Of a DNA stretch of 64,000 nt, positions 1 to 64,000 are shown piece after piece. Below the pieces are notes generated by a model. The model was not told the DNA's origin, did no database searches, and saw only the letters and a program-made list of their open reading frames with translations. The translations under genes and the position numbers were made by a program. How positions within the stretch are numbered: position 1 is the first letter of the stretch; each line of letters opens with the position of its first letter. Source of the DNA: Azolla caroliniana (taxonomy: Eukaryota; Plantae; Polypodiophyta); NCBI GenBank assembly GCA_043228905.1, contig JBHGNT010000021.1, positions 8,122,001-8,186,000 on the forward strand, given 5' to 3'.

Positions 1-44
1 CATGGTGTCTGGACTATCGCAGCCCCACGCCTTGATAGCCCTCT

Positions 45-440
45 CTAAAAATCCCCTCCGCCGCCGAGGGTCTCGCGGTTACGCTCATGGTTCACCCACA
101 CGGCCAGGAATTGGACGGAGCGACGTCCATCTTGGCTTTTGACACGCACGTACGCCAAACTGTTGTCAAGCACTTTGGTCTCCATGCATGCCGCCGTGAT
201 GTATGGTTCACCGAGAATCACCGGGTGTGAGGACGTCTCCTGCACGAAGAAGTGTTGGTCAATCTCGACATCCCCAATCTTCACACTTACATTCGGGCAC
301 GCCCCGTGCAGTTCCTCCGTAGCACGTGTCGGTGTGCGTATTTTCCAGCCGTGCTTGGTGTTGATGGGCCACTTCCCCTTTTTGTAGAAGTCCATGGACA
401 TAAGGTTGATCTCCGAGCCGTGGTCTATCAACGCCACCAC
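45..440 (-). pseudogene. Retroviral-type aspartic protease of gypsy A
   Basis: VALIDHGSEINLMS catalytic motif and HFFVQ...VILGEPYI C-terminal motif; upstream gag is broken by stops. Confidence 0.8.
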
Positions 441-491
441 CAGCTCCTGAACGTCGCCGATCCGAACATGGGTCTCTGTCGTGGCCCTCGC

Positions 492-1797
492 CTAGTGTAA
501 CTTCGAATAATGGCTTTCCGCCAACTCGTCCTCTAGGGCCGTGTCTTCGAGGTGCGTCGTCCGCACCTCCACGGGCTTCTCCGGTTCTAGCTCCATCGAG
601 AGCCGCTTCTGCTTCACCAAGTCCACGATGGAGTCATGGAATTCTTTCTTGGCGATCCCAAGCACTTCCCTCAGCGACAGCTCCACCTTGCTGTCGAGAA
701 TTCGTTCCTCAAGGTCCTTCCACAGGTCCGTTGTTCTTTCTATTTCGATGCTCAATCGATAAGCACCTTTCTTTGCTTTATCCGGTGCGCCGGAAGTACC
801 GGCGTCATTTTGCTTCGGCCCGAACTGGATCTTGTACCGTTGCGAGGGTTTGGCCCCTCCGACCTTCCCCACACGCTTATCTTCTACCAGAACCTCGTAG
901 TTCTAGCACGCAGCTTCCACGAAGCCGGTCTTTTCCTCGACCGGATCGCTCCCCCCAGTGACCTCCCGGACCCTTCTTTCCGTGCGGTCCGCTTCCTCCT
1001 TCCTATACCGCATACCGGTGAGACCTTCCAGCACCACCAGCCAGAACCCGGAGTCCTTCGTCTTTCGGCCTTCATCACTGCCAACCCGGATTCCTGTGGA
1101 CGCCGAGTAGTGGATGGTCTCCGTGTGGCACACCGCCGCTTCTTCCATCAGCCTCTTCATTCCTCCTCGTCTGATATTCAGCTCCAGGGCTCTCCGGGTC
1201 TTCCTAGCATGCACCCTCCCATTCGACAGGTACACCGCGTCACACCACAAGCACCAACGCCCACCCGGAGGCCTTCGGTCGCGAGGTTCCTCGCCACCGT
1301 TCCTCCTTGCCTGTGCAATCTGGAGGTCACCTACCATCTACGTCAGCTCCTCCAAAACTGCTCCTCTAGGCGGGCCCTTGGCCACGTTGGTCGAAGTCGA
1401 GCCTATCTCAAGCCAATCCCAGGTTTCCTCCCTTCGTGCCAGTAGGGATCCCTTGAGCTTCCTTGCCGCGACTGCTCCTGCCCTCGATGAGCCCTTGTCG
1501 ACCCACTCCCACCGTTTGTCGAAACGGCCACAGACCCCTTTTACCACGACCCAGTCGGTCGTCAGCCCATCGTCTGTCTCCAGTAGGAGACCCACTTGCT
1601 CCCGATTCCGCTCGTCCACAGCTTTGACAAATAAAAGGACACTGCTCGTGTCCAATACTATCCTTTCCAGTGCTGAAAGTCATGTTAAGCGTTCCTCAAA
1701 CTCCCAGAGGAGCACTAACGCATTCCTTCCCTTCCTGGGGGTCTCCATCAAATCCACGAAGTCCTGCTTCGTTAATCGAAGCGCTTCATCAAGCCCA
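492..1797 (-). pseudogene. Degenerate gag (3' part) of gypsy A
   Basis: Fragmented minus-strand ORFs (492-872, 903-1337, 1338-1655) with a CLWCD knuckle remnant, collinear with the protease. Confidence 0.7.
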
Positions 1798-2022
1798 TGT
1801 TAGGATTTCGGTCCCTCCAGATGGGATGATGAAGGCCCGATGAGAACCTCTCACCAGATGAAGGGACATATATGTAAACATGTTCCAGAGAGCCCACAAG
1901 GGCTATATTTGTAAATAGCCCGAAAGTTATATTAGTATAAATATGACCTAGGGCAAACAATGTAAAAGTGTCATCATTATTTTGTATAGAGTTATTGGTG
2001 TAACTGTTGTCCAGAGCGTAGC

Positions 2023-2078
<56 letters not shown>

Positions 2079-2376
2079 GAGAGAGAGAGAGATACAGAGT
2101 GCTCCTCTGTTGTAACCGCCGCCAGGCCAAGAGTGTGAGCGCAAGGTCGTCGCCTCTGTGCCCCCTGTTGTATTCTTTGACATAGTGATAGTTTGGAATC
2201 TGTGGGCTCCCGTGGTTTTTCCCATTTAGGGTTTTCCAGGTTAACATACTGTGTACCCTCTCTCATATTTTCTGTGTGTACGTGTTTCACCTCCATTCTC
2301 ATTCTCGGTGTTCGATTCTAAATGACACGATCTGAGACTCGGTTATGGCCGGTAGTATTCCGCATATTGCATGTCA
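1798..2376 (+). repeat. 5' LTR of K, containing a (GA)n microsatellite at 2027-2092
   Basis: Direct repeat of 13227-13817 with several percent divergence and a 25-bp U3 indel. Confidence 0.92.
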
Positions 2377-2405
2377 ATCTAGTATCAGAATCAACAAAAC
2401 AGAAA

Positions 2406-5098
2406 ATCGAAGAATCATTCGGCAACATGTTCAAGATCACCGGCTCCAACTACTCAGTGTGGAAGTCGAAGATGAGGGACATGGTCGTTGTCAAAGATCT
2501 TTGGTTGCCGGTTCAGTTCGGGGACAAGAGACCGGACAGGATCGATGCCACAATGTGGGAGGTGATGCACATGAAGATGACGGCATACATACGGTGCTTC
2601 ATCGACATGAGCCTGTACAACAACTTCAATGAAGAGAGCAAGGCTCATGAGCTCTGGGAGAAGATCGACATTATGTTTCAGAACAAAAATGTTGTTAATC
2701 GGGTTTCGGTATTCCGGAAGCTAGTAAGACTCCGGTACCAAGATGGCTCCAGTATGGCAAAGCACATGAATGCCTTCCAGGGGCTAATTCACCAGGAAAC
2801 ATCGTTGGAAGTACCTCTCGCCGATGAGGTACTAGCACTGCTTCTGCTCGGTTCCCTCCCAGATAGCTGGGAGTCGTTAGTTGTCACTTTGGGCAACGTC
2901 GAGCCGGAAGGGAAACAGTTATCCCTAGCAAGAGTCAAGTCGAGCTTGTTAGATGAGGAGGCGCGTCGGAAAGACAAGGACACGAGCTCCGACTTCAAAG
3001 CGCTCCTTACCGAATCGGAACGCGGAAGACAAAGGAACCGTAGTCCCCCGAACCGGGAAAAGTCGGGGACACGGTCAAAGTCAAGGGGTAGGCCTACTTG
3101 CTTCTATTGCGGCAAGCCGGGGAACTTCCAGAAGAACTATCGGCATTTCCAGAAAGACAAGGGAACCGACAGTACCGATTCGAAGAAGTCACCGGACCGA
3201 AACGGTTTGGATCGGAAAGGACCGGACCAGAAGGGAACGACAGCAATCGCAGCAAGTGAAGAGGAGTTGATGCTCATCACCGAGGAGAGTGAGTTGAACC
3301 TTGCCGGGGACAAGACAACGTGGGTTGTCGATTCCGGAGCGTCGTTCCACCTGACCCTGGACCGGAAATGCTTCTCATCCTACACAACCGGTGAGCACGG
3401 TTGTGTCCGGATGGGGAATGAAGGTATATGCTGAATTGTCGGCATAGGAGATGTGTGGTTGACAACACCAACCGGATGCAAGCTGCTGCCGAAGGATGTT
3501 TGACACGTTCCGGAGGTTCGATTGAACCTAATATCATCTGGTCGGCTAGACGATGAAGGCTACACAGGTAGCATCCGAAACGGAGTCATAAAGTTCAGCA
3601 AAGGGAGCCTAATAGTGGTTCGGGCCCGAAAAGTCAACACTCTGTACCTAATGAATGCCCGGCTATGTCGGGAAGAAGTGAACGATGCATCTGACACTGC
3701 CGGTGAAGTGTGGCACAAGAGATTGTGTCACATGAGCGAGAAGGGGATGAAGAGGCTTGCCGATGACAACCTCATTCCGGTGAAAGACGTGCATCTTGAG
3801 AAGTGCACCGACTGCCTGGCCGATAAGCAAAACCGAACGTCCTTCCGATCAAGGCCATCGATGAGACGAAATGCACCACTAGAGATGGTGCATACTGATG
3901 TGTGTCAAGTGGACACGAAGTCACATGCCAGATCGCAGTACTTCGTGACGTTCATAGATGACCACAGCCAGAAGCTGTGGGCCACACCATTGAAGAAGAA
4001 GGACCAAGTGTTATCCGTCTTCAAGGAGCTCCACACGAGAGTGAAAAGAGAAACTGGCCGGAAGCTGAAGGCGGTTCGAGCAGATAACGAAGGAGAATAC
4101 CGGGGGCAGTTCGAGGAGTACTACCGCTTGAAGGGAATCCGTCTCAAATTTACCGTGCTGAAGACACCAGAACTCAATGGGCTGGCCAAGAGGATGAACC
4201 GGACCATAATGGAGAGGTTCCGGAGTATGCTGGCACAGGCAAGGTTACCCAAGACGTTTTGGGCTGAGGCGCTCGCAACAGCGACTATGTGATAAACAAA
4301 TCACCCTCAAATCCCTTGGACGGAGACACGCCACAGAGAGTATGGATCGATAAGGAAGTGTCTTACCAGCATCTGAAGGTGTTCGGGTGTCTCTCTTACG
4401 TGCATGTGGCAAAGGACCGAAGAGCAAAGTTGGATCCAAAGTCTCGGCCTTGCATATTCCTCAAATACGGCGATGATGAGTTCGGCTACCAAGTGTGGGA
4501 CCCCGTCAACAAGAAGGTGTTTCGGAGTCGAGATATTATCTTCATGGAGGACAAGACCCTTGCCGACTGGGAGTCAGAGAAGAGGATAATGAACTCCGAG
4601 TCGACCGGTATGGATCTGACCGATGAGATTCAGACCTACCCGGCTAAGAGCCGGTTGACACTCAAAGAACCAACCGGTTACGGAGAGGAAACCGAACCGA
4701 TAGAAGAAGGAGAAGAAGCAGAAACCGGAACCGGCCAAGACCCCGAATCAGATTCGGATGAAGAACAAACGGAGGAGCCGGTTGCTGAAAGCCAAGGATG
4801 TAGATATCCTTTCGGAGAGACAAGGCCCCCCCAGAGATTTCCGGATGTAGAGCGCGTGTTGCTAACCGATGAGGGGGAGCCGGAAAGCCTCGAAGAAGCA
4901 AAGGAGGACACCCATAGCCACAAGTGGTTAAGTGACATGCAAGATGAGATGGATTCCCTACATGAGAACCACACATATGAACTGGTGGAGTTGCCGAAAG
5001 GAAAGCGGGCACTCCAGAATAAGTGGGTGTACAAGCTGAAACTGGGAGATGCCGGAAACCCCTCGAGATACAAACCCAGGATCGTGGTGAAGGGGTTC
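2406..5098 (+). pseudogene. K gag-protease-integrase-start of RT (disrupted)
   Basis: LLLGSLPDSWE (gag), CFYCGKPG knuckle, WVVDSGASFH (PR), WHKRLCHMSEKG and VHTDVC..FVTFIDD (IN), NKWVYKLK (RT); stops and frameshifts. Confidence 0.9.
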
Positions 5099-6356
5099 TG
5101 TTGAGCGGCAAGCTCAACTGGAGCCGGATCGGCTGAATAAGCCTGAGTTGGCAAGCGAGACGGATCAGTAAGCTGTGAGCAACTGAGCCGGCAAGCAACA
5201 GAGCCGGTGAGCTGGGGAGCCGGTTAGTCGGATCCAATCAATAACCGGAAGCCTAGTATTAGTGTAGACTACTAGGCAATTATAGTCTCGTAGTAAGTGT
5301 CAGATGCTTGTGTGAGCATTGAAGTACGCGGTACTTCTGTCAGTCCCACGAGGACTTGCATAAATAATGCTACTGAGCATAGTTAAATGTACAGAGTGTT
5401 TTTATCATTTTTTAATATAGCCTTGAAGTTCTGCTCTCTCTGTCTCTCCTGTGTACTCTGTGTATTCCCTTCCTTCTCTATTTTCTAACACTTCCGCAAG
5501 TAATCGTTTACATGGTATCAGAGCGTGAGGGTTGAGAACCTCCTCTGCAACCGACAAACGCTTGAAAGCAAACCCTAACAGGTCGTAAAACAGCAGACAA
5601 AGAAGTGATGGATAGAGGGATGGCTACCTCGCTCCTTGTGGAGAAACTTGATAGATCCAACTATGCATCTTGGTCGTATAAGATGCACCAGTACCTGCTT
5701 GGGCATGGCTACTAGAGTTTCGTCGAAGGAGCCAACGAAACAGCACCTGATGCGGCACATAAGGACTTCCCAGTGTGGGAACAATCGGCAAGCAGTGTGG
5801 GAACAATCGACGGGTCGGCACACAATGGAGGCAGCCGGCAAGAGCAAGAACGAAGGCACAGAGAACATGCCGACAGCGGTTCCGGGACTCCCACAGGCAG
5901 GGGGAGTCATGGCGACACCGGAAGACGCCAAGAGAAGTTAGCAACAGAATGCTGGTATTGTGGCAAAAAGGGCCACAAAGAAAGTGAGTGCTGGAGAAAA
6001 CGCGTTGATTCTGACAAATCCGGATCTGGCAAGGCCGGCAAGGATGGCTGGCAAAGCTTGCACTACGCAAAGGGATCGGGAGGATCCAAGAATGGTAACA
6101 GGCCAGCCTTGGTGATGAAGCACGAGGCGAACTCGATGAAGAAAACCACTTCCAAATCGGAGGAAGTGTGGTATGTTGATTCTGGTGCGTCGAACCACAT
6201 GACGAACCACAAAGAGTGGTTCTCCTTTTTGGACAAACCGGATCAACCAGGAGTAGTCGAAACCGGAGACGACACTCCTCACCCAATTGTGCACGTCAGA
6301 GAAGTCCCTTTGAGCCACGTCGGACAGAAGGGGACGCTGATGAACGTATTACACGT

Positions 6357-7023
6357 TGTCGCGAAGTTTCGCGTTCGCGTGTAGGAAGAGGTGGGACCAC
6401 GGGGATCTTGGACCAAGGAGAGAGTGAGAGAGAGAGAGTTGTAGATACATAGAAAGAAAATAAGAGCAAGAAACAGGAATCCGATTACTATAATCAGTAG
6501 CTTATAACTCGAACAGTTACAATCGGCAAGTCGGTAATGGACCTGACACGGGGTCCTACTCACGCACACAGACGACAGCCACTGGACTCGAAGAAACAAA
6601 AAGGCGGGGGGGGGGGGGGGGGGGGAGAGCCTCTGCTGGAAGCACACGGGCTGTCCATGAAGCAGAGGCAGTGAACTTCTGACACCCACAGAGAACGACG
6701 ATCGGAGGAGAGAGACCTCAGCCCTCAGTTCTACAACAGCACTTCGTCCTCGCCAATGCGCGATGCCTTTTCTTCCTTCTCTCCCTCCTTAAATAGTTCG
6801 CCAAAAGGAAGACCCTTCTTCCCTAGTCCAATCGCTTTATTCCCTGTCCCTTTCGATAGAGATACACACAAATCCCCTAATAGATGTGTACTACCTAGTA
6901 TTTACATCAGCTGACCTAATTGTGAATTATGTACAAAATATCAATTCTCGCGTCCACCCATGTAAGAGCCGGTTCATGCCCCTTTTTCTCCGATTCCACC
7001 TACGGCCGGTTTTCTTCACGACA
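6357..7023 (-). mobile_element. Solo LTR related to gypsy A, with 4-bp TSD
   Basis: Termini TGTCGCGAAG...CTTCACGACA, flanked by ACGT/ACGT. Removing it restores host NVLHVPTIMKN. Shares sequence blocks with 14181-14764. Confidence 0.88.
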
Positions 7024-7885
7024 ACGTTCCGACAATCATGAAGAACCTGGTGTCAGTTGGATAGATCGTCGACCAAGGGATGCAGGTGCGGTTTACACAC
7101 CTCAGGTGCTTCATCGAGGAAGAGGGCCAGATTATTGCGCAAGGGCACAGAGACGAGAGGATGTTTATCCTCGACACCAATAACGTCGGCACCGCTCTGT
7201 TTGCAAAAGGACAGAAGGTCGAATCGGACATCGACTTGTGGCACAAGCGGATAGGCCACGTCAATTACTGGAGGCTTCAAGACCTGCAAACGAAACAAGT
7301 TGTTTTCGGTTTGCCGAAGTTTAGCGGCCGGAAGGCCCAAGTATGTGAAGCCTGCCAACGCAGGAAGCAACATCGGCTTCCATTCCCCACCGAACGCAAC
7401 CGGAGCCGTAACAAGCTCGACCTTATACATTCGGATGTATGGGGACCGGCACAAAATGTTAGTCTTGGTGGGAGTCGATATTTCGTCTCCTTCATCGACG
7501 ACTATACGCGGCACACATGGATCTACCTCATTGAGCGGAAGAGTGAAGTCTTCGAGTGTTTCCGGAGTCTCCGGAGAGGAAGATCAAATACCTACGATCG
7601 GATGGAGGAAAAGAGTACTTTTCCGGCCAATTCAATAGTTATCTGCAGCAAAAGGGAATTCGGCGAGAGTTTAGCTGCAGATACACACCGCAATAGAACG
7701 ATGTTGCCGAAAGGAAGAACTGGTCGCTTATTGATGCGGCAAGGGCAATGCTGGAGGAGAAGAGTATGCCCAAATTCTACTAGGCGGAGGCAGTCCGAAC
7801 AGCTGTCTACATCCAGAACCGGATCAGTGACAAGGTGTCAGCTCACAAGCTGTATTTCAGGCGCAAGCCGAATTTGAGACACCTT

Positions 7886-8699
7886 TGGCAGGAACTGACC
7901 GCTCCGTATACGCAACACTCGGCCACAACCAAGCTTAGAATCATACACAGAAAACGGGAAATAGATGTTCGACATAGAAAAGAGAAGAGTACACAGGATG
8001 TTTACGTGGAAAACCCAAACTAGGGAAAAAACCACGGCAAGCCCACAGGCTACAAACTATCACTATGTTAGAATGTACAACAGTGAGTTCACGGAGGCAA
8101 CGACCTCGTGCTCATGATCTTCGCCACAGGCGGCGGTTACAATCAAAGGCAAGGACCTCTTCCTCTCTCTCTCACTCTCTGTACACTGTTACACACTCTG
8201 GTCTCGCGTAGACAAGAATAACAACACCTACTAAAAGTTTTCCCTAAGTCATATTTATACTAATATGACTTTTCGGCTATTTACAAATATAGCCATGATG
8301 GACTCTCAGAAACATATTTACGAATATGTCTCTTCATCCGGTTCTCACCGGGTCTGCACCATCCGGCTCTCCATAGCCGAGTACTCCTCATCCGGTTCTC
8401 ACCGGGTCTGCACCATCCGGCTCTCCGTAGCCGAGTACTCCTCATCCGGTTCTCACCGGGTCTGCACCATCCGACTCTCCGTAGCCGAGTACTCCTCATC
8501 CGTTTCTCACCGGGTCTGCACCATCCGGCTCTCCGTAGCCGAGTACTCCTCATCCGGTTCACACTGGGTCTGTACCATCCGGCTCTCTGTAGCCGGGTAC
8601 TCCTCATCCGGTTTCGGCCTGAACCTATCGGCCTTGGCCGAGTTTGTTCATCGGCACTGTTCTTCTCCCTTCCCATCCGGAGGAACCTGTCTCCCAACA
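7886..8699 (-). mobile_element. Solo LTR of a K/D-related copia family
   Basis: TG...CA termini, TSD ACCTT (7881-7885, 8700-8704), shared GGGAAAAA(A)CCACGG..AGCCCACAG..AACTATCA block. Confidence 0.9.
8333..8612. repeat. 54-bp tandem array (~5.2 copies) in U3 of the solo LTR
   Basis: Unit CTCATCCGGTTCTCACCGGGTCTGCACCATCCGGCTCTCCGTAGCCGAGTACTC starting at 8333, 8387, 8441, 8495, 8549. Confidence 0.95.
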
Positions 8700-11600
8700 A
8701 CCTTAAGATCTTCGGTAGCATTGCATATGTGCATGTACCGGAAGAGAAGCGGAGGAAGCTGGATGCAAAATCGGAAAAATGCATCCTAATCGGCTATGCT
8801 CAAGAGCAAAAGGGTTATAAGTGTTATAACCCCTAGACAAAGCAGGTCCGAGTTAGTCAAGATGTCGAGTTCGATGAATCGGCATCGTGGTACTCCTTAC
8901 CGGCTCCAACTTCCGAATCCGACCCGGTGCCGGTGGAAGAGGCTAATGAGCCTGAACCGGCCCAAGTAGAGGATGATGAAGCATGGACTCAACATGAGAG
9001 TCCAGAATCGTTCCGGTTGAGCGGGCCAAACGAGAGTCTGAGTCAATCTGACCAGTCCGATGAGGAACCGACGAGTAGTGGAGACTCTACCGTGCACTCC
9101 CCGCGCAAGGAACCGAGGCGACAGTTCACGTGCAAAGAGAAGGGGAAGAAGAAGATGCCGGAATTCGAAACCGGCAATGATGAGTCAGATCAGTGTGCAT
9201 CCGACTCCGGCAAGGAGAAAGGCAGATCTTCGGCAACGAAGACAGAACCGGCCAAGAAGGGCCTCAAACCAGGTAACAGTGAGTTACGTCGGTCCACCCG
9301 CCAGAAGGATCCCGTCAAGCGGTACAGGTACAATGAGTACGTGGCACATCACTATGCGTACATGACTAAGGTGGAGAAAGTGCGTGAACTGGAGAGCTAC
9401 GCAGAAGCGGCCAAGGACGCAAATTGGCATGCTGCTATGGAAGAAGAAATGCGGGCACTTGATGTCAACAAGACATGGGGCCTAGTTGACCCTCCTCGTC
9501 ACTATAAACCGATCGGATGCAAGTGGATATACAAGGTAAAGTACAATGCTGAAGGTTCTGTTAACCGGTATAAAGTCCGATTAGTGGCGAAGGGATACGC
9601 GCAAACCCACGGAATCGACTACGACGAGACCTTCGCTCCTGTAGCGAAGATGACGACGGTTCGAGTGGTGCTGGCGGTTGCTGCGACAAGGGGGTGGCAT
9701 CTTCATCAAATGGATGTGAAGAATGCATTTCTTCAAGGTGATCTTGAAGAAGAAGTCTTTATGACTCAGCCTCCCAATTTTCAATCGGAGGTGAACAAGT
9801 CAACGGTATGCCGGCTGAAGAAGTCATTGTACGGCCTGAAGCAAGCCCCTCGAGCTTGGAATACGAAGATCGTGCACCGGTTGCGTAAGATGGGTTTTGT
9901 GGCCTCCAAATTGGACTCTTCATTGTTCATCCGGCAAGGCTCAACCAGTCCGGTATGTATAATGTTGTATGTTGATGATCTAGTCATCACTGGACTGGGT
10001 CTTCCAAAAATCAACCACGTCAAGTCCCAGTTGTCGGACACATTTGAGATGAAGGATCTGGGGGACCTTCATCATTTTCTACGGATCGAGGTGATCCGAA
10101 CCCCCGACGGCATATTACTCTCACAACGACATTACGTCTTGAATATGTTGTATAGGTTCGGCATGACAGAATGCCGACCTGTCTCTACACCCTTGGACCG
10201 GAACCAGAAGCTCCATCCCAACTCCGGACCGGCCTGCAACAAGAAACGGTTCCAACAAATTGTCGGAAGCCTTATTTACCTGACTATCACACGCCCTGAC
10301 ATCAGCTATACGGTTGGAATGATAAGTCAGTTCATCCAGAAGCCGACCGTGGAGCACCTTCAGTGCGCGCAGCGGATATTGCGATATGTAAGCGGCACGA
10401 AGGACCGGGGACTGTTATACCGGCGAGGTATAACCAAAGAGCTCGTCGGTTACACGGATGCCAACTGGGCCGGCGATGCATCAGATCACCGATCAACCTC
10501 CGGTTACATGTTTTCCCTAGGTAGCGCGATTGTTGCATGGAGCAGCAAAAAGTAGCCAACAGTTGCTCTATCGAGCACTGAGGCTGAGTATCGGGGCGCT
10601 ACCATTGCCACCTGTGAAGCGCCATTTGGCTTCGGCAACTGCTGCAAGACTTACGGATCGAGGTACCAACCCCGATTCTGGTCTACTGCGACAACATAAG
10701 CAGCATGCAACTCGCCAAGAACCCTATGTTCCATGCTCGCACGAAGCACATAGAAGTGCATTATCACTTTGTGCGTGAGCGGGTCCTGAGCGGTGAAGTT
10801 GAACTACGGTATGTTCACACGGATCGGCAAGTTGCCAACATCTTCACCAAGCCACTCGGATCGGACAAGTTGCATCATTTTATCGACATGCTTGGTGTTC
10901 AGCATCTCGACGTGCCACACTTGAGGGGAAGAACGGGCAGAGACACCGGAACGGGCAAAGGCAAAGAGACTGCCGATTGCGCCGGTGACGGAAGAACAGA
11001 AGGCGGCAGAGTCAAGAAGGACATAGCCGATCGAAGGAAGAAGGCCAAGACCCGGACATGGTCCGATGTGGTAATGGGCTTGGAACCAGAAGACGAATCG
11101 GGAGCAACTGATTCGGACAAGAGCTGGAACGAATCGGAGACAGTCGATTCGGTTCAAAAGACAGATTCGAAAGAACCGGATCAATTCAAGGCCAAGCAGA
11201 CACGGATGCAATGGAAGTCGATGCCATCGCGAAGGAACCCATGGATCGATAAGCGCCGGAGTCATAGCAGCGAAGGAGCTAAGAGGGGCCTATTGAGCAG
11301 ACATACCGACCGAGAAGGTCGAGGCGTGCAGAACAAGAGGGGTCGCAGCAAACAGAACCGGACCGGACGAGGAGCGCGAGCAAGGCGAAGCGCCGCCAGG
11401 AGAAGTCGGTTGGAAGAACCGACTGCCATAGAGACTGACACTAAGATCCAACCTCAAGTTGAGCTTGAGGGGGAGTGTTGAGCAGCAAGCTCAACTGGAG
11501 CCGGATCGGCTGAATAAGCCTGAGCCGGCAAGCGAGACGGATCGGTAAGTTGTGAGCAACCGAGCCGACAAGCAACAGAGCCGATGAGCTGGGGAGCCGG

Positions 11601-11894
11601 TTAGTCGGATCCAATCAGTAACCGAAAGCCTAGTATTAGTGTAGACTACTAGGCAATTATAGTCTCGTAGTAAGTGTCAGATGCTCATGTGAGCATTGAA
11701 GTACGTGGTACTTCTGTCAGTCCCTTGAGGACTTGTATAAATAATGCTACTGAGCATAGTTGAATGTACAAAGTGTTTTTATTGTTTTTGAATATAGCCT
11801 TGAAGTTCTGCTCTCTCTGTCTCTCTTGTGTACTCTGTGTATTCCCTACCTTCTCCATTTTCTAACGCTTCCACAAGTAATCATTTATAGGTTC

Positions 11895-13216
11895 CAGTAG
11901 AAGAAGGGTGTGGACTTCGACGAGATATTTGCTCCGGCGGTAAAGATGACTTCCATCCGGATGGTGTTGAGCATAGCGGCAAGCATGGACCTTGAGGTAG
12001 AGCAACTGGACGTCAAGATGGCATTCCTACACGGAGACCTCGAAGAACAGATCTACATGCATCAACCGGAAGGATTTGAGAAGAAAGGGAAGGAGCACCT
12101 AGTGTGCCAGTTGAAGACGAGCCTCTACGATTTGAAGCAGGCTCCTTCATGACAGATCAAGGGTACCACAAGACGCAGGCCGATCCTTGCGTATTTGTGA
12201 AGAAGTTCGAAGGTGGAGACTTCTTGATACTCCTCCTGTACGTGGACGACATGTTGATCGTCGGACGAGACCAAGTCAAGATACGGATGCTGAAGAAGGC
12301 TCTGAACTAGACCTTCTCAATCAAAGACTTGGGTCTGGCAAGGTAGATACTGGGGATGCATATCATCCAGGACAGTTCAAAGAAGCAAGTGTGGTTGTCA
12401 TAGGAGAAGTATGTCACAATGGTGCTTCAGCGGTTCAACATGTCATATGCCAAACCGGTCGGATCGACACTTCCGGCAAACTGCAAGCTATCCGGTAAGC
12501 AAACCCCTAAGACGAAGGCAGAGAAGGCGGATATGATGAAGATACCATATGCCTCTGCCGTCAGGAGCTTAATGTACGCAATGGTGTGTACCCGACCGGA
12601 TATCGGATACGCAGTTGGAGTGGTGAGCCGGTTCATGAGCAATCCCGGCAAGGAGCACTGGAATACAGTAAAATGGATACTCTGGTACTTGAAAGGCACC
12701 TCAACTATGTGTCTCCGATTCGGCTCCAGTAATCCCCAACTTGACAGATTCACAGATTCGGATATGTCGGTTGATATGGATACCAGTTGGTCAACATCGG
12801 GATATGTTATGACATATGTAGGGGGAGTTGTTTCGTGGCAGTTGAGGTTGTAGAAGATGGTTGCGTTGTCAACCACGGAGGCGGAGTACATGGCAGCTGT
12901 GGAAGCCGGCAAGGAAATACTATGGATGAAGAATTTCATCGAAAAGCCAGGGATCCGACAAGAGGAATATCGGCTCTATTGCGACAATCAGAGTGCCAAT
13001 CTCCTTGCTAAGAACGCACCGTATCATTCTAGGATGAAGCACATCTAGCAGAGGTACCACTTGATCCGAGAGCGAGTGGAAGAGCGAGAGTTCGTGTTGA
13101 TGAAGATCCACGCGGAGGAGAACGGGTCAGATATGTTAACCAAAGTGTTGATACCCGACAAGCTAGATGCATGCCAGAAGTGGATCGGATTGATGAGGCA
13201 TCCCATGCCAGAGTGA
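11895..13216 (+). pseudogene. K RT-RNase H (disrupted)
   Basis: QLDVKMAFLHG, LLYVDDMLI, PYASAVRSLMYAMVCTRPDI, ALSTTEAEY, ENGSDMLTK. Confidence 0.9.
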
Positions 13217-13226
13217 AGGGGGAGTT

Positions 13227-13476
13227 TGTTAAGATTTCAGTCCATCCGGATGGGATGATGAAGGCCCGATGAGAACCGGATGTTGCAGGCCCGGTGAGAA
13301 CCTCTCACCAGATGAAGGGACATATATGTAAACATGTTCCAGAGAGCCCACAAGGGCTATATTTGTAAATAGCCCAAAAGTCGTATTAGTATAAATATGA
13401 CCTAGGGCAAACAATGTAAAAGTGTCGTCATTATTTTGTATAGAGTTATTGGTGTAACTATTGTCCAAAGCGTAGC

Positions 13477-13534
<58 letters not shown>

Positions 13535-13817
13535 CAGAGTGATACTCTGTTGTAACCGCCGCTAGGCGAAGAGTGTGAGCGTGAGGTCGTCGCCTCTGTG
13601 CCCCCTTTTGTATTCTTTGACATAGTGATAGTTTGGAGTCCGTGGGCTCTCGTGGTTTTTCCCATTTAGGGTTTTCCACGTTAACATATTGTGTACCCTC
13701 TCTCATATTGTCTGTGTGTACGTGTTTCACCGTCATTCCCATTCTCTGTGTTCGATTCTAAAAGACACGATCTGAGACTCGGTTGTGGCCGAGTAATATT
13801 CTGCATTTTGCGTGTCA
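13227..13817 (+). repeat. 3' LTR of K
   Basis: Direct repeat of 1798-2376, preceded by the PPT. Confidence 0.92.
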
Positions 13818-14133
13818 GCCCGTACCGTTTGAGGAGTTGCGCTTCGAATTCTCCTCAGGTCCGGCATCCAGCCTGCACCTCGAGCACCTTTGCGTGGATG
13901 CCCGGTATCGCCACCCGAGGGAACCCAGCCAAACGCCTTTCCTCTGGGATGTCCCTCATCACCATTTCGGCTCGGTAGGCCACCAAATAACTCGTGGCGT
14001 CCTTCCCATTGAACCGGCCTATTGAGCCGACAATTGCTTCAATGGCCTTGTCGAGCGCGCCCGTGCCCTCATGAGCAATTACTATCCGATCGACTGTTGT
14101 TGCCATGGCTTCGGCGAGCTTTGATCCCCTCAT
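13818..14133 (-). pseudogene. gag N-terminus of gypsy A
   Basis: GRFNGKDATSYLVAY gag motif directly downstream of the PBS. Confidence 0.75.
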
Positions 14134-14154
14134 CTTCGATTCCTCTGCCGCCTT

Positions 14155-14174
14155 GATTCACGTCGGGTTCACCA
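14155..14174 (-). promoter_or_regulatory. Primer-binding site complementary to tRNA-Trp
   Basis: Plus strand reads GATTCACGTCGGGTTCACCA, the 3' end of plant cytosolic tRNA-Trp plus CCA (from recall); 6 nt from the LTR. Confidence 0.85.
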
Positions 14175-14764
14175 AATATATGTTGTGTTGTTACGCTCTC
14201 GCGTATGAAATAATGCGGGACCGCGGGGGCCCTGAACTAAGGAGCGTGAGAGAGAAGAGGGAGAGAGATTCGCATAAACACAAAGAGACAGAAACGAAAG
14301 AATCAATTCCAATAACAGTATAGATTACAGAGCTTGCAATGTTACAACCGGCAAGCCGGTGACAGACTCAACACAAACGAACACACGCACTGAAATACAC
14401 AGTGGAGCCTCTACCAGAAGCACACGGGCTTTCACGCAGCAGAGGCAACCAACCTAACCCAAAATCCCTGCAGAAGCAACAACGATGGTGGAGGAGAGAG
14501 CTCGGTTCCCAATCCGACAACACTTCGTCGTCTGTCCACTAGGGAAGACCGTTACACCCTCGGTTACATACATTTATCCTCTGTCCGGTCAGATAGAGAT
14601 ACGATTGGATTCCCTAGACAATTAATGTGTACTACCTGGTATATTTACAGCAGCTGAATCAGACCTAGTTATGTACAACTTAATAAATAGTGCGGCCACG
14701 CGTAAGGGTCTGTTCCTGCGTCTTTTCCCCCCGTTTCCTCCTATGGCCGGTTTTCTCCACGACA

Positions 14765-15275
14765 ACATCGGCGTAGAGCACAACACACACGGATGGGCTA
14801 GATCGAGTGGCCTAACCGCTCTGATACCATGTAAAAAATCGATGATTCTTGTGCAACAGAAGATATGTGTGTTATGTGTATGCGTGAGAGGAAAGAGAGG
14901 AGAGAAGAGACAACACAAGATAGATAAGAGAGGAAAAATATGAAGTACTCAAGAAGAAGATTGTATATTAACAAGGAGAATATCAATTACAAAATGTAAC
15001 ATTACAAGGGAGGACAACCGACACTCTATGAGGTAGGAGGAGGGTGCTTTATATAAGGTCACCCTCTCTCTCCATTAACTCACTACAACAACCACCTCTC
15101 TTGGGGAATGTGGAGACTCATTGGTCATGGGGAAAATGAAACTCATTAGTTATGTGTCATAAAATATGATTCTATGACATATAATTAATGTGTAGAGAGT
15201 AGTGACCTTTGAGTGCTCATAGATTCTCAAAGGGTGTGTTCACACACAATGCTAGGTTGACCTTGATTCTCAACA
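14765..15275 (-). mobile_element. 5' end of copia B (LTR 14830-15275, tRNA-iMet PBS 14818-14829, leader interrupted by gypsy A)
   Basis: GCTCTGATACCA adjacent to a TG..CA LTR; leader matches that of copia C. Confidence 0.85.
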
Positions 15276-15462
15276 CTCCTGTTCCCTCCCCTTTCTTCCC
15301 TCTCTATGGCTCCTACTAGAGAGGTTCTTGTCACCCTTCCTCTCCTTCTTCTTCTTTTCACATGCCTCTCTATTTCAGCCTTACCTAAGGCTAAACAAAT
15401 GTTTGACAGCCCTACCTAGCATTGAAGCATGACTATTGAAATCTATATGAACATAATGAGTT

Positions 15463-18400
15463 TTTTGAGAATCAAGCTCAACTTGGTCTAGTGTGTGAAC
15501 TCACCTTGAGAGTGAAGAGACACTCCAACGGTCAAGAGTCACCATTATGTCACCACTTTGTATTCTAGCATTTAGTATGAGTCATAGAATCATATTCTAT
15601 GACACATAACTTATGAGCTTTTACATTCCCCATGCTCCATGAGGCTTGTAGTTAATGAAGAGAGAGGGTGACTACATAAAGCACCCTCCTCCCACCTTGT
15701 ATAATGTTGAGTCTTTCTCCTTTGTCAATATACTTTTACCTTGCTTATTCTCTGTGTTTCTCTCTCTCTCTCTCTCTTACAGACACACATAACTCACATC
15801 TCTTACGCTTCACAAGTATCCATCTCTTGATTCTTTACATGGTATCAGAGCGATTTGGTAGCTCGATCTAGCCCATTTGCCTCATCGTGAACGTGTGTTG
15901 TGCTCTACGCCGACGACCAAGAACCGGCTCATAGCTATCGTAGCGTCGCTACATAGCTCGCATTCGAAGAGAGAAGAAGAAGAAGAAGAATCGACATAAT
16001 GAATACTCAAATGGGGAGCGCTCTCCCTACCGAGAAGTTGGATCGAAACAACTTCGCATCTTGGGAGTACAAGATGCACCAATACCTTGTCGGACAAGGC
16101 TATTGGAGCTACATCAAAGGAGCGCATGAAGACCGACCCGCCGAAGCGGCTCCCAGATACGCGACATGGGAGCAAGCCGCAAGCCGCATGATGTATTGCT
16201 TGGTGACATGTGTTCACGACCACATGCTCGGTTACATTCGAGAAGCCAAGACGCCGAAGGAAGCGTGGGAAAATCTACGAAAGATTTTCGACGCCAACAC
16301 AACCACGAGGAAGCTTCAACTCCGCCAAGAGTTGAACAACATTCAACAAAGGGACATGTCCATCACGACATACACCTTGAAGATCAAGGAGCTTTGCGAC
16401 TCGCTCGGCTCAATAAGCGTAAGTATAGATGATGATGAGATGGTTCAAATATGCCTCGGCGGCCTCGCACCACGGTTCGGCGCGATGCGAACCTCCGTTC
16501 TAGAACAGGAGAAATCTCCCTCCTTATTCGAGCTCCAATCAATGCTATTGGTCGAAGAAAACCACATGCGTACAAGGAGCAATGAGTCGGAAGGCCACAT
16601 GCTCTACACGCACTCTAATGGAGGAAGAGGACGCGAACGAGCGAGAGGCCGATTCGGCCAAGGACAAGGCGGACGAGGTCCGACATACGATAACAACTCC
16701 CAATTTCGACCGCAAAACGGAGGCCAACGAGGAACCTTTGCAAGAAGGGGGAGCTTCCACACCGGCCCGAGCCGTCAAAACGCAACCGAATGAGGATATT
16801 GCGGAAAGCTCGGCCACCACGAAGAAGAGTGCCGAAAGAAGATGCGTGAATCGGCTTCCACAAGCCGACAACTCACGAATTACGCGCACAATTCTGACTA
16901 CGAAGAGTATAGCGGAATGTACACATACAACTCCGACCGTGGCGGAATGTTCATGATGAAACATAGAGCAAACTCTATGTCGGCCTCTACCTCAACTAGT
17001 GCCCTCAATCCGGAGGACGTATGGTTTGTTGACTCCGGAGCCTCAAACCATATGACATCCCACAAAGAATGGTTTCTCGAACTTCGAGAGCCGGAGCGAC
17101 CCGGTTATGTCGAAATTGGAGATGACACTACGCACCCGATTCGGCACATCGGCAATGTTCTGTTCGGCGAAAGAGGTAAGCAAACATATATTAAAAATGT
17201 CTTGCATGTTCCCACCATCACAAAGAATTTGGTCTCGGTCGGCCAAATGGTTGAGCAAGGGATGCAAGTACAATTCGACCAAGAAGGGTGCTTCATTGAA
17301 AAAGAAGGCCGAATCATCGCACATGGAAGAAGAGAGGGCTGGATGTTCATTCTCGATTCACACGAGATGAAATCCGCCATGTTCACGAAAAGCACGAAAG
17401 CCGACTCCGACATAGAGTTATGGCATAAGCGAATCGGCCACATCAATCTCAACAAACTCAAAGCAATGAGATCGAAAGGAGTCGTTATCAGACTCCCGAC
17501 ATTCAAAGAGAAGGAGATTGAAGGTGTATGCAAAGCGTGCCAATTCGGCAAGCAACACCGACACCCATTCCCGAAGGAGCGGAATGTTAGCAAAGGCATA
17601 CTCGACGTAATTAATTCCGATGTATGGGGTCCGGCCCAAACGGCGACATTCGGCGGATGCCGATATTACGTGCTCTTCATCAACGACTTTTCTAGGCACA
17701 CATGGATCTATCCGATGCGGCAAAAGAGCGAAGTGTTCGGACACTTCCAAAAGTTCAAGAATGAAGTCGAGAAAGCCACGGGCCGACATGTACGATGCCT
17801 TCGATCGGATGGCAGCAAGGAGTACTTCTCGAATGATTTCACGGCGTATCTCCGAAAGGAAGGAATTCAACGAGAATTCACTTGCCGACACACTCCGCAA
17901 CAAAACGGAGTAGCCAAGCGCAAAAATCGGCACATCCTCAAAGTAGCGCAGGCCATGATGAACGAGAAGCATATGCCCAAGTCATATTGGGCCGAAGCGG
18001 CAAATACGGCCGTCTACCTAATGAACCGGTGCACAACATCTGGCGTGCACGAGGTCACTCCGCACGAAAAATACTTCGGAAGGAAGCCGGACTTATCACA
18101 TATCCGGATATTCGGCGCGATAGCGTACGTGCACATCCCTGACGAGAAGCGTCAAAAGCTTGACCCGAAGTCGGAGAAATGTATCCTCGTAGGATACTCA
18201 CTGGAACAAAAGGGGTACAAGTGCTACAACCCCTCAACTCGAAAATCTCGAGTAAGTCGAGACGTCGTGTTTGATGAGTCCGCATCCTGGTACACACCAG
18301 AGACAACTCCAACTCTGACTCCGCTTGACCCGGAATCCGCTGAACAAGAGATAGAGGATGAAGATCATTCTACGGGCATGTTCGAAGAAAGTCTGATCAC

Positions 18401-19442
18401 AACCCGATTGAGTGGACCACAAGAGCCTTTGAGCGATCAAAGCACATCACGGTCTAGCCCGAAGATGGACAAAGGCAAGGCAAAAATGGCGGAATACGAA
18501 GACGATCGCTTCACCGACTATGAGTCAACTCACTCACTCGACAGTGAGTTCGGGGGTTTCGAGGTACCAATCGGAGCAAAGAAAGCCCTCATCTCTGCAA
18601 ATGAAAAGCTCCGCCGATCCACTCGTGAAAAGAACCCCATAAGCCGATTCGGCTACAACGATTATATGGCGTACCATTACGCCTTTATGATGAAGGTTGC
18701 AACAGTACGGGAGCCGGAAACCTTTTCCGAAGCCGCGAAGGACCAACGATGGATCGAAGCAATGACTGAGGAGATGCAGGCACTACGGAAGAACGAGACA
18801 TGGGATCTCGTTCCCACCTCACCGCACAAAAAGGCGATCGGATGCAGATGGATCTACAAAGTGAAGTACAACGCGGACGGTTCCGTCAACCGCTACAAAG
18901 CTCGACTCGTAGCGAAAGGATACGCTCAGACACATGGCGTCGACTATGAAGAAACCTTTGGCCCGGTGGCAAAGATGACGACGGTGCGGACGGTAATTGC
19001 GATTGCCGCGGCAAAAGGGTGGCACCTCCATCAAATGGACGTCAAGAACGCCTTTCTACAAGGCGAATTAGAAGAGGAGGTGTACATGATCCAACCACCC
19101 GGGTTCAACTCGAGCACCCATCCGAAAGCCGTATGCCGACTCAAGAAGCCACTCTACGGCCTCAAGCAAGCACCGCGTGCTTGGCATTCGAAGATAATGC
19201 AATATCTTCATCAAATCGGCTTCCGTATGTCAAAATCGGACAATTCCCTCTACATACAAAGCGATTCCGCAAGTCCGATCGTCATCATCTTATATGTGGA
19301 TGACCTAATCATTGGAGGTGAGCATCTCGTCGAAATCAATAAAGTCAAATCCCTCCTTTCCGACAAGTTCGAGATGACAGACATGAAGGAGCTCCACTAC
19401 TTCCTCGGCATTGAGGTAATTCGGACTCCGGCTGGAATCATG
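15463..19442 (+). mobile_element. Ty1/copia element C (LTR ~15463-15839, PBS 15840-15851), truncated by the assembly gap
   Basis: gag 15999-16793 then a frameshift in the knuckle region; open PR-IN-RT 16842-19442 (WFVDSGASNHM, SDVWGP, YVDDL). Confidence 0.93.
16842..19442 (+). CDS. Copia C pol (protease, integrase, RT; incomplete)
   Basis: Uninterrupted ORF up to the N-run with canonical copia motifs. Confidence 0.88.
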
Positions 19443-19542
19443 NNNNNNNNNNNNNNNNNNNNNNNNNNNNNNNNNNNNNNNNNNNNNNNNNNNNNNNNNN
19501 NNNNNNNNNNNNNNNNNNNNNNNNNNNNNNNNNNNNNNNNNN
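19443..19542. other. Assembly gap (100 N)
   Basis: N-run; the two flanks belong to different elements. Confidence 0.99.
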
Positions 19543-19753
19543 ATCAACGCAGAGGTACTCGTCACCGTCGCCGTCACGGGGTGTTTTCTTCTCCGTTCTT
19601 GATGTGGTGAAGTACCTTTTTCTCGACGAGTTCATGGGTGGGTTCTTTTGGTGTGCTCGTCCCGTGCTACAAAATGCCGATGTGATTGCGAACAAACTCG
19701 GCTAAGTCTCGAACCCATTTATTTTACCCTTTTTTTTTCTTATTAACACCACA

Positions 19754-20569
19754 ATGACGTCTAGACGGACTAAGGAACTTAAGGATATACAAGACGAGGC
19801 TATAAGTAAGGAGGACTTTTTAGATATGTTTAATCGTTTAACAAAAATAGAGATGGATATGAAAAAATGGGTGAAAGACACCGAAACCTACAAGAAAAAA
19901 AGATAGAGAGGAAAAAAGACGCCCTCAAGGCCGAAATAGAACAACTTAAAGTAGAAAACATCGACCTTAAAAAACAACTTAAGGACATCGAGGTATCTCG
20001 AGAAGACGGTGAAATATCCTCTATAGAGGATATAAAGGACGAAATTAAAAAAGTTAAAGAGGAAGTTAATAATAACATAAAGTTAGCTAAAACGGGTTGG
20101 GTAGATGTGGTTAAAAGAAACATTAAAAAAGAAATAAAAGATGAAAATATTGTTAACACCACCCTTGAAGAAGAGAAAATGCGTCAGGCCCGACGCTTAA
20201 ATGTACGTGTCACTGGGCTCAAGGAAGGTGCATCCCCAAATGAGGACGCACAAACACTTGGGAAAATGTTAGGGTACACAGAGGCCCTACCTATCACCAA
20301 AGCATGGAGGGCCGGGCATGACACAACTAGGAAGAGAGCCTTAGTCCTTCAATTTAAAGACTTAGACTCTAGAATCACTTTCTTTAAGAAGAGACCAATC
20401 CTTCGAGGAATGGATGGGGGACCCCATCTATCTCGATGAAGACCTCACTAAGATGCAAATTGAGCATCGCAAGAGTTGTATGCCACGAGTTATGCAAGCT
20501 CGTAAAGAAGGCCATCGCGCCTTTTACCGAGACGGGCAAGTGATCATAAATGATCGCACTACTAACTGA
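19754..20569 (+). pseudogene. LINE-a ORF1 (coiled coil plus RRM/CTD-like), two frameshifts
   Basis: Heptad-rich region, RRLNVRVTGLKE, IYLDEDLT..ARKEG..AFYRDGQVIIN; shifts near 19900 and 20420. Confidence 0.8.
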
Positions 20570-21008
20570 CGGTGTGTGGCCCATGTGACAGAAAATGCAC
20601 TTAGGATGACCCTATGGAATTGTAATGGCGCACTCTGGGCACTACCCCGGCCGCCTAGAGGAGATACTAAAGGTATCTGATATACTTTTCTTGGTAGAAA
20701 CACATCAGAGCCCAAATAGAGGACTCCCACGGGTCGAAGGATTCCGTTGGGAGTCCGCTTTTAGACAAACCTCACGTCGACACACTACTAGGGGATCTGG
20801 AGGTGTTGCGATACTATTTCGTAGAGAGCTACATAATAGGATAGAAATAATGAAGATAGACCCAGAAGCTCGTTTTATGTGGGTGATGTCATAACTAGAC
20901 TCGAACCCATAACCTTTTGTTACACGGGTCGAGACTTTACCATTAGGTTATGAATTGTAATTTGAAGGATATTATTTTCATTTAGGTTTTATTGGGAAAT
21001 TGATGTAT

Positions 21009-21069
21009 ATTCCAGATTTCTCTAGAACATTCTAGAAACTTCAGGAGTATTCCTGAAGACACTATAAAA
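21009..21069 (+). promoter_or_regulatory. Heat-shock-element array plus TATA box in the G LTR
   Basis: Ten phased pentamers, seven perfect, including aGAAc aTTCt aGAAa cTTCa; TATAAAA at 21063. Confidence 0.7.
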
Positions 21070-21433
21070 GGAGGCGCAAGGCATTAGTTCGAACCAAATC
21101 GGTTCAACGCCAATCTTAAGCCTTCTAACTACTGTTGTATATCTTCCTTCATATAATACATATATCTTTCGCATCATCATTCTCTCTCTCTCTCTCTCTC
21201 TCTCACCCACTCACTCATTCCTTCTCTCAAAGTTCGACACCTCTCATAGTACTAATCCTTCTCTGTCTTAGTACTATTCCCCAACAATAGTACTAATCCT
21301 TCTTTTAGTACTAATTCCTTCTCTGCCTTAATAGAGTTCCTGACAGTTTGAACCGATTTTGACTACTAGTCTCCCTCTTCCTTCTGTCTCCCTCCTTTCC
21401 TACTAGTCTCTTATTTCCCTTTTCCTTCATCCC

Positions 21434-22603
21434 ATGGCCACCGTTAGCGCTGAAGAGTATCAATCCGTTTTCTCGGAATTTCAATGCTTGAAAGAGAAGT
21501 TTCATGCTTTGGAACAAGAAAATCAACGCTTGTTGGGGGATCTTCAGCAAATTTCCTTAGAAAAGCAGCAAACGCAACAACAGCATGGGGAACTTGCGTT
21601 ACGCGTGCAACAACTCGAAGCAACCATCGTAGCAATGCAACAACAAGGGCACGGAGCACAAGGGATTCATAAAGAACCCAAGATTGGCCTTCCCACGAAG
21701 TTCGATGGAACGCGATCGCAGTTTAGAGGGTTTCTTAACCAGGTACGGTTAGTTATTCAAATGCATCCGTCCCGATATCCCACCGATGCATCACGAGTGG
21801 GTTTAGTAGGCACGTTGTTAAATGGCTCAGCATTAGCATGGTTCGCTCCGCTACTAGAAAAGGAATCTCCAGTACTAAATAATTTTGAAGAATTCATAAG
21901 TGAGTTTAAAGCATGTTTTGGAGATACTGACAGCATAAGGACTGCAATCAACAAAATCCGGCGATTACGCCAAGGTGACCGTCCAGCCTCCGCATATGCT
22001 GCAGATTTCCGCCTACTCGCCGCCGATATCCCCTGGGATGATCAAGCATTGATGGAGCAGTTCCGCTATGGTCTACGCAACGATGTCAAGGATTTACTCT
22101 TGACTTTCCCTGAAGAGCCAAAATCATTAACAGAAGCAATCAGTCGAGCGGTCAGATGTGACAACCGCCTCTTCGAGCGACGTTCGGAACGACAATTTCA
22201 GATGCCGAGGGCAAGATCCGAGCCTACCTATGCCTCAGTGGTAGCGAAACCTTTTCAAAGGGAGTCACATAATGCGCCTCCAGTAAGTACTCCAACTCCA
22301 ATGGAAATTGACACTACACGTCGTCGTGGGCCGCTATCGGAGGAGGAAAAGCAACGACGCCGAACAAATCGATTATGCCTTTATTGCGGTGGACCAGGGC
22401 ATATCGCGATAAACTGTCCCCATAGACCAAGAAGGCAGGTAAACCAAGTCATTGTTAGTTCTGACTATACTAAACCCGAGTCTATTTCAGTAGGAATCTC
22501 TGATAATCCTCATAGTCATAATAGTCCTAATAGTACTAATAGTCTGAATCTCGCAAACAAATTTGATGTCCTTAGCCAATTAGAAGAAGAGTTAAACGAC
22601 TAA
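21434..22603 (+). CDS. G Gag (coiled coil, capsid, CCHC knuckle)
   Basis: PTKFDGTRSQFRGFLNQ, LRQG..YAADF, CLYCGGPGHIAINCP. Confidence 0.93.
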   Translation: MATVSAEEYQSVFSEFQCLKEKFHALEQENQRLLGDLQQISLEKQQTQQQHGELALRVQQLEATIVAMQQQGHGAQGIHKEPKIGLPTKFDGTRSQFRGFLNQVRLVIQMHPSRYPTDASRVGLVGTLLNGSALAWFAPLLEKESPVLNNFEEFISEFKACFGDTDSIRTAINKIRRLRQGDRPASAYAADFRLLAADIPWDDQALMEQFRYGLRNDVKDLLLTFPEEPKSLTEAISRAVRCDNRLFERRSERQFQMPRARSEPTYASVVAKPFQRESHNAPPVSTPTPMEIDTTRRRGPLSEEEKQRRRTNRLCLYCGGPGHIAINCPHRPRRQVNQVIVSSDYTKPESISVGISDNPHSHNSPNSTNSLNLANKFDVLSQLEEELND

Positions 22604-25600
22604 GTCCAGCCAAAATAGGAGCCGTTTGGTTGGACAGCCCTAGATCTGTGCAGCCCATTAGTGGTTCCATTCCCTCTAAGCAAGTTAGTGATGTGTTCGT
22701 AGCCCAAGTAGCAGTTAGTACTAAAAGTACCCCTCCAGTACATACCTTAGCCCTTCTAGATTCCGGAGCTAATTCTTGCTTCATGGATAGGAATTTTGCC
22801 CGAGCTCATCAGATATCTCTCAGAAAGCTCCCATGTCCAGCCTCAGTAGTAGTCATTGATGGTCGTCCCATTGCTTCTGGTAATATCATAGAAGAGTCGG
22901 AACCCGTTAATATTGTCCTAGATAACTTAACATGTGTAGTATCATTTAATATTATTAGTATTCCAGAACATCCCATAGTTTTAGGATTACCATGGTTCGA
23001 GTTACATGACCCAGACATAGATTGGAGGACAAGGGAAATCCGGTTGCGACAAACCCAAGGATCTACCCAGAAGGTTGCAACCATTTCGCTACGTCAGTTG
23101 CGTGAGGAAGGGCGCAAGGAGGAAATGTTTCTCTTTGCAATATCAGTACAACCCTCCAGCACCACCAAAGAGGAGTCCACCGTTCAACTTCCCGAGAAGT
23201 ATCGTCAGTATGCTGATGTGTTCGATAAAGTACAAGCAAACACACTTCCTCATCATCGGCCGTACGACTGCGCCATCGACTTACAACCGGGAAAAGAGCC
23301 GCCATGGGGGCCGATCTACAATTTGTCACCAACCGAGCTAGAAGTCCTTCGAGCCTATATAGAGGAGAATTTGGAGAACGGTTTCATTCGGCATTCGAAA
23401 TCTCCAGCCGGCGCACCCATTTTCTTCGTCAAGAAAAAAGATGGCTCGCTTCGACTCGTTGTAGATTACCGTGGCTTGAATAAGGTCACAGTAAGAAATA
23501 GGTATGCTCTTCCCCTTATCTCAAGTCTTTTAGAACGGATCAACGGTGCCAGGTTCTTCACGAAGATCGACTTACGAGGAGCCTATAACCTCGTACGGAT
23601 CCGACCAGGAGATGAATGGAAGACCGCGTTTCGCACCAGATATGGGCACTTCGAGTATACGGTCATGCCGTTCGGACTCACTAATGCGCCGGCAGTCTTC
23701 CAGCACATGGCGAATGATATATTTCGAGATCTCTTGGATGATTTTTTGATCATCTATTTGGATGATCTACTGGTTTATTCAAAGACCCAAGAAGAACATG
23801 ATTCTCATGTACTATTAGTACTAAAACGACTTCGAGAACATGGTCTGTATGCAAAGTTAGAGAAATGTAGTTTCGGGTGCGCAACCAAGTGGAGTTTCTC
23901 GGCTATGTCATCTCCTCAGAAGGAATATCTATGGACCCAGCCAAGGTCAAAACGGTGATAGAATGGCACACTCCGCGTTCGGTGCGGGATGTGCAATGCT
24001 TCCTAGGCTTTGCAAATTTCTACCGGAAGTTCATACAAAATTACTCAAAAATTGTGCTGCCTCTCACACAGCTCACCAGGAAGGGACAATCATTCATTTG
24101 GTCTAAAGAGACGGACATGGCTTTCGAGAGTCTTAAGAAGGCGTTTACATCAGCTCCAATTTTAGGTCATGTGGATCCGGAAAAACCATTCATTATCGAA
24201 GCTGACGCATCGGATTTCGCATTGGGGAGCATTCTGTCACAACAGGGTAATGACGAGAAGCTACATCCTGTGGCTTTCCACTCCCGTAAGTTTGACGCCG
24301 CCGAAATCAACTACGAAATTCATGATAAAGAGCTATTAGCAATAGTTGATTCTTTTATGCAATGGAGGCATTTCCTGGAGGGATCTCCTCATCAGGTCAC
24401 TGTATTCAGTGACCACAAGAACCTTGCCTACTTTCAAGATGCTCGTGTACTGAATCGACGTCAAGCTCGGTGGGCCCACTTCCTCACACGCTTCGACTTC
24501 AAAATTACATATCGTCCGGGGAAGCACCAAGGGAAGGCGGATGCATTATCACGGCGTTCGTATCTAACACCACGTCCCGGTGAGCCAGCTTTCGATAACC
24601 AGAAGCAAGTAATCTTGGGACCAGCACGACTGCAAGCAGCACAGGTCTTTGACATGCCCGTGGATTCCGACATTACCAATACTATACGTGAGGACTTGAA
24701 GACTGACGCTTTCGCCCAAGCTATACTAGCACAAATTGACCCCTCTCGAGCGTCATGTTCACAATCACAATCACCAGGTACGGATTATCGGCAATTCAAA
24801 TACTGTGATGGATTACTCTTCTTTAAAGAACTTTTGTATGTTCCTAATGGTTCTTGCCGCCTTCGAGTAGTACAAAACTGCCATGACACATATACAGCAG
24901 GACATTTTGGTAGTACTAAAACATTAGATTTAGTACAACGATCATTCTGGTGGCCCCGTATGCGACAATTTGTCGAAGATTTTGTTCGGACTTGCGATAC
25001 ATGCTGCAGAGCGAAAATGCCAAGACATCATCCATATGGTTTATTAGAACCATTACCAATTCCAAGCAAGCCATGGCAATCCATTGCTCTTGACTTCATT
25101 ACAGATCTTCCAGTCTCTAAGGGATTCAGTGCGATTCTCACAGTGGTGGATCGATATACGAAGATGGCTCATTTCTTACCATGTACTAAAGAAATATCTA
25201 GTGAAGACACCGCCGAAATTGTCATGCGGGAAGTATGTCGGCATCATGGACTCCCTGATAATATCATCAGCGATCGTGGACCCCAGTTTGTGTCAAAATT
25301 CTGGAAGCACCTTTTTAAAATGCTGAAGGTCACTTGTAACCTCTCCTCCGGCTACCACCCACAAACCGACGGTCAAGCCGAACGAACAAATCAAACACTG
25401 GAGCAGTATCTGCGGTGCTTTCTCAACTATCATCAGAATGACTGGGCAGATATTCTTCAGTTCGCCGAATTTGCCTATAATAACGCTATCCACGCATCGA
25501 CTAAAGTCACGCCATTCTACGCTTATACGGGATATCATCCCCGGTGGTGTGTCCTTGAAACCCCAGAAGTGTCCACAAATCCTTGCGCGGAGGATCGTTT

Positions 25601-26189
25601 GGAGCGGTTACGCAAGATACAAGGGGATTTATCTACTCAACTCCAGCAAGCTCAACAATCACACAAGGACTACGCAGATCGTCATCGACTTCCATCCAGT
25701 TTTAACATTGGAGATCGGGTGTGGCTGCTGCGACGACACATCAAGACTACTCGCCCATGTGAGAAGTTGGATTATCGGCGATTAGGTCCTTTCCGTATTA
25801 TCGGGAAGATTAATGATGTCGCTTTTCGTCTCGAGCTACCTCCGCAACTTCGGATACACCCGGTGTTTCATAGTTCTCTCCTCGAACCCTATCACGAGAG
25901 CACTATCCCAGGACGTACTATACAACCTCCACCTCCTATCGAGCTCGAAGATGGACCTGAGTATGAGGTCGCTGCCATCCTCGATTCCAAGATTGTTCGC
26001 AACAAGCTCTACTATCTAGTCGATTGGCTAGGATATAGTCCCAGCGAGCGTACTTGGGAACCGATCGAGAATGTGACCAATGCTCGTGCTCTTCTAGAAG
26101 ACTTCCATCGACGATATCCCGAGAAACCGGGTCCTCAATCCAAAACGACTCGTGAAACTCGTCGTTTTAAAGGGGGGATAGTGTCATAA
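22591..26189 (+). CDS. G Pol (PR-RT-RH-IN-chromodomain) in the -1 frame; one frameshift near 23878
   Basis: LLDSGANSCF, YLDDLL, EADASDFALG, HHCC/DDE integrase, GPF motif, EYEVAAIL..YLVDWLGYSPSERTWEP chromodomain. Confidence 0.92.
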
Positions 26190-26645
26190 CTAGACTCGAA
26201 CCCATAACCTTTTGTTACACGGGTCGAGACTTTACCATTAGGTTATGAATTGTAATTTGAAGGATATTATTTTCATTTAGGTTTTATTGGGAAATTGATG
26301 TATATTCCAGATTTCTCTAGAACATTCTAGAAACTTCAGGAGTATTCCTGAAGACACTATAAAAGGAGGCGCAAGGCATTAGTTCGAACCAAATCGGTTC
26401 AACGCCAGTCTTAAGCCTTCTAACTACTGTTGTATATCTTCCTTCATATAATACATATATCTTTCGCATCATCATTCTCTCTCTCTCTCTCTCTCTCTCA
26501 CCCACTCACTCATTCCTTCTCTCAAAGTTCGACACCTCTCATAGTACTAATCCTTCTCTGTCTTAGTACTATTCCCCAACAATAGTACTAATCCTTCTTT
26601 TAGTACTAATTCCTTCTCTGCCTTAATAGAGTTCCTGACAGGTGA

Positions 26646-29600
26646 AAGTCTCCACAAGCAAAGACCATGCAGTATTTTTCGCCATTTGTTACTTTCCCCC
26701 AAAAGGATCCCGTTATAATATTAGTGGCTTGACGAGATTAGTCGATGAAGGAATGCCACATGGGCCTTCTCCATACGAACCCCTATCAGATGACATAATC
26801 CGATATTCTTCCCAAGGAGAAGTATTTCTTGTAGGAGACTTCAATGCGAGAACCCAATCCCGACAATGCACAGTATTTCAGATGAATAGAAACCTAGAAA
26901 TGGTAAATGTTGATCCTTTAGACATAGGCACCACACGTAGATCAAAGGATCAAGGTGCGGACGCCACGAGCTTTGGCCATCACTTGCTCGAACTTGGCAG
27001 TCGGCACCAGATGGTCATATATAATGGTTTAGCTAAGTGGCCGGGCTCGGAAGAGCTCACATGTTTCCCACATGGAGGAGGGGAAAGCACAGTTGACTAT
27101 CTAATAGGGCGCCCGGCAGCTACCCACTTGATTAACTCCTTCCGAGTGGCCCCATGCCCTATTGGCGCAGACCATAGCTTCTTATACTTCGAGCTAAAAT
27201 GTGATATCTCTAAGGTCACCAAGTCTAGTCAACCATGCCATCACACCACAATACATTTCACACATGAGCTCTCTGACATATACTCTCAACATGTTCAGGC
27301 CCATCTCCCCTCCATTGATCCCTCTCTACCGTTAGAAAGCCTTAGTACAAAACTCACACACATCCTTCACTCCGCAGCAGCTAGCAGTTTCCCATATACA
27401 AAACACTCAAATCAAGGTAGATCAGGATCAATGCCACAAAATAAATGGTATGACGAGGATTGTAGGGACCTACATAGACAACTTACAGTATCACAACTCA
27501 ATGGTAGTATTACCTCCACACAAGCTCGCAAAGAAATGCGTAAGATGACACGTCGTAAGAGACGAGCGTGGGAGGCATCCCAATACTGGGAACTCTACCA
27601 TATGCTCATGAGTAGCGATTGCGCCACGGCATGGAAGAGACTACGGGAGCCAAGACCACAAACACCCATCGAAGATCCCGAAACTTGGCACACATATACA
27701 GAGAGACTTTACCAAATCCCAAACCAACCACCTTTTTCAATGCCTTCCACACCCCGGCCTACCACGGGGACACTTTTCACGACCTCTAGGGTCATGAAGG
27801 TCATAAAGAAATTACAACATAGGAAGTCCATGGACCACACAAGATTGCGAGCAGAACACATTATATATGCGAGAGAGTGCCTAGCTCCCTTGCTAACTCT
27901 AATCTTCAATCGTGCCCTTGCGGAGGGTTTTCCACCACAGTGGACTATGAATACAGTGACCCCCATACATAAAGGGGGGGACCCCATGGACCCAAATACA
28001 TATAGGACCATTATGATAGGCCATACCCTTGTTAAGTTATATGGTGCAGTAATGGAAGCAGAGCTTAGCGACTACATGGAGACCCTAAACCTTCGTGCAC
28101 TTGAACAAGCTGTCTTTAGACGAGCCTTCTCCACTATTGATCACATCTTCACACTTAGATGCCTAATTGACCAAACTAGGGCTCGCAAGAAGAGATTATA
28201 TTGTTGTTTTGTGGACTTCCGCAAAGCCTTTGACACAGTCCCTAGAGATCGGTTGTCTGATAGACTTAAAAGCTTGAGGATACCAGATGATATGGTATGG
28301 GCCATCTACGCACTATATGAACAAGTGTCCGGGTGTGTCCGATGCCCAGGTGGCCTATCCAATCGTTTCACTAGCACTATTGGTGTAAAACAAGGTTGCC
28401 CCCTATCACCGACGCTTTTTGGGATCTTTATTGATGAGGTCACAGATTTTATTGCTCGTGAGGGAGGCACCGGAGTGGTCCTTGGGGATACGCAGGTTCG
28501 TATCTTGCTCTATGCGGATGACATAGTTTTGCTCTCTGAATCTGAACACGACCTACAGAGGCACCTCAATGCCTTAGATGACTTTTGTGTACAACGAGGA
28601 TTGGTAGTGAATCTAGGGAAAACGAAAGTCCTTATCTTCCACACATCGGCCCAAGTTAGAGCTAAGTGTCACCTAACTATCTCCCATAGCCCAATCGAGG
28701 TGGTTGGATCGTACGTATATCTCGGAGTCACTTTTAGTGCCCGCTCAGGTAAATTTTCGATGACACAGGCAGCGAAGGATAGACTCACGAGAGGACATGC
28801 ATCCCTCTCACTCCTAGAGAGACAATGCCACCAAGCACACTTTCAAGAGCCACGGACTAAAGGGTGGCTCTTTGACTCATTAGTGACCCCCTCCCTCATG
28901 TATGCATCAGCGGTTTAGGCTCCAGGATTACCATCCTTCATGTGGACGCAATTAGAGAGACCATTGGTGATGATGCTATCACGCCAACTCCGAAGCAAAT
29001 CGACTGTACCACATGACATTATTAGGGCCGAGTTCACGTTACCCCCAATGCTAGTAGAGGCACTTTTTCAACTTGTAGTCTTTATTGATAGGATACATAG
29101 CCAACCACATGATAGAATATCTCATCAAGCCTTTAAGGCCTCTCGATCATTGTATGAGTCCGGCTATACTAGCTCATGGTATGGCATGATGGTGACTTGG
29201 CTTCTTGCGAATGGTCTAGACATTAATAACCTACCTCCCCTTAGGTACAACCACACGAGTGATAACACCTTAATCTCTCATGAGAACCGCAATAAAGTAA
29301 TACGCCAAGAAATATGGCAAATTTACGGTCGGTGTAAATGGATCACCCCACTAGAGCCACTCCCATCTAAAATGTCGTACTATAAGAAACACTTCATGCA
29401 CTTCTCTGAGTTAGGTTTTATCACACGGCCAAAATATCTAGATGTATTCTTACCACATGCACTAAGGGTTGCCATTGGACAACTTAGAATATCGTCTCAC
29501 CAACTTGAGATTGAAAATGGCCGTACTAGTGGAGTCCCTAGGGAGGAAAGGATATGTAGGTTATGTCACATAGAGATAGAGGATGAGTACCACTTTACAT

Positions 29601-29978
29601 GCAAGTGTCCAACCTATGCCGAGATAAGGGCAAAATACCAAGACATACTTGGTCCGTCTCCCACCCTCCCCAAACTATTAGATACTCTAGATATAAAGAA
29701 ATTAGGCAAATACATTCTAGAGCTAAAACAACACAGAGAGAATAAATTACAAAATGTTGACAATAATGTTGCTAATGATCACGAACATGTAACAAATGCA
29801 ATTTTTCAGGAACCTGAGGAGACAACGAATGCCGACACACTTGCACCACTCGGCCTTTCCATTGATGAGGCAGAAAACCAGAGAAGAACCAGACATCCTC
29901 GGGTGCCGGGTTTCAAAACAACTCAACGTGATGTGGAAGCAATATTGAAAATAAGGGAACGTGAGCTACACCGCCTAG
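26646..29978 (+). pseudogene. LINE-a ORF2 (APE endonuclease, RT, zinc knuckle), premature stop at 28916
   Basis: GDFNAR, VDY, ADH, FVDFRKAFD, GVKQGCPLSPTLF, YADD, YLG, CCHC. Confidence 0.92.
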
Positions 29979-30435
29979 TGTCAAGACTGAGAGAGAGAAA
30001 GAGAGAGAAAAAGAGATAGAGAGATAATTGAAAGAGAATTATTATATTGAAGCGTAAAATGGATTACAAAGAGTAGGCTACAAAATGGCGTTGAACCAAT
30101 TTAGGTTTGGGATGGGTGGTAGATCCCTATTTATAAGTAATAGAGAACTCTCTAGAATATTCTAGGTTATCCTAGAATGTAGAGTAATCTAGAAGATCTC
30201 TAGAGTATTCTAGAAGGTTCTAGTGGTATAGAACACTCTAGAATATTCTAGGTCATTCTAGAATGTAGAGTAATATAGAATATTCATATGATATTAGATT
30301 TCATATTCTAGAGACTATAAGAATATTAATACAATGGTTAAGGATTTGACATGTGTACAACAAGGTCGTGGGTTCAAATCCTTTCGAGTCATAATGTGAG
30401 TGTCATGATCCTTTCGATGCATGATGTGACTGTTA

Positions 30436-33400
30436 TCATGACACTATCCCCCTTCTTCGACGACACGTCTCACAGGTCGTAGGGTTTGTATTAGGACCTG
30501 GTTTACAAGGATATTGGCGATGAAATGCATTGACGAGTTCTGCAGCATTGGAAAGATTTGTGGCAGGTTCCCAAGTTCGATCATTGGGGGTATAGCCTAG
30601 CCAATCGACCAAGTAATACAACTTGTTGCGCACGATTTTAGAATCGAGAACGGCAGCAACTTCAAATTCAGGCCCATCCAAGAACTCGACAGGTGGTGGG
30701 GGTGTCGTAAGACGGCCCGGAATTGAACTTGTAGTATAAGGTTCCAAAAGGGATACATGACACACCGGATGAAGATGCATGTGCGGAGGGAGGTCAAGAC
30801 GAAATGCAACATCACTTATCTTACCAGTGATCATGTAAGGGCCAAAACGTTGGTAATCCAATTTACTGCAAGGTCGAGTGGTCTTGATGTTGTGTTGGAG
30901 AAGCCATACATGATCCCCAATGCGGAACTTTTTTGAGGAGTCTAGACGATGACGATCGGCAAGCCTCTTGTGTGTAAATTGAGCATCGTGCAAATTGTGG
31001 AGAATGTTAGCTTGAATTTCTTGGAGGCGACTAAGACGATCCTCGGCAGCAGGGTTGGTAGGAACTTCTGGATGCGCATTCATCGTCCATCGAGGATGAC
31101 AGCCCGTATTTGCGAAAAATGGGGAATATCCTGTAGAAGAATGGGTTGAGTTGTTGTAAGCGAATTCCGCCAAGTGCAAAAATGCAACCCAATCATCTTG
31201 TTGATAGTTGATGAAACAACGAAGATATTGTTCCAATGTCTGGTTGGTACGCTCTGTTTGGCCATTTGTTTCAGGATGATAGCCCGAAGAAAGCTTAACT
31301 GAAATGTGGAGAAGTTTGAACAGGTGCTTCCAAAACTTTGAGATGAATTGTGGACCACGATCACTAATAATATCATCTGGCAGACCATGATGCTTAAATA
31401 CCTCCCGCATAACGAGATCAGTCGTCTCTTGACTAGTAATCGACTTTGTACATGGCAAGAAATGTGCCATTTTGGTAAATCGATCAACCACTGTGAGAAT
31501 TGCATCAAAACCTTTTGAAACTGGGAGATCAGTAATGAAGTCCAAGGATATAGACTTCCAAGGTGTTTCTGGAATGGGAAGTGGTTGTAGTAAGCCATAG
31601 GGTCGGTGATGAGGATTCTTTGATCGACAACATATATCACAACTCCGAACATACTCCTCAACAAAATGACGAAGGTGAGGCCACCAATAGCATCGAGAAA
31701 TTAATTCTAGAGTCTTGTGCACTCCAAAATGACCAGCCATTGGTGAGTCATGGCAATGTTGCAAAACTTGTAGCCGTGGGGGACCATCAGGAACATACAA
31801 TAAATTTTGTCGAAATAGAAAACCATCATGCCAATAAAACTGACAATAGTCATTACGAGGATTTTTCGACTGTGAGCAAGAAGCACGATCCGGGACGATA
31901 TGATCCAAAACATCCTTGGCGAAATCATCAGTGGCCATATGATCTCGAATGGAATCAAGAAGAGTGGAATTTTCAAGAGTTGTTATGGCGTTAACTACCA
32001 TTAATCGTAATCGATTAGGACCCAAAAGGATTTGTTTTTGATGCTCAAAAGCAGGTTCCCCTGGACGAAGTTCCATATAAGAGCGCCGAGAAAGAGCATC
32101 TGCTTTGCCTTGCTGCATCCCAGGGCGATATATGATGATAAAGTCGAAGTGAGTCAAAAATTGCGCCCACCGGGCTTGTCGCCGACTCAAGACTCGAGCA
32201 TTTTGGAAATAAGTCAGGTTCTTATGATCATTGTAGACAATGATCTGCTGAGAAGAACCTTCTAGGAAATGTCGCCATTGTTGAAACGAATCCACGATTG
32301 CAAGAAGCTCTTTGTCATGGATCTCGTAGTTGATCTCTGCAGCTTCAAACTTTCGTGAATGAAAGGCGACAGGGTGTAGTTGTCCATCATCTCCAGTCTG
32401 CGAGAGGACACTCCCTAGTGCAAAATCGGATGCATCGGCTTCGAGGATGAAGCGTTTTGTTGGGTCAACATGTGCTAAGATAGGTGCCGTTGTAAATGCT
32501 CGTTTTAAGCTTTCGAATGCCTCGGATGCATCTGAACTCCATATAAATGGTTGATCTTTATGTGTGAGCTGAGTAAGCGGAAGCACAACCTTGGAATAAT
32601 CTTTAATAAATTTTCGATAAAAATTTGCAAACCCGAGAAAACATTGCACATCACGCACTGAAAGGGGCATTTGCCACTCTAAAATTGCCTGTACCTTCAT
32701 GGGGTCCATAGCAATACCATTTGACGATACAACATACCCCAAAAATTCCACTTGATTCTGGCCGAAACTACACTTTTCTAATTTTGCGTAGAGACCATAT
32801 TCTCGGAGTCGGCACAGTACTTGACGAACATGTGCATCATGCTCCTCTTGGGTCTTTGAGTAGATTAAAATATCATCTAGGTAAACTATAGTGAAGATAT
32901 CAAGAAAATCTCGAAAAATATCGTTCGCCATATGTTGGAAAACAGCAGGTGCATTCGTGAGACCAAATGGCATCACTGTATACTCAAAATGTCCATAGCG
33001 AGTGCGGAAAGCTGTCTTCCATTCATCCCCCGGGCGAATCCAAACTAGATTATATGCTCCGCGAAGGTCCAACTTCGTGAAATATTTTGCACCACTGAGA
33101 CGTTCCAAAAGATTCGGGATTAATGGTAGAGCATATCTATTTCGGATAGTCACTTTGTTTAGCCCTCGATAATCCACGACCAACCGAAGAGTCCCATTCT
33201 TCTTCTTAACGAAGAAGATAGGTGCACCAGCAGGGGATCTAGAATGCCGAATGAATCCGTTTGCCAGATTCTCATCAATATATTCCCGCAAAGTCTCTAG
33301 CTCTACAGGGGAGAGATTATAAATTGGGCCCCATGGAGGTTCTTTCCCTGGTTGTAAGTCAATAGGGCAGTCGTATGGCCGATGCTCCGGCAATGTATTG

Positions 33401-34086
33401 GCCTTCACCTTATCAAAGACATCTGAAAACTCCTTGTATTTCTCTGGTAGTTTAATATCCACGTCACGTGAAGTGGATGATGGAGTTGCTACTATTGCGA
33501 AGACGAACATGGCCTCGTTCCCCCCTTCCTCCCGCAACTGTCGTAAAGAGATGGGCGATAACTCCGGGGATCTATTAGCACATGTAGGAGAGAGGGATGC
33601 GGGATTTGTGCTTTTTTCCCGAGTCTCCTCAATTGTTCTTTTCATCCAATCAATCTTCGGGTTATGGAGTTCAAACCAGGGGAGACCTAGAACTATTGGG
33701 TGGTCCGGACTGCGAATAATATTGAAAGAGATTATGCTTGCCAAATTGCCAAGAACTATCCTAATTGGCTCGGACTCCTCGACTATATCTCCTGATGCTA
33801 TGGGACGTCCATCGATGACTCCTACGGCTACGGGGTTGGGAAGCTTATTCAAGAGGATGTTTTGTGACAAGGCAAATTCACGATCCATGAAACAAGAGTT
33901 GGCTCCAGAATCTAGAAGGGCAGAGGCTAGGACTCGATGACATGTAGATGTGGTAAGCTCGACTTGTGCTGAAAAAACTCGACTCACTTGATTTGATGAA
34001 ATGGAACCACGACTAGGAACTAACTCTACATAGCTAGGATGGTCCAGCCAAATGGCTCCTATTTTGGCCGGACTTACTCGTTTAAC
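30436..34086 (-). CDS. H Pol (PR-RT-RH-IN-chromodomain)
   Basis: 1183-aa ORF in the track, open upstream to the slippery site; LLDSGANSCF, YLDDIL, chromodomain. Confidence 0.95.
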   Translation of the reverse strand, partial: VKRVSPAKIGAIWLDHPSYVELVPSRGSISSNQVSRVFSAQVELTTSTCHRVLASALLDSGANSCFMDREFALSQNILLNKLPNPVAVGVIDGRPIASGDIVEESEPIRIVLGNLASIISFNIIRSPDHPIVLGLPWFELHNPKIDWMKRTIEETREKSTNPASLSPTCANRSPELSPISLRQLREEGGNEAMFVFAIVATPSSTSRDVDIKLPEKYKEFSDVFDKVKANTLPEHRPYDCPIDLQPGKEPPWGPIYNLSPVELETLREYIDENLANGFIRHSRSPAGAPIFFVKKKNGTLRLVVDYRGLNKVTIRNRYALPLIPNLLERLSGAKYFTKLDLRGAYNLVWIRPGDEWKTAFRTRYGHFEYTVMPFGLTNAPAVFQHMANDIFRDFLDIFTIVYLDDILIYSKTQEEHDAHVRQVLCRLREYGLYAKLEKCSFGQNQVEFLGYVVSSNGIAMDPMKVQAILEWQMPLSVRDVQCFLGFANFYRKFIKDYSKVVLPLTQLTHKDQPFIWSSDASEAFESLKRAFTTAPILAHVDPTKRFILEADASDFALGSVLSQTGDDGQLHPVAFHSRKFEAAEINYEIHDKELLAIVDSFQQWRHFLEGSSQQIIVYNDHKNLTYFQNARVLSRRQARWAQFLTHFDFIIIYRPGMQQGKADALSRRSYMELRPGEPAFEHQKQILLGPNRLRLMVVNAITTLENSTLLDSIRDHMATDDFAKDVLDHIVPDRASCSQSKNPRNDYCQFYWHDGFLFRQNLLYVPDGPPRLQVLQHCHDSPMAGHFGVHKTLELISRCYWWPHLRHFVEEYVRSCDICCRSKNPHHRPYGLLQPLPIPETPWKSISLDFITDLPVSKGFDAILTVVDRFTKMAHFLPCTKSITSQETTDLVMREVFKHHGLPDDIISDRGPQFISKFWKHLFKLLHISVKLSSGYHPETNGQTERTNQTLEQYLRCFINYQQDDWVAFLHLAEFAYNNSTHSSTGYSPFFANTGCHPRWTMNAHPEVPTNPAAEDRLSRLQEIQANILHNLHDAQFTHKRLADRHRLDSSKKFRIGDHVWLLQHNIKTTRPCSKLDYQRFGPYMITGKISDVAFRLDLPPHMHLHPVCHVSLLEPYTTSSIPGRLTTPPPPVEFLDGPEFEVAAVLDSKIVRNKLYYLVDWLGYTPNDRTWEPATNLSNAAELVNAFHRQYPCKPGPNTNPTTCETCRRRRGIVS

Positions 34087-35198
34087 ACATCCTCTAATTG
34101 ACTCAAGACATCGAATCTATTCTCATGACATGGACTATGAGGCTTATTTATGTTATTAGAAGTAACAATAGAACTCGATGTAGGGTTTTCATGGGCACTT
34201 ACTTGGTATACTTGACGCCTAGGTTTATGTGGACAATTTACAGCTATATGTCCTGGACCACCACAATACAGGCAGAGGCGATGCGCTCGACGTCGTTGCT
34301 TCTCAGCATCTGATAACGGCCCACGACGTTGTGTTGACTCTATTTCCATCGGAGTTGGGCCATCCCTTGTAATGGGTCTAGAAACTTGTGGAGGCGTTGC
34401 GACTACGGAAGCGTAAGTCTGTTCAGGTTGGCGGCGTAACATTTGTTGGCGCTCAGAACGTCGCTCAAATAGGCGATTATCACATCGCACAGCTCGACTA
34501 ATGGCTTCTGTAAGTGACTTCGGATCTTCAGGGAAAGTAAGAAGAAGATCTTTGACATCATTTCTCAAACCTTGACGGAATTGATCCATTAAAGCTGCCT
34601 CATCCCAAGGGATATCGCATGCCAAGAGACGGAAATCGGCTGCATAAGACGACGCGGGACGATCTCCTTGTCGGAGCCTTCGAATCTTGTTTATCGCTGT
34701 CCTAGTGTTGTCGGTGTCTCCGAAACTAGCTTGAAACTCTTTAACAAAGGCCTCGAAATCCTCCAACAATGGTGATTTCTTCTCGAGAAGTGGTGCGAAC
34801 CATGCTAACGCCGTACCGCATAGCAAAGTTCCCACTAATCCCACACGAGCAGCATCGGTTGGATACCGATTGGGATGTAGCTGAATAACTAAACGAACTT
34901 GATTCAAAAAGCCTCGAAATAAAGACCTCATACCATCAAACTTGGCAGGGAGGCTGATCTTTGGCTCTCTAGGGGAGTTCTGAGCCCCCGACGCTTGCTC
35001 TCGTAATGACAATATAGTCGCCTCAAGTTGATGAACCCGCTGTGATAACTCTTCATATTGTTGAGCTTTTTCGGCGCTCACGTGTTGTAGATCTCCAAGT
35101 AGCCTTTGATTCTCATGCTCTAATGCCACAAATTTATTCATGAGCATGTCGAGCTCAGAAAGAACACGCGTGTATTCTTGTTTGCTCACGGACTCCAT
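34074..35198 (-). CDS. H Gag
   Basis: 374 aa, homologous to G Gag, CLYCGGPGHIAVNCP. Confidence 0.95.
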   Translation of the reverse strand: MESVSKQEYTRVLSELDMLMNKFVALEHENQRLLGDLQHVSAEKAQQYEELSQRVHQLEATILSLREQASGAQNSPREPKISLPAKFDGMRSLFRGFLNQVRLVIQLHPNRYPTDAARVGLVGTLLCGTALAWFAPLLEKKSPLLEDFEAFVKEFQASFGDTDNTRTAINKIRRLRQGDRPASSYAADFRLLACDIPWDEAALMDQFRQGLRNDVKDLLLTFPEDPKSLTEAISRAVRCDNRLFERRSERQQMLRRQPEQTYASVVATPPQVSRPITRDGPTPMEIESTQRRGPLSDAEKQRRRAHRLCLYCGGPGHIAVNCPHKPRRQVYQVSAHENPTSSSIVTSNNINKPHSPCHENRFDVLSQLEDVLNE

Positions 35199-36051
35199 AG
35201 CTTATGAGGGGAGAGGAGAAGGAAGAAGAGAACTTGTTAGGGTTTGTGGAAGACGAAGAGATGAAAGGGGAAAAATTGGTTCAAACTGTCAAGACTGAGA
35301 GAGAGAAAGAGAGAGAAAAAGAGATAGAGAGATAATTGAAAGAGAATTATTATATTGAAGCGTAAAATGGATTACAAAGAGTAGGCTACAAAATGGCGTT
35401 GAACCAATTTAGGTTTGGGATGGGTGGTAGATCCCTATTTATAAGTAATAGAGAACTCTCTAGAATATTCTAGGTTATCCTAGAATGTAGAGTAATCTAG
35501 AAGATCTCTAGAGTATTCTAGAAGGTTCTAGTGGTATAGAACACTCTAGAATATTCTAGGTCATTCTAGAATGTAGAGTAATATAGAATATTCATATGAT
35601 ATTAGATTTCATATTCTAGAGACTATAAGAATATTAATACAATGGTTAAGGATTTGACATGTGTACAACAAGGTCGTGGGTTCAAATCCTTTCGAGTCAT
35701 AATGTGAGTGTCATGATCCTTTCGATGCATGATGTGACTGTTATCATGACACCTAGAAGCCATGGCTAGGGCACTCTCTACATTGGAACCCACATCAAGA
35801 CCCTTTGACCCCCCACTTCTTTTCGAGAGGCTTGGGTGGAAATAAAATTAGGCTTAGTGTATAGTCACTTTCGAGTATACTACATATTGTACACTACTAG
35901 AACTCTTTTAGTTTAAGTTCTATTTTTTTTACTTAATTTTATTTTTAGTTATTTTTAGTTATGATGACTGGATAAATACTCTATTGTTGTAAACCAATTG
36001 TCTCATGGGCCAAATTTGGCCTTAGAAGACGTTAATACATCTTTCTTTCTT

Positions 36052-36099
<48 letters not shown>

Positions 36100-36103
<4 letters not shown>

Positions 36104-39100
36104 CAAGTAATGACCTATGGGACTGTAAGTGCTTCACGATTGAAAGTAATGTTTTGGAATTGTAGAGGATATCCATGGAATAAGGGTTTAGGACTCAATG
36201 ATGTAGCTCAAGGTATGGATATTATATTTTTGGTTGAAACATGGGAGCATGAGGCAAAGCGTATACCTAAGATAGACGGTTACCTCATAAAATCGATATG
36301 GCCTCACTCCAAAGGGAATATTGGGTGTGTCGGGATAGTGTGTATCTACCACGAGAGCTTAGATAATTCTATCAAAGTATGCAAATATGATGACTATAAG
36401 AGATACATATGGATAGAGGTTAATTTGGGGAAAGAGAAGTTGTATATAGTTGCATGTTATATTCCTCACAAAGACTCAAACTACTATAGTAGGTTTGGGT
36501 TAGATTGTGATGATCCTTTTACAGAGTTATGCCATGATATACTTTCATTTGAGAAGCTTGGTAAAGTTTTAATTATGGGAGACTTCAATGCAAGAGTTGG
36601 AAATTTCCAAAACGTGGAGACATTTGAAGAAAATGTAGTAGAACATTGTCTATTGCGTGACTTAGAGGATTGTGTCATGTCACATTATGGAAAACTTTTG
36701 ATACATATGCTAAATTGCACAAACTTGATTATCCTAAATGGTATAAAGGCATTCCATTGACAAATGTGCTTACATGTTTACCATCCTCGGGTGGAGGAAG
36801 TGTGGTTGATTATGCATTAATGTTGGCATGTGATCTATCATTGGTGAATGTGTTTAAAGTTGGTTCTCTATCTCCAGACTCAGACCACAAGCCATTGTAC
36901 TTGGAGCTTGCAATTCCACATTCCACTAGATGTCGTGAAGTGAAAGACGAAAAGAGATGTACCATCCGACCTTGCTACAAAAAAGCTAAGATGTATGCAA
37001 ATGAAGTGGAGAACCATTTGTTAAATTTTTCTCTAAGCAACGATGTTAAAGAAAATTGGCAACATTTGAAGGATATAATCCTTAAGGTTGGATGTCAATG
37101 CTTTAAGAGACATGTGGGTGGGCATAAGGTGTGTAGTTTTCCATGTAATTCTTGGTTCGACGATGAATGTAAGATGTATCTCAAATGGTTTAAGTCCATA
37201 GAAGGATGAAAATATTGTTGCATGGCACATATACAAGAAAGTAGTGAGGAGAAAGAAAAGAAGATATTTCCAAATGCAAGAGATGAAAAAGAAAAACTTG
37301 TTTAAGCTCAAACCAAAATTAGCATGGGGACAACTCAAGGGTAAGAAAGAAAATGTGAAAGATCACTTTACAAATGAAGAGATGCTAGACTATGTACAAA
37401 GGTTATATATGCATGAAGGTGTGGTTCCTATGGTTGAGAAAATTGAAACTCCATGCACTACATGTATCGATATTGATGATGTCAATAAGGAAATAAAGAA
37501 AATGGCAAGTGGTAAAGCAGCAAATTTAACCTACGTCTCAAGTGAGCTTTTAAAATGGAAAATGCCACACACTCGTCATTGGATAATGACAATTTTAGAG
37601 CAAGCTATAAAACAAGGATTTCCAAATGATTGGCTTATGAATTGGATTAAACCAATATTTAAAGGCGGAGATAAGAATCAAGTAGCAAATTATCGTACAA
37701 TAATGGTGAGCTCAACTATTGCTAAATTATATAGTACTATTATGGAGCAAAAGATAAGCACATGGGCTGAGAGTAGAAGCAAAAGAGCACTTGGGCAAGC
37801 CGGATTTAGACCAAAACATTCCACCATGGATCATTTGGTCCCATTAAGAGTAATAATGGAAGAGAGTCAACTACAAGGAAAAACACTTTATTGTTGTTTT
37901 GTTGATTTCAAGAAAGCTTTTGATACCGTACCACGAACTGAGCTTTGGAATAGAATGGTAGACATTGACATGCCATTAGAGTACCGAGTTGCGGTTGCAC
38001 GCCTATATGAACAAGTTAAATGCCAACTAAAAATGGATAGTGGATTCTCAAAGAGTTTTTTAAGTAACATGTGGGTCAAGCAAGGATGTCCACTATCACC
38101 CACACTCTTTGGCTTATGTATTGATAAATTAGAAGAAGTGGTGAATAAGGTTGCAAGAGAAGAAGGATTGAATGGCCCCAATTTGATGCAACATGTTATC
38201 TTATTGCTTCTATATGCAGATGATGTGGTACTCTTCTCATATGATGTTGATAGTATGCAAGATTTACTTGGGGTATTAGAAGAATTTTGCCATAGTAGTG
38301 GACTAGCAGTGAATGTGGAGAAAACAAAAATGATGGTAGTGCAAACCATCCAACCTCATCATTACCCTATGCTCACATATAAAGGTGAACATATACAATT
38401 TGTTCAAAGCTTTAAATATCTTGGTATTGATGTACCCGCCACAAATAAATGGAGTGCATGCTTTGATTCTAGACTCCAAGCCGGTTGGAAATCATATTAC
38501 CTTTTGGAGAACCAAAGCAACCAAAGTGATACTTGTGGATGGGAAGTAAAATTAATGTTGTTCAATGCCATGGTAACTCAAGTATTGCTTTATGGAGTAG
38601 AAGTATGGGGTGGCACCATCTCTCTTAATCCATGGAACGAGATTGAGAAAATTCAAAAGATGTTTTTAAGGAGGCAATTAGGAGTTAAATGCACTACCAC
38701 TTACCAGGTTATGCTCTTGGAAACGGGTGTTCAACCCATAGAACTATTGGCACTCCAAACAGTATATAAATACATTACAAAAGTCAAGAATATGCCGAAT
38801 CATCGATTACCACATCTTTCTTGGAATGTTGGATTTAACCTACAAAAGAATCATAAAAGTAAGATTCTCTCATCTGGTCGGGTTGTTGACATAAAGAAAT
38901 GGTTTAGAAGATGGGGTGTGGATGATCTTTTAGAGCATTCAGGCAATGCTATGCAATATGTAATGATTGAGGAAAGGTTGGTGGAATCATTAAGGATGAA
39001 GTGGGAGGATGCTAAGAGGACAAAGCTAGAATACTACATTGCAAATCTCAACCCTGAATGTTGGTCTCAATATAAAGCAAGAATGTCTATTGATCGTATC

Positions 39101-39568
39101 CAACCTTATCTCATTACCAATATGAGTAGCAATACTCGTAGAGCCCTTCCACTACTTCGCACTCAATCTCACAAGTTAGGTATTGAAGTTGCATCATGGT
39201 ATCAAAATGTAACGAATTTGAAGACATGTAAAGTATGCAATGAAGGCATGGTAGAGGATGAATGTCACTTGCTCTTCACATGCTCAACATATAGTGCAAT
39301 TCGTTCAAGATATGTTGACATACTAAGCGGGAGTGATAACTTACAATCCATACTTAAGGCACCACCTAGAAGGTTGAGCTCATATGTGTATGCTTTATTA
39401 ACACATAGAGACTTTGTGCTTCAACATATGAATACCCCTTCTTAGGAAGGAGACATATATCAAGAACACATGTATACTCTGGTCCCATAGGTCAAAATTG
39501 GCCTCTTTATGGACGATAAAAATTCTAATTCTAATTCTAATTCTCTCTCTCTCTCTCTCTCTCTCTCT
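36100..39568 (+). mobile_element. LINE-b (RTE-X-like), 5'-truncated just upstream of ORF2, flanked by (CT)n on both sides
   Basis: ORF2 pieces 36110-36760, 36670-37209, 37244-39445 (FWNCRG, GDFNAR, SDH, KQGCPLSPTLF, YADD, CKVC..H..C); 3' stem-loop 39482-39514. Confidence 0.92.
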
Positions 39569-42246
39569 AGTGGTATGCATATCCTTGAAAACCTTAATGC
39601 CATAGGTTTGAGTTTGGAATGATGGATCGAACGTACATTCATTATAAAAGCGTTTACTAATTCATTTGTCTACAATTAGCCAACACTTGTCTACAAGAAA
39701 AAGCCTTTACTAATTCATTTCACTTACTTTGTGATCATTACACCAACATTTAGTTAATACTTTTTCGCCCAGGAAAAAGGCTTTATAAATCTATTTCCAA
39801 AAGTTGTGGTTGGAAACAATCATGTTGCCTCGTTTAAAAACAATGATGCCAATCACATAATTTGAGTATAGATAGGACTAGCCAATACACATGTGAGAAT
39901 GGTAAGAGATTGAAGCACAAATATAGTCAATCAATAAAGGAGCAATCTAGCCAATCAACTCAATTTGTATCTCCATCTCCATCCAATCAATCTTTCAATT
40001 TCCAAACCATGCAAGTGCTAGCTCTAGAGAGGGAGAGAGAAGAGTGAAACAAAAGATGTCCAAAGAGGGGAAGTAGCATGAGCAAAGTGGGAGTTGCTAA
40101 TCAATGATACAAGAAATTGCAAATTTGGGTTTGCATGATTTATTTACTTTTACTTTGGTGACATCAGTGATGGGACTTTCTTACATCGACAATTTATGTA
40201 AATGCATTTCACAAAATGCAGAATCTACACACACACAATAATACCTTTTACACAATGTCAACTTTTAAGTTATGATTCCAACACGACATGTTTTTTGAGG
40301 ATGCCCTTTTCTCTTCTCCATATTTCTTGTAGGTAATGAGAATGGGGACACAAAGACAAATTGTCATATTATCTAGGAAGCACAAAATGCATGTTGCGGC
40401 TAGGCTCATGTCAACAAGTCAATAACGTCTTTTATGGCTTTTGGGCATCCATTCTCAGATAATAAAATTTAATATTATAAAACTTTTGGACATGTTCCTT
40501 TTCGACAAAACCTCAACATCTTTGGATCTTTACAACATTACTTGAGCATCAACCTAAATGTATGTAACCAATCTCTCCCAAACTTTTAGTTTTTACAAGA
40601 ATTGTCCAAATTCTTTTCCTTTTCATTTATTGTGCCATTTTTTCAAGCCACATTGTTGCCTCAACTTTTAACCACACTACCTATTCTTTGAAGTAAATAA
40701 AGCATTTTCTACTCCTAATTATGTTCTTATTATTCATCTATATTTGAGGTGCCACATTTAGTTCTTAATCCAAAATGTGATATTCTCCACTAATTTAGTC
40801 ATCAGCCATGAATATATTTTGCCATTTAGTAGAACGTATCTTTTTACACCAATGAAACTACATCGGAATCGCACAATAGCATAATGGGATCCTAATAGGG
40901 TTGACCCATGGCAAGACAAATAACTTACTAACGATGGATACTTATTAAATGTTGATGAAAATATAGTGAAGTGGTATGATTCATGATGTATCTCTTACTC
41001 TACCTAACACCATAGGTAACATCAACATATCTCACCAAGTTATGCCATGTAAAAAAAGTGTAAGATACTTGTTGAATAAACCAAATTGCAAAAGATGAAG
41101 GCGACTACTTGCAGCATATTTTGTTTGGGGTGGATGGGGGTGGGGGTGGCGACTTCATTGAGATTTGAGAAGTGGATAGGACAATGGTGAATATAGACGT
41201 ACAAACTCTCAAATTTGTTCTTGGGAGGAAAAGCATGGATATGGGGGAATCTCATAGTAAAAATATTGGGCATAATCAAAGAAGGGGACAGCTAGAGGAG
41301 GCAAAGTAGTTTGAAAGTTGAATTTTACATATGTACGACACGAGTGGTTTGGACGAACTTAACACTTAACAATAATAACACAAGCTTATAGAACACCTCT
41401 TCACTTACTATTCGATTCTCTCGAAAGAGACACTTACACACTCTTCCTTATATTATTTACTCCACGCAACACTAGGGAGACAGGTGTGTCCCACACACAC
41501 GCAGAGACGAGTTATTGAAGGCCAGCTATGATAATAGTGGTGGTAGTTGTAGTAGTAGTACTATATGGGAACCTAGATATCTACAATCATGACATATCAT
41601 ATATGTCGAGTATTATTGGATCGTCGACATTTCTGCTAGACTTAACGATACCAAGGGAAGGGGGAAGGGGGAAGGGGGAAGGGGGGATTAATGTTATATG
41701 CAAAACAATGTCATTTTCGCAACCAATTGTCGCTGGGACGGGATGTAAAATGAGGAAAAAGAGATTGTAAAGACAACTGAACCTAACTATTTAAACCATT
41801 TAAGCCGTTAAGTCGTTAAGCTGCGAAATGCTGAACCAAACCGCTTAAACCGTTAAGCCGCGGTTTGTGGTTCGGTTCGGTTCAATTGCCTACTTTCATG
41901 ACCAAAATGCTTCCCACCCATATATAACACAAATGCCTACTTTCAAACCGAACCGTTGCCAATTTCCTGCTTTCATGACCAAAATGCTTCCCATATATAA
42001 CACAAATTCACCTCTAATTCTTCCCCATCATTCATTATACTTCCAATGACAACTTGAATCTCTAATTTAGGTGACCCAATTGTAAGCTAGTATAACTTGA
42101 CATCTAGGACAAACCCTAAAAAGACCTTAAAAAACCCTAGGGCACCATGATTTTGTATAGCAATGTAGGTAGGAGGGGGAGGAGGAGAGACCATGATGAT
42201 ATATGATCATTCAGTCATGCTTGGTTTAGCTTCAATATAGCAATTC

Positions 42247-43254
42247 ATGAAGAGGAATACTGAATCTGCTACTCCTACCACAAGAAGCGGTGATTCTAAT
42301 ACTAGTAGCAGTAGATACAATAAGGTAGTGAATCTACCGCCATGGCACCAAACTAGTAGCAGTGGGAGTAGTAGTAGTAGTAGTAGTAGTAACACTGCTC
42401 CTACTGCTCGTCATCATAATGATGAGAATGAGAACACCATGAATGCTAACATTAGTAATGACAGTTATGGGAGGAGGATCAAAGTGTATGTGATCTATTA
42501 CCTGAGTAGAGGTCATGGACAATCCATAGATCCACCACATTTGCTCCAAGGGTACCTCGATTACAGCTCCGCAGGCCAAAGCGATGGTGGCCTTCGATTA
42601 AGAGGTATGAATCAGTCCATCCATTCATTCATTCATTCATTCATTCATTCATTGGCATCATCGATCCCTTCCATGGTCTGCATCTAAAGGTTTTCTGAGT
42701 TCCTCTTCTTTGGAATTGAATGGATGATTTTAGATTTCAAGAAGTGGTTGGGTGCACTGCGAGGGGAAAGTGTGGCGGATGCCTTTGCGTGGTCTTACAA
42801 GAGGAGGTATAAGGATGGGTTCATATGGCATGACTTGGGCGGAGACAATGACCACATCCAGCCATTACAGTTACTACTGCATCATGACCATGACCAGACA
42901 GGCATCACCACCACCACTGAATATGTTCTCATGGGCTCTGAATTAATCATACATCCACATCATCATCATCATCATCATCAAGGTAATAATACCCTGCAAT
43001 CCATTGACTATATCTTACAAATATTCATGAATCATAATGGGATTATAGGGATGACTATATCCGAGAAATATTCATGAATCATACTAAGTCCATGGCCCAT
43101 TTCTCCTTTTTGCAGACATAGAATTGTCAGGTTCCAAAAGGAGTAAATGGGGGCCAGGAGGAGGAGCCATGAATAATGCAATACAAGTCCAAGTGATGAA
43201 TAACTACAACATGGATGTAGGGACACAAACAGGAGAGAGCAGGAGGTGTTCCAT

Positions 43255-43287
<33 letters not shown>

Positions 43288-46200
43288 CCATGGTGTCATC
43301 AATGATAATGATGATGATGATGATGATTATGGGGTCATGAATGATGATGATGATGATGGTGATGAGGCCATTACAAATTACCACAATGGACGCCACATGC
43401 TTCATATTTCTAGAGCTAGCCATCGTTGTCGCCATGGTCCCATCACTAGTTTGAGTGGCCTCGCTACCGCCATTCCGTCTACTAGTGTTAGCGCGCACAC
43501 TAGCGTGATTAGTGGTAGCGGCATTAATCTTGTTTCGGATCGGAACCGCGCGCTAAATGAGGCCGCACCTAGGATTAATCTTGTTTCGGGACGGAACCAC
43601 GTGCTTAATGAGGCCACAGCTAGGATTAATCTTGTTTCGGATCGGAACCACGTGCTAAATGAGGCCACACCGAGGATTAATGCTCTTTCGGATCCGAACA
43701 ATGAGGCCACACCTAGGATTAATGTTCTTTCGGACCCGAATCGCACGCTAAATGAGGCCACACCGAGGATTAATGTTCTTTTGGATCGGAACCACGTGCT
43801 CAATGAGGCGATATCGAGGATTAAAGTCAACAATAACAATGCGAACGATAAAAAACATCATCATCATCATCAAGATCAAGGGCATAGATGTGTTCGGCAT
43901 GCTCATCATGGGAGTGCGATATTGAGGCAACTACTCACGTGCAGCAATGTCGATGTGGTGCGCAAGACCGACGAAGTGATGATGAGCTACATGAGCTCGC
44001 ATAGTAGCGGCCATTGCGACAGCATTCTCGACACGAGTAGCACACCGAGGAGCATAAGTAGTTCTCGTAGCAACAACATGACCACGACCACCAAGTGCCA
44101 TGCCAAATTTTTCCCTCATGTGAGTAGTGTAAACAAAATAAAGGACTATGTTTTGTAGACCAAACTACACTTTCAGTATAGATAGATGTATATAAAGGGA
44201 GAATAATATTGCCTCGAATTTTGTGTAAAATGTAGTCTAAGAAAAGTGGGAGCCCGGTGCTAGGAGCCCTAGGCAATCGTACGGCTAGCTTCCCATCGAG
44301 CCCATATTGGAAATGCAATCCTGGTGCACTTATACTCCACTCAACACGCCGACGAAATGGGACTAGTTTATTAGGCTCCATGAGTCGTGACGCAACGAGC
44401 ACAATTGCCACCACCTTTTCTGATACTGGATCCACAAGGCCTAGTTGTGAAAATAAACTAAGAGACAATTACGACGATGTTAACGAACGCGGTAGCATTC
44501 GACATGCATTCGCCAACACAAACCATACAAACAACTTATATAACAACCTTCAATCACATGGTTCGTGTCACTCCCCCAAGTTGAGTGTGTGCTCCTCCTC
44601 CACTTCTAGAAGGTAACTAAAAATAACTACCTTGTATTCATTTTATTTCATTTTCTTTGGTCATCTAGCTTGTCCTTAAGAATCTAAGATACATGTGAAT
44701 ACTACGGGACATAGGGCTCACTAAGGAAGCATAGTTTACACGTTCATCTTGTTTTATCACATAAGCATAATGAACTGAATCCTTCTCTGCCAAATTTCCC
44801 CTTCTTTTGGCATGAACAACAAGATTGCTTATGTTAGAAAACAAATAATACCTATTGGTACCCACACTAGCAAAGCACCACAACTACACATCACTTTTTA
44901 ACAAGCAAAGTGTATCCCCTCTATGCACAAGAGTCAATGACTAGGGGGGTTCCACATCCCTATCAAGAAACATTATTGCTAGGAATCATTATGATATCCA
45001 ATCGTTTTCTTCTCTACACTCACTGGTGTGTAATCAACTTATAATTATAAAAAAAACTTAGTAGCCCTCAATGGACTTCTACAAAATTACCTCAACTATG
45101 AAGTAATAAAAAAAGTGATAAGAATGATGAAAATACATGATATAACAGGGTCCAATGGGCTCAGTTGACAATGTGGTGCCTTATCGTTTGTTATGGAATC
45201 TACATACATTTATATTGATGACAATCTTCAACTATAGAAGAGCAAACACCAGACCTAATGCTAGAGTATCTTCGTTCTTGATAGCGATACAACAAATCTA
45301 TACATGCTTTCTAAATTGAAACATATCCAATGACCAAGCTTTGATAGGTAAGCCTATTTAGAACCCATCATCCTCTAACCTAGTCATATGACTAATAAAA
45401 TGGTTGTCAATTTTGTAACACTTGCCTCAAACCTAGCTTTGAGAGAGTAAGTGCTAACTTTGATGATTTATCTCAATAACTGAATACTTAAATAGTTTAA
45501 AACGAAAAATGTTTTGCATTATTGATAATGTCTATGAGTCACAACTATGCAATCGAATATATGATGTTTAGTTTCCATGTTGCGAACAAGGATTTTTACA
45601 ACGAGAAATGTTTTTCCTTAAACTAACTAGATAGCCACTATGTGAAAATTTCCATTGCATGTGTCAATTTTCGATAATATGTTCCTGTTGTGATTGATTT
45701 GCAGCTTCAAAAGAAAATTCTATTAATCCCTATATTCCATTAGGCTGATTATGCCGTAGCCTTGAGAACTTATTCACTTGACTTCTCCTAAGTAATATAT
45801 AAATTGGCGTGAATGAATCTAAATTGTTTATACGCAAATCATGAAGGTAAAAAAACATCATCAGATTTGTAATGTTTTAATTGTGTGCGAACCCTCATAA
45901 ACATGCTGATTTTTGAGGTGGTTGAAACCTAGATTTCACAATAAAAAACGTTTATATGATGATGTGTGCACGCTTCTTATAAAACATTCTATAGTCATAA
46001 CAGTTGGGTGAATGCATAAACCAATATTTATTTATGTGTGTAATTGATTTCTAGGATATACCATACCCCAAAAAGGAGTTACATATTTACAGTTTCTACA
46101 AAGATTTAAACAATCCATCTACCATAGTAATAGTTACAATCTTTGAAAATTGAAAATAGTAGAAACTATTGGCTTGTTTTGATTGCTTGAGTATGTACTA

Positions 46201-48226
46201 TTGTCCATATAAGTAACAATTTTGGACTATTTCAAGCGTACAAATAGTATTTACTCTTCTCTCTAATTTAGTAGCAAACTTCTTTTCATAGGGTATGGTA
46301 AAAATTGGGACTTTATTACGAACATTAGGAGAAAAGGAATGTCACTATACGCATGGTTGATTATTTCTTCTTGCAAACTTCAAGTTGAAGGTTAGTTTTT
46401 GAAATGATTTGTTGTCGGGAAATTGTTAGCAAAGTGTCACAAAAGTTTGTCAATGACTCAAGAATAGCTTGCCATGAGACGTACAGTCAAAGCTTTAGAC
46501 TTTAATCCAAAACAATATGTACCAAAGTTTACCACTTTTATAGGATAGACACATACATAGGCTTCAAAATGGTTAATAGGAAAACGAAAGGAAAAATCGC
46601 AAGGATTTGATATCAAGAATCTCTTGGACCTAATGTGTGTTTGGAACCTCGGGCTTTCATCAATATGCAATGACTACTTCACCAATTAAGGCTAAACATA
46701 TAGTTATTTAAGCTTTTCATCCTCATGTAGCCATGAAAAATCTTTGTACATTGTCAAACATGATGAAGCCTAGGTGCACCAATTAAGAATATGAGATTGA
46801 CTAATGCAAAAACTTTGTAATATCCTTCAATTTGTTTGGAAGTATTTGATTTCCATTGAATCAACTTGACAAACCCTCTTGACTGATTATATGTGATATT
46901 GTAGCAATCATATGGTTAATCTATCAGCAATTATACGACTAATTTGTCCTTTCTCTCTTTAAGAAGGGTCAAACAAGGGAATTTCGATAAGTAACAAGAC
47001 CTAAAGGCTCCAATGAGTACTATTATTTATAATTCAAGTACATTTTTATAGTATATTTTGTTCGTTGTTAACATTTAATGCTTTAAGATTGGAATGGGAT
47101 GAACCACCATTATCTTATACAAATATTCGGCATTGATAACCTCTTTTCCAAGTAAAGCTATCATTAAGACCATATCATCATATTTGTTTTGAGGTAGCAT
47201 GGATGTGGATGTACGGTATTCCAATTATATTCTAGTGTTGTGAATGCTAACCATTTTGTGTAGTAAGCATTCTAGTGTTAATCTTCATTTGTGAATTTAC
47301 CTATAGAAAGGCTTCTTGGTGGTACATTGATCAACTTGGCAACTTGAAAAGGTGAGAGCTACAAATTTATCTCTCATCCAAGTGTGAATCCAATGTTGTT
47401 TTTACAAGCATGTCAATCTGTAAAGGGAATGCCATCCTTAACCTTCTCTTGGTTCATGGATAATTTTCTTCATTTATTTAGAGGTAACCCAAAAGATTGA
47501 ATAGCCTTTTGATTGTTGCTCTAAACTTGAGTTGTCCATATTTAGAGATTTCATTTATTAGGCCAAATTGAAAAAAGTTTTGTGGACTATATCTCAACAA
47601 AATATCCTTTTTTATTTACATCACTTTGTTTAATTTAGGTTGGATTGTGACACCTTCGAATAATGTTATACAAATGATACATTATGTACAATGTAGAAAT
47701 TGTTTGAATAAATATACTGATAATACTTTCTCACTCTTTACTTTTTGCTAGGAGTTCAATAAGAGAGAGTGATATGGGAGATCATCAACATCATGTGGAA
47801 ACTGAGGGAATAACATTAAGAGAGATAGTTAATGGGCCTAGTCGAAGGAAAGGATCAAAGTCTATTAGTGGGAAACCGACAATGAGCTTGCATGAATCCA
47901 TTATGAATGAGATTCGATGCAATCGTTTATCAGAAAAAACAACCGATCATAAGACAATGAGGGCCATTAGTAATAACACGTCTTCTAAAATTTCAACACC
48001 TCATCATGATGACAATCACCAAGAAGAAGAAGAAATGATGATGATGATGAATAATTATATGACGATGAATGATGATGACATAAGGGGAGAAGAACAAGAA
48101 AATGGATATGGATCACTTCATAATCATGTAAAAAGCTCTAACAATTCATGGAGAGACCTTATGTTTTGGTCCCCTCGTTTCAACCATAAGTTAGATAAGC
48201 GTGGTGACAATCGGTGTTTCTCATAA
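42247..48226 (+). CDS. SOK: SOSEKI-family polarity protein (DIX-like/DUF966); exons 42247-42604, 42734-42982, 43116-44119, 44236-44612, 47752-48226
   Basis: VYVIYYLSR..PH..GLRLRDFKKWLGALRG..FAWSYKRRYKDGFIWHDL..EYVLMGSELI matches the DUF966 consensus; DVGTQT and LRQLLTC motifs; all four GT-AG introns are phase-compatible (1,1,0,2). The last two exons are less certain. Confidence 0.85.
43520..43822 (+). repeat. Coding 51-bp (17-aa) minisatellite, ~6 copies, in SOSEKI exon 3
   Basis: RINLVSDRNHVLNEATP units at 43520, 43571, 43622, 43673 (42 bp), 43715, 43766. Confidence 0.95.
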
Positions 48227-50730
48227 AGTATTATCTATCGACACATTGCCTTTCAACAATCATATTATTTTCAACCATCAAGATTTGGAAAGAGATTTGT
48301 AGAGACATTGGGGCAAATTTGTTAACTCAACATCAATCTTAGCACTCAAGATTTGAACCCACAAGCTTTAGATGACAACAATATCACCTTTTGTACTTTA
48401 AAAGTGCAAGACATTTAATTGGAAGAGCATGTGCATATATAAACACTTGTAATTTTCTTGATCAGAATTCACATGGGGATGTCTAGGATCTCTTATATGA
48501 TGACAAAGGTGAGGCTTCCTAGTGTGCTTTTATTTAGCATGTAGTGATCATCTTGTTACACTTTAAATGACATGGTGGATTCATATCTTATACTTATCTT
48601 ACATATTCTTCGTAGACTCTATTGATTCAATTCTTGTTCTTATATCCTAAACAAATTAGAACAACTACTAGATGATTAGTTAATTGAAATAATTAATGCT
48701 AACTTTACTAATGTTGTTGAAGAGCATAGTGATGTAAACATAATTCTGGTCATATCCTAGTCATCATCTCTTGAAAGTATGTCTCATATGTTTCCTATTG
48801 CATGGACAAGGTGCCTCTACCTTCTCCATCTCAGATTAAGCTTTTTGGAGGTGATGCCTACCAAAAGGTTATGAAAGTCCCAACATTCTTGTCTCATCCC
48901 TAATTGTCTTCCTAAGTGATGCACATTACATGAGAATTGATAGTGGTTCAAAATGAACTGAAGGAAAACAAAATTGCAACTTAATGTCTTACCCAAGTTG
49001 GCTTAGTGTAAAGCATCAATGGTGATTCTGTGTAGTGGAATAGGTTAGAGATGTGTGTTGTGTGTGTGTGTGTTTGAGAAGAGGAGAAGAGAGAGACAAG
49101 ATAGATAGTATAGAAAATAGAATACTCAAGAAGATGTATATTACAAAGGAGATTAACCGAAACATTACAAAGTAGGAGGAGGGTGCTTTATATAGTCACC
49201 CTCTCTCTTCATTATCTACCGAAGCTCATCGGTCATGGGGAATGTGGAAACTCATTAGTTATGTGTCATAGATATGATTCTATGACACAGTTAATGTTAC
49301 AAAAGTAGTGGTAAAATTTAACTTTTGAGTGTTCATACACTCTCAAGGTGTGTTCACACACTAGACTAGGTTGAACTTGATTCTCAACACGCCCCCTCAA
49401 GCTCAACTTGGATCGGCTTCTTTCGATTGATGTTCGCTTCAGCTAGTACCCAGTTTGTGTGCGGAATAGTGCTCAGCCACAACCGAGTCTTAAACACTCT
49501 ATGGAAGAAACAAAACAGAAATGAAGATTAATGCACTTTCACAAAATGAGACGACACCAGATGTTAACATGAAAAACCCTAATCAGGAAAAACCACGGGA
49601 GCCCACAGACTCCAACTATCATTATGAGAGGAAGGGTATAATTAGAGACTTAGAGACAACAACCTCGAGTTCTATTTTCGCCTACCAACGGTTACAACAG
49701 AAAGCTTTCTGTATCTCTTTGTCCCTCCCTGTCTCTCTCTGTACAACAAGAATAACTACACTATTGAACATTGTTGCCCTAGTTATATTTATACTTATAT
49801 AACTTTAGGGCTATTTATAGATATGACCTGAAACAGTCACATGGGAACATATACATAAACTAATGTCTAACTGCATACCAAAACCGGATCCATCCAATCC
49901 AGTTTCCGGATATCTTCTGGATCCATCTGGTCTGGTTCTTTCCTTCAACTCGTCCAATCCAGCTTGTCAGATTCTCATCTAGATCCCATCCAGAGGGACC
50001 AAATTCCCAACAAACTCCCCTTCACTCCAGCATGGGATGTCTTGTCAATCCGATCCGTTTCCTGCACACGTTCAACTTCTCTGCGGACAACACCTTGGTC
50101 AGCATGTCCGACCCGTTCTCCTCTCTGTGGATCTTCGTCAGCGAAAACTCTTTATCTTCTACTTTCTCCCGGAGCCAGTGGTACCTTCTCTAGATATGCT
50201 TGGTTCAAGAATGGTAGGCCATATTCTTCGCGAGGTGGATGTCACTTTGATTGTCCCAGTAGAGCCGGAATTCCTCCTGTCGGATTCCTAGCTCTCCAAT
50301 GAAGTCCGTCATCCAGATTACCTCTTTGCCGGCTTCCACGACTGCCATATACTCCGCTTCCGTTATGGATAGTGCAACAGACTTCTGCAGCCTCGATTGC
50401 CACGATACGACTCACCCTGCATAGGTCATGATGTATCCAGAAGTGGAACGACTGGTATCCACATCACCCGACATATCAGAATCCGTGAAGCCTTCCAATT
50501 AGGATTTACTAGAGCCGAATCGGAGGCACATGCTCGAGGTGCCTTTCAAGTATGACAATATCCACTTGAAGACAACCCAATGCTCCTTTCCCGGATTGCT
50601 CATAAACTACTTCTTTGTCTGGTCCCGGATTATGTGCATCCCTAGGATTTGTCTCGCCGGACCCATATCTTTCATTGAGAAGGATCGGATGAGGGCCTTT
50701 TTTAGCATTCCGATTTTGATACGGTCTCGT

Positions 50731-53082
50731 TGTTAAGGGAGGGAGAGAGATAGAGGGAGAGAGAAACAATGACAAAGAAAATGAGAGGGAAAAACCTATA
50801 TCCATTACAGGCCCCATAAGGGGTTTATATAGTACATGAGGTAACCGTTACAAAAGAATGAGATAAGCAGGAAGTTACATTACTGACCCACTCTCTCACT
50901 TTTGTACACATGCACACAAATGTGCCTGTGTTAATGCACATACTCATCCTCACACACTCATACACATTACACATACACATAAACCACATGTTCATGTTCC
51001 ACCCCTTATGCATCCCCGTATATTCTTATGGGTAACACATGGCACGCCTGTGGGACAGTGCATTGCACGGTGAACCCACTCGCCATGGCAACTCTTCTCG
51101 ACTGGAACTTCGTCGGTCGTCTCAACGGTCGGAAATGCCTCGACCGAATAATTGCTCTACAATCGATAACTTTGATCGGAGCTTTGCTTGACTCGAACCT
51201 TCTCATTCGGTCAACACATTTTGCGATTGGATCATACACCAATCAACTAGTTCACTGTGGCAAGGGTCGTGAAATCTTTGAATGTATGTGTAATTTTTGT
51301 TTCGTCATATAAAGCGAGTATTCCATTTTGTACCCTTTAAAATTTTTACCATATGCCCTCTTTTGCCCACTAATTTTTGAAATTTTGTCTGATACCCTTG
51401 AGCTTTTGAAATTTTGCATTTTGCCCTCCGATTCTTGAAATTCCACACTATACCCCTCTATTGTCAAAACTTTGTTTCAGCCCCTTTCGATTCTCTCTGT
51501 CATGCCGCCGGTTCTGTTGGATGGTTGTTCCGTCTAGTCGTCTTTGTGCGTCGGTCAACTTCTACCGGCCATCTCTATCTACCGGCTGTCACCGTTCGCC
51601 GGCTGTCAGACCTCTGTCCTTTGGGGTCTTTCGGCTGCCCTTTGGGGTCGGTTGTCCTTCGGCCGTCGACCGCTTTAGGGTTTGCACTTAGGACTTTCTT
51701 CACATTATCACAACAGTCCTCCACCTCTATAATGCTCTTGCATCAGAATGGGCATCAATCTTGTACTCATCTTTGAACTTTTGACAGAGATGATCAAATA
51801 GAAATTCATCACCGTCCCTTCCACTTAGGGACCAGTCAAAAGCATGAGTCAACACTTTCAATTGGCCTTTCTTAAAAGAAACCACGCATACTTGCATAAC
51901 AACGTGTCTGATTTCTATAAAAATAACGTTGATGGGATGACTGTTGTAGAGCAAGGGATTAGAGCTTCACAATGGAACACAAAGGGGAGGCTAGCTAAGG
52001 TTTGACAATACCACAAGGGGATCAAGAAAGGGATGGAAGATCGTGGATTAGAGGTTTTGTCACAAAAGGAAAACGTAAGAGAAGGATCTAACTATGTGTC
52101 TAGCTTTTAGGATTAGGGTTTTCTGCAGTACTAAATGATGAATGAGGAAGGGTAAAGGGGGGTGGGGGAGGCAAAGAGTTGGGATGGAAGCGATGGAGTG
52201 GGGAGTGATGGTAGATGCCATACCCTTGAAGAGCTTGAGATTAAAAAACGTTCAGGTCCATCTTTCTACCAAAGGTCTAAAGCATCTTCTTTCTGGGATC
52301 TTGCAACAACTTGTAGAGACATAGTTGGGAGGCCTAACTCTCTACATATTTTTCCATGTCGTCTCTAGAACAAGAACCAACATGGAGCTCAGATCTTCTT
52401 CTTGCTTCCTAAACATGCTTTCTCTTAGCTTCCTCGATCTCTTTAGCTTTCTTTAGCGTACACTTCCTTACTTGCTTGAGTTGTCTGTTTCTCAACACAC
52501 ACACAAACATAGAGACGCAAAGACTGAGGGACAGATAAACTTCTTCTGAAAGGAGGGTCGGCCGTTCAGGCATGCCAGTGTTATGGGTGGGGGGTGAAGC
52601 CTAGAATGGCTCCACCCCACCTCCCAAGGGGGTTACGTGTGAGGGAAAGAGATAGAGGGAAAGAGAAACAATGACAAAGAAAATGAGAGGAAAAAATCTA
52701 TATCCATTACATGCCCCATAAGGGGTTTATATAGTACATGAGGTAACCGTTACAAAAGAATGAGACAAGCAGGGGTTACGTGTGAGGGGGAGAGATAGAG
52801 GGAAAGAGAAACAATGATAAAGAAAACGAGAGGAAAAAATCTATATCCATTACATGCCCCATAAGGGTTTTATATAGTACATGAGGTAACCATTACAAAA
52901 GAATGAGACAAGTAGGGAGTTACATTGCTTACCCACTCTCTCACTTTTGTACACGTGCACACAAATGTGCATGTGTTAATGCATATACTCATCCTCACAC
53001 AATCATACACATTACACATACACATCAACCACATTATCATGTTCCACCCCTTATGCATCCCTGTATATTCTTACGGGTAACA
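50731..53082 (+). mobile_element. Non-autonomous LTR element F (TRIM/LARD-like)
   Basis: TGTTA...TAACA termini, TSD CTCGT, LTRs 50731-51037 and ~52579-53082, PBS TGGCACGCCTGTGGGAC (tRNA-Arg-like) at 51040, no recognisable gag/pol. Confidence 0.88.
51672..51954 (-). pseudogene. Captured fragment of an HSP110/HSP70-14-15-like gene (ATPase domain)
   Basis: INVIFIEIRHVVMQVCVVSFKKGQLKVLTHAFDWSLSGRDGDEFLFDH..KFKDEYKID..ARAL*..KKVLSANP matches plant HSP110 from recall; contains a stop and a frameshift. Confidence 0.88.
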
Positions 53083-53744
53083 CTCGTCCGACGATCAATA
53101 TGTCATCCACATACAATAGTAATATCAGGAAGTCACCCCCGTCGAATCTCTTCACGAACACGTAGTGGTTGGCCTGCATCTTGTGGTATCCTTGGTCGGT
53201 CATGGAGTCAAACTTCCGGTACCATTGACGGGGAGCTTGCTTCAGTCTGTATAAGCTCTTCTTCAACCAGCACACTAGGTGCTCCATCCCTTTCTTGACG
53301 AATCCTTCCGGTTGCTGCATGTAGATCTCCTCCTCCAAGTCTCCATAATGGAACGTCGTATTCACATCTAGCTGTTTGACCTCGAGGTTCATGCTTGCTA
53401 CTATGCTCAACACAGTCCGGATGGATGTCATCTTTACTACCGTGGGAAAGATCTCATTGAAATCCACTCCTTTCTTCTTTTGAAACCCCTTCGCCACGAT
53501 CCGGGCTTTGTACCTTGGTGGATTTCTAGCGTCTCCCAGTTTTAGCTTGTACACCCACTTGTTCCGGAGTGCTCTCTTTCCTTTTGACAACTCCATCAAT
53601 TCATATGTGTGGTTCTCATGTAATCCATCTCATCTTGCATGACACTTAACCAGTTGCAATTGTGTGTGTCTTTCTTTGCTTCTTCGAAGCTTTCCGGCTC
53701 CCCCTCATTGGTCAACAATATTCGCTCTTCATCTAGAAATCTCT

Positions 53745-54400
53745 GATCCAAAAGACGCATAAAAGCAAAATTTTGTGTTCCGGTTGGATGCAAGATATAG
53801 AAAAATGGTTTGGTAGATGGGATGCGAGACACTTGCTTCATGATGCATCATTAGATTCCTCTATAAATGAGGCCCTTTTGCAACACCAATGTATCATGAC
53901 ATGGGACAGATGTGGAGGCGGACACTTCACACATTATACTATACATGTTGCACCTAACTACAAAACCATATTCTTTGCAGAACGGGGTAATCGTACACAT
54001 CGATACATGTTAGAGCCCATACTGTTATCTGCCATTCGAACCATTGCTTCCATGCGACTAAGCTCACATGCATTGCGATGTGAGACAGGGCGTTGGGGCA
54101 CAAGTGATGAGAGTGGTTGGCTATGCACACTTTGCCCTAAACAATTTCGCGAGTCTGAGCATCACACTTTGATACAATGCTCTGCCTTTGATCATATTCG
54201 ACCATGCTTTCCACATCTCTTCGGCTGAGTCCATTCCTTGCATGAATTCCTCTCACAACCACAATGTGCACTCTCGATTGCAACATTCATTGGTAAAGTT
54301 CTTGAACATCGAGAGTCACTACTCACTTTCACACGTATCACGTGAAATGTAATATTTTTGGTCTCATAGGTCATATTTGACGTCTAGAGACGATAATATA

Positions 54401-54432
<32 letters not shown>
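53745..54432 (+). mobile_element. LINE-c 3' fragment (RTE-X-like) with (TCTA)n tail
   Basis: MRLSSHALRCETGRW..CTLC..ESEHHTLIQC; 3' stem-loop 54361-54391; interrupts D. Confidence 0.85.
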
Positions 54433-54944
54433 CTCTTAGAGGGCATCTCCATTTTTTTTCTTCGACCATCGGCACCTCCGTCTAATCTTCATTCGTATCC
54501 GATTCGGGGTCTGGTTTGGTTCCAATGTCCGATTCTTCTTCGGTCGGTTCGGTTCTTTGTGTGAATCCGATCGGTTCATCCTGGTCTTCGGTTGACATCT
54601 GGCTTCCGACCGGATTTGTCCTTGCATCTTCTAACCGATCTTTCTTGGTCGATCCAAAGTTTGTTATCTTCTTCTCCGAATCCCAATCGGCAATAGTCTT
54701 GTCTTCCACGAAGACTATGTCTCGACTCCGGAAGACCTTCTTGTCGACCAAGTCCCACACTCAGTAGCCAAACTCATCATCGCCGTATCCAAGGAATATG
54801 CATGGCCAGGAATTCGGATCCAATTTCTCTCTCTTGTCCTTTGTAACATGCACGTAAGCGAGAAAGCCGAATACCTTAAGATGCCGGTAAGACACATATT
54901 TACTGGTCCATAATCTCTGTGGTGTGTCTCCGTCCAAGTGTGCT

Positions 54945-57900
54945 TGTCAGGAATAGTACTAAAGCAGAGATGGAATTAGTACTAAGAAGAGCAGTACTAT
55001 TAGTTCTAAGAGGACAGGACTGCGTAAGATTCCCGAGAGAGGAGAAGTGAGAAGAGGAGAGAGAGAGAAAGATGATGACAACAGCTAATATATTATGTGA
55101 AAAAGATAAGTACAAGCGGCTAAGAGGCTTAAGACTAGTGTTGAACCAATTTGGTTCAACATAATGCCTAGTGCCTTCTTTTATAGTGTTGTCAGGAGTA
55201 ATCCTGAAACTTCTAGAATGTTCCAGAGAAATCTGGAATATACATTACTTTCTTATAATAAAACATAAATGAAAATAATATCCTATGAATTACAATAGAT
55301 GGTGTGATGGTTAAGAGCTCGACCCATATACCATAAGGTCATGGGTTCGAGTCTTGCCATATCATGACACTATCTCCCCCTTAGATGACGAGTGGAACGA
55401 GTCGGCGCTGATTGCGGACCGGGTTTGTCCAGATACTTTCGGTGGAAATCAGCAAGTAGATCCTGAGCATTGGCAACATGCTCGACGGGTTCCCAAGTGC
55501 GTTCGCTCGGACTATAACCAAGCCAATCGACTAAATAATAAAGTTTGTTGTGAATAAGTTTGGAATCGAGGATGGCAGCAACTTCATACTCCGGGCCGGC
55601 GTCCAACTCCAGTGGGGGCGGCGGTGGTGTGACACGATCGGGAATGGTGTTTGCTTTTTATAAGGTTCAAGAAGAGAACAATGGAAAACCGGATGTATCT
55701 AAAGCTACGGAGGGAGATCAAGGCGGAACGTGACATGATTAGCCTTACCCGTAATACGGAAAGGACCGAGTCGTCGATAATCCAACTTGTTGCGCGGTCG
55801 AGTAGTCTTGATGTGACGACGTAAGAGCCATACTCGATCTCCGATGGCAAAAGAGGAGGGAAGCCGATGACGATCCGCGTAGGTCTTCTGTGTCTGTTGA
55901 GCATGACGAAGATGAGTCGAGAGATCTGTCTGGATCTTGCGTAGTCTCTCCAAATGATCCCCGACACGAGGATTGGTAGGTAGCTCCGGGGTGTCGATCA
56001 CCGACCAGCGAGGATGAGAACCGGTATAAGCGTAGAATGGGGAGACTCGAGTCGAGGAGTGAACAACATTATTATACGCAAACTCCGCAAAGTGGAGAAT
56101 CTCGGCCCAATCGTCCTGTTGATAACTCAGGCAACACTGGAGATATTGCTCCAGCGTTTGGTCTGTTCGTTCTGCCTACCCATCGGTCTGAGGATGTTAG
56201 CCGGAGGAGAGGTTGCAAGAGACCTTGAGCAACTTGAAGAGATGCTGCCAAAATTTGGAGACAAATTGCGGTCCTCGGTCACTGATGATACTGTCTGGGA
56301 GGCCATGATGCCGAAATACCTCACGCATGACTAGGGCGGCGGTTTCCTCGCTAGTGATGGCCTTAGTACACGGAACAAAATGTGCCATCTTCGTATATCG
56401 ATCGACGACGGTTAAGATAGCATCGAACCCCTGCGAGACCGGCAGACTGTGATAAAATCAAGACAAATAGACTGCCACGGCTTACTTGGAATCGGTAAGG
56501 GTTCCAACAAGCCATATGGATGGTGTCGTGGCATCTTTGCTCGGCAGCAAGCATCACAGGTCCGAACGTAGTCGTCGACAAAACGGCGCATGTGGGGCCA
56601 CCAAAAAGATCCCTGCACTAACTCCAATGTCTTAGTACTACCGAAATGTCCCGCCGTATGGGTGTCGTGACAATGTTGGACGATTTGAAGGCGACAGGAG
56701 CAATCGGGGACATATACGCGCTTTTTAAAGAATAACAAACCATCATGATATTCGAATTGTCGGTAGTCAATACCTGGTTGTTGAGACTGAGAACAGGATG
56801 CCCGAGAAGTATCAATGTGCGCCAGGATGTCTTGAGCAAAACTATCCGTCTTCAAGTTTGCACGTATGTCATCGGTAATCCGTGAATCCATCGGGGTGTG
56901 AAAAATCCGCGTCGTGTGCAATCGTGTTGGTCCCAAGATTACTTGCTTTTGATTATCAAATGTTGGATCACTAGGATGAGGTGCAAGATATGAACGTCGT
57001 GATAGTGCATCTGCTTTTCCTTGCTGCTTCCCAGGTCGATATGTGATTTTGAAGTCGAAACACGTGAGGAATTGCGCCCACCGAGCTTGCCGTCGATTTA
57101 GTACGCGAGCGTTCTGGAAATAAGCAAGATTTTTATGATCACTAAAGACAATGACCTGATGTGGAGAGCCCTCTAAGAAATGCCGCCATTGCACAAATGA
57201 ATCCATGATGGCTAATAACTCCTTGTCATGTATTTCATAGTTGATTTCCGCGACATCGAATTTGCTGGAGTGGAAAGCCACCGGATGCAACTCTTCTTTA
57301 TCTCCTTGTTGAGAAAGGATGCTACCGAGGGCGAAATCTGAAGCGTCGGCCTCCATGATGAATGGTTTGCTGGTATCCACATGAGCTAGAATCGGTGTTG
57401 ATGTAAAGGCTTTCTTAAGATGTCGAAAAGCCATATCTGCTTCAATAGACCAAAGAAATGCTTGGCCCTTCTTCGTAAGTTGTGTGAGGGGTAAAATAAT
57501 CTTCGAGTAATCCTGTATAAACTTACGGTAGAAGTTAGCAAAACCTAGAAAACATTGTACATCTCGTACTGACCGTGGAATTTGCCATTCTAGTACAGTT
57601 TGGACTTTAGCTGGATCCATGGCGATGCCCTTTGAGGAGATGACGTAGCCTAGAAATTCCACTTCCTTGCAGTCAAAGCTACATTTTTCTAGCTTGGCAT
57701 AAAGACCATTCTCGCGGAGTCACTTTAGTACTAATAGTACATGAGAATCGTGCTCTTGCTGGGTCTTCGAATAAAACAATAGATCATCCAGATAGATGAT
57801 CAAACAGATATCCAAGAGGTCTCTGAATATATCATTTGCCATGTGTTGGAAGACTGCGGGTGCATTGGTTTGGCCGAACGGCATAACAGTATACTCGAAA

Positions 57901-60672
57901 TACCCATACCGCGTGCGAAAGGCGGTCTTCCATTCATCTCCCGGTCGGATCCGCACGAGGTTATACGCTCCTCGCAGATCAATTTTGGTAAAAAGCTTGG
58001 CACCATTAACTCGCTCTAAAAGACTTGATATAAGAGGAAGTGCATACCTATTCCGGATGGTGACCTTATTCAATCCGCGGTAATCAATGACGAGACGAAG
58101 TGAGCCATCTTTCTTCTTGACAAAGAAGATGGGTGCACCGGCCGGAGATTTCGAATGACGGATGAACCCGCTTGCCAAGTTCTCCTCTATGTAGGCTCGA
58201 AGGACTTCTAACTCAGTGGGTGACAAGTTGTAAATTGGTCCCCATGGTGGCTTGGTTCCTGGTTGTAAATCGACGGGACAGTCATAGGGACGGTGATGAG
58301 GAAGGGTACCGGCTTTTACCTTGTCAAATACATCGGCATAAGGATGATATTTTGCCGGAAGTTGTACTGAGGAGTCCTTCTTAATAGTGATGGAAGGATG
58401 TACTGATATTGCAAATAGGAACATTGCCTCCTTGTGTCCTTCTTCGCGTAATTGATGGAGTGAAATGGTCGAAACTCGGTGAGTAGATTCTTGGGGTGGT
58501 CGATATCGGACTTCTCTTGTTCTCCAATCTATGGCTAGATTATGTAATTCAAACCAAGGTAATCCTAGGACAATGGGATGCTCTGGACTACTAATTATAT
58601 TAAATGATATTACACACACAAAACTACCTAGGACAACTTGAATGGGTTCTGATTCTTCTACAATATTCCCGGAAGCAATGGGACGACCATCAATGACTAC
58701 TACAGCGTAAAAACTGGGTTTTCAATGCCTCGAACGTGGCGAAGCTGCCTGGTAAGTGCTTGTCGTGCCACCGGGCCGCCGGTCCTTCTAATGTCATGCC
58801 GAATTCGGCGACTTTGGATCGGTCGGCCTCGGGCTCCGTCAGTCTCTGGGACACGTGGTTGGCTTCCCATGTTCGCAGGAATGCATACACATGTGCCTCT
58901 CCGTCGGGCTCATCCCGATACTTTGGGTACGGATACGGCATCGTGTCGTCCCACTGATTCTCCTGCGCTGGTTCCTCCGATGTCGGTCTCCGCTCCTGCG
59001 GTTCCTCCGCAGGTGGTGTTGGTATCCGCTCCTCCCTCCTCGGCGATTGCCGGTCACCGAACTCCAGAGTTATTTCCTCCTCTGGCTCCGATGTTGCTGA
59101 GCGATCCGACTCAAAGGGGTTGTTCTCGTGGCTGCTTTTATAGCGGGATCCCACGCTTTCCCCGCTATCCGAATCCGCCTCTAATGTTGCAAATGCCGTT
59201 GCGTCCCCGTCGCCGCCAGCGAGAGTCTGTAGTAGTGTCTCCGCTTCTTGGAGGCTGGTTATGCTACTGCCTTCGTCGGAAGCTTGTAGAACCTGGAACT
59301 GCAGTGCGTCTTCTGCGATTTGCCGAAGCGTTTTTGAGAATGACCGATCGCGCCGGATCTCGTCGACGGCTTGCTGCAGGGCTTCCCGTCGTCGCTGCCG
59401 TTCGGCGTGGCGTCTCCCTCTTTCGGTGATGTGGTCGTTATTTTGTCTAGACATCCATCCCCCGGTTGTCCTCTGCACTCTGCAGGAATCGTGGTCGCCA
59501 AAATAGTGTTGTATGTATGGCTGGACTAGCCGCAACACAGGTGTCTATCCGACACTTCTCCAAAGGGGTGGTAGGGATAGGATGTTAATACACGCGTATG
59601 ATAATTACACTTAAGCACAGACGAAGACAAGATTAATCAGCATAAGCAAAACTATATTAATTCTTCGCCCCTTCATTACAAAACATCGGATCCTTTTATA
59701 GGCATCCGGCCAGATTACAATCGGTGCTCGGTAAGCAACCGTTAACCGAAACCAAATCGGTTCGGATCCGGATCGGTTACAACTACCGGATCCGTCCCTC
59801 CTAATAATTCTATACCTATTTCTATATTTATCCGATCCGACCTTGCTTTCCCATTTGCCTTCTCTGACCGGCCAACAATTAAGGAATCCCCGGAATTGCG
59901 ATCGCGTTCCATCAAATTTCACAGGAAGTCCAAGCTTGGGCTCTTTATGAAATCCTTGGGGACTTGATCCTTGTTGTTGCAATGCTGCTTCAAGTTGTTG
60001 TACCCGTAACGCTAACTCCCCATGTTGTTGTTGCGTTTGTTGTTTTTCGAGAGCGATTTGTTGCAAATCCCCTATCAACCGTTGGTTTTCTTGTTCCAGG
60101 GCAACAAACTTTTCTTTTAGGCACTGTAACTCGGAGAAAACGGATTGATATTCTTGGGTGCTAACAATAGCCATAGTAGAGGGAAAAGGGTAGGAGGATG
60201 AGGGAGAACGACAAGTAGGCTGGAGGAAAGAAGAAATTGGTTCAAACTGTCAGGAATAGTACTAAAGCAGAGATGGAATTAGTACTAAGAAGAGCAGTAC
60301 TATTAGTACTAAGAGGACGGGACTGCGTAAGATTCCCGAGAGAGAGGAAGTGAGAAGAGGAGAGAGAGAGAAAGATGATGGCAACAGCTAATATATTATG
60401 TGAAAAAGATAAGTACAAGCGGCTAAGAGGCTTAAGACTAGTGTTGAACCAATTTGGTTCAACATAATGCCTAGTGCCTTCTTTTATAGTGTTGTCAGGA
60501 GTAATCCTGAAACTTCTAGAATGTTCCAGAGAAATCTGGAATATACATTACTTTCTTATAATAAAACATAAATGAAAATAATATCCTATGAATTACAATA
60601 GATGGTGTGATGGTTAAGAGCTCGACCCATATACCATAAGGTCATTGGTTCGAGTCTTGCCATATCATGACA
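54945..60672 (-). mobile_element. Tcn1-like chromovirus I (degenerate, internally deleted)
   Basis: 425-bp LTRs 54945-55369 and 60248-60672 (~6 mismatches), TSD GTGCT/GTGTT, gag start at 60174, fragmented pol 55363-58702 with chromodomain. Confidence 0.93.
58703..59877 (-). mobile_element. Truncated gypsy J (5' LTR 59507-59877, PBS TGGCGACCAC, gag N-terminus) inserted in the gag of I
   Basis: TG..CA LTR, tRNA-Arg-like PBS, gag-like FGMTLEGPAARW..TFEALKTQFL, joined directly to the protease of I. Confidence 0.78.
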
Positions 60673-63600
60673 GTGTTGAGGGTGATCTATTTACCACATA
60701 GGTCGCCGTCATTAGCACCTCAGCCCAAAACTAAATGGATAACCTAGCATGTGCAATCATGCTACAGACTCTCTCCATCACAGTCCGGTTCATCCTTTTG
60801 GCCAATCCGTTGACCTCCTGTGTCTTCAGCACGTTGAATTCGAGTTGGATTCCCTTCGACCGACAGTATTGCCCTCAGTATTTGGATTCGAGTTGGATTC
60901 CCTCCTAGAATTGCCCTCAGTATTTGCCTCTGTTGTCCGCTTGAACCTCCTTTAGATTCCGACCTGTTTCCCTTTCCACTCTCGCGTGGAATCCCTTGAA
61001 GATGGACAATACCTGGTCCTTCATCTTCAACGATGAGACCCACAACTTCCGGCTGTGGTCATCTATGAACGTCACAAAGTACTGTGACCCAACATGTAAC
61101 TTCGTGTCCACTTGGCATACATCGGTGTGCACAAGTTCCAACGGTGCATTCTATCTCATTGGTGGTCTTGTCCGAAAGGAGGTTCATTTTTGCTTACCGG
61201 CCAAGCAGTTGGATCTCTCAAGTTGCACGTCTTTCACCTCCGGAATGAGGTTGTCCTCTGCGAGTCTCCGCATTCCCTTCTGGCTCATGTAGCACATCCT
61301 CTTGTGCCATAGCTCACCGGCAGTTTTGGATGCCACGTTCACTTCTTCTCGGCATATCCAAGCATGCATCAGGTACAACTTGTTGATTTTCCAGCCTCGG
61401 GCCACGATCAAGCTTCCTTTGCTAAACTTCATGACTCCGTTCCGGATGCTACCCATGTAGCCTTCGTCATCCAGCCTACCGGCTGATATCAGGTTCAACC
61501 GAACCTTCGGAACATGTCAGACATCTTTCAATAGTAACTTGCACCTGGTTGGCGTCGTCAGCAACACGTCTCCTATGCCGACAATTCGGCATGCACCTTC
61601 ATTCGCCATCCGGACAAAACCGTGATCTCAAACTCTGTAGGATGAGAAGCATTTCCGGTCGGGGGTGAGATGGAACGATGCTCCAAAGTCGACCACCCAT
61701 GTCGTTTCGTCACTGACAAGATGGAGCTCACTCTCCTCAATGATGTGCAACAGTTCTTCTTCACTTGTCGTGATTGCCGACGTTCCTCTTCTTTCCGAAA
61801 TCCTCTTTGGTTCCGGAGTGTCTGTTCTTCCTTTGGCTTTCTGGAAGTGTCGGCAATTCTTTTGGAAGTGCCCCAGCATTCCGTAATAAAAGCAAGTGGG
61901 CCTCCCCCTTGACTTTGACCTCGTCCTAGATTTTTCCCGGTTTTAGGGACTCCGATTCCGTCCTCTTCCCCGGTTATTGTCATGTCTTCCGTAACAAAGG
62001 CCTTCGGATCGGTTTCGAACTCCCGGTCCTTCCAGTGAGCTTCTTCGTCTAACAAGCTTGATTTTACCCTTGCTAGGGATAGGTGTTTCCCTTCTGACCT
62101 GGAACTGCCCAAAGTGACAACTAGTGTTTCCCAACTATCTGGGAGGGAACCTAGCAACAACAACACGAGTACGTCATCAACTAGAGGTACTTCCAACGAG
62201 TTTGTTTTGTTTATTAGCCCTTGGAAGGCATCCATGTGCGCTGCCATACTGGATCCGTCTTGGTATCAAAGTCTCACTAACTTCCAGAATACGGAGACCC
62301 CATTCACAACATTTTTGCTCTCCATCATGGTACCAAATTTCTCCCAAAGCACGTCAACCTTACTCTCTTCATTAACGTTGTTGTATAGGCTCATGTTGAT
62401 GAAGCATCGAATGTATGCCATCATCTTCATTTGCATCACCTCCCAAATCGCGACATCGATTTTATCTGGTCTTTTGTCTTCAAACTGTACTGGAAGCTAG
62501 AGATCTTTGACCACCAACATGTCCCTCACCTTCGACTTCTACATTGGGTAGTTGGAGCTGGTTAGCTTGAACATGCTGCCAAATGGATCTTCCAATTTTT
62601 GTTATTGTTCGCTCTGATACCAGTTTGTGTGGAATAGTGCTTGGCCACAACCGAGTCTTAAACACTCTATGGAAGAAACAAAACAGAAATGAAGATTAAT
62701 GCACTTTAACAGAACGAGACGACACTAGATGTTAATGTGGAAAACCCTAATCGGGAAAAACCACGGGAGCCCATAGACTCCAACTATCATTATGAGAGAA
62801 AGGGTACAATTAGAGACTAATGGACAATGACCTCGAGTTCTATCTTCGCCTACCGGAGGTTACAACAAAAAGCTTTCTGTATCTCTCTATACAACAAGAA
62901 TAACTACACTGTTGAACATTGTTGCCCTAGTTATATTTATACTTATATAACTTTAGGACTATTTACAAATATGACGTGAAACAATCACATCAGAACATAT
63001 ACATAAATTAATGTCTAACCGCATACCAAAACCGGATCCATCCAATCCATTTTCCAGATATCTTTCGGATCCATTCGGTCTGGTTCTTTCCTTCGGCTCG
63101 TTCGATCCGACTTGTCAGATTCTCATCCGGATCCCATCCGGAGGGACTGAATTGCCAACAATTCAGACGGTATCCAGGTATCTCTTGTACTCCCCCTCAA
63201 GCTTGGCAAGTCAGGGATTATCAATCCAAGGTCTGACATGAATTGCTGAAGCTTGTTGGCTCCTGGGGCTTTGGTGAAGATGTCGTCTATCTGAAGATTT
63301 ATGTTGATATGTTGAAGGTTGACATCTCCAGCCTGAACGCGGTCTGGGATGAAGTGGTAGTGCAATTCGATATTCTTTGTGCATGCGTGGAACACCTGGT
63401 TCCGAGCCATATAAATACTGCTCATGTTGTCTTAGTAAAGGGGAGTAAGATCCTTGATGGGAATGCCTAGATCCTTTGAAATCCTCTTGCGCCAGACGAC
63501 TTCACATGCAACCACAACTGTGCCCCTGTATTCAGCCTCTTTGCTCGGAAGTGCAACAATCGGCTGCTTCTTGCTACTCTAGCCTGATATTGCCCTGCTG

Positions 63601-64000
63601 CCAAGGGAGAAAACAAATACGGAGTTCAATCGTCGATCGGCTCTATAGCCGGCCCAGTTGGCATCTGTGTACCCTTCAAGTCGAATTGACATTGCCGTCT
63701 TGTAGAGGATGCCACAATCCATTGTGCCGCTCTCGCATTGTAATACTTGTTTGGCGCAATCCAAGTGAATGTCACATGGTTTTTGCATGAATTGGTTAAG
63801 GAGACCGACCGGGTAGCTGAGGTCGGCACGAGTGATTGTGAGATAGATGAGGCTCCCGTTCAGTTGTCGATACTGAGTCAACTCACACTCTTCTGTGAGT
63901 AGCGTGGCTTCTTTATAGGCATACTACTTTTGGATGGGTGCTCGATTCGAAGTTGGGTGGTTGTACCATGTACACGTCCTCTTTAATTCTCCTTGAAGAA

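Follow-up and report, generated by a model that had tools for sequence, protein, structure and literature searches.

Autonomous chromoviruses in the genome of Azolla caroliniana carry, at the outer U3 end of both LTRs and antisense to the element, a tRNA-type A-box/B-box module which, judged from sequence comparison, is selectively maintained and is not a relic. The module is likely bound by TFIIIC, and we tentatively suggest, at a little short of an even chance, that it acts as a portable barrier for the element's Pol II promoter. The window, that is, the whole 64,000-nucleotide stretch of DNA analysed, holds three such elements, designated G, H and I:

20887-26640, plus strand: element G, a chromovirus with 459-bp LTRs at 20887-21345 and 26182-26640 (one difference) and TSD GGTGA
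29979-35751, minus strand: element H, a chromovirus with identical 465-bp LTRs at 35287-35751 and 29979-30443 and TSD CCTAG
54945-60672, minus strand: element I, a chromovirus with 425-bp LTRs at 60248-60672 and 54945-55369 (98.6% alike) and TSD GTGCT/GTGTT

Pfam recovers the Ty3/gypsy order PR-RT-RH-IN with a C-terminal chromodomain in G and H, and tblastn the chromodomain of I. Element H has gag at 34074-35201 and pol, with PR-RT-RH-IN-chromodomain, at 30436-34116; the gag and pol domains of G are spread over three frames, and the pol of I is split over several. The chromodomains of all three belong to group I, with the aromatic cage residues Y/F, W and Y present, and their best PDB matches are HP1-family domains (E = 1e-9). 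On the basis of domains, chromodomain and self-primer, G, H and I are assigned as full-length, self-priming Tcn1-like (Tf1/Sushi group) chromoviruses. Among the best 120 matches, the few that are named come from a streptophyte alga, a frog, fishes and a basidiomycete; a search of IMG/VR returned distant relatives only. The LTRs of G and I share 76-79% alignment identity, whereas no H-G or H-I alignment of at least 120 nt was found, in keeping with the earlier remark that the H LTR is otherwise barely alignable.

The initial annotation had described a tRNA-type A box and B box, antisense to the element, at the outer U3 end of all three LTR pairs, with a tRNA-like A-to-B start spacing of 43-44 nt. 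Both boxes were found where it had placed them and likewise in the partner LTRs, 6/6 in all, and the spacing measures 44 nt in I, 44 nt in H and 43 nt in G:

55300-55353, plus strand: module of the I 3' LTR, from T8 to C61
55300-55310, plus strand: its A box (tRNA positions 8-19), antisense to the element, with A-anchored conservation
55336-55340, plus strand: its AGGTC (tRNA positions 44-48), a conserved stretch upstream of the B box
55344-55353, plus strand: its B box (tRNA positions 52-61)
60603-60656, plus strand: module of the I 5' LTR, with a single substitution, G51 to T, next to the B box
30327-30380, plus strand: module of the H 3' LTR, with hairpin arms 30340-30349 and 30374-30383
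35635-35688, plus strand: module of the H 5' LTR
20898-20950, minus strand: module of the G 5' LTR
26193-26245, minus strand: module of the G 3' LTR

The B box consensus is GGTTCRANYC, and G, H and I match it with 0 mismatches. The A box is imperfect: G10 is missing in G and H, and A14 in I. The distance from G18 to G52 is 34-35 nt in the module against 35 in two real tRNA genes (locus L092), and the B box lies 63 nt from the LTR end in H, 11 in G and 16 in I. All six window LTRs carry the module antisense, and so does each Tcn1-like copy located in its own 3' LTR. When a weight matrix was trained on 17 further LTR units, excluding those of G/I, H and L027, the six window LTRs scored 41-47 bits; since the next site in the window reaches 12.0 bits and the top score in 6 dinucleotide-shuffled versions of the window is 6.5 bits, the module is not a chance occurrence.

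Variants at 4% or more in contigs of four public runs fall at 17 places within 55286-55333 and at none in 55334-55372; this was not counted as evidence, as the variant-free stretch also takes in terminus outside the boxes, rare variants are lost from contigs, and depth in contigs gives no ranking of parts.

Relatives were picked by integrase-chromodomain protein and not by motif, giving 78 loci from the best 80 of 535 confirmed matches and, with G, H and I, 81 sequences. Dropping L017, L044, L046 and L090 (no PPT call) and L016, L057, L058 and L086 (less than 80 nt of U3) left 73 sequences, which clustered at 75% identity into 32 units, 27 in clades A and B and 5 outside them; L069, too short for the tree set, was assigned to clade B by its self-primer. 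The units were anchored on the B consensus alone, so that positions 44-47 were not part of the anchor. They are related, and counts therefore overstate independent events; repeat contigs are possibly collapsed or chimeric.

A B box with at most one mismatch is present in 21/27 LTR units (mean 0.69, maximum 3 in 300 shuffles), and AGGT occupies tRNA positions 44-47 in 20/27 (mean 0.11, maximum 1). C56 is kept in 24/27. An A-box TGG with G18 32-37 nt before G52 occurs in 16/27 units (mean 2.2, maximum 8 in 300 shuffles), where T8 (12/15), R9 (16/16), Y11 (15/16) and A14 (14/16) are kept and G10 in just 2/16. The A box is absent or shifted in 10/27 units, being shifted or weak in L062, L064, L073 and L076. 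The spacing between the boxes is steady at 33-35 in 17 units, and the distance to the LTR end varies from 11 to 65 nt. A+T makes up 79% of the 60 nt preceding the A box (15 units).

Comparison between clades separates the module from its surroundings. Taken over every one of the 14 x 13 clade A-B pairs, which share 56% amino-acid identity, four-fold codon sites are identical at a rate of 0.26, the spacer at 0.28 and the upstream segment at 0.31, yet positions 44-47 at 0.78 and fixed B positions at 0.80. Because four-fold sites and spacer have fallen to random identity between clades and positions 44-47 have not, the comparison argues for selection over a relic. Within clades, 17 disjoint sister pairs give a spacer mismatch of 86/306 = 0.28, the same as the four-fold rate of 0.28, and a mismatch at 44-47 of 5/68 (Fisher p = 1.4e-4), a quarter of the neutral rate. 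The earlier idea would have failed with a B box no more conserved than neighbouring U3; the boxes stand far above both spacer and four-fold sites. The module is nevertheless dispensable, as far as these sequences indicate, some related families being without it: it was found in 0/5 units outside clades A and B, including the L038 family (24 loci), is lost in L041 within clade B, and is degraded in L020, L045, L063 and L084. The tree, in which the fork between clades A and B is open, is compatible with one old gain or two gains.

A functional tRNA gene was ruled out: the modules show no cloverleaf and receive no tRNA call. ARAGORN reported 0 tRNA in the window and none at the modules in 60 loci, and Rfam tRNA had no match at the modules. 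The four tRNA stems in 16 units pair at permutation level in both registers tried, whereas two control tRNAs pair fully. Over positions 26-43, mean identity is 5.6/18 to tRNA-Asn and 4.3/18 to tRNA-Thr, the two tRNAs compared, singling out no parent isotype. The module probably began as an old tRNA gene or a SINE head that was caught in U3 and that reverse transcription then copied to both LTRs.

The conserved bases fit a TFIIIC site. Yeast TFIIIC contacts positions 44-47, and mutations at +44 to +47 alter binding and transcription (PMC11724288); mutation of C56 lowers affinity 370-fold (PMC11811891), and the A box has a greater role in TFIIIB placement than in TFIIIC binding (PMC11724288). 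TFIIIC-type recognition, as first proposed, thus gains support from the agreement of the module's conserved bases, 44-47 included, with the footprint as given in the part of that account covered here (PMC11724288), and TFIIIC binding is probably the selected function. The plant CAA start motif, seen in 2/15 units, is not conserved, and no conserved terminator was found.

The elements appear to have a Pol II promoter of their own, lying 110-190 bp inward of the module, and a self-primer:

60483-60488, minus strand: Pol II TATA box of the I 5' LTR, 115 bp inward of the A box; putative function from its position about 35 nt before the self-primer
55180-55185 (I 3' LTR), 35438-35443 (H) and 21063-21068 (G, plus strand): TATA box copies, on the same basis
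60443-60453, minus strand: predicted self-primer of I, at the transcript start; complementary, with a 12-nt match, to the PBS that adjoins the 5' LTR on its inner side (60236-60247)
21098-21108 (G) and 35398-35408 (H): predicted self-primers in the same arrangement
55370-55385 (I, minus strand), 30444-30459 (H, minus strand) and 26166-26181 (G, plus strand): polypurine tract (PPT)

In G, H and I the 12-nt self-primer/PBS complement lies about 35 nt after the TATA box, with matched changes on both sides across families, and the PBS is complementary to the element's own LTR and not to a tRNA 3' end. Self-priming has been predicted for Tcn1 (PMC6317226). A role of the module as a second self-priming site was ruled out: seven clade B loci with a different self-primer and PBS (L049, L061, L062, L069, L073, L076 and L084) all keep the B box with at most one mismatch.

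The module had also been said to fold into a hairpin with compensatory change, and element I contains the corresponding repeat:

55313-55355: inverted repeat of element I, arms about 55313-55327 and 55341-55355, in which the stretch following the A box pairs with the B box; present in part of clade A only

This description is real for G, H and I, where C-G and T-A are exchanged opposite positions 57 and 59 and fold z-scores (antisense/sense) are -5.0/-7.1 in I, -3.5/-2.9 in G and -1.9/-3.6 in H, but it is not general. Strong folds also occur in L030, L027 and L028; a z-score of -2 or below on either strand is reached in 3/20 units, and Watson-Crick cells make up 56% of the hairpin register in clade A against 21% in clade B, which thus has none. 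In clade A, 66 of 117 cells are Watson-Crick pairs where permutation gives 57.5 (p = 0.007, a significance inflated by kinship). Over 18 rows (16 modules, 2 tRNA genes) 60% of cells pair, a level equalled by 27/500 shuffles, and a one-column slide is equally good; no RNA structure conserved across clades was found. That the hairpin itself is selected, acting in RNA or single-stranded DNA beside the PPT during reverse transcription, would draw on the strong folds and the clade A register but leave AGGT, which sits in the loop, unexplained, and we consider it very improbable. Still harder to credit is a passenger, the remnant of a dead SINE or tRNA: several copies are indeed degraded or lost, but inter-clade neutral sites are saturated where the boxes are not, sister pairs change more slowly at 44-47 than at neutral sites, and a rescue by recent LTR exchange between clades is argued against by the random-level spacer identity.

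Three further readings assign the module another use. A TFIIIC-bound site might have a Pol III transcript as its selected product, a short antisense U3 RNA or a PPT read-through regulating the element, either by self-limitation or by interference with the divergent Pol II promoter. We regard this as unlikely. The A box stands at tRNA spacing in 16-17/27 units, a T4 run follows C61 by 11-19 nt, the place of a tRNA terminator, in six clade A units (L023, L025, L028, L029, L032 and L068), and the clade A hairpin might lend such an RNA stability; against this, T4 lies inside the LTR in 7/20 units and in none of G, H and I, the first T4 on reading on is 47 to more than 500 nt away or not reached in 600 nt, and RNA structure is not shared between clades. 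The antisense RNA across the PPT suggested in the initial annotation finds no support as a defined RNA, because the G, H and I LTRs have no terminator and read-on runs variably from 47 to about 300 nt. Pairing of the element's sense RNA with the T and D arms of host tRNA, for packaging, dimerisation or strand transfer, has an exact positional precedent in the U3 half of the bipartite PBS of Ty3, which lies beside the PPT and base-pairs with both the T and the D arm of the primer tRNA (PMC5371799), and the sense strand here is likewise complementary to tRNA T-loop and D-loop sequence. Ty3, however, is tRNA-primed and pairs with one tRNA (PMC5371799), whereas G, H and I have a self-priming site where a tRNA PBS would be and, of the tRNA-gene sequence, retain just the universal positions, at tRNA-gene spacing; the T-stem-facing positions 49-51 take 11 forms in 20 units, changes at 45-47 are G-U-tolerable in 1/63 cells against 4 transversions, and a looped-out spacer needs no fixed length. 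Such pairing seems quite improbable. Pairing with tRNA loops would preserve the same universal tRNA bases as TFIIIC binding, a point against the preferred reading. Slightly less probable again is that TFIIIC bound close to the U3 end has a part in integration or nuclear positioning, as a tether of the cDNA or of the integrated copy to TFIIIC/condensin sites, or offers a landing pad to elements that target Pol III genes. Between the B box and the integrase attachment end there are 6-65 nt, and TFIIIC has genome-organising roles at ETC sites (PMC11724288); yet G and H adjoin LINE coding sequence and I lies inside a Copia element, none of the six window LTRs (0/6) is interrupted by another insertion, the window is without a tRNA gene, and a landing pad brings its carrier no obvious gain to explain purifying selection.

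We therefore return to a TFIIIC-based barrier. In this model, host TFIIIC would bind the module as DNA at the outer U3 edge of both LTRs and probably position TFIIIB, and the HP1-like chromodomain would target the element to H3K9-methylated chromatin; the module would then keep flanking heterochromatin off the Pol II promoter. Granted binding, the balance tips slightly towards anti-silencing or insulation of the 5' LTR as the benefit. tDNA barriers depend on TFIIIC and Pol III and are effective whichever way they face (PMC2040200), and bound Pol III complexes also stop Pol II read-through (PMC4228148). The barrier precedent comes from yeasts and animals, a point against this reading, and a review of plant barriers names, in the part covered here, no plant tDNA barrier (PMC9540200). 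The yeast tDNA and ETC/TFIIIC barriers share the module's DNA footprint (PMC2040200, PMC4228148, PMC11724288), and their orientation-independent barrier activity and Pol II read-through block are the mode proposed for it (PMC2040200, PMC4228148); they are, however, host loci with tested function, whereas the G/H/I module is mobile, element-encoded and non-decoding, and its function putative.

The closest known arrangement is Helenus, a TRIMp3 group with tRNA-derived A and B boxes in both LTRs and, as in G, H and I, no functional tRNA (Kojima 2024, PMC10886601). One Helenus family is from a lycophyte, and the same paper states that 'not a few LTRs' in Repbase contain part of a tRNA, its analysis covering those under 1 kb. 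Helenus elements are non-autonomous, 311-1263 bp long and tRNA-primed, with boxes proposed to transcribe the element (PMC10886601); in Helenus-1_SMo the boxes are in sense orientation. G, H and I differ in having 5.7-kb gag-pol, their own TATA box, self-priming and antisense boxes at the outer U3 end, and because of that placement the boxes cannot make genomic RNA. Cassandra likewise has long kept a small-RNA-gene promoter in plant LTRs, but of type 1 (5S), in a non-autonomous element whose own RNA it drives (PMC10886601, PMC12786077); a 2025 review treats it as the exception to Pol II transcription and, in the part covered here, does not mention TFIIIC (PMC12786077). The TRIMp3 elements (Helenus, Cassandra and Ajax) thus share with G, H and I small-RNA-gene promoter boxes conserved in both LTRs, yet are non-autonomous, without coding capacity and below about 1.3 kb, and carry boxes sense to the element, none of which fits G, H and I. 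The Tcn1 clade chromoviruses of mosses and lycophytes, SM-Tcn1 and RLG1 among them, resemble our elements: they measure about 5.7 kb, their LTRs are about 440 bp long, and they share the group I chromodomain, predicted self-priming and a 5-bp TSD. Their descriptions give TATA and CAAT boxes in the LTR and, in the portions covered, mention no Pol III boxes (PMC6317226, PMC2864245, PMC3350952, PMC7466625). The suggestion that Pol III boxes are new to Tcn1-like elements accords with our literature search, which found none described there or in any other autonomous plant LTR; boxes could be mentioned in subscription papers, in Repbase reports or in the supplements to PMC6317226 and PMC2864245, all outside its scope.

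As the boxes cannot be the element's promoter, TFIIIC, if bound, must do something else there. Transcription of an element likely aimed at heterochromatin is an open problem, for which the module is a specific, mutable 60-bp candidate with natural knock-outs, L041 and the L038 family, for comparison. The finding carries small-RNA promoter capture beyond parasitic TRIMs, into autonomous LTR elements. More tentatively than for the barrier itself, heterochromatin-seeking chromoviruses of non-seed plants may bring their own tDNA-type insulator, by which a new copy would stay expressed in silent chromatin. If true, this would pair a targeting module (the chromodomain) with an anti-silencing module in one element and be, as far as the literature found shows, the first tDNA-type barrier in a plant. 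The host genome would then have been seeded with very many mobile TFIIIC sites, and these abundant LTRs, if bound, could shape its chromatin boundaries.

The window consists of retroelements nested in one another, and three of these are Ty3/gypsy chromoviruses of the Tcn1-like type, here called G, H and I:

20887-26640, + strand, chromovirus element G (~5.7 kb)
29979-35751, - strand, chromovirus element H (~5.7 kb)
54945-60672, - strand, chromovirus element I (~5.7 kb)

Each has LTRs of 425-465 bp (TGTCA...TGACA), 5-bp target duplications, a PPT and a TATA box, and a chromodomain that keeps the aromatic cage, with HP1-family proteins as the best structure matches. No tRNA gene was found within the window, and a Copia element in it contains a 100-N assembly gap (19443-19542). 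The outer U3 end of all six LTRs carries an antisense module of tRNA-type A and B boxes, for which the box strings and A-to-B spacings quoted in the initial annotation were all correct. A matrix trained on other families scored the six LTRs at 41-47 bits; the next-ranked site reached 12.0 and the top site in six shuffles 6.5. The module points out of the element, opposite in direction to the Pol II promoter, and 113-192 bp separate its A box from the TATA box of that promoter farther in. A lone B-box-like site (48350-48405, - strand; 12 bits) shows a partial match to tRNA positions 44-47 and has no A box.

A 12-nt complement of the PBS of G, H and I was found in their own LTRs, ~35 nt after the TATA box, a self-priming pattern that published work describes in Tcn1-clade elements from mosses and club-mosses (PMC6317226). 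Primer and PBS covary across families (window 21098-21108/21346-21357; relative loci L024, L028, L029, L034, L049, L061, L062, L068, L069, L073, L076 and L084), and this joint change supports self-priming as the probable mechanism in this lineage. A partial second PBS copy, just upstream of the self-primer, forms a hairpin that encloses the probable start site.

Relatives were fetched via the integrase-chromodomain protein, so that the sample is unbiased by the motif. The search gave at least 602 pattern matches, 535 of them confirmed, and the best 80 of these were taken (78 loci). Adding G, H and I made 81 sequences, of which 73 yielded at least 80 nt of U3 and formed 32 units at 75% identity. 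In the tree of these best 80 relatives, clade A (support 99/99) contains G, H and I, clade B is supported at 96/97, and three branches outside both sit on an open fork.

The 27 clade A and B units were aligned by the B consensus only, with 300 shuffles as control. Among these units, drawn from the best 80 of at least 535 relatives, the B consensus with at most one mismatch occurs in 21 (shuffle 0.69), a figure that depends partly on the anchor; independently of it, AGGT at positions 44-47 occurs in 20 (0.11) and the A-box TGG at tRNA distance in 16 (2.2). The five outside units have one B box, no AGGT and no A-box TGG. Between clades, identity is at random level at four-fold codon sites (0.26), in the 26-43 spacer (0.28) and in upstream U3 (0.31), and well above it at positions 44-47 (0.78) and fixed B positions (0.80, partly anchor-dependent). 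The B box is thus conserved beyond neighbouring U3, the comparison on which the initial annotation had staked its reading. In 17 disjoint sister pairs, spacer and four-fold sites both change at a rate of 0.28 and positions 44-47 at only 0.07 (p = 1.4e-4, optimistic because units share ancestry). As judged by sequence comparison, the module is real and under selection.

The retained bases are T8, R9, Y11, A14, TGG at 16-19, A21, AGGT-Y at 44-48 and the B box, with C56 kept in 24 of the 27 units; conservation does not extend to G10, the anticodon arm or the T-stem partners. A-B spacing is constant (33-35 in 17 units), and the distance to the LTR end is 11-65 nt. In yeast, tau-B is reported to read the B box and contact 44-47, and mutations there affect both binding and transcription; the A box contributes little to affinity while placing TFIIIB, and the commonest A-B linker is 32 bp (PMC11724288). 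A 370-fold affinity effect is reported for C56 (PMC11811891). The outline of retained bases matches TFIIIC recognition, and we regard the module as a candidate, and probable, TFIIIC binding site.

Other readings fare less well. A regulatory Pol III RNA is unlikely: T4 stands at the tRNA-like place in six clade A units, but 13 of 20 units have none within the LTR. Pairing of U3 with tRNA arms, as in Ty3, has a precedent (PMC5371799); the carriers, however, have no tRNA PBS, positions 49-51 take 11 forms among 20 units and G-U-type tolerance is slight, which makes it distinctly unlikely. We consider it improbable that the module acts in integration or as a landing pad. The hairpin with compensatory change described initially is present in G, I and H (exchanged pairs opposite 57, 59 and 62) and does not hold as a general feature. 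One register is preferred in clade A (56% Watson-Crick versus 17-38% in others) and none in clade B; just 3 of 20 units reach a folding z of -2 or lower, and pairing on the 18-row alignment was equalled by 27 of 500 shuffles. The hairpin is a secondary feature confined to a lineage, and quite improbable as the selected one. No module stem pairs above permutation as a cloverleaf, whereas two real tRNA genes in locus L092 pair completely. The boxes were kept while neutral sites saturated, which a neutral relic could not have outlasted, and we give the relic reading very little weight. Nor can the module be a duplicate of the self-priming site, because the primer changed in clade B and the box stayed.

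The module is absent from the L038 family (24 loci), L050, L075, L074, L089 and L041, and four further units have it in degraded form; it is therefore unnecessary for element success. The module-free U3 of the L038 family is made of ~37-nt tandem repeats. In L062, L064, L073 and L076 the B box and most of 44-47 are retained, with a weakly scoring A-box TGG 6-11 nt farther upstream. The U3 ends of L023, L025, L028, L029, L032 and L068 have a T4 run 11-19 nt past C61, the place of a tRNA terminator, and a discrete Pol III RNA the size of a tRNA could be produced by these families. L092 carries tRNA-Asn(GTT) (552-627, +) and tRNA-Thr(AGT) (831-906, -); ~135 bp away from these genes is a Tcn1-like fragment that lacks its 5' end. 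An isolated A/B module outside the element in L040 (minus strand, near 12876), with a T run directly past C61, could be the head of a SINE or the relic of a tRNA. L008, a distant chromovirus contig (32% amino-acid identity to H), has an LTR start near 4726, after a PPT, and two tRNA-type A/B modules in sense within U3 (4830-4890 and 5000-5055). These may point to independent capture, and so to more than one capture event; an IMG/VR search found no further copies of L008-type modules.

Known LTR elements with small-RNA promoters, Helenus and Cassandra, are non-autonomous, whereas carriers such as G, H and I are autonomous. Kojima, studying only LTRs below 1 kb, remarks that part of a tRNA is present in 'not a few' of the LTRs in Repbase (PMC10886601). 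Such a module is not known to have been described for plant Tcn1-like elements. The passages returned by full-text literature searches (including PMC2864245, PMC13578239, PMC9540200, PMC12786077 and bioRxiv 10.1101/827881) did not describe Pol III boxes that are both selected and antisense in the LTRs of autonomous plant elements.

In contrast to the boxes of Cassandra and Helenus, these face away from the element and so are unable to produce its genomic RNA. Lying between host flank and TATA box, they occupy the position expected of a barrier. Fission-yeast tDNA barriers are reported to need TFIIIC and Pol III and to act whichever way they face (PMC2040200); Pol II read-through is reported to halt at bound Pol III complexes (PMC4228148). 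Group I chromodomains are proposed to guide integration to H3K9-methylated chromatin, and moss RLG1 is transcribed despite most copies lying in heterochromatic islands (PMC3350952, PMC7466625). By analogy with such systems, the module may serve these elements as a barrier, a role to which we tentatively give a little less than an even chance.
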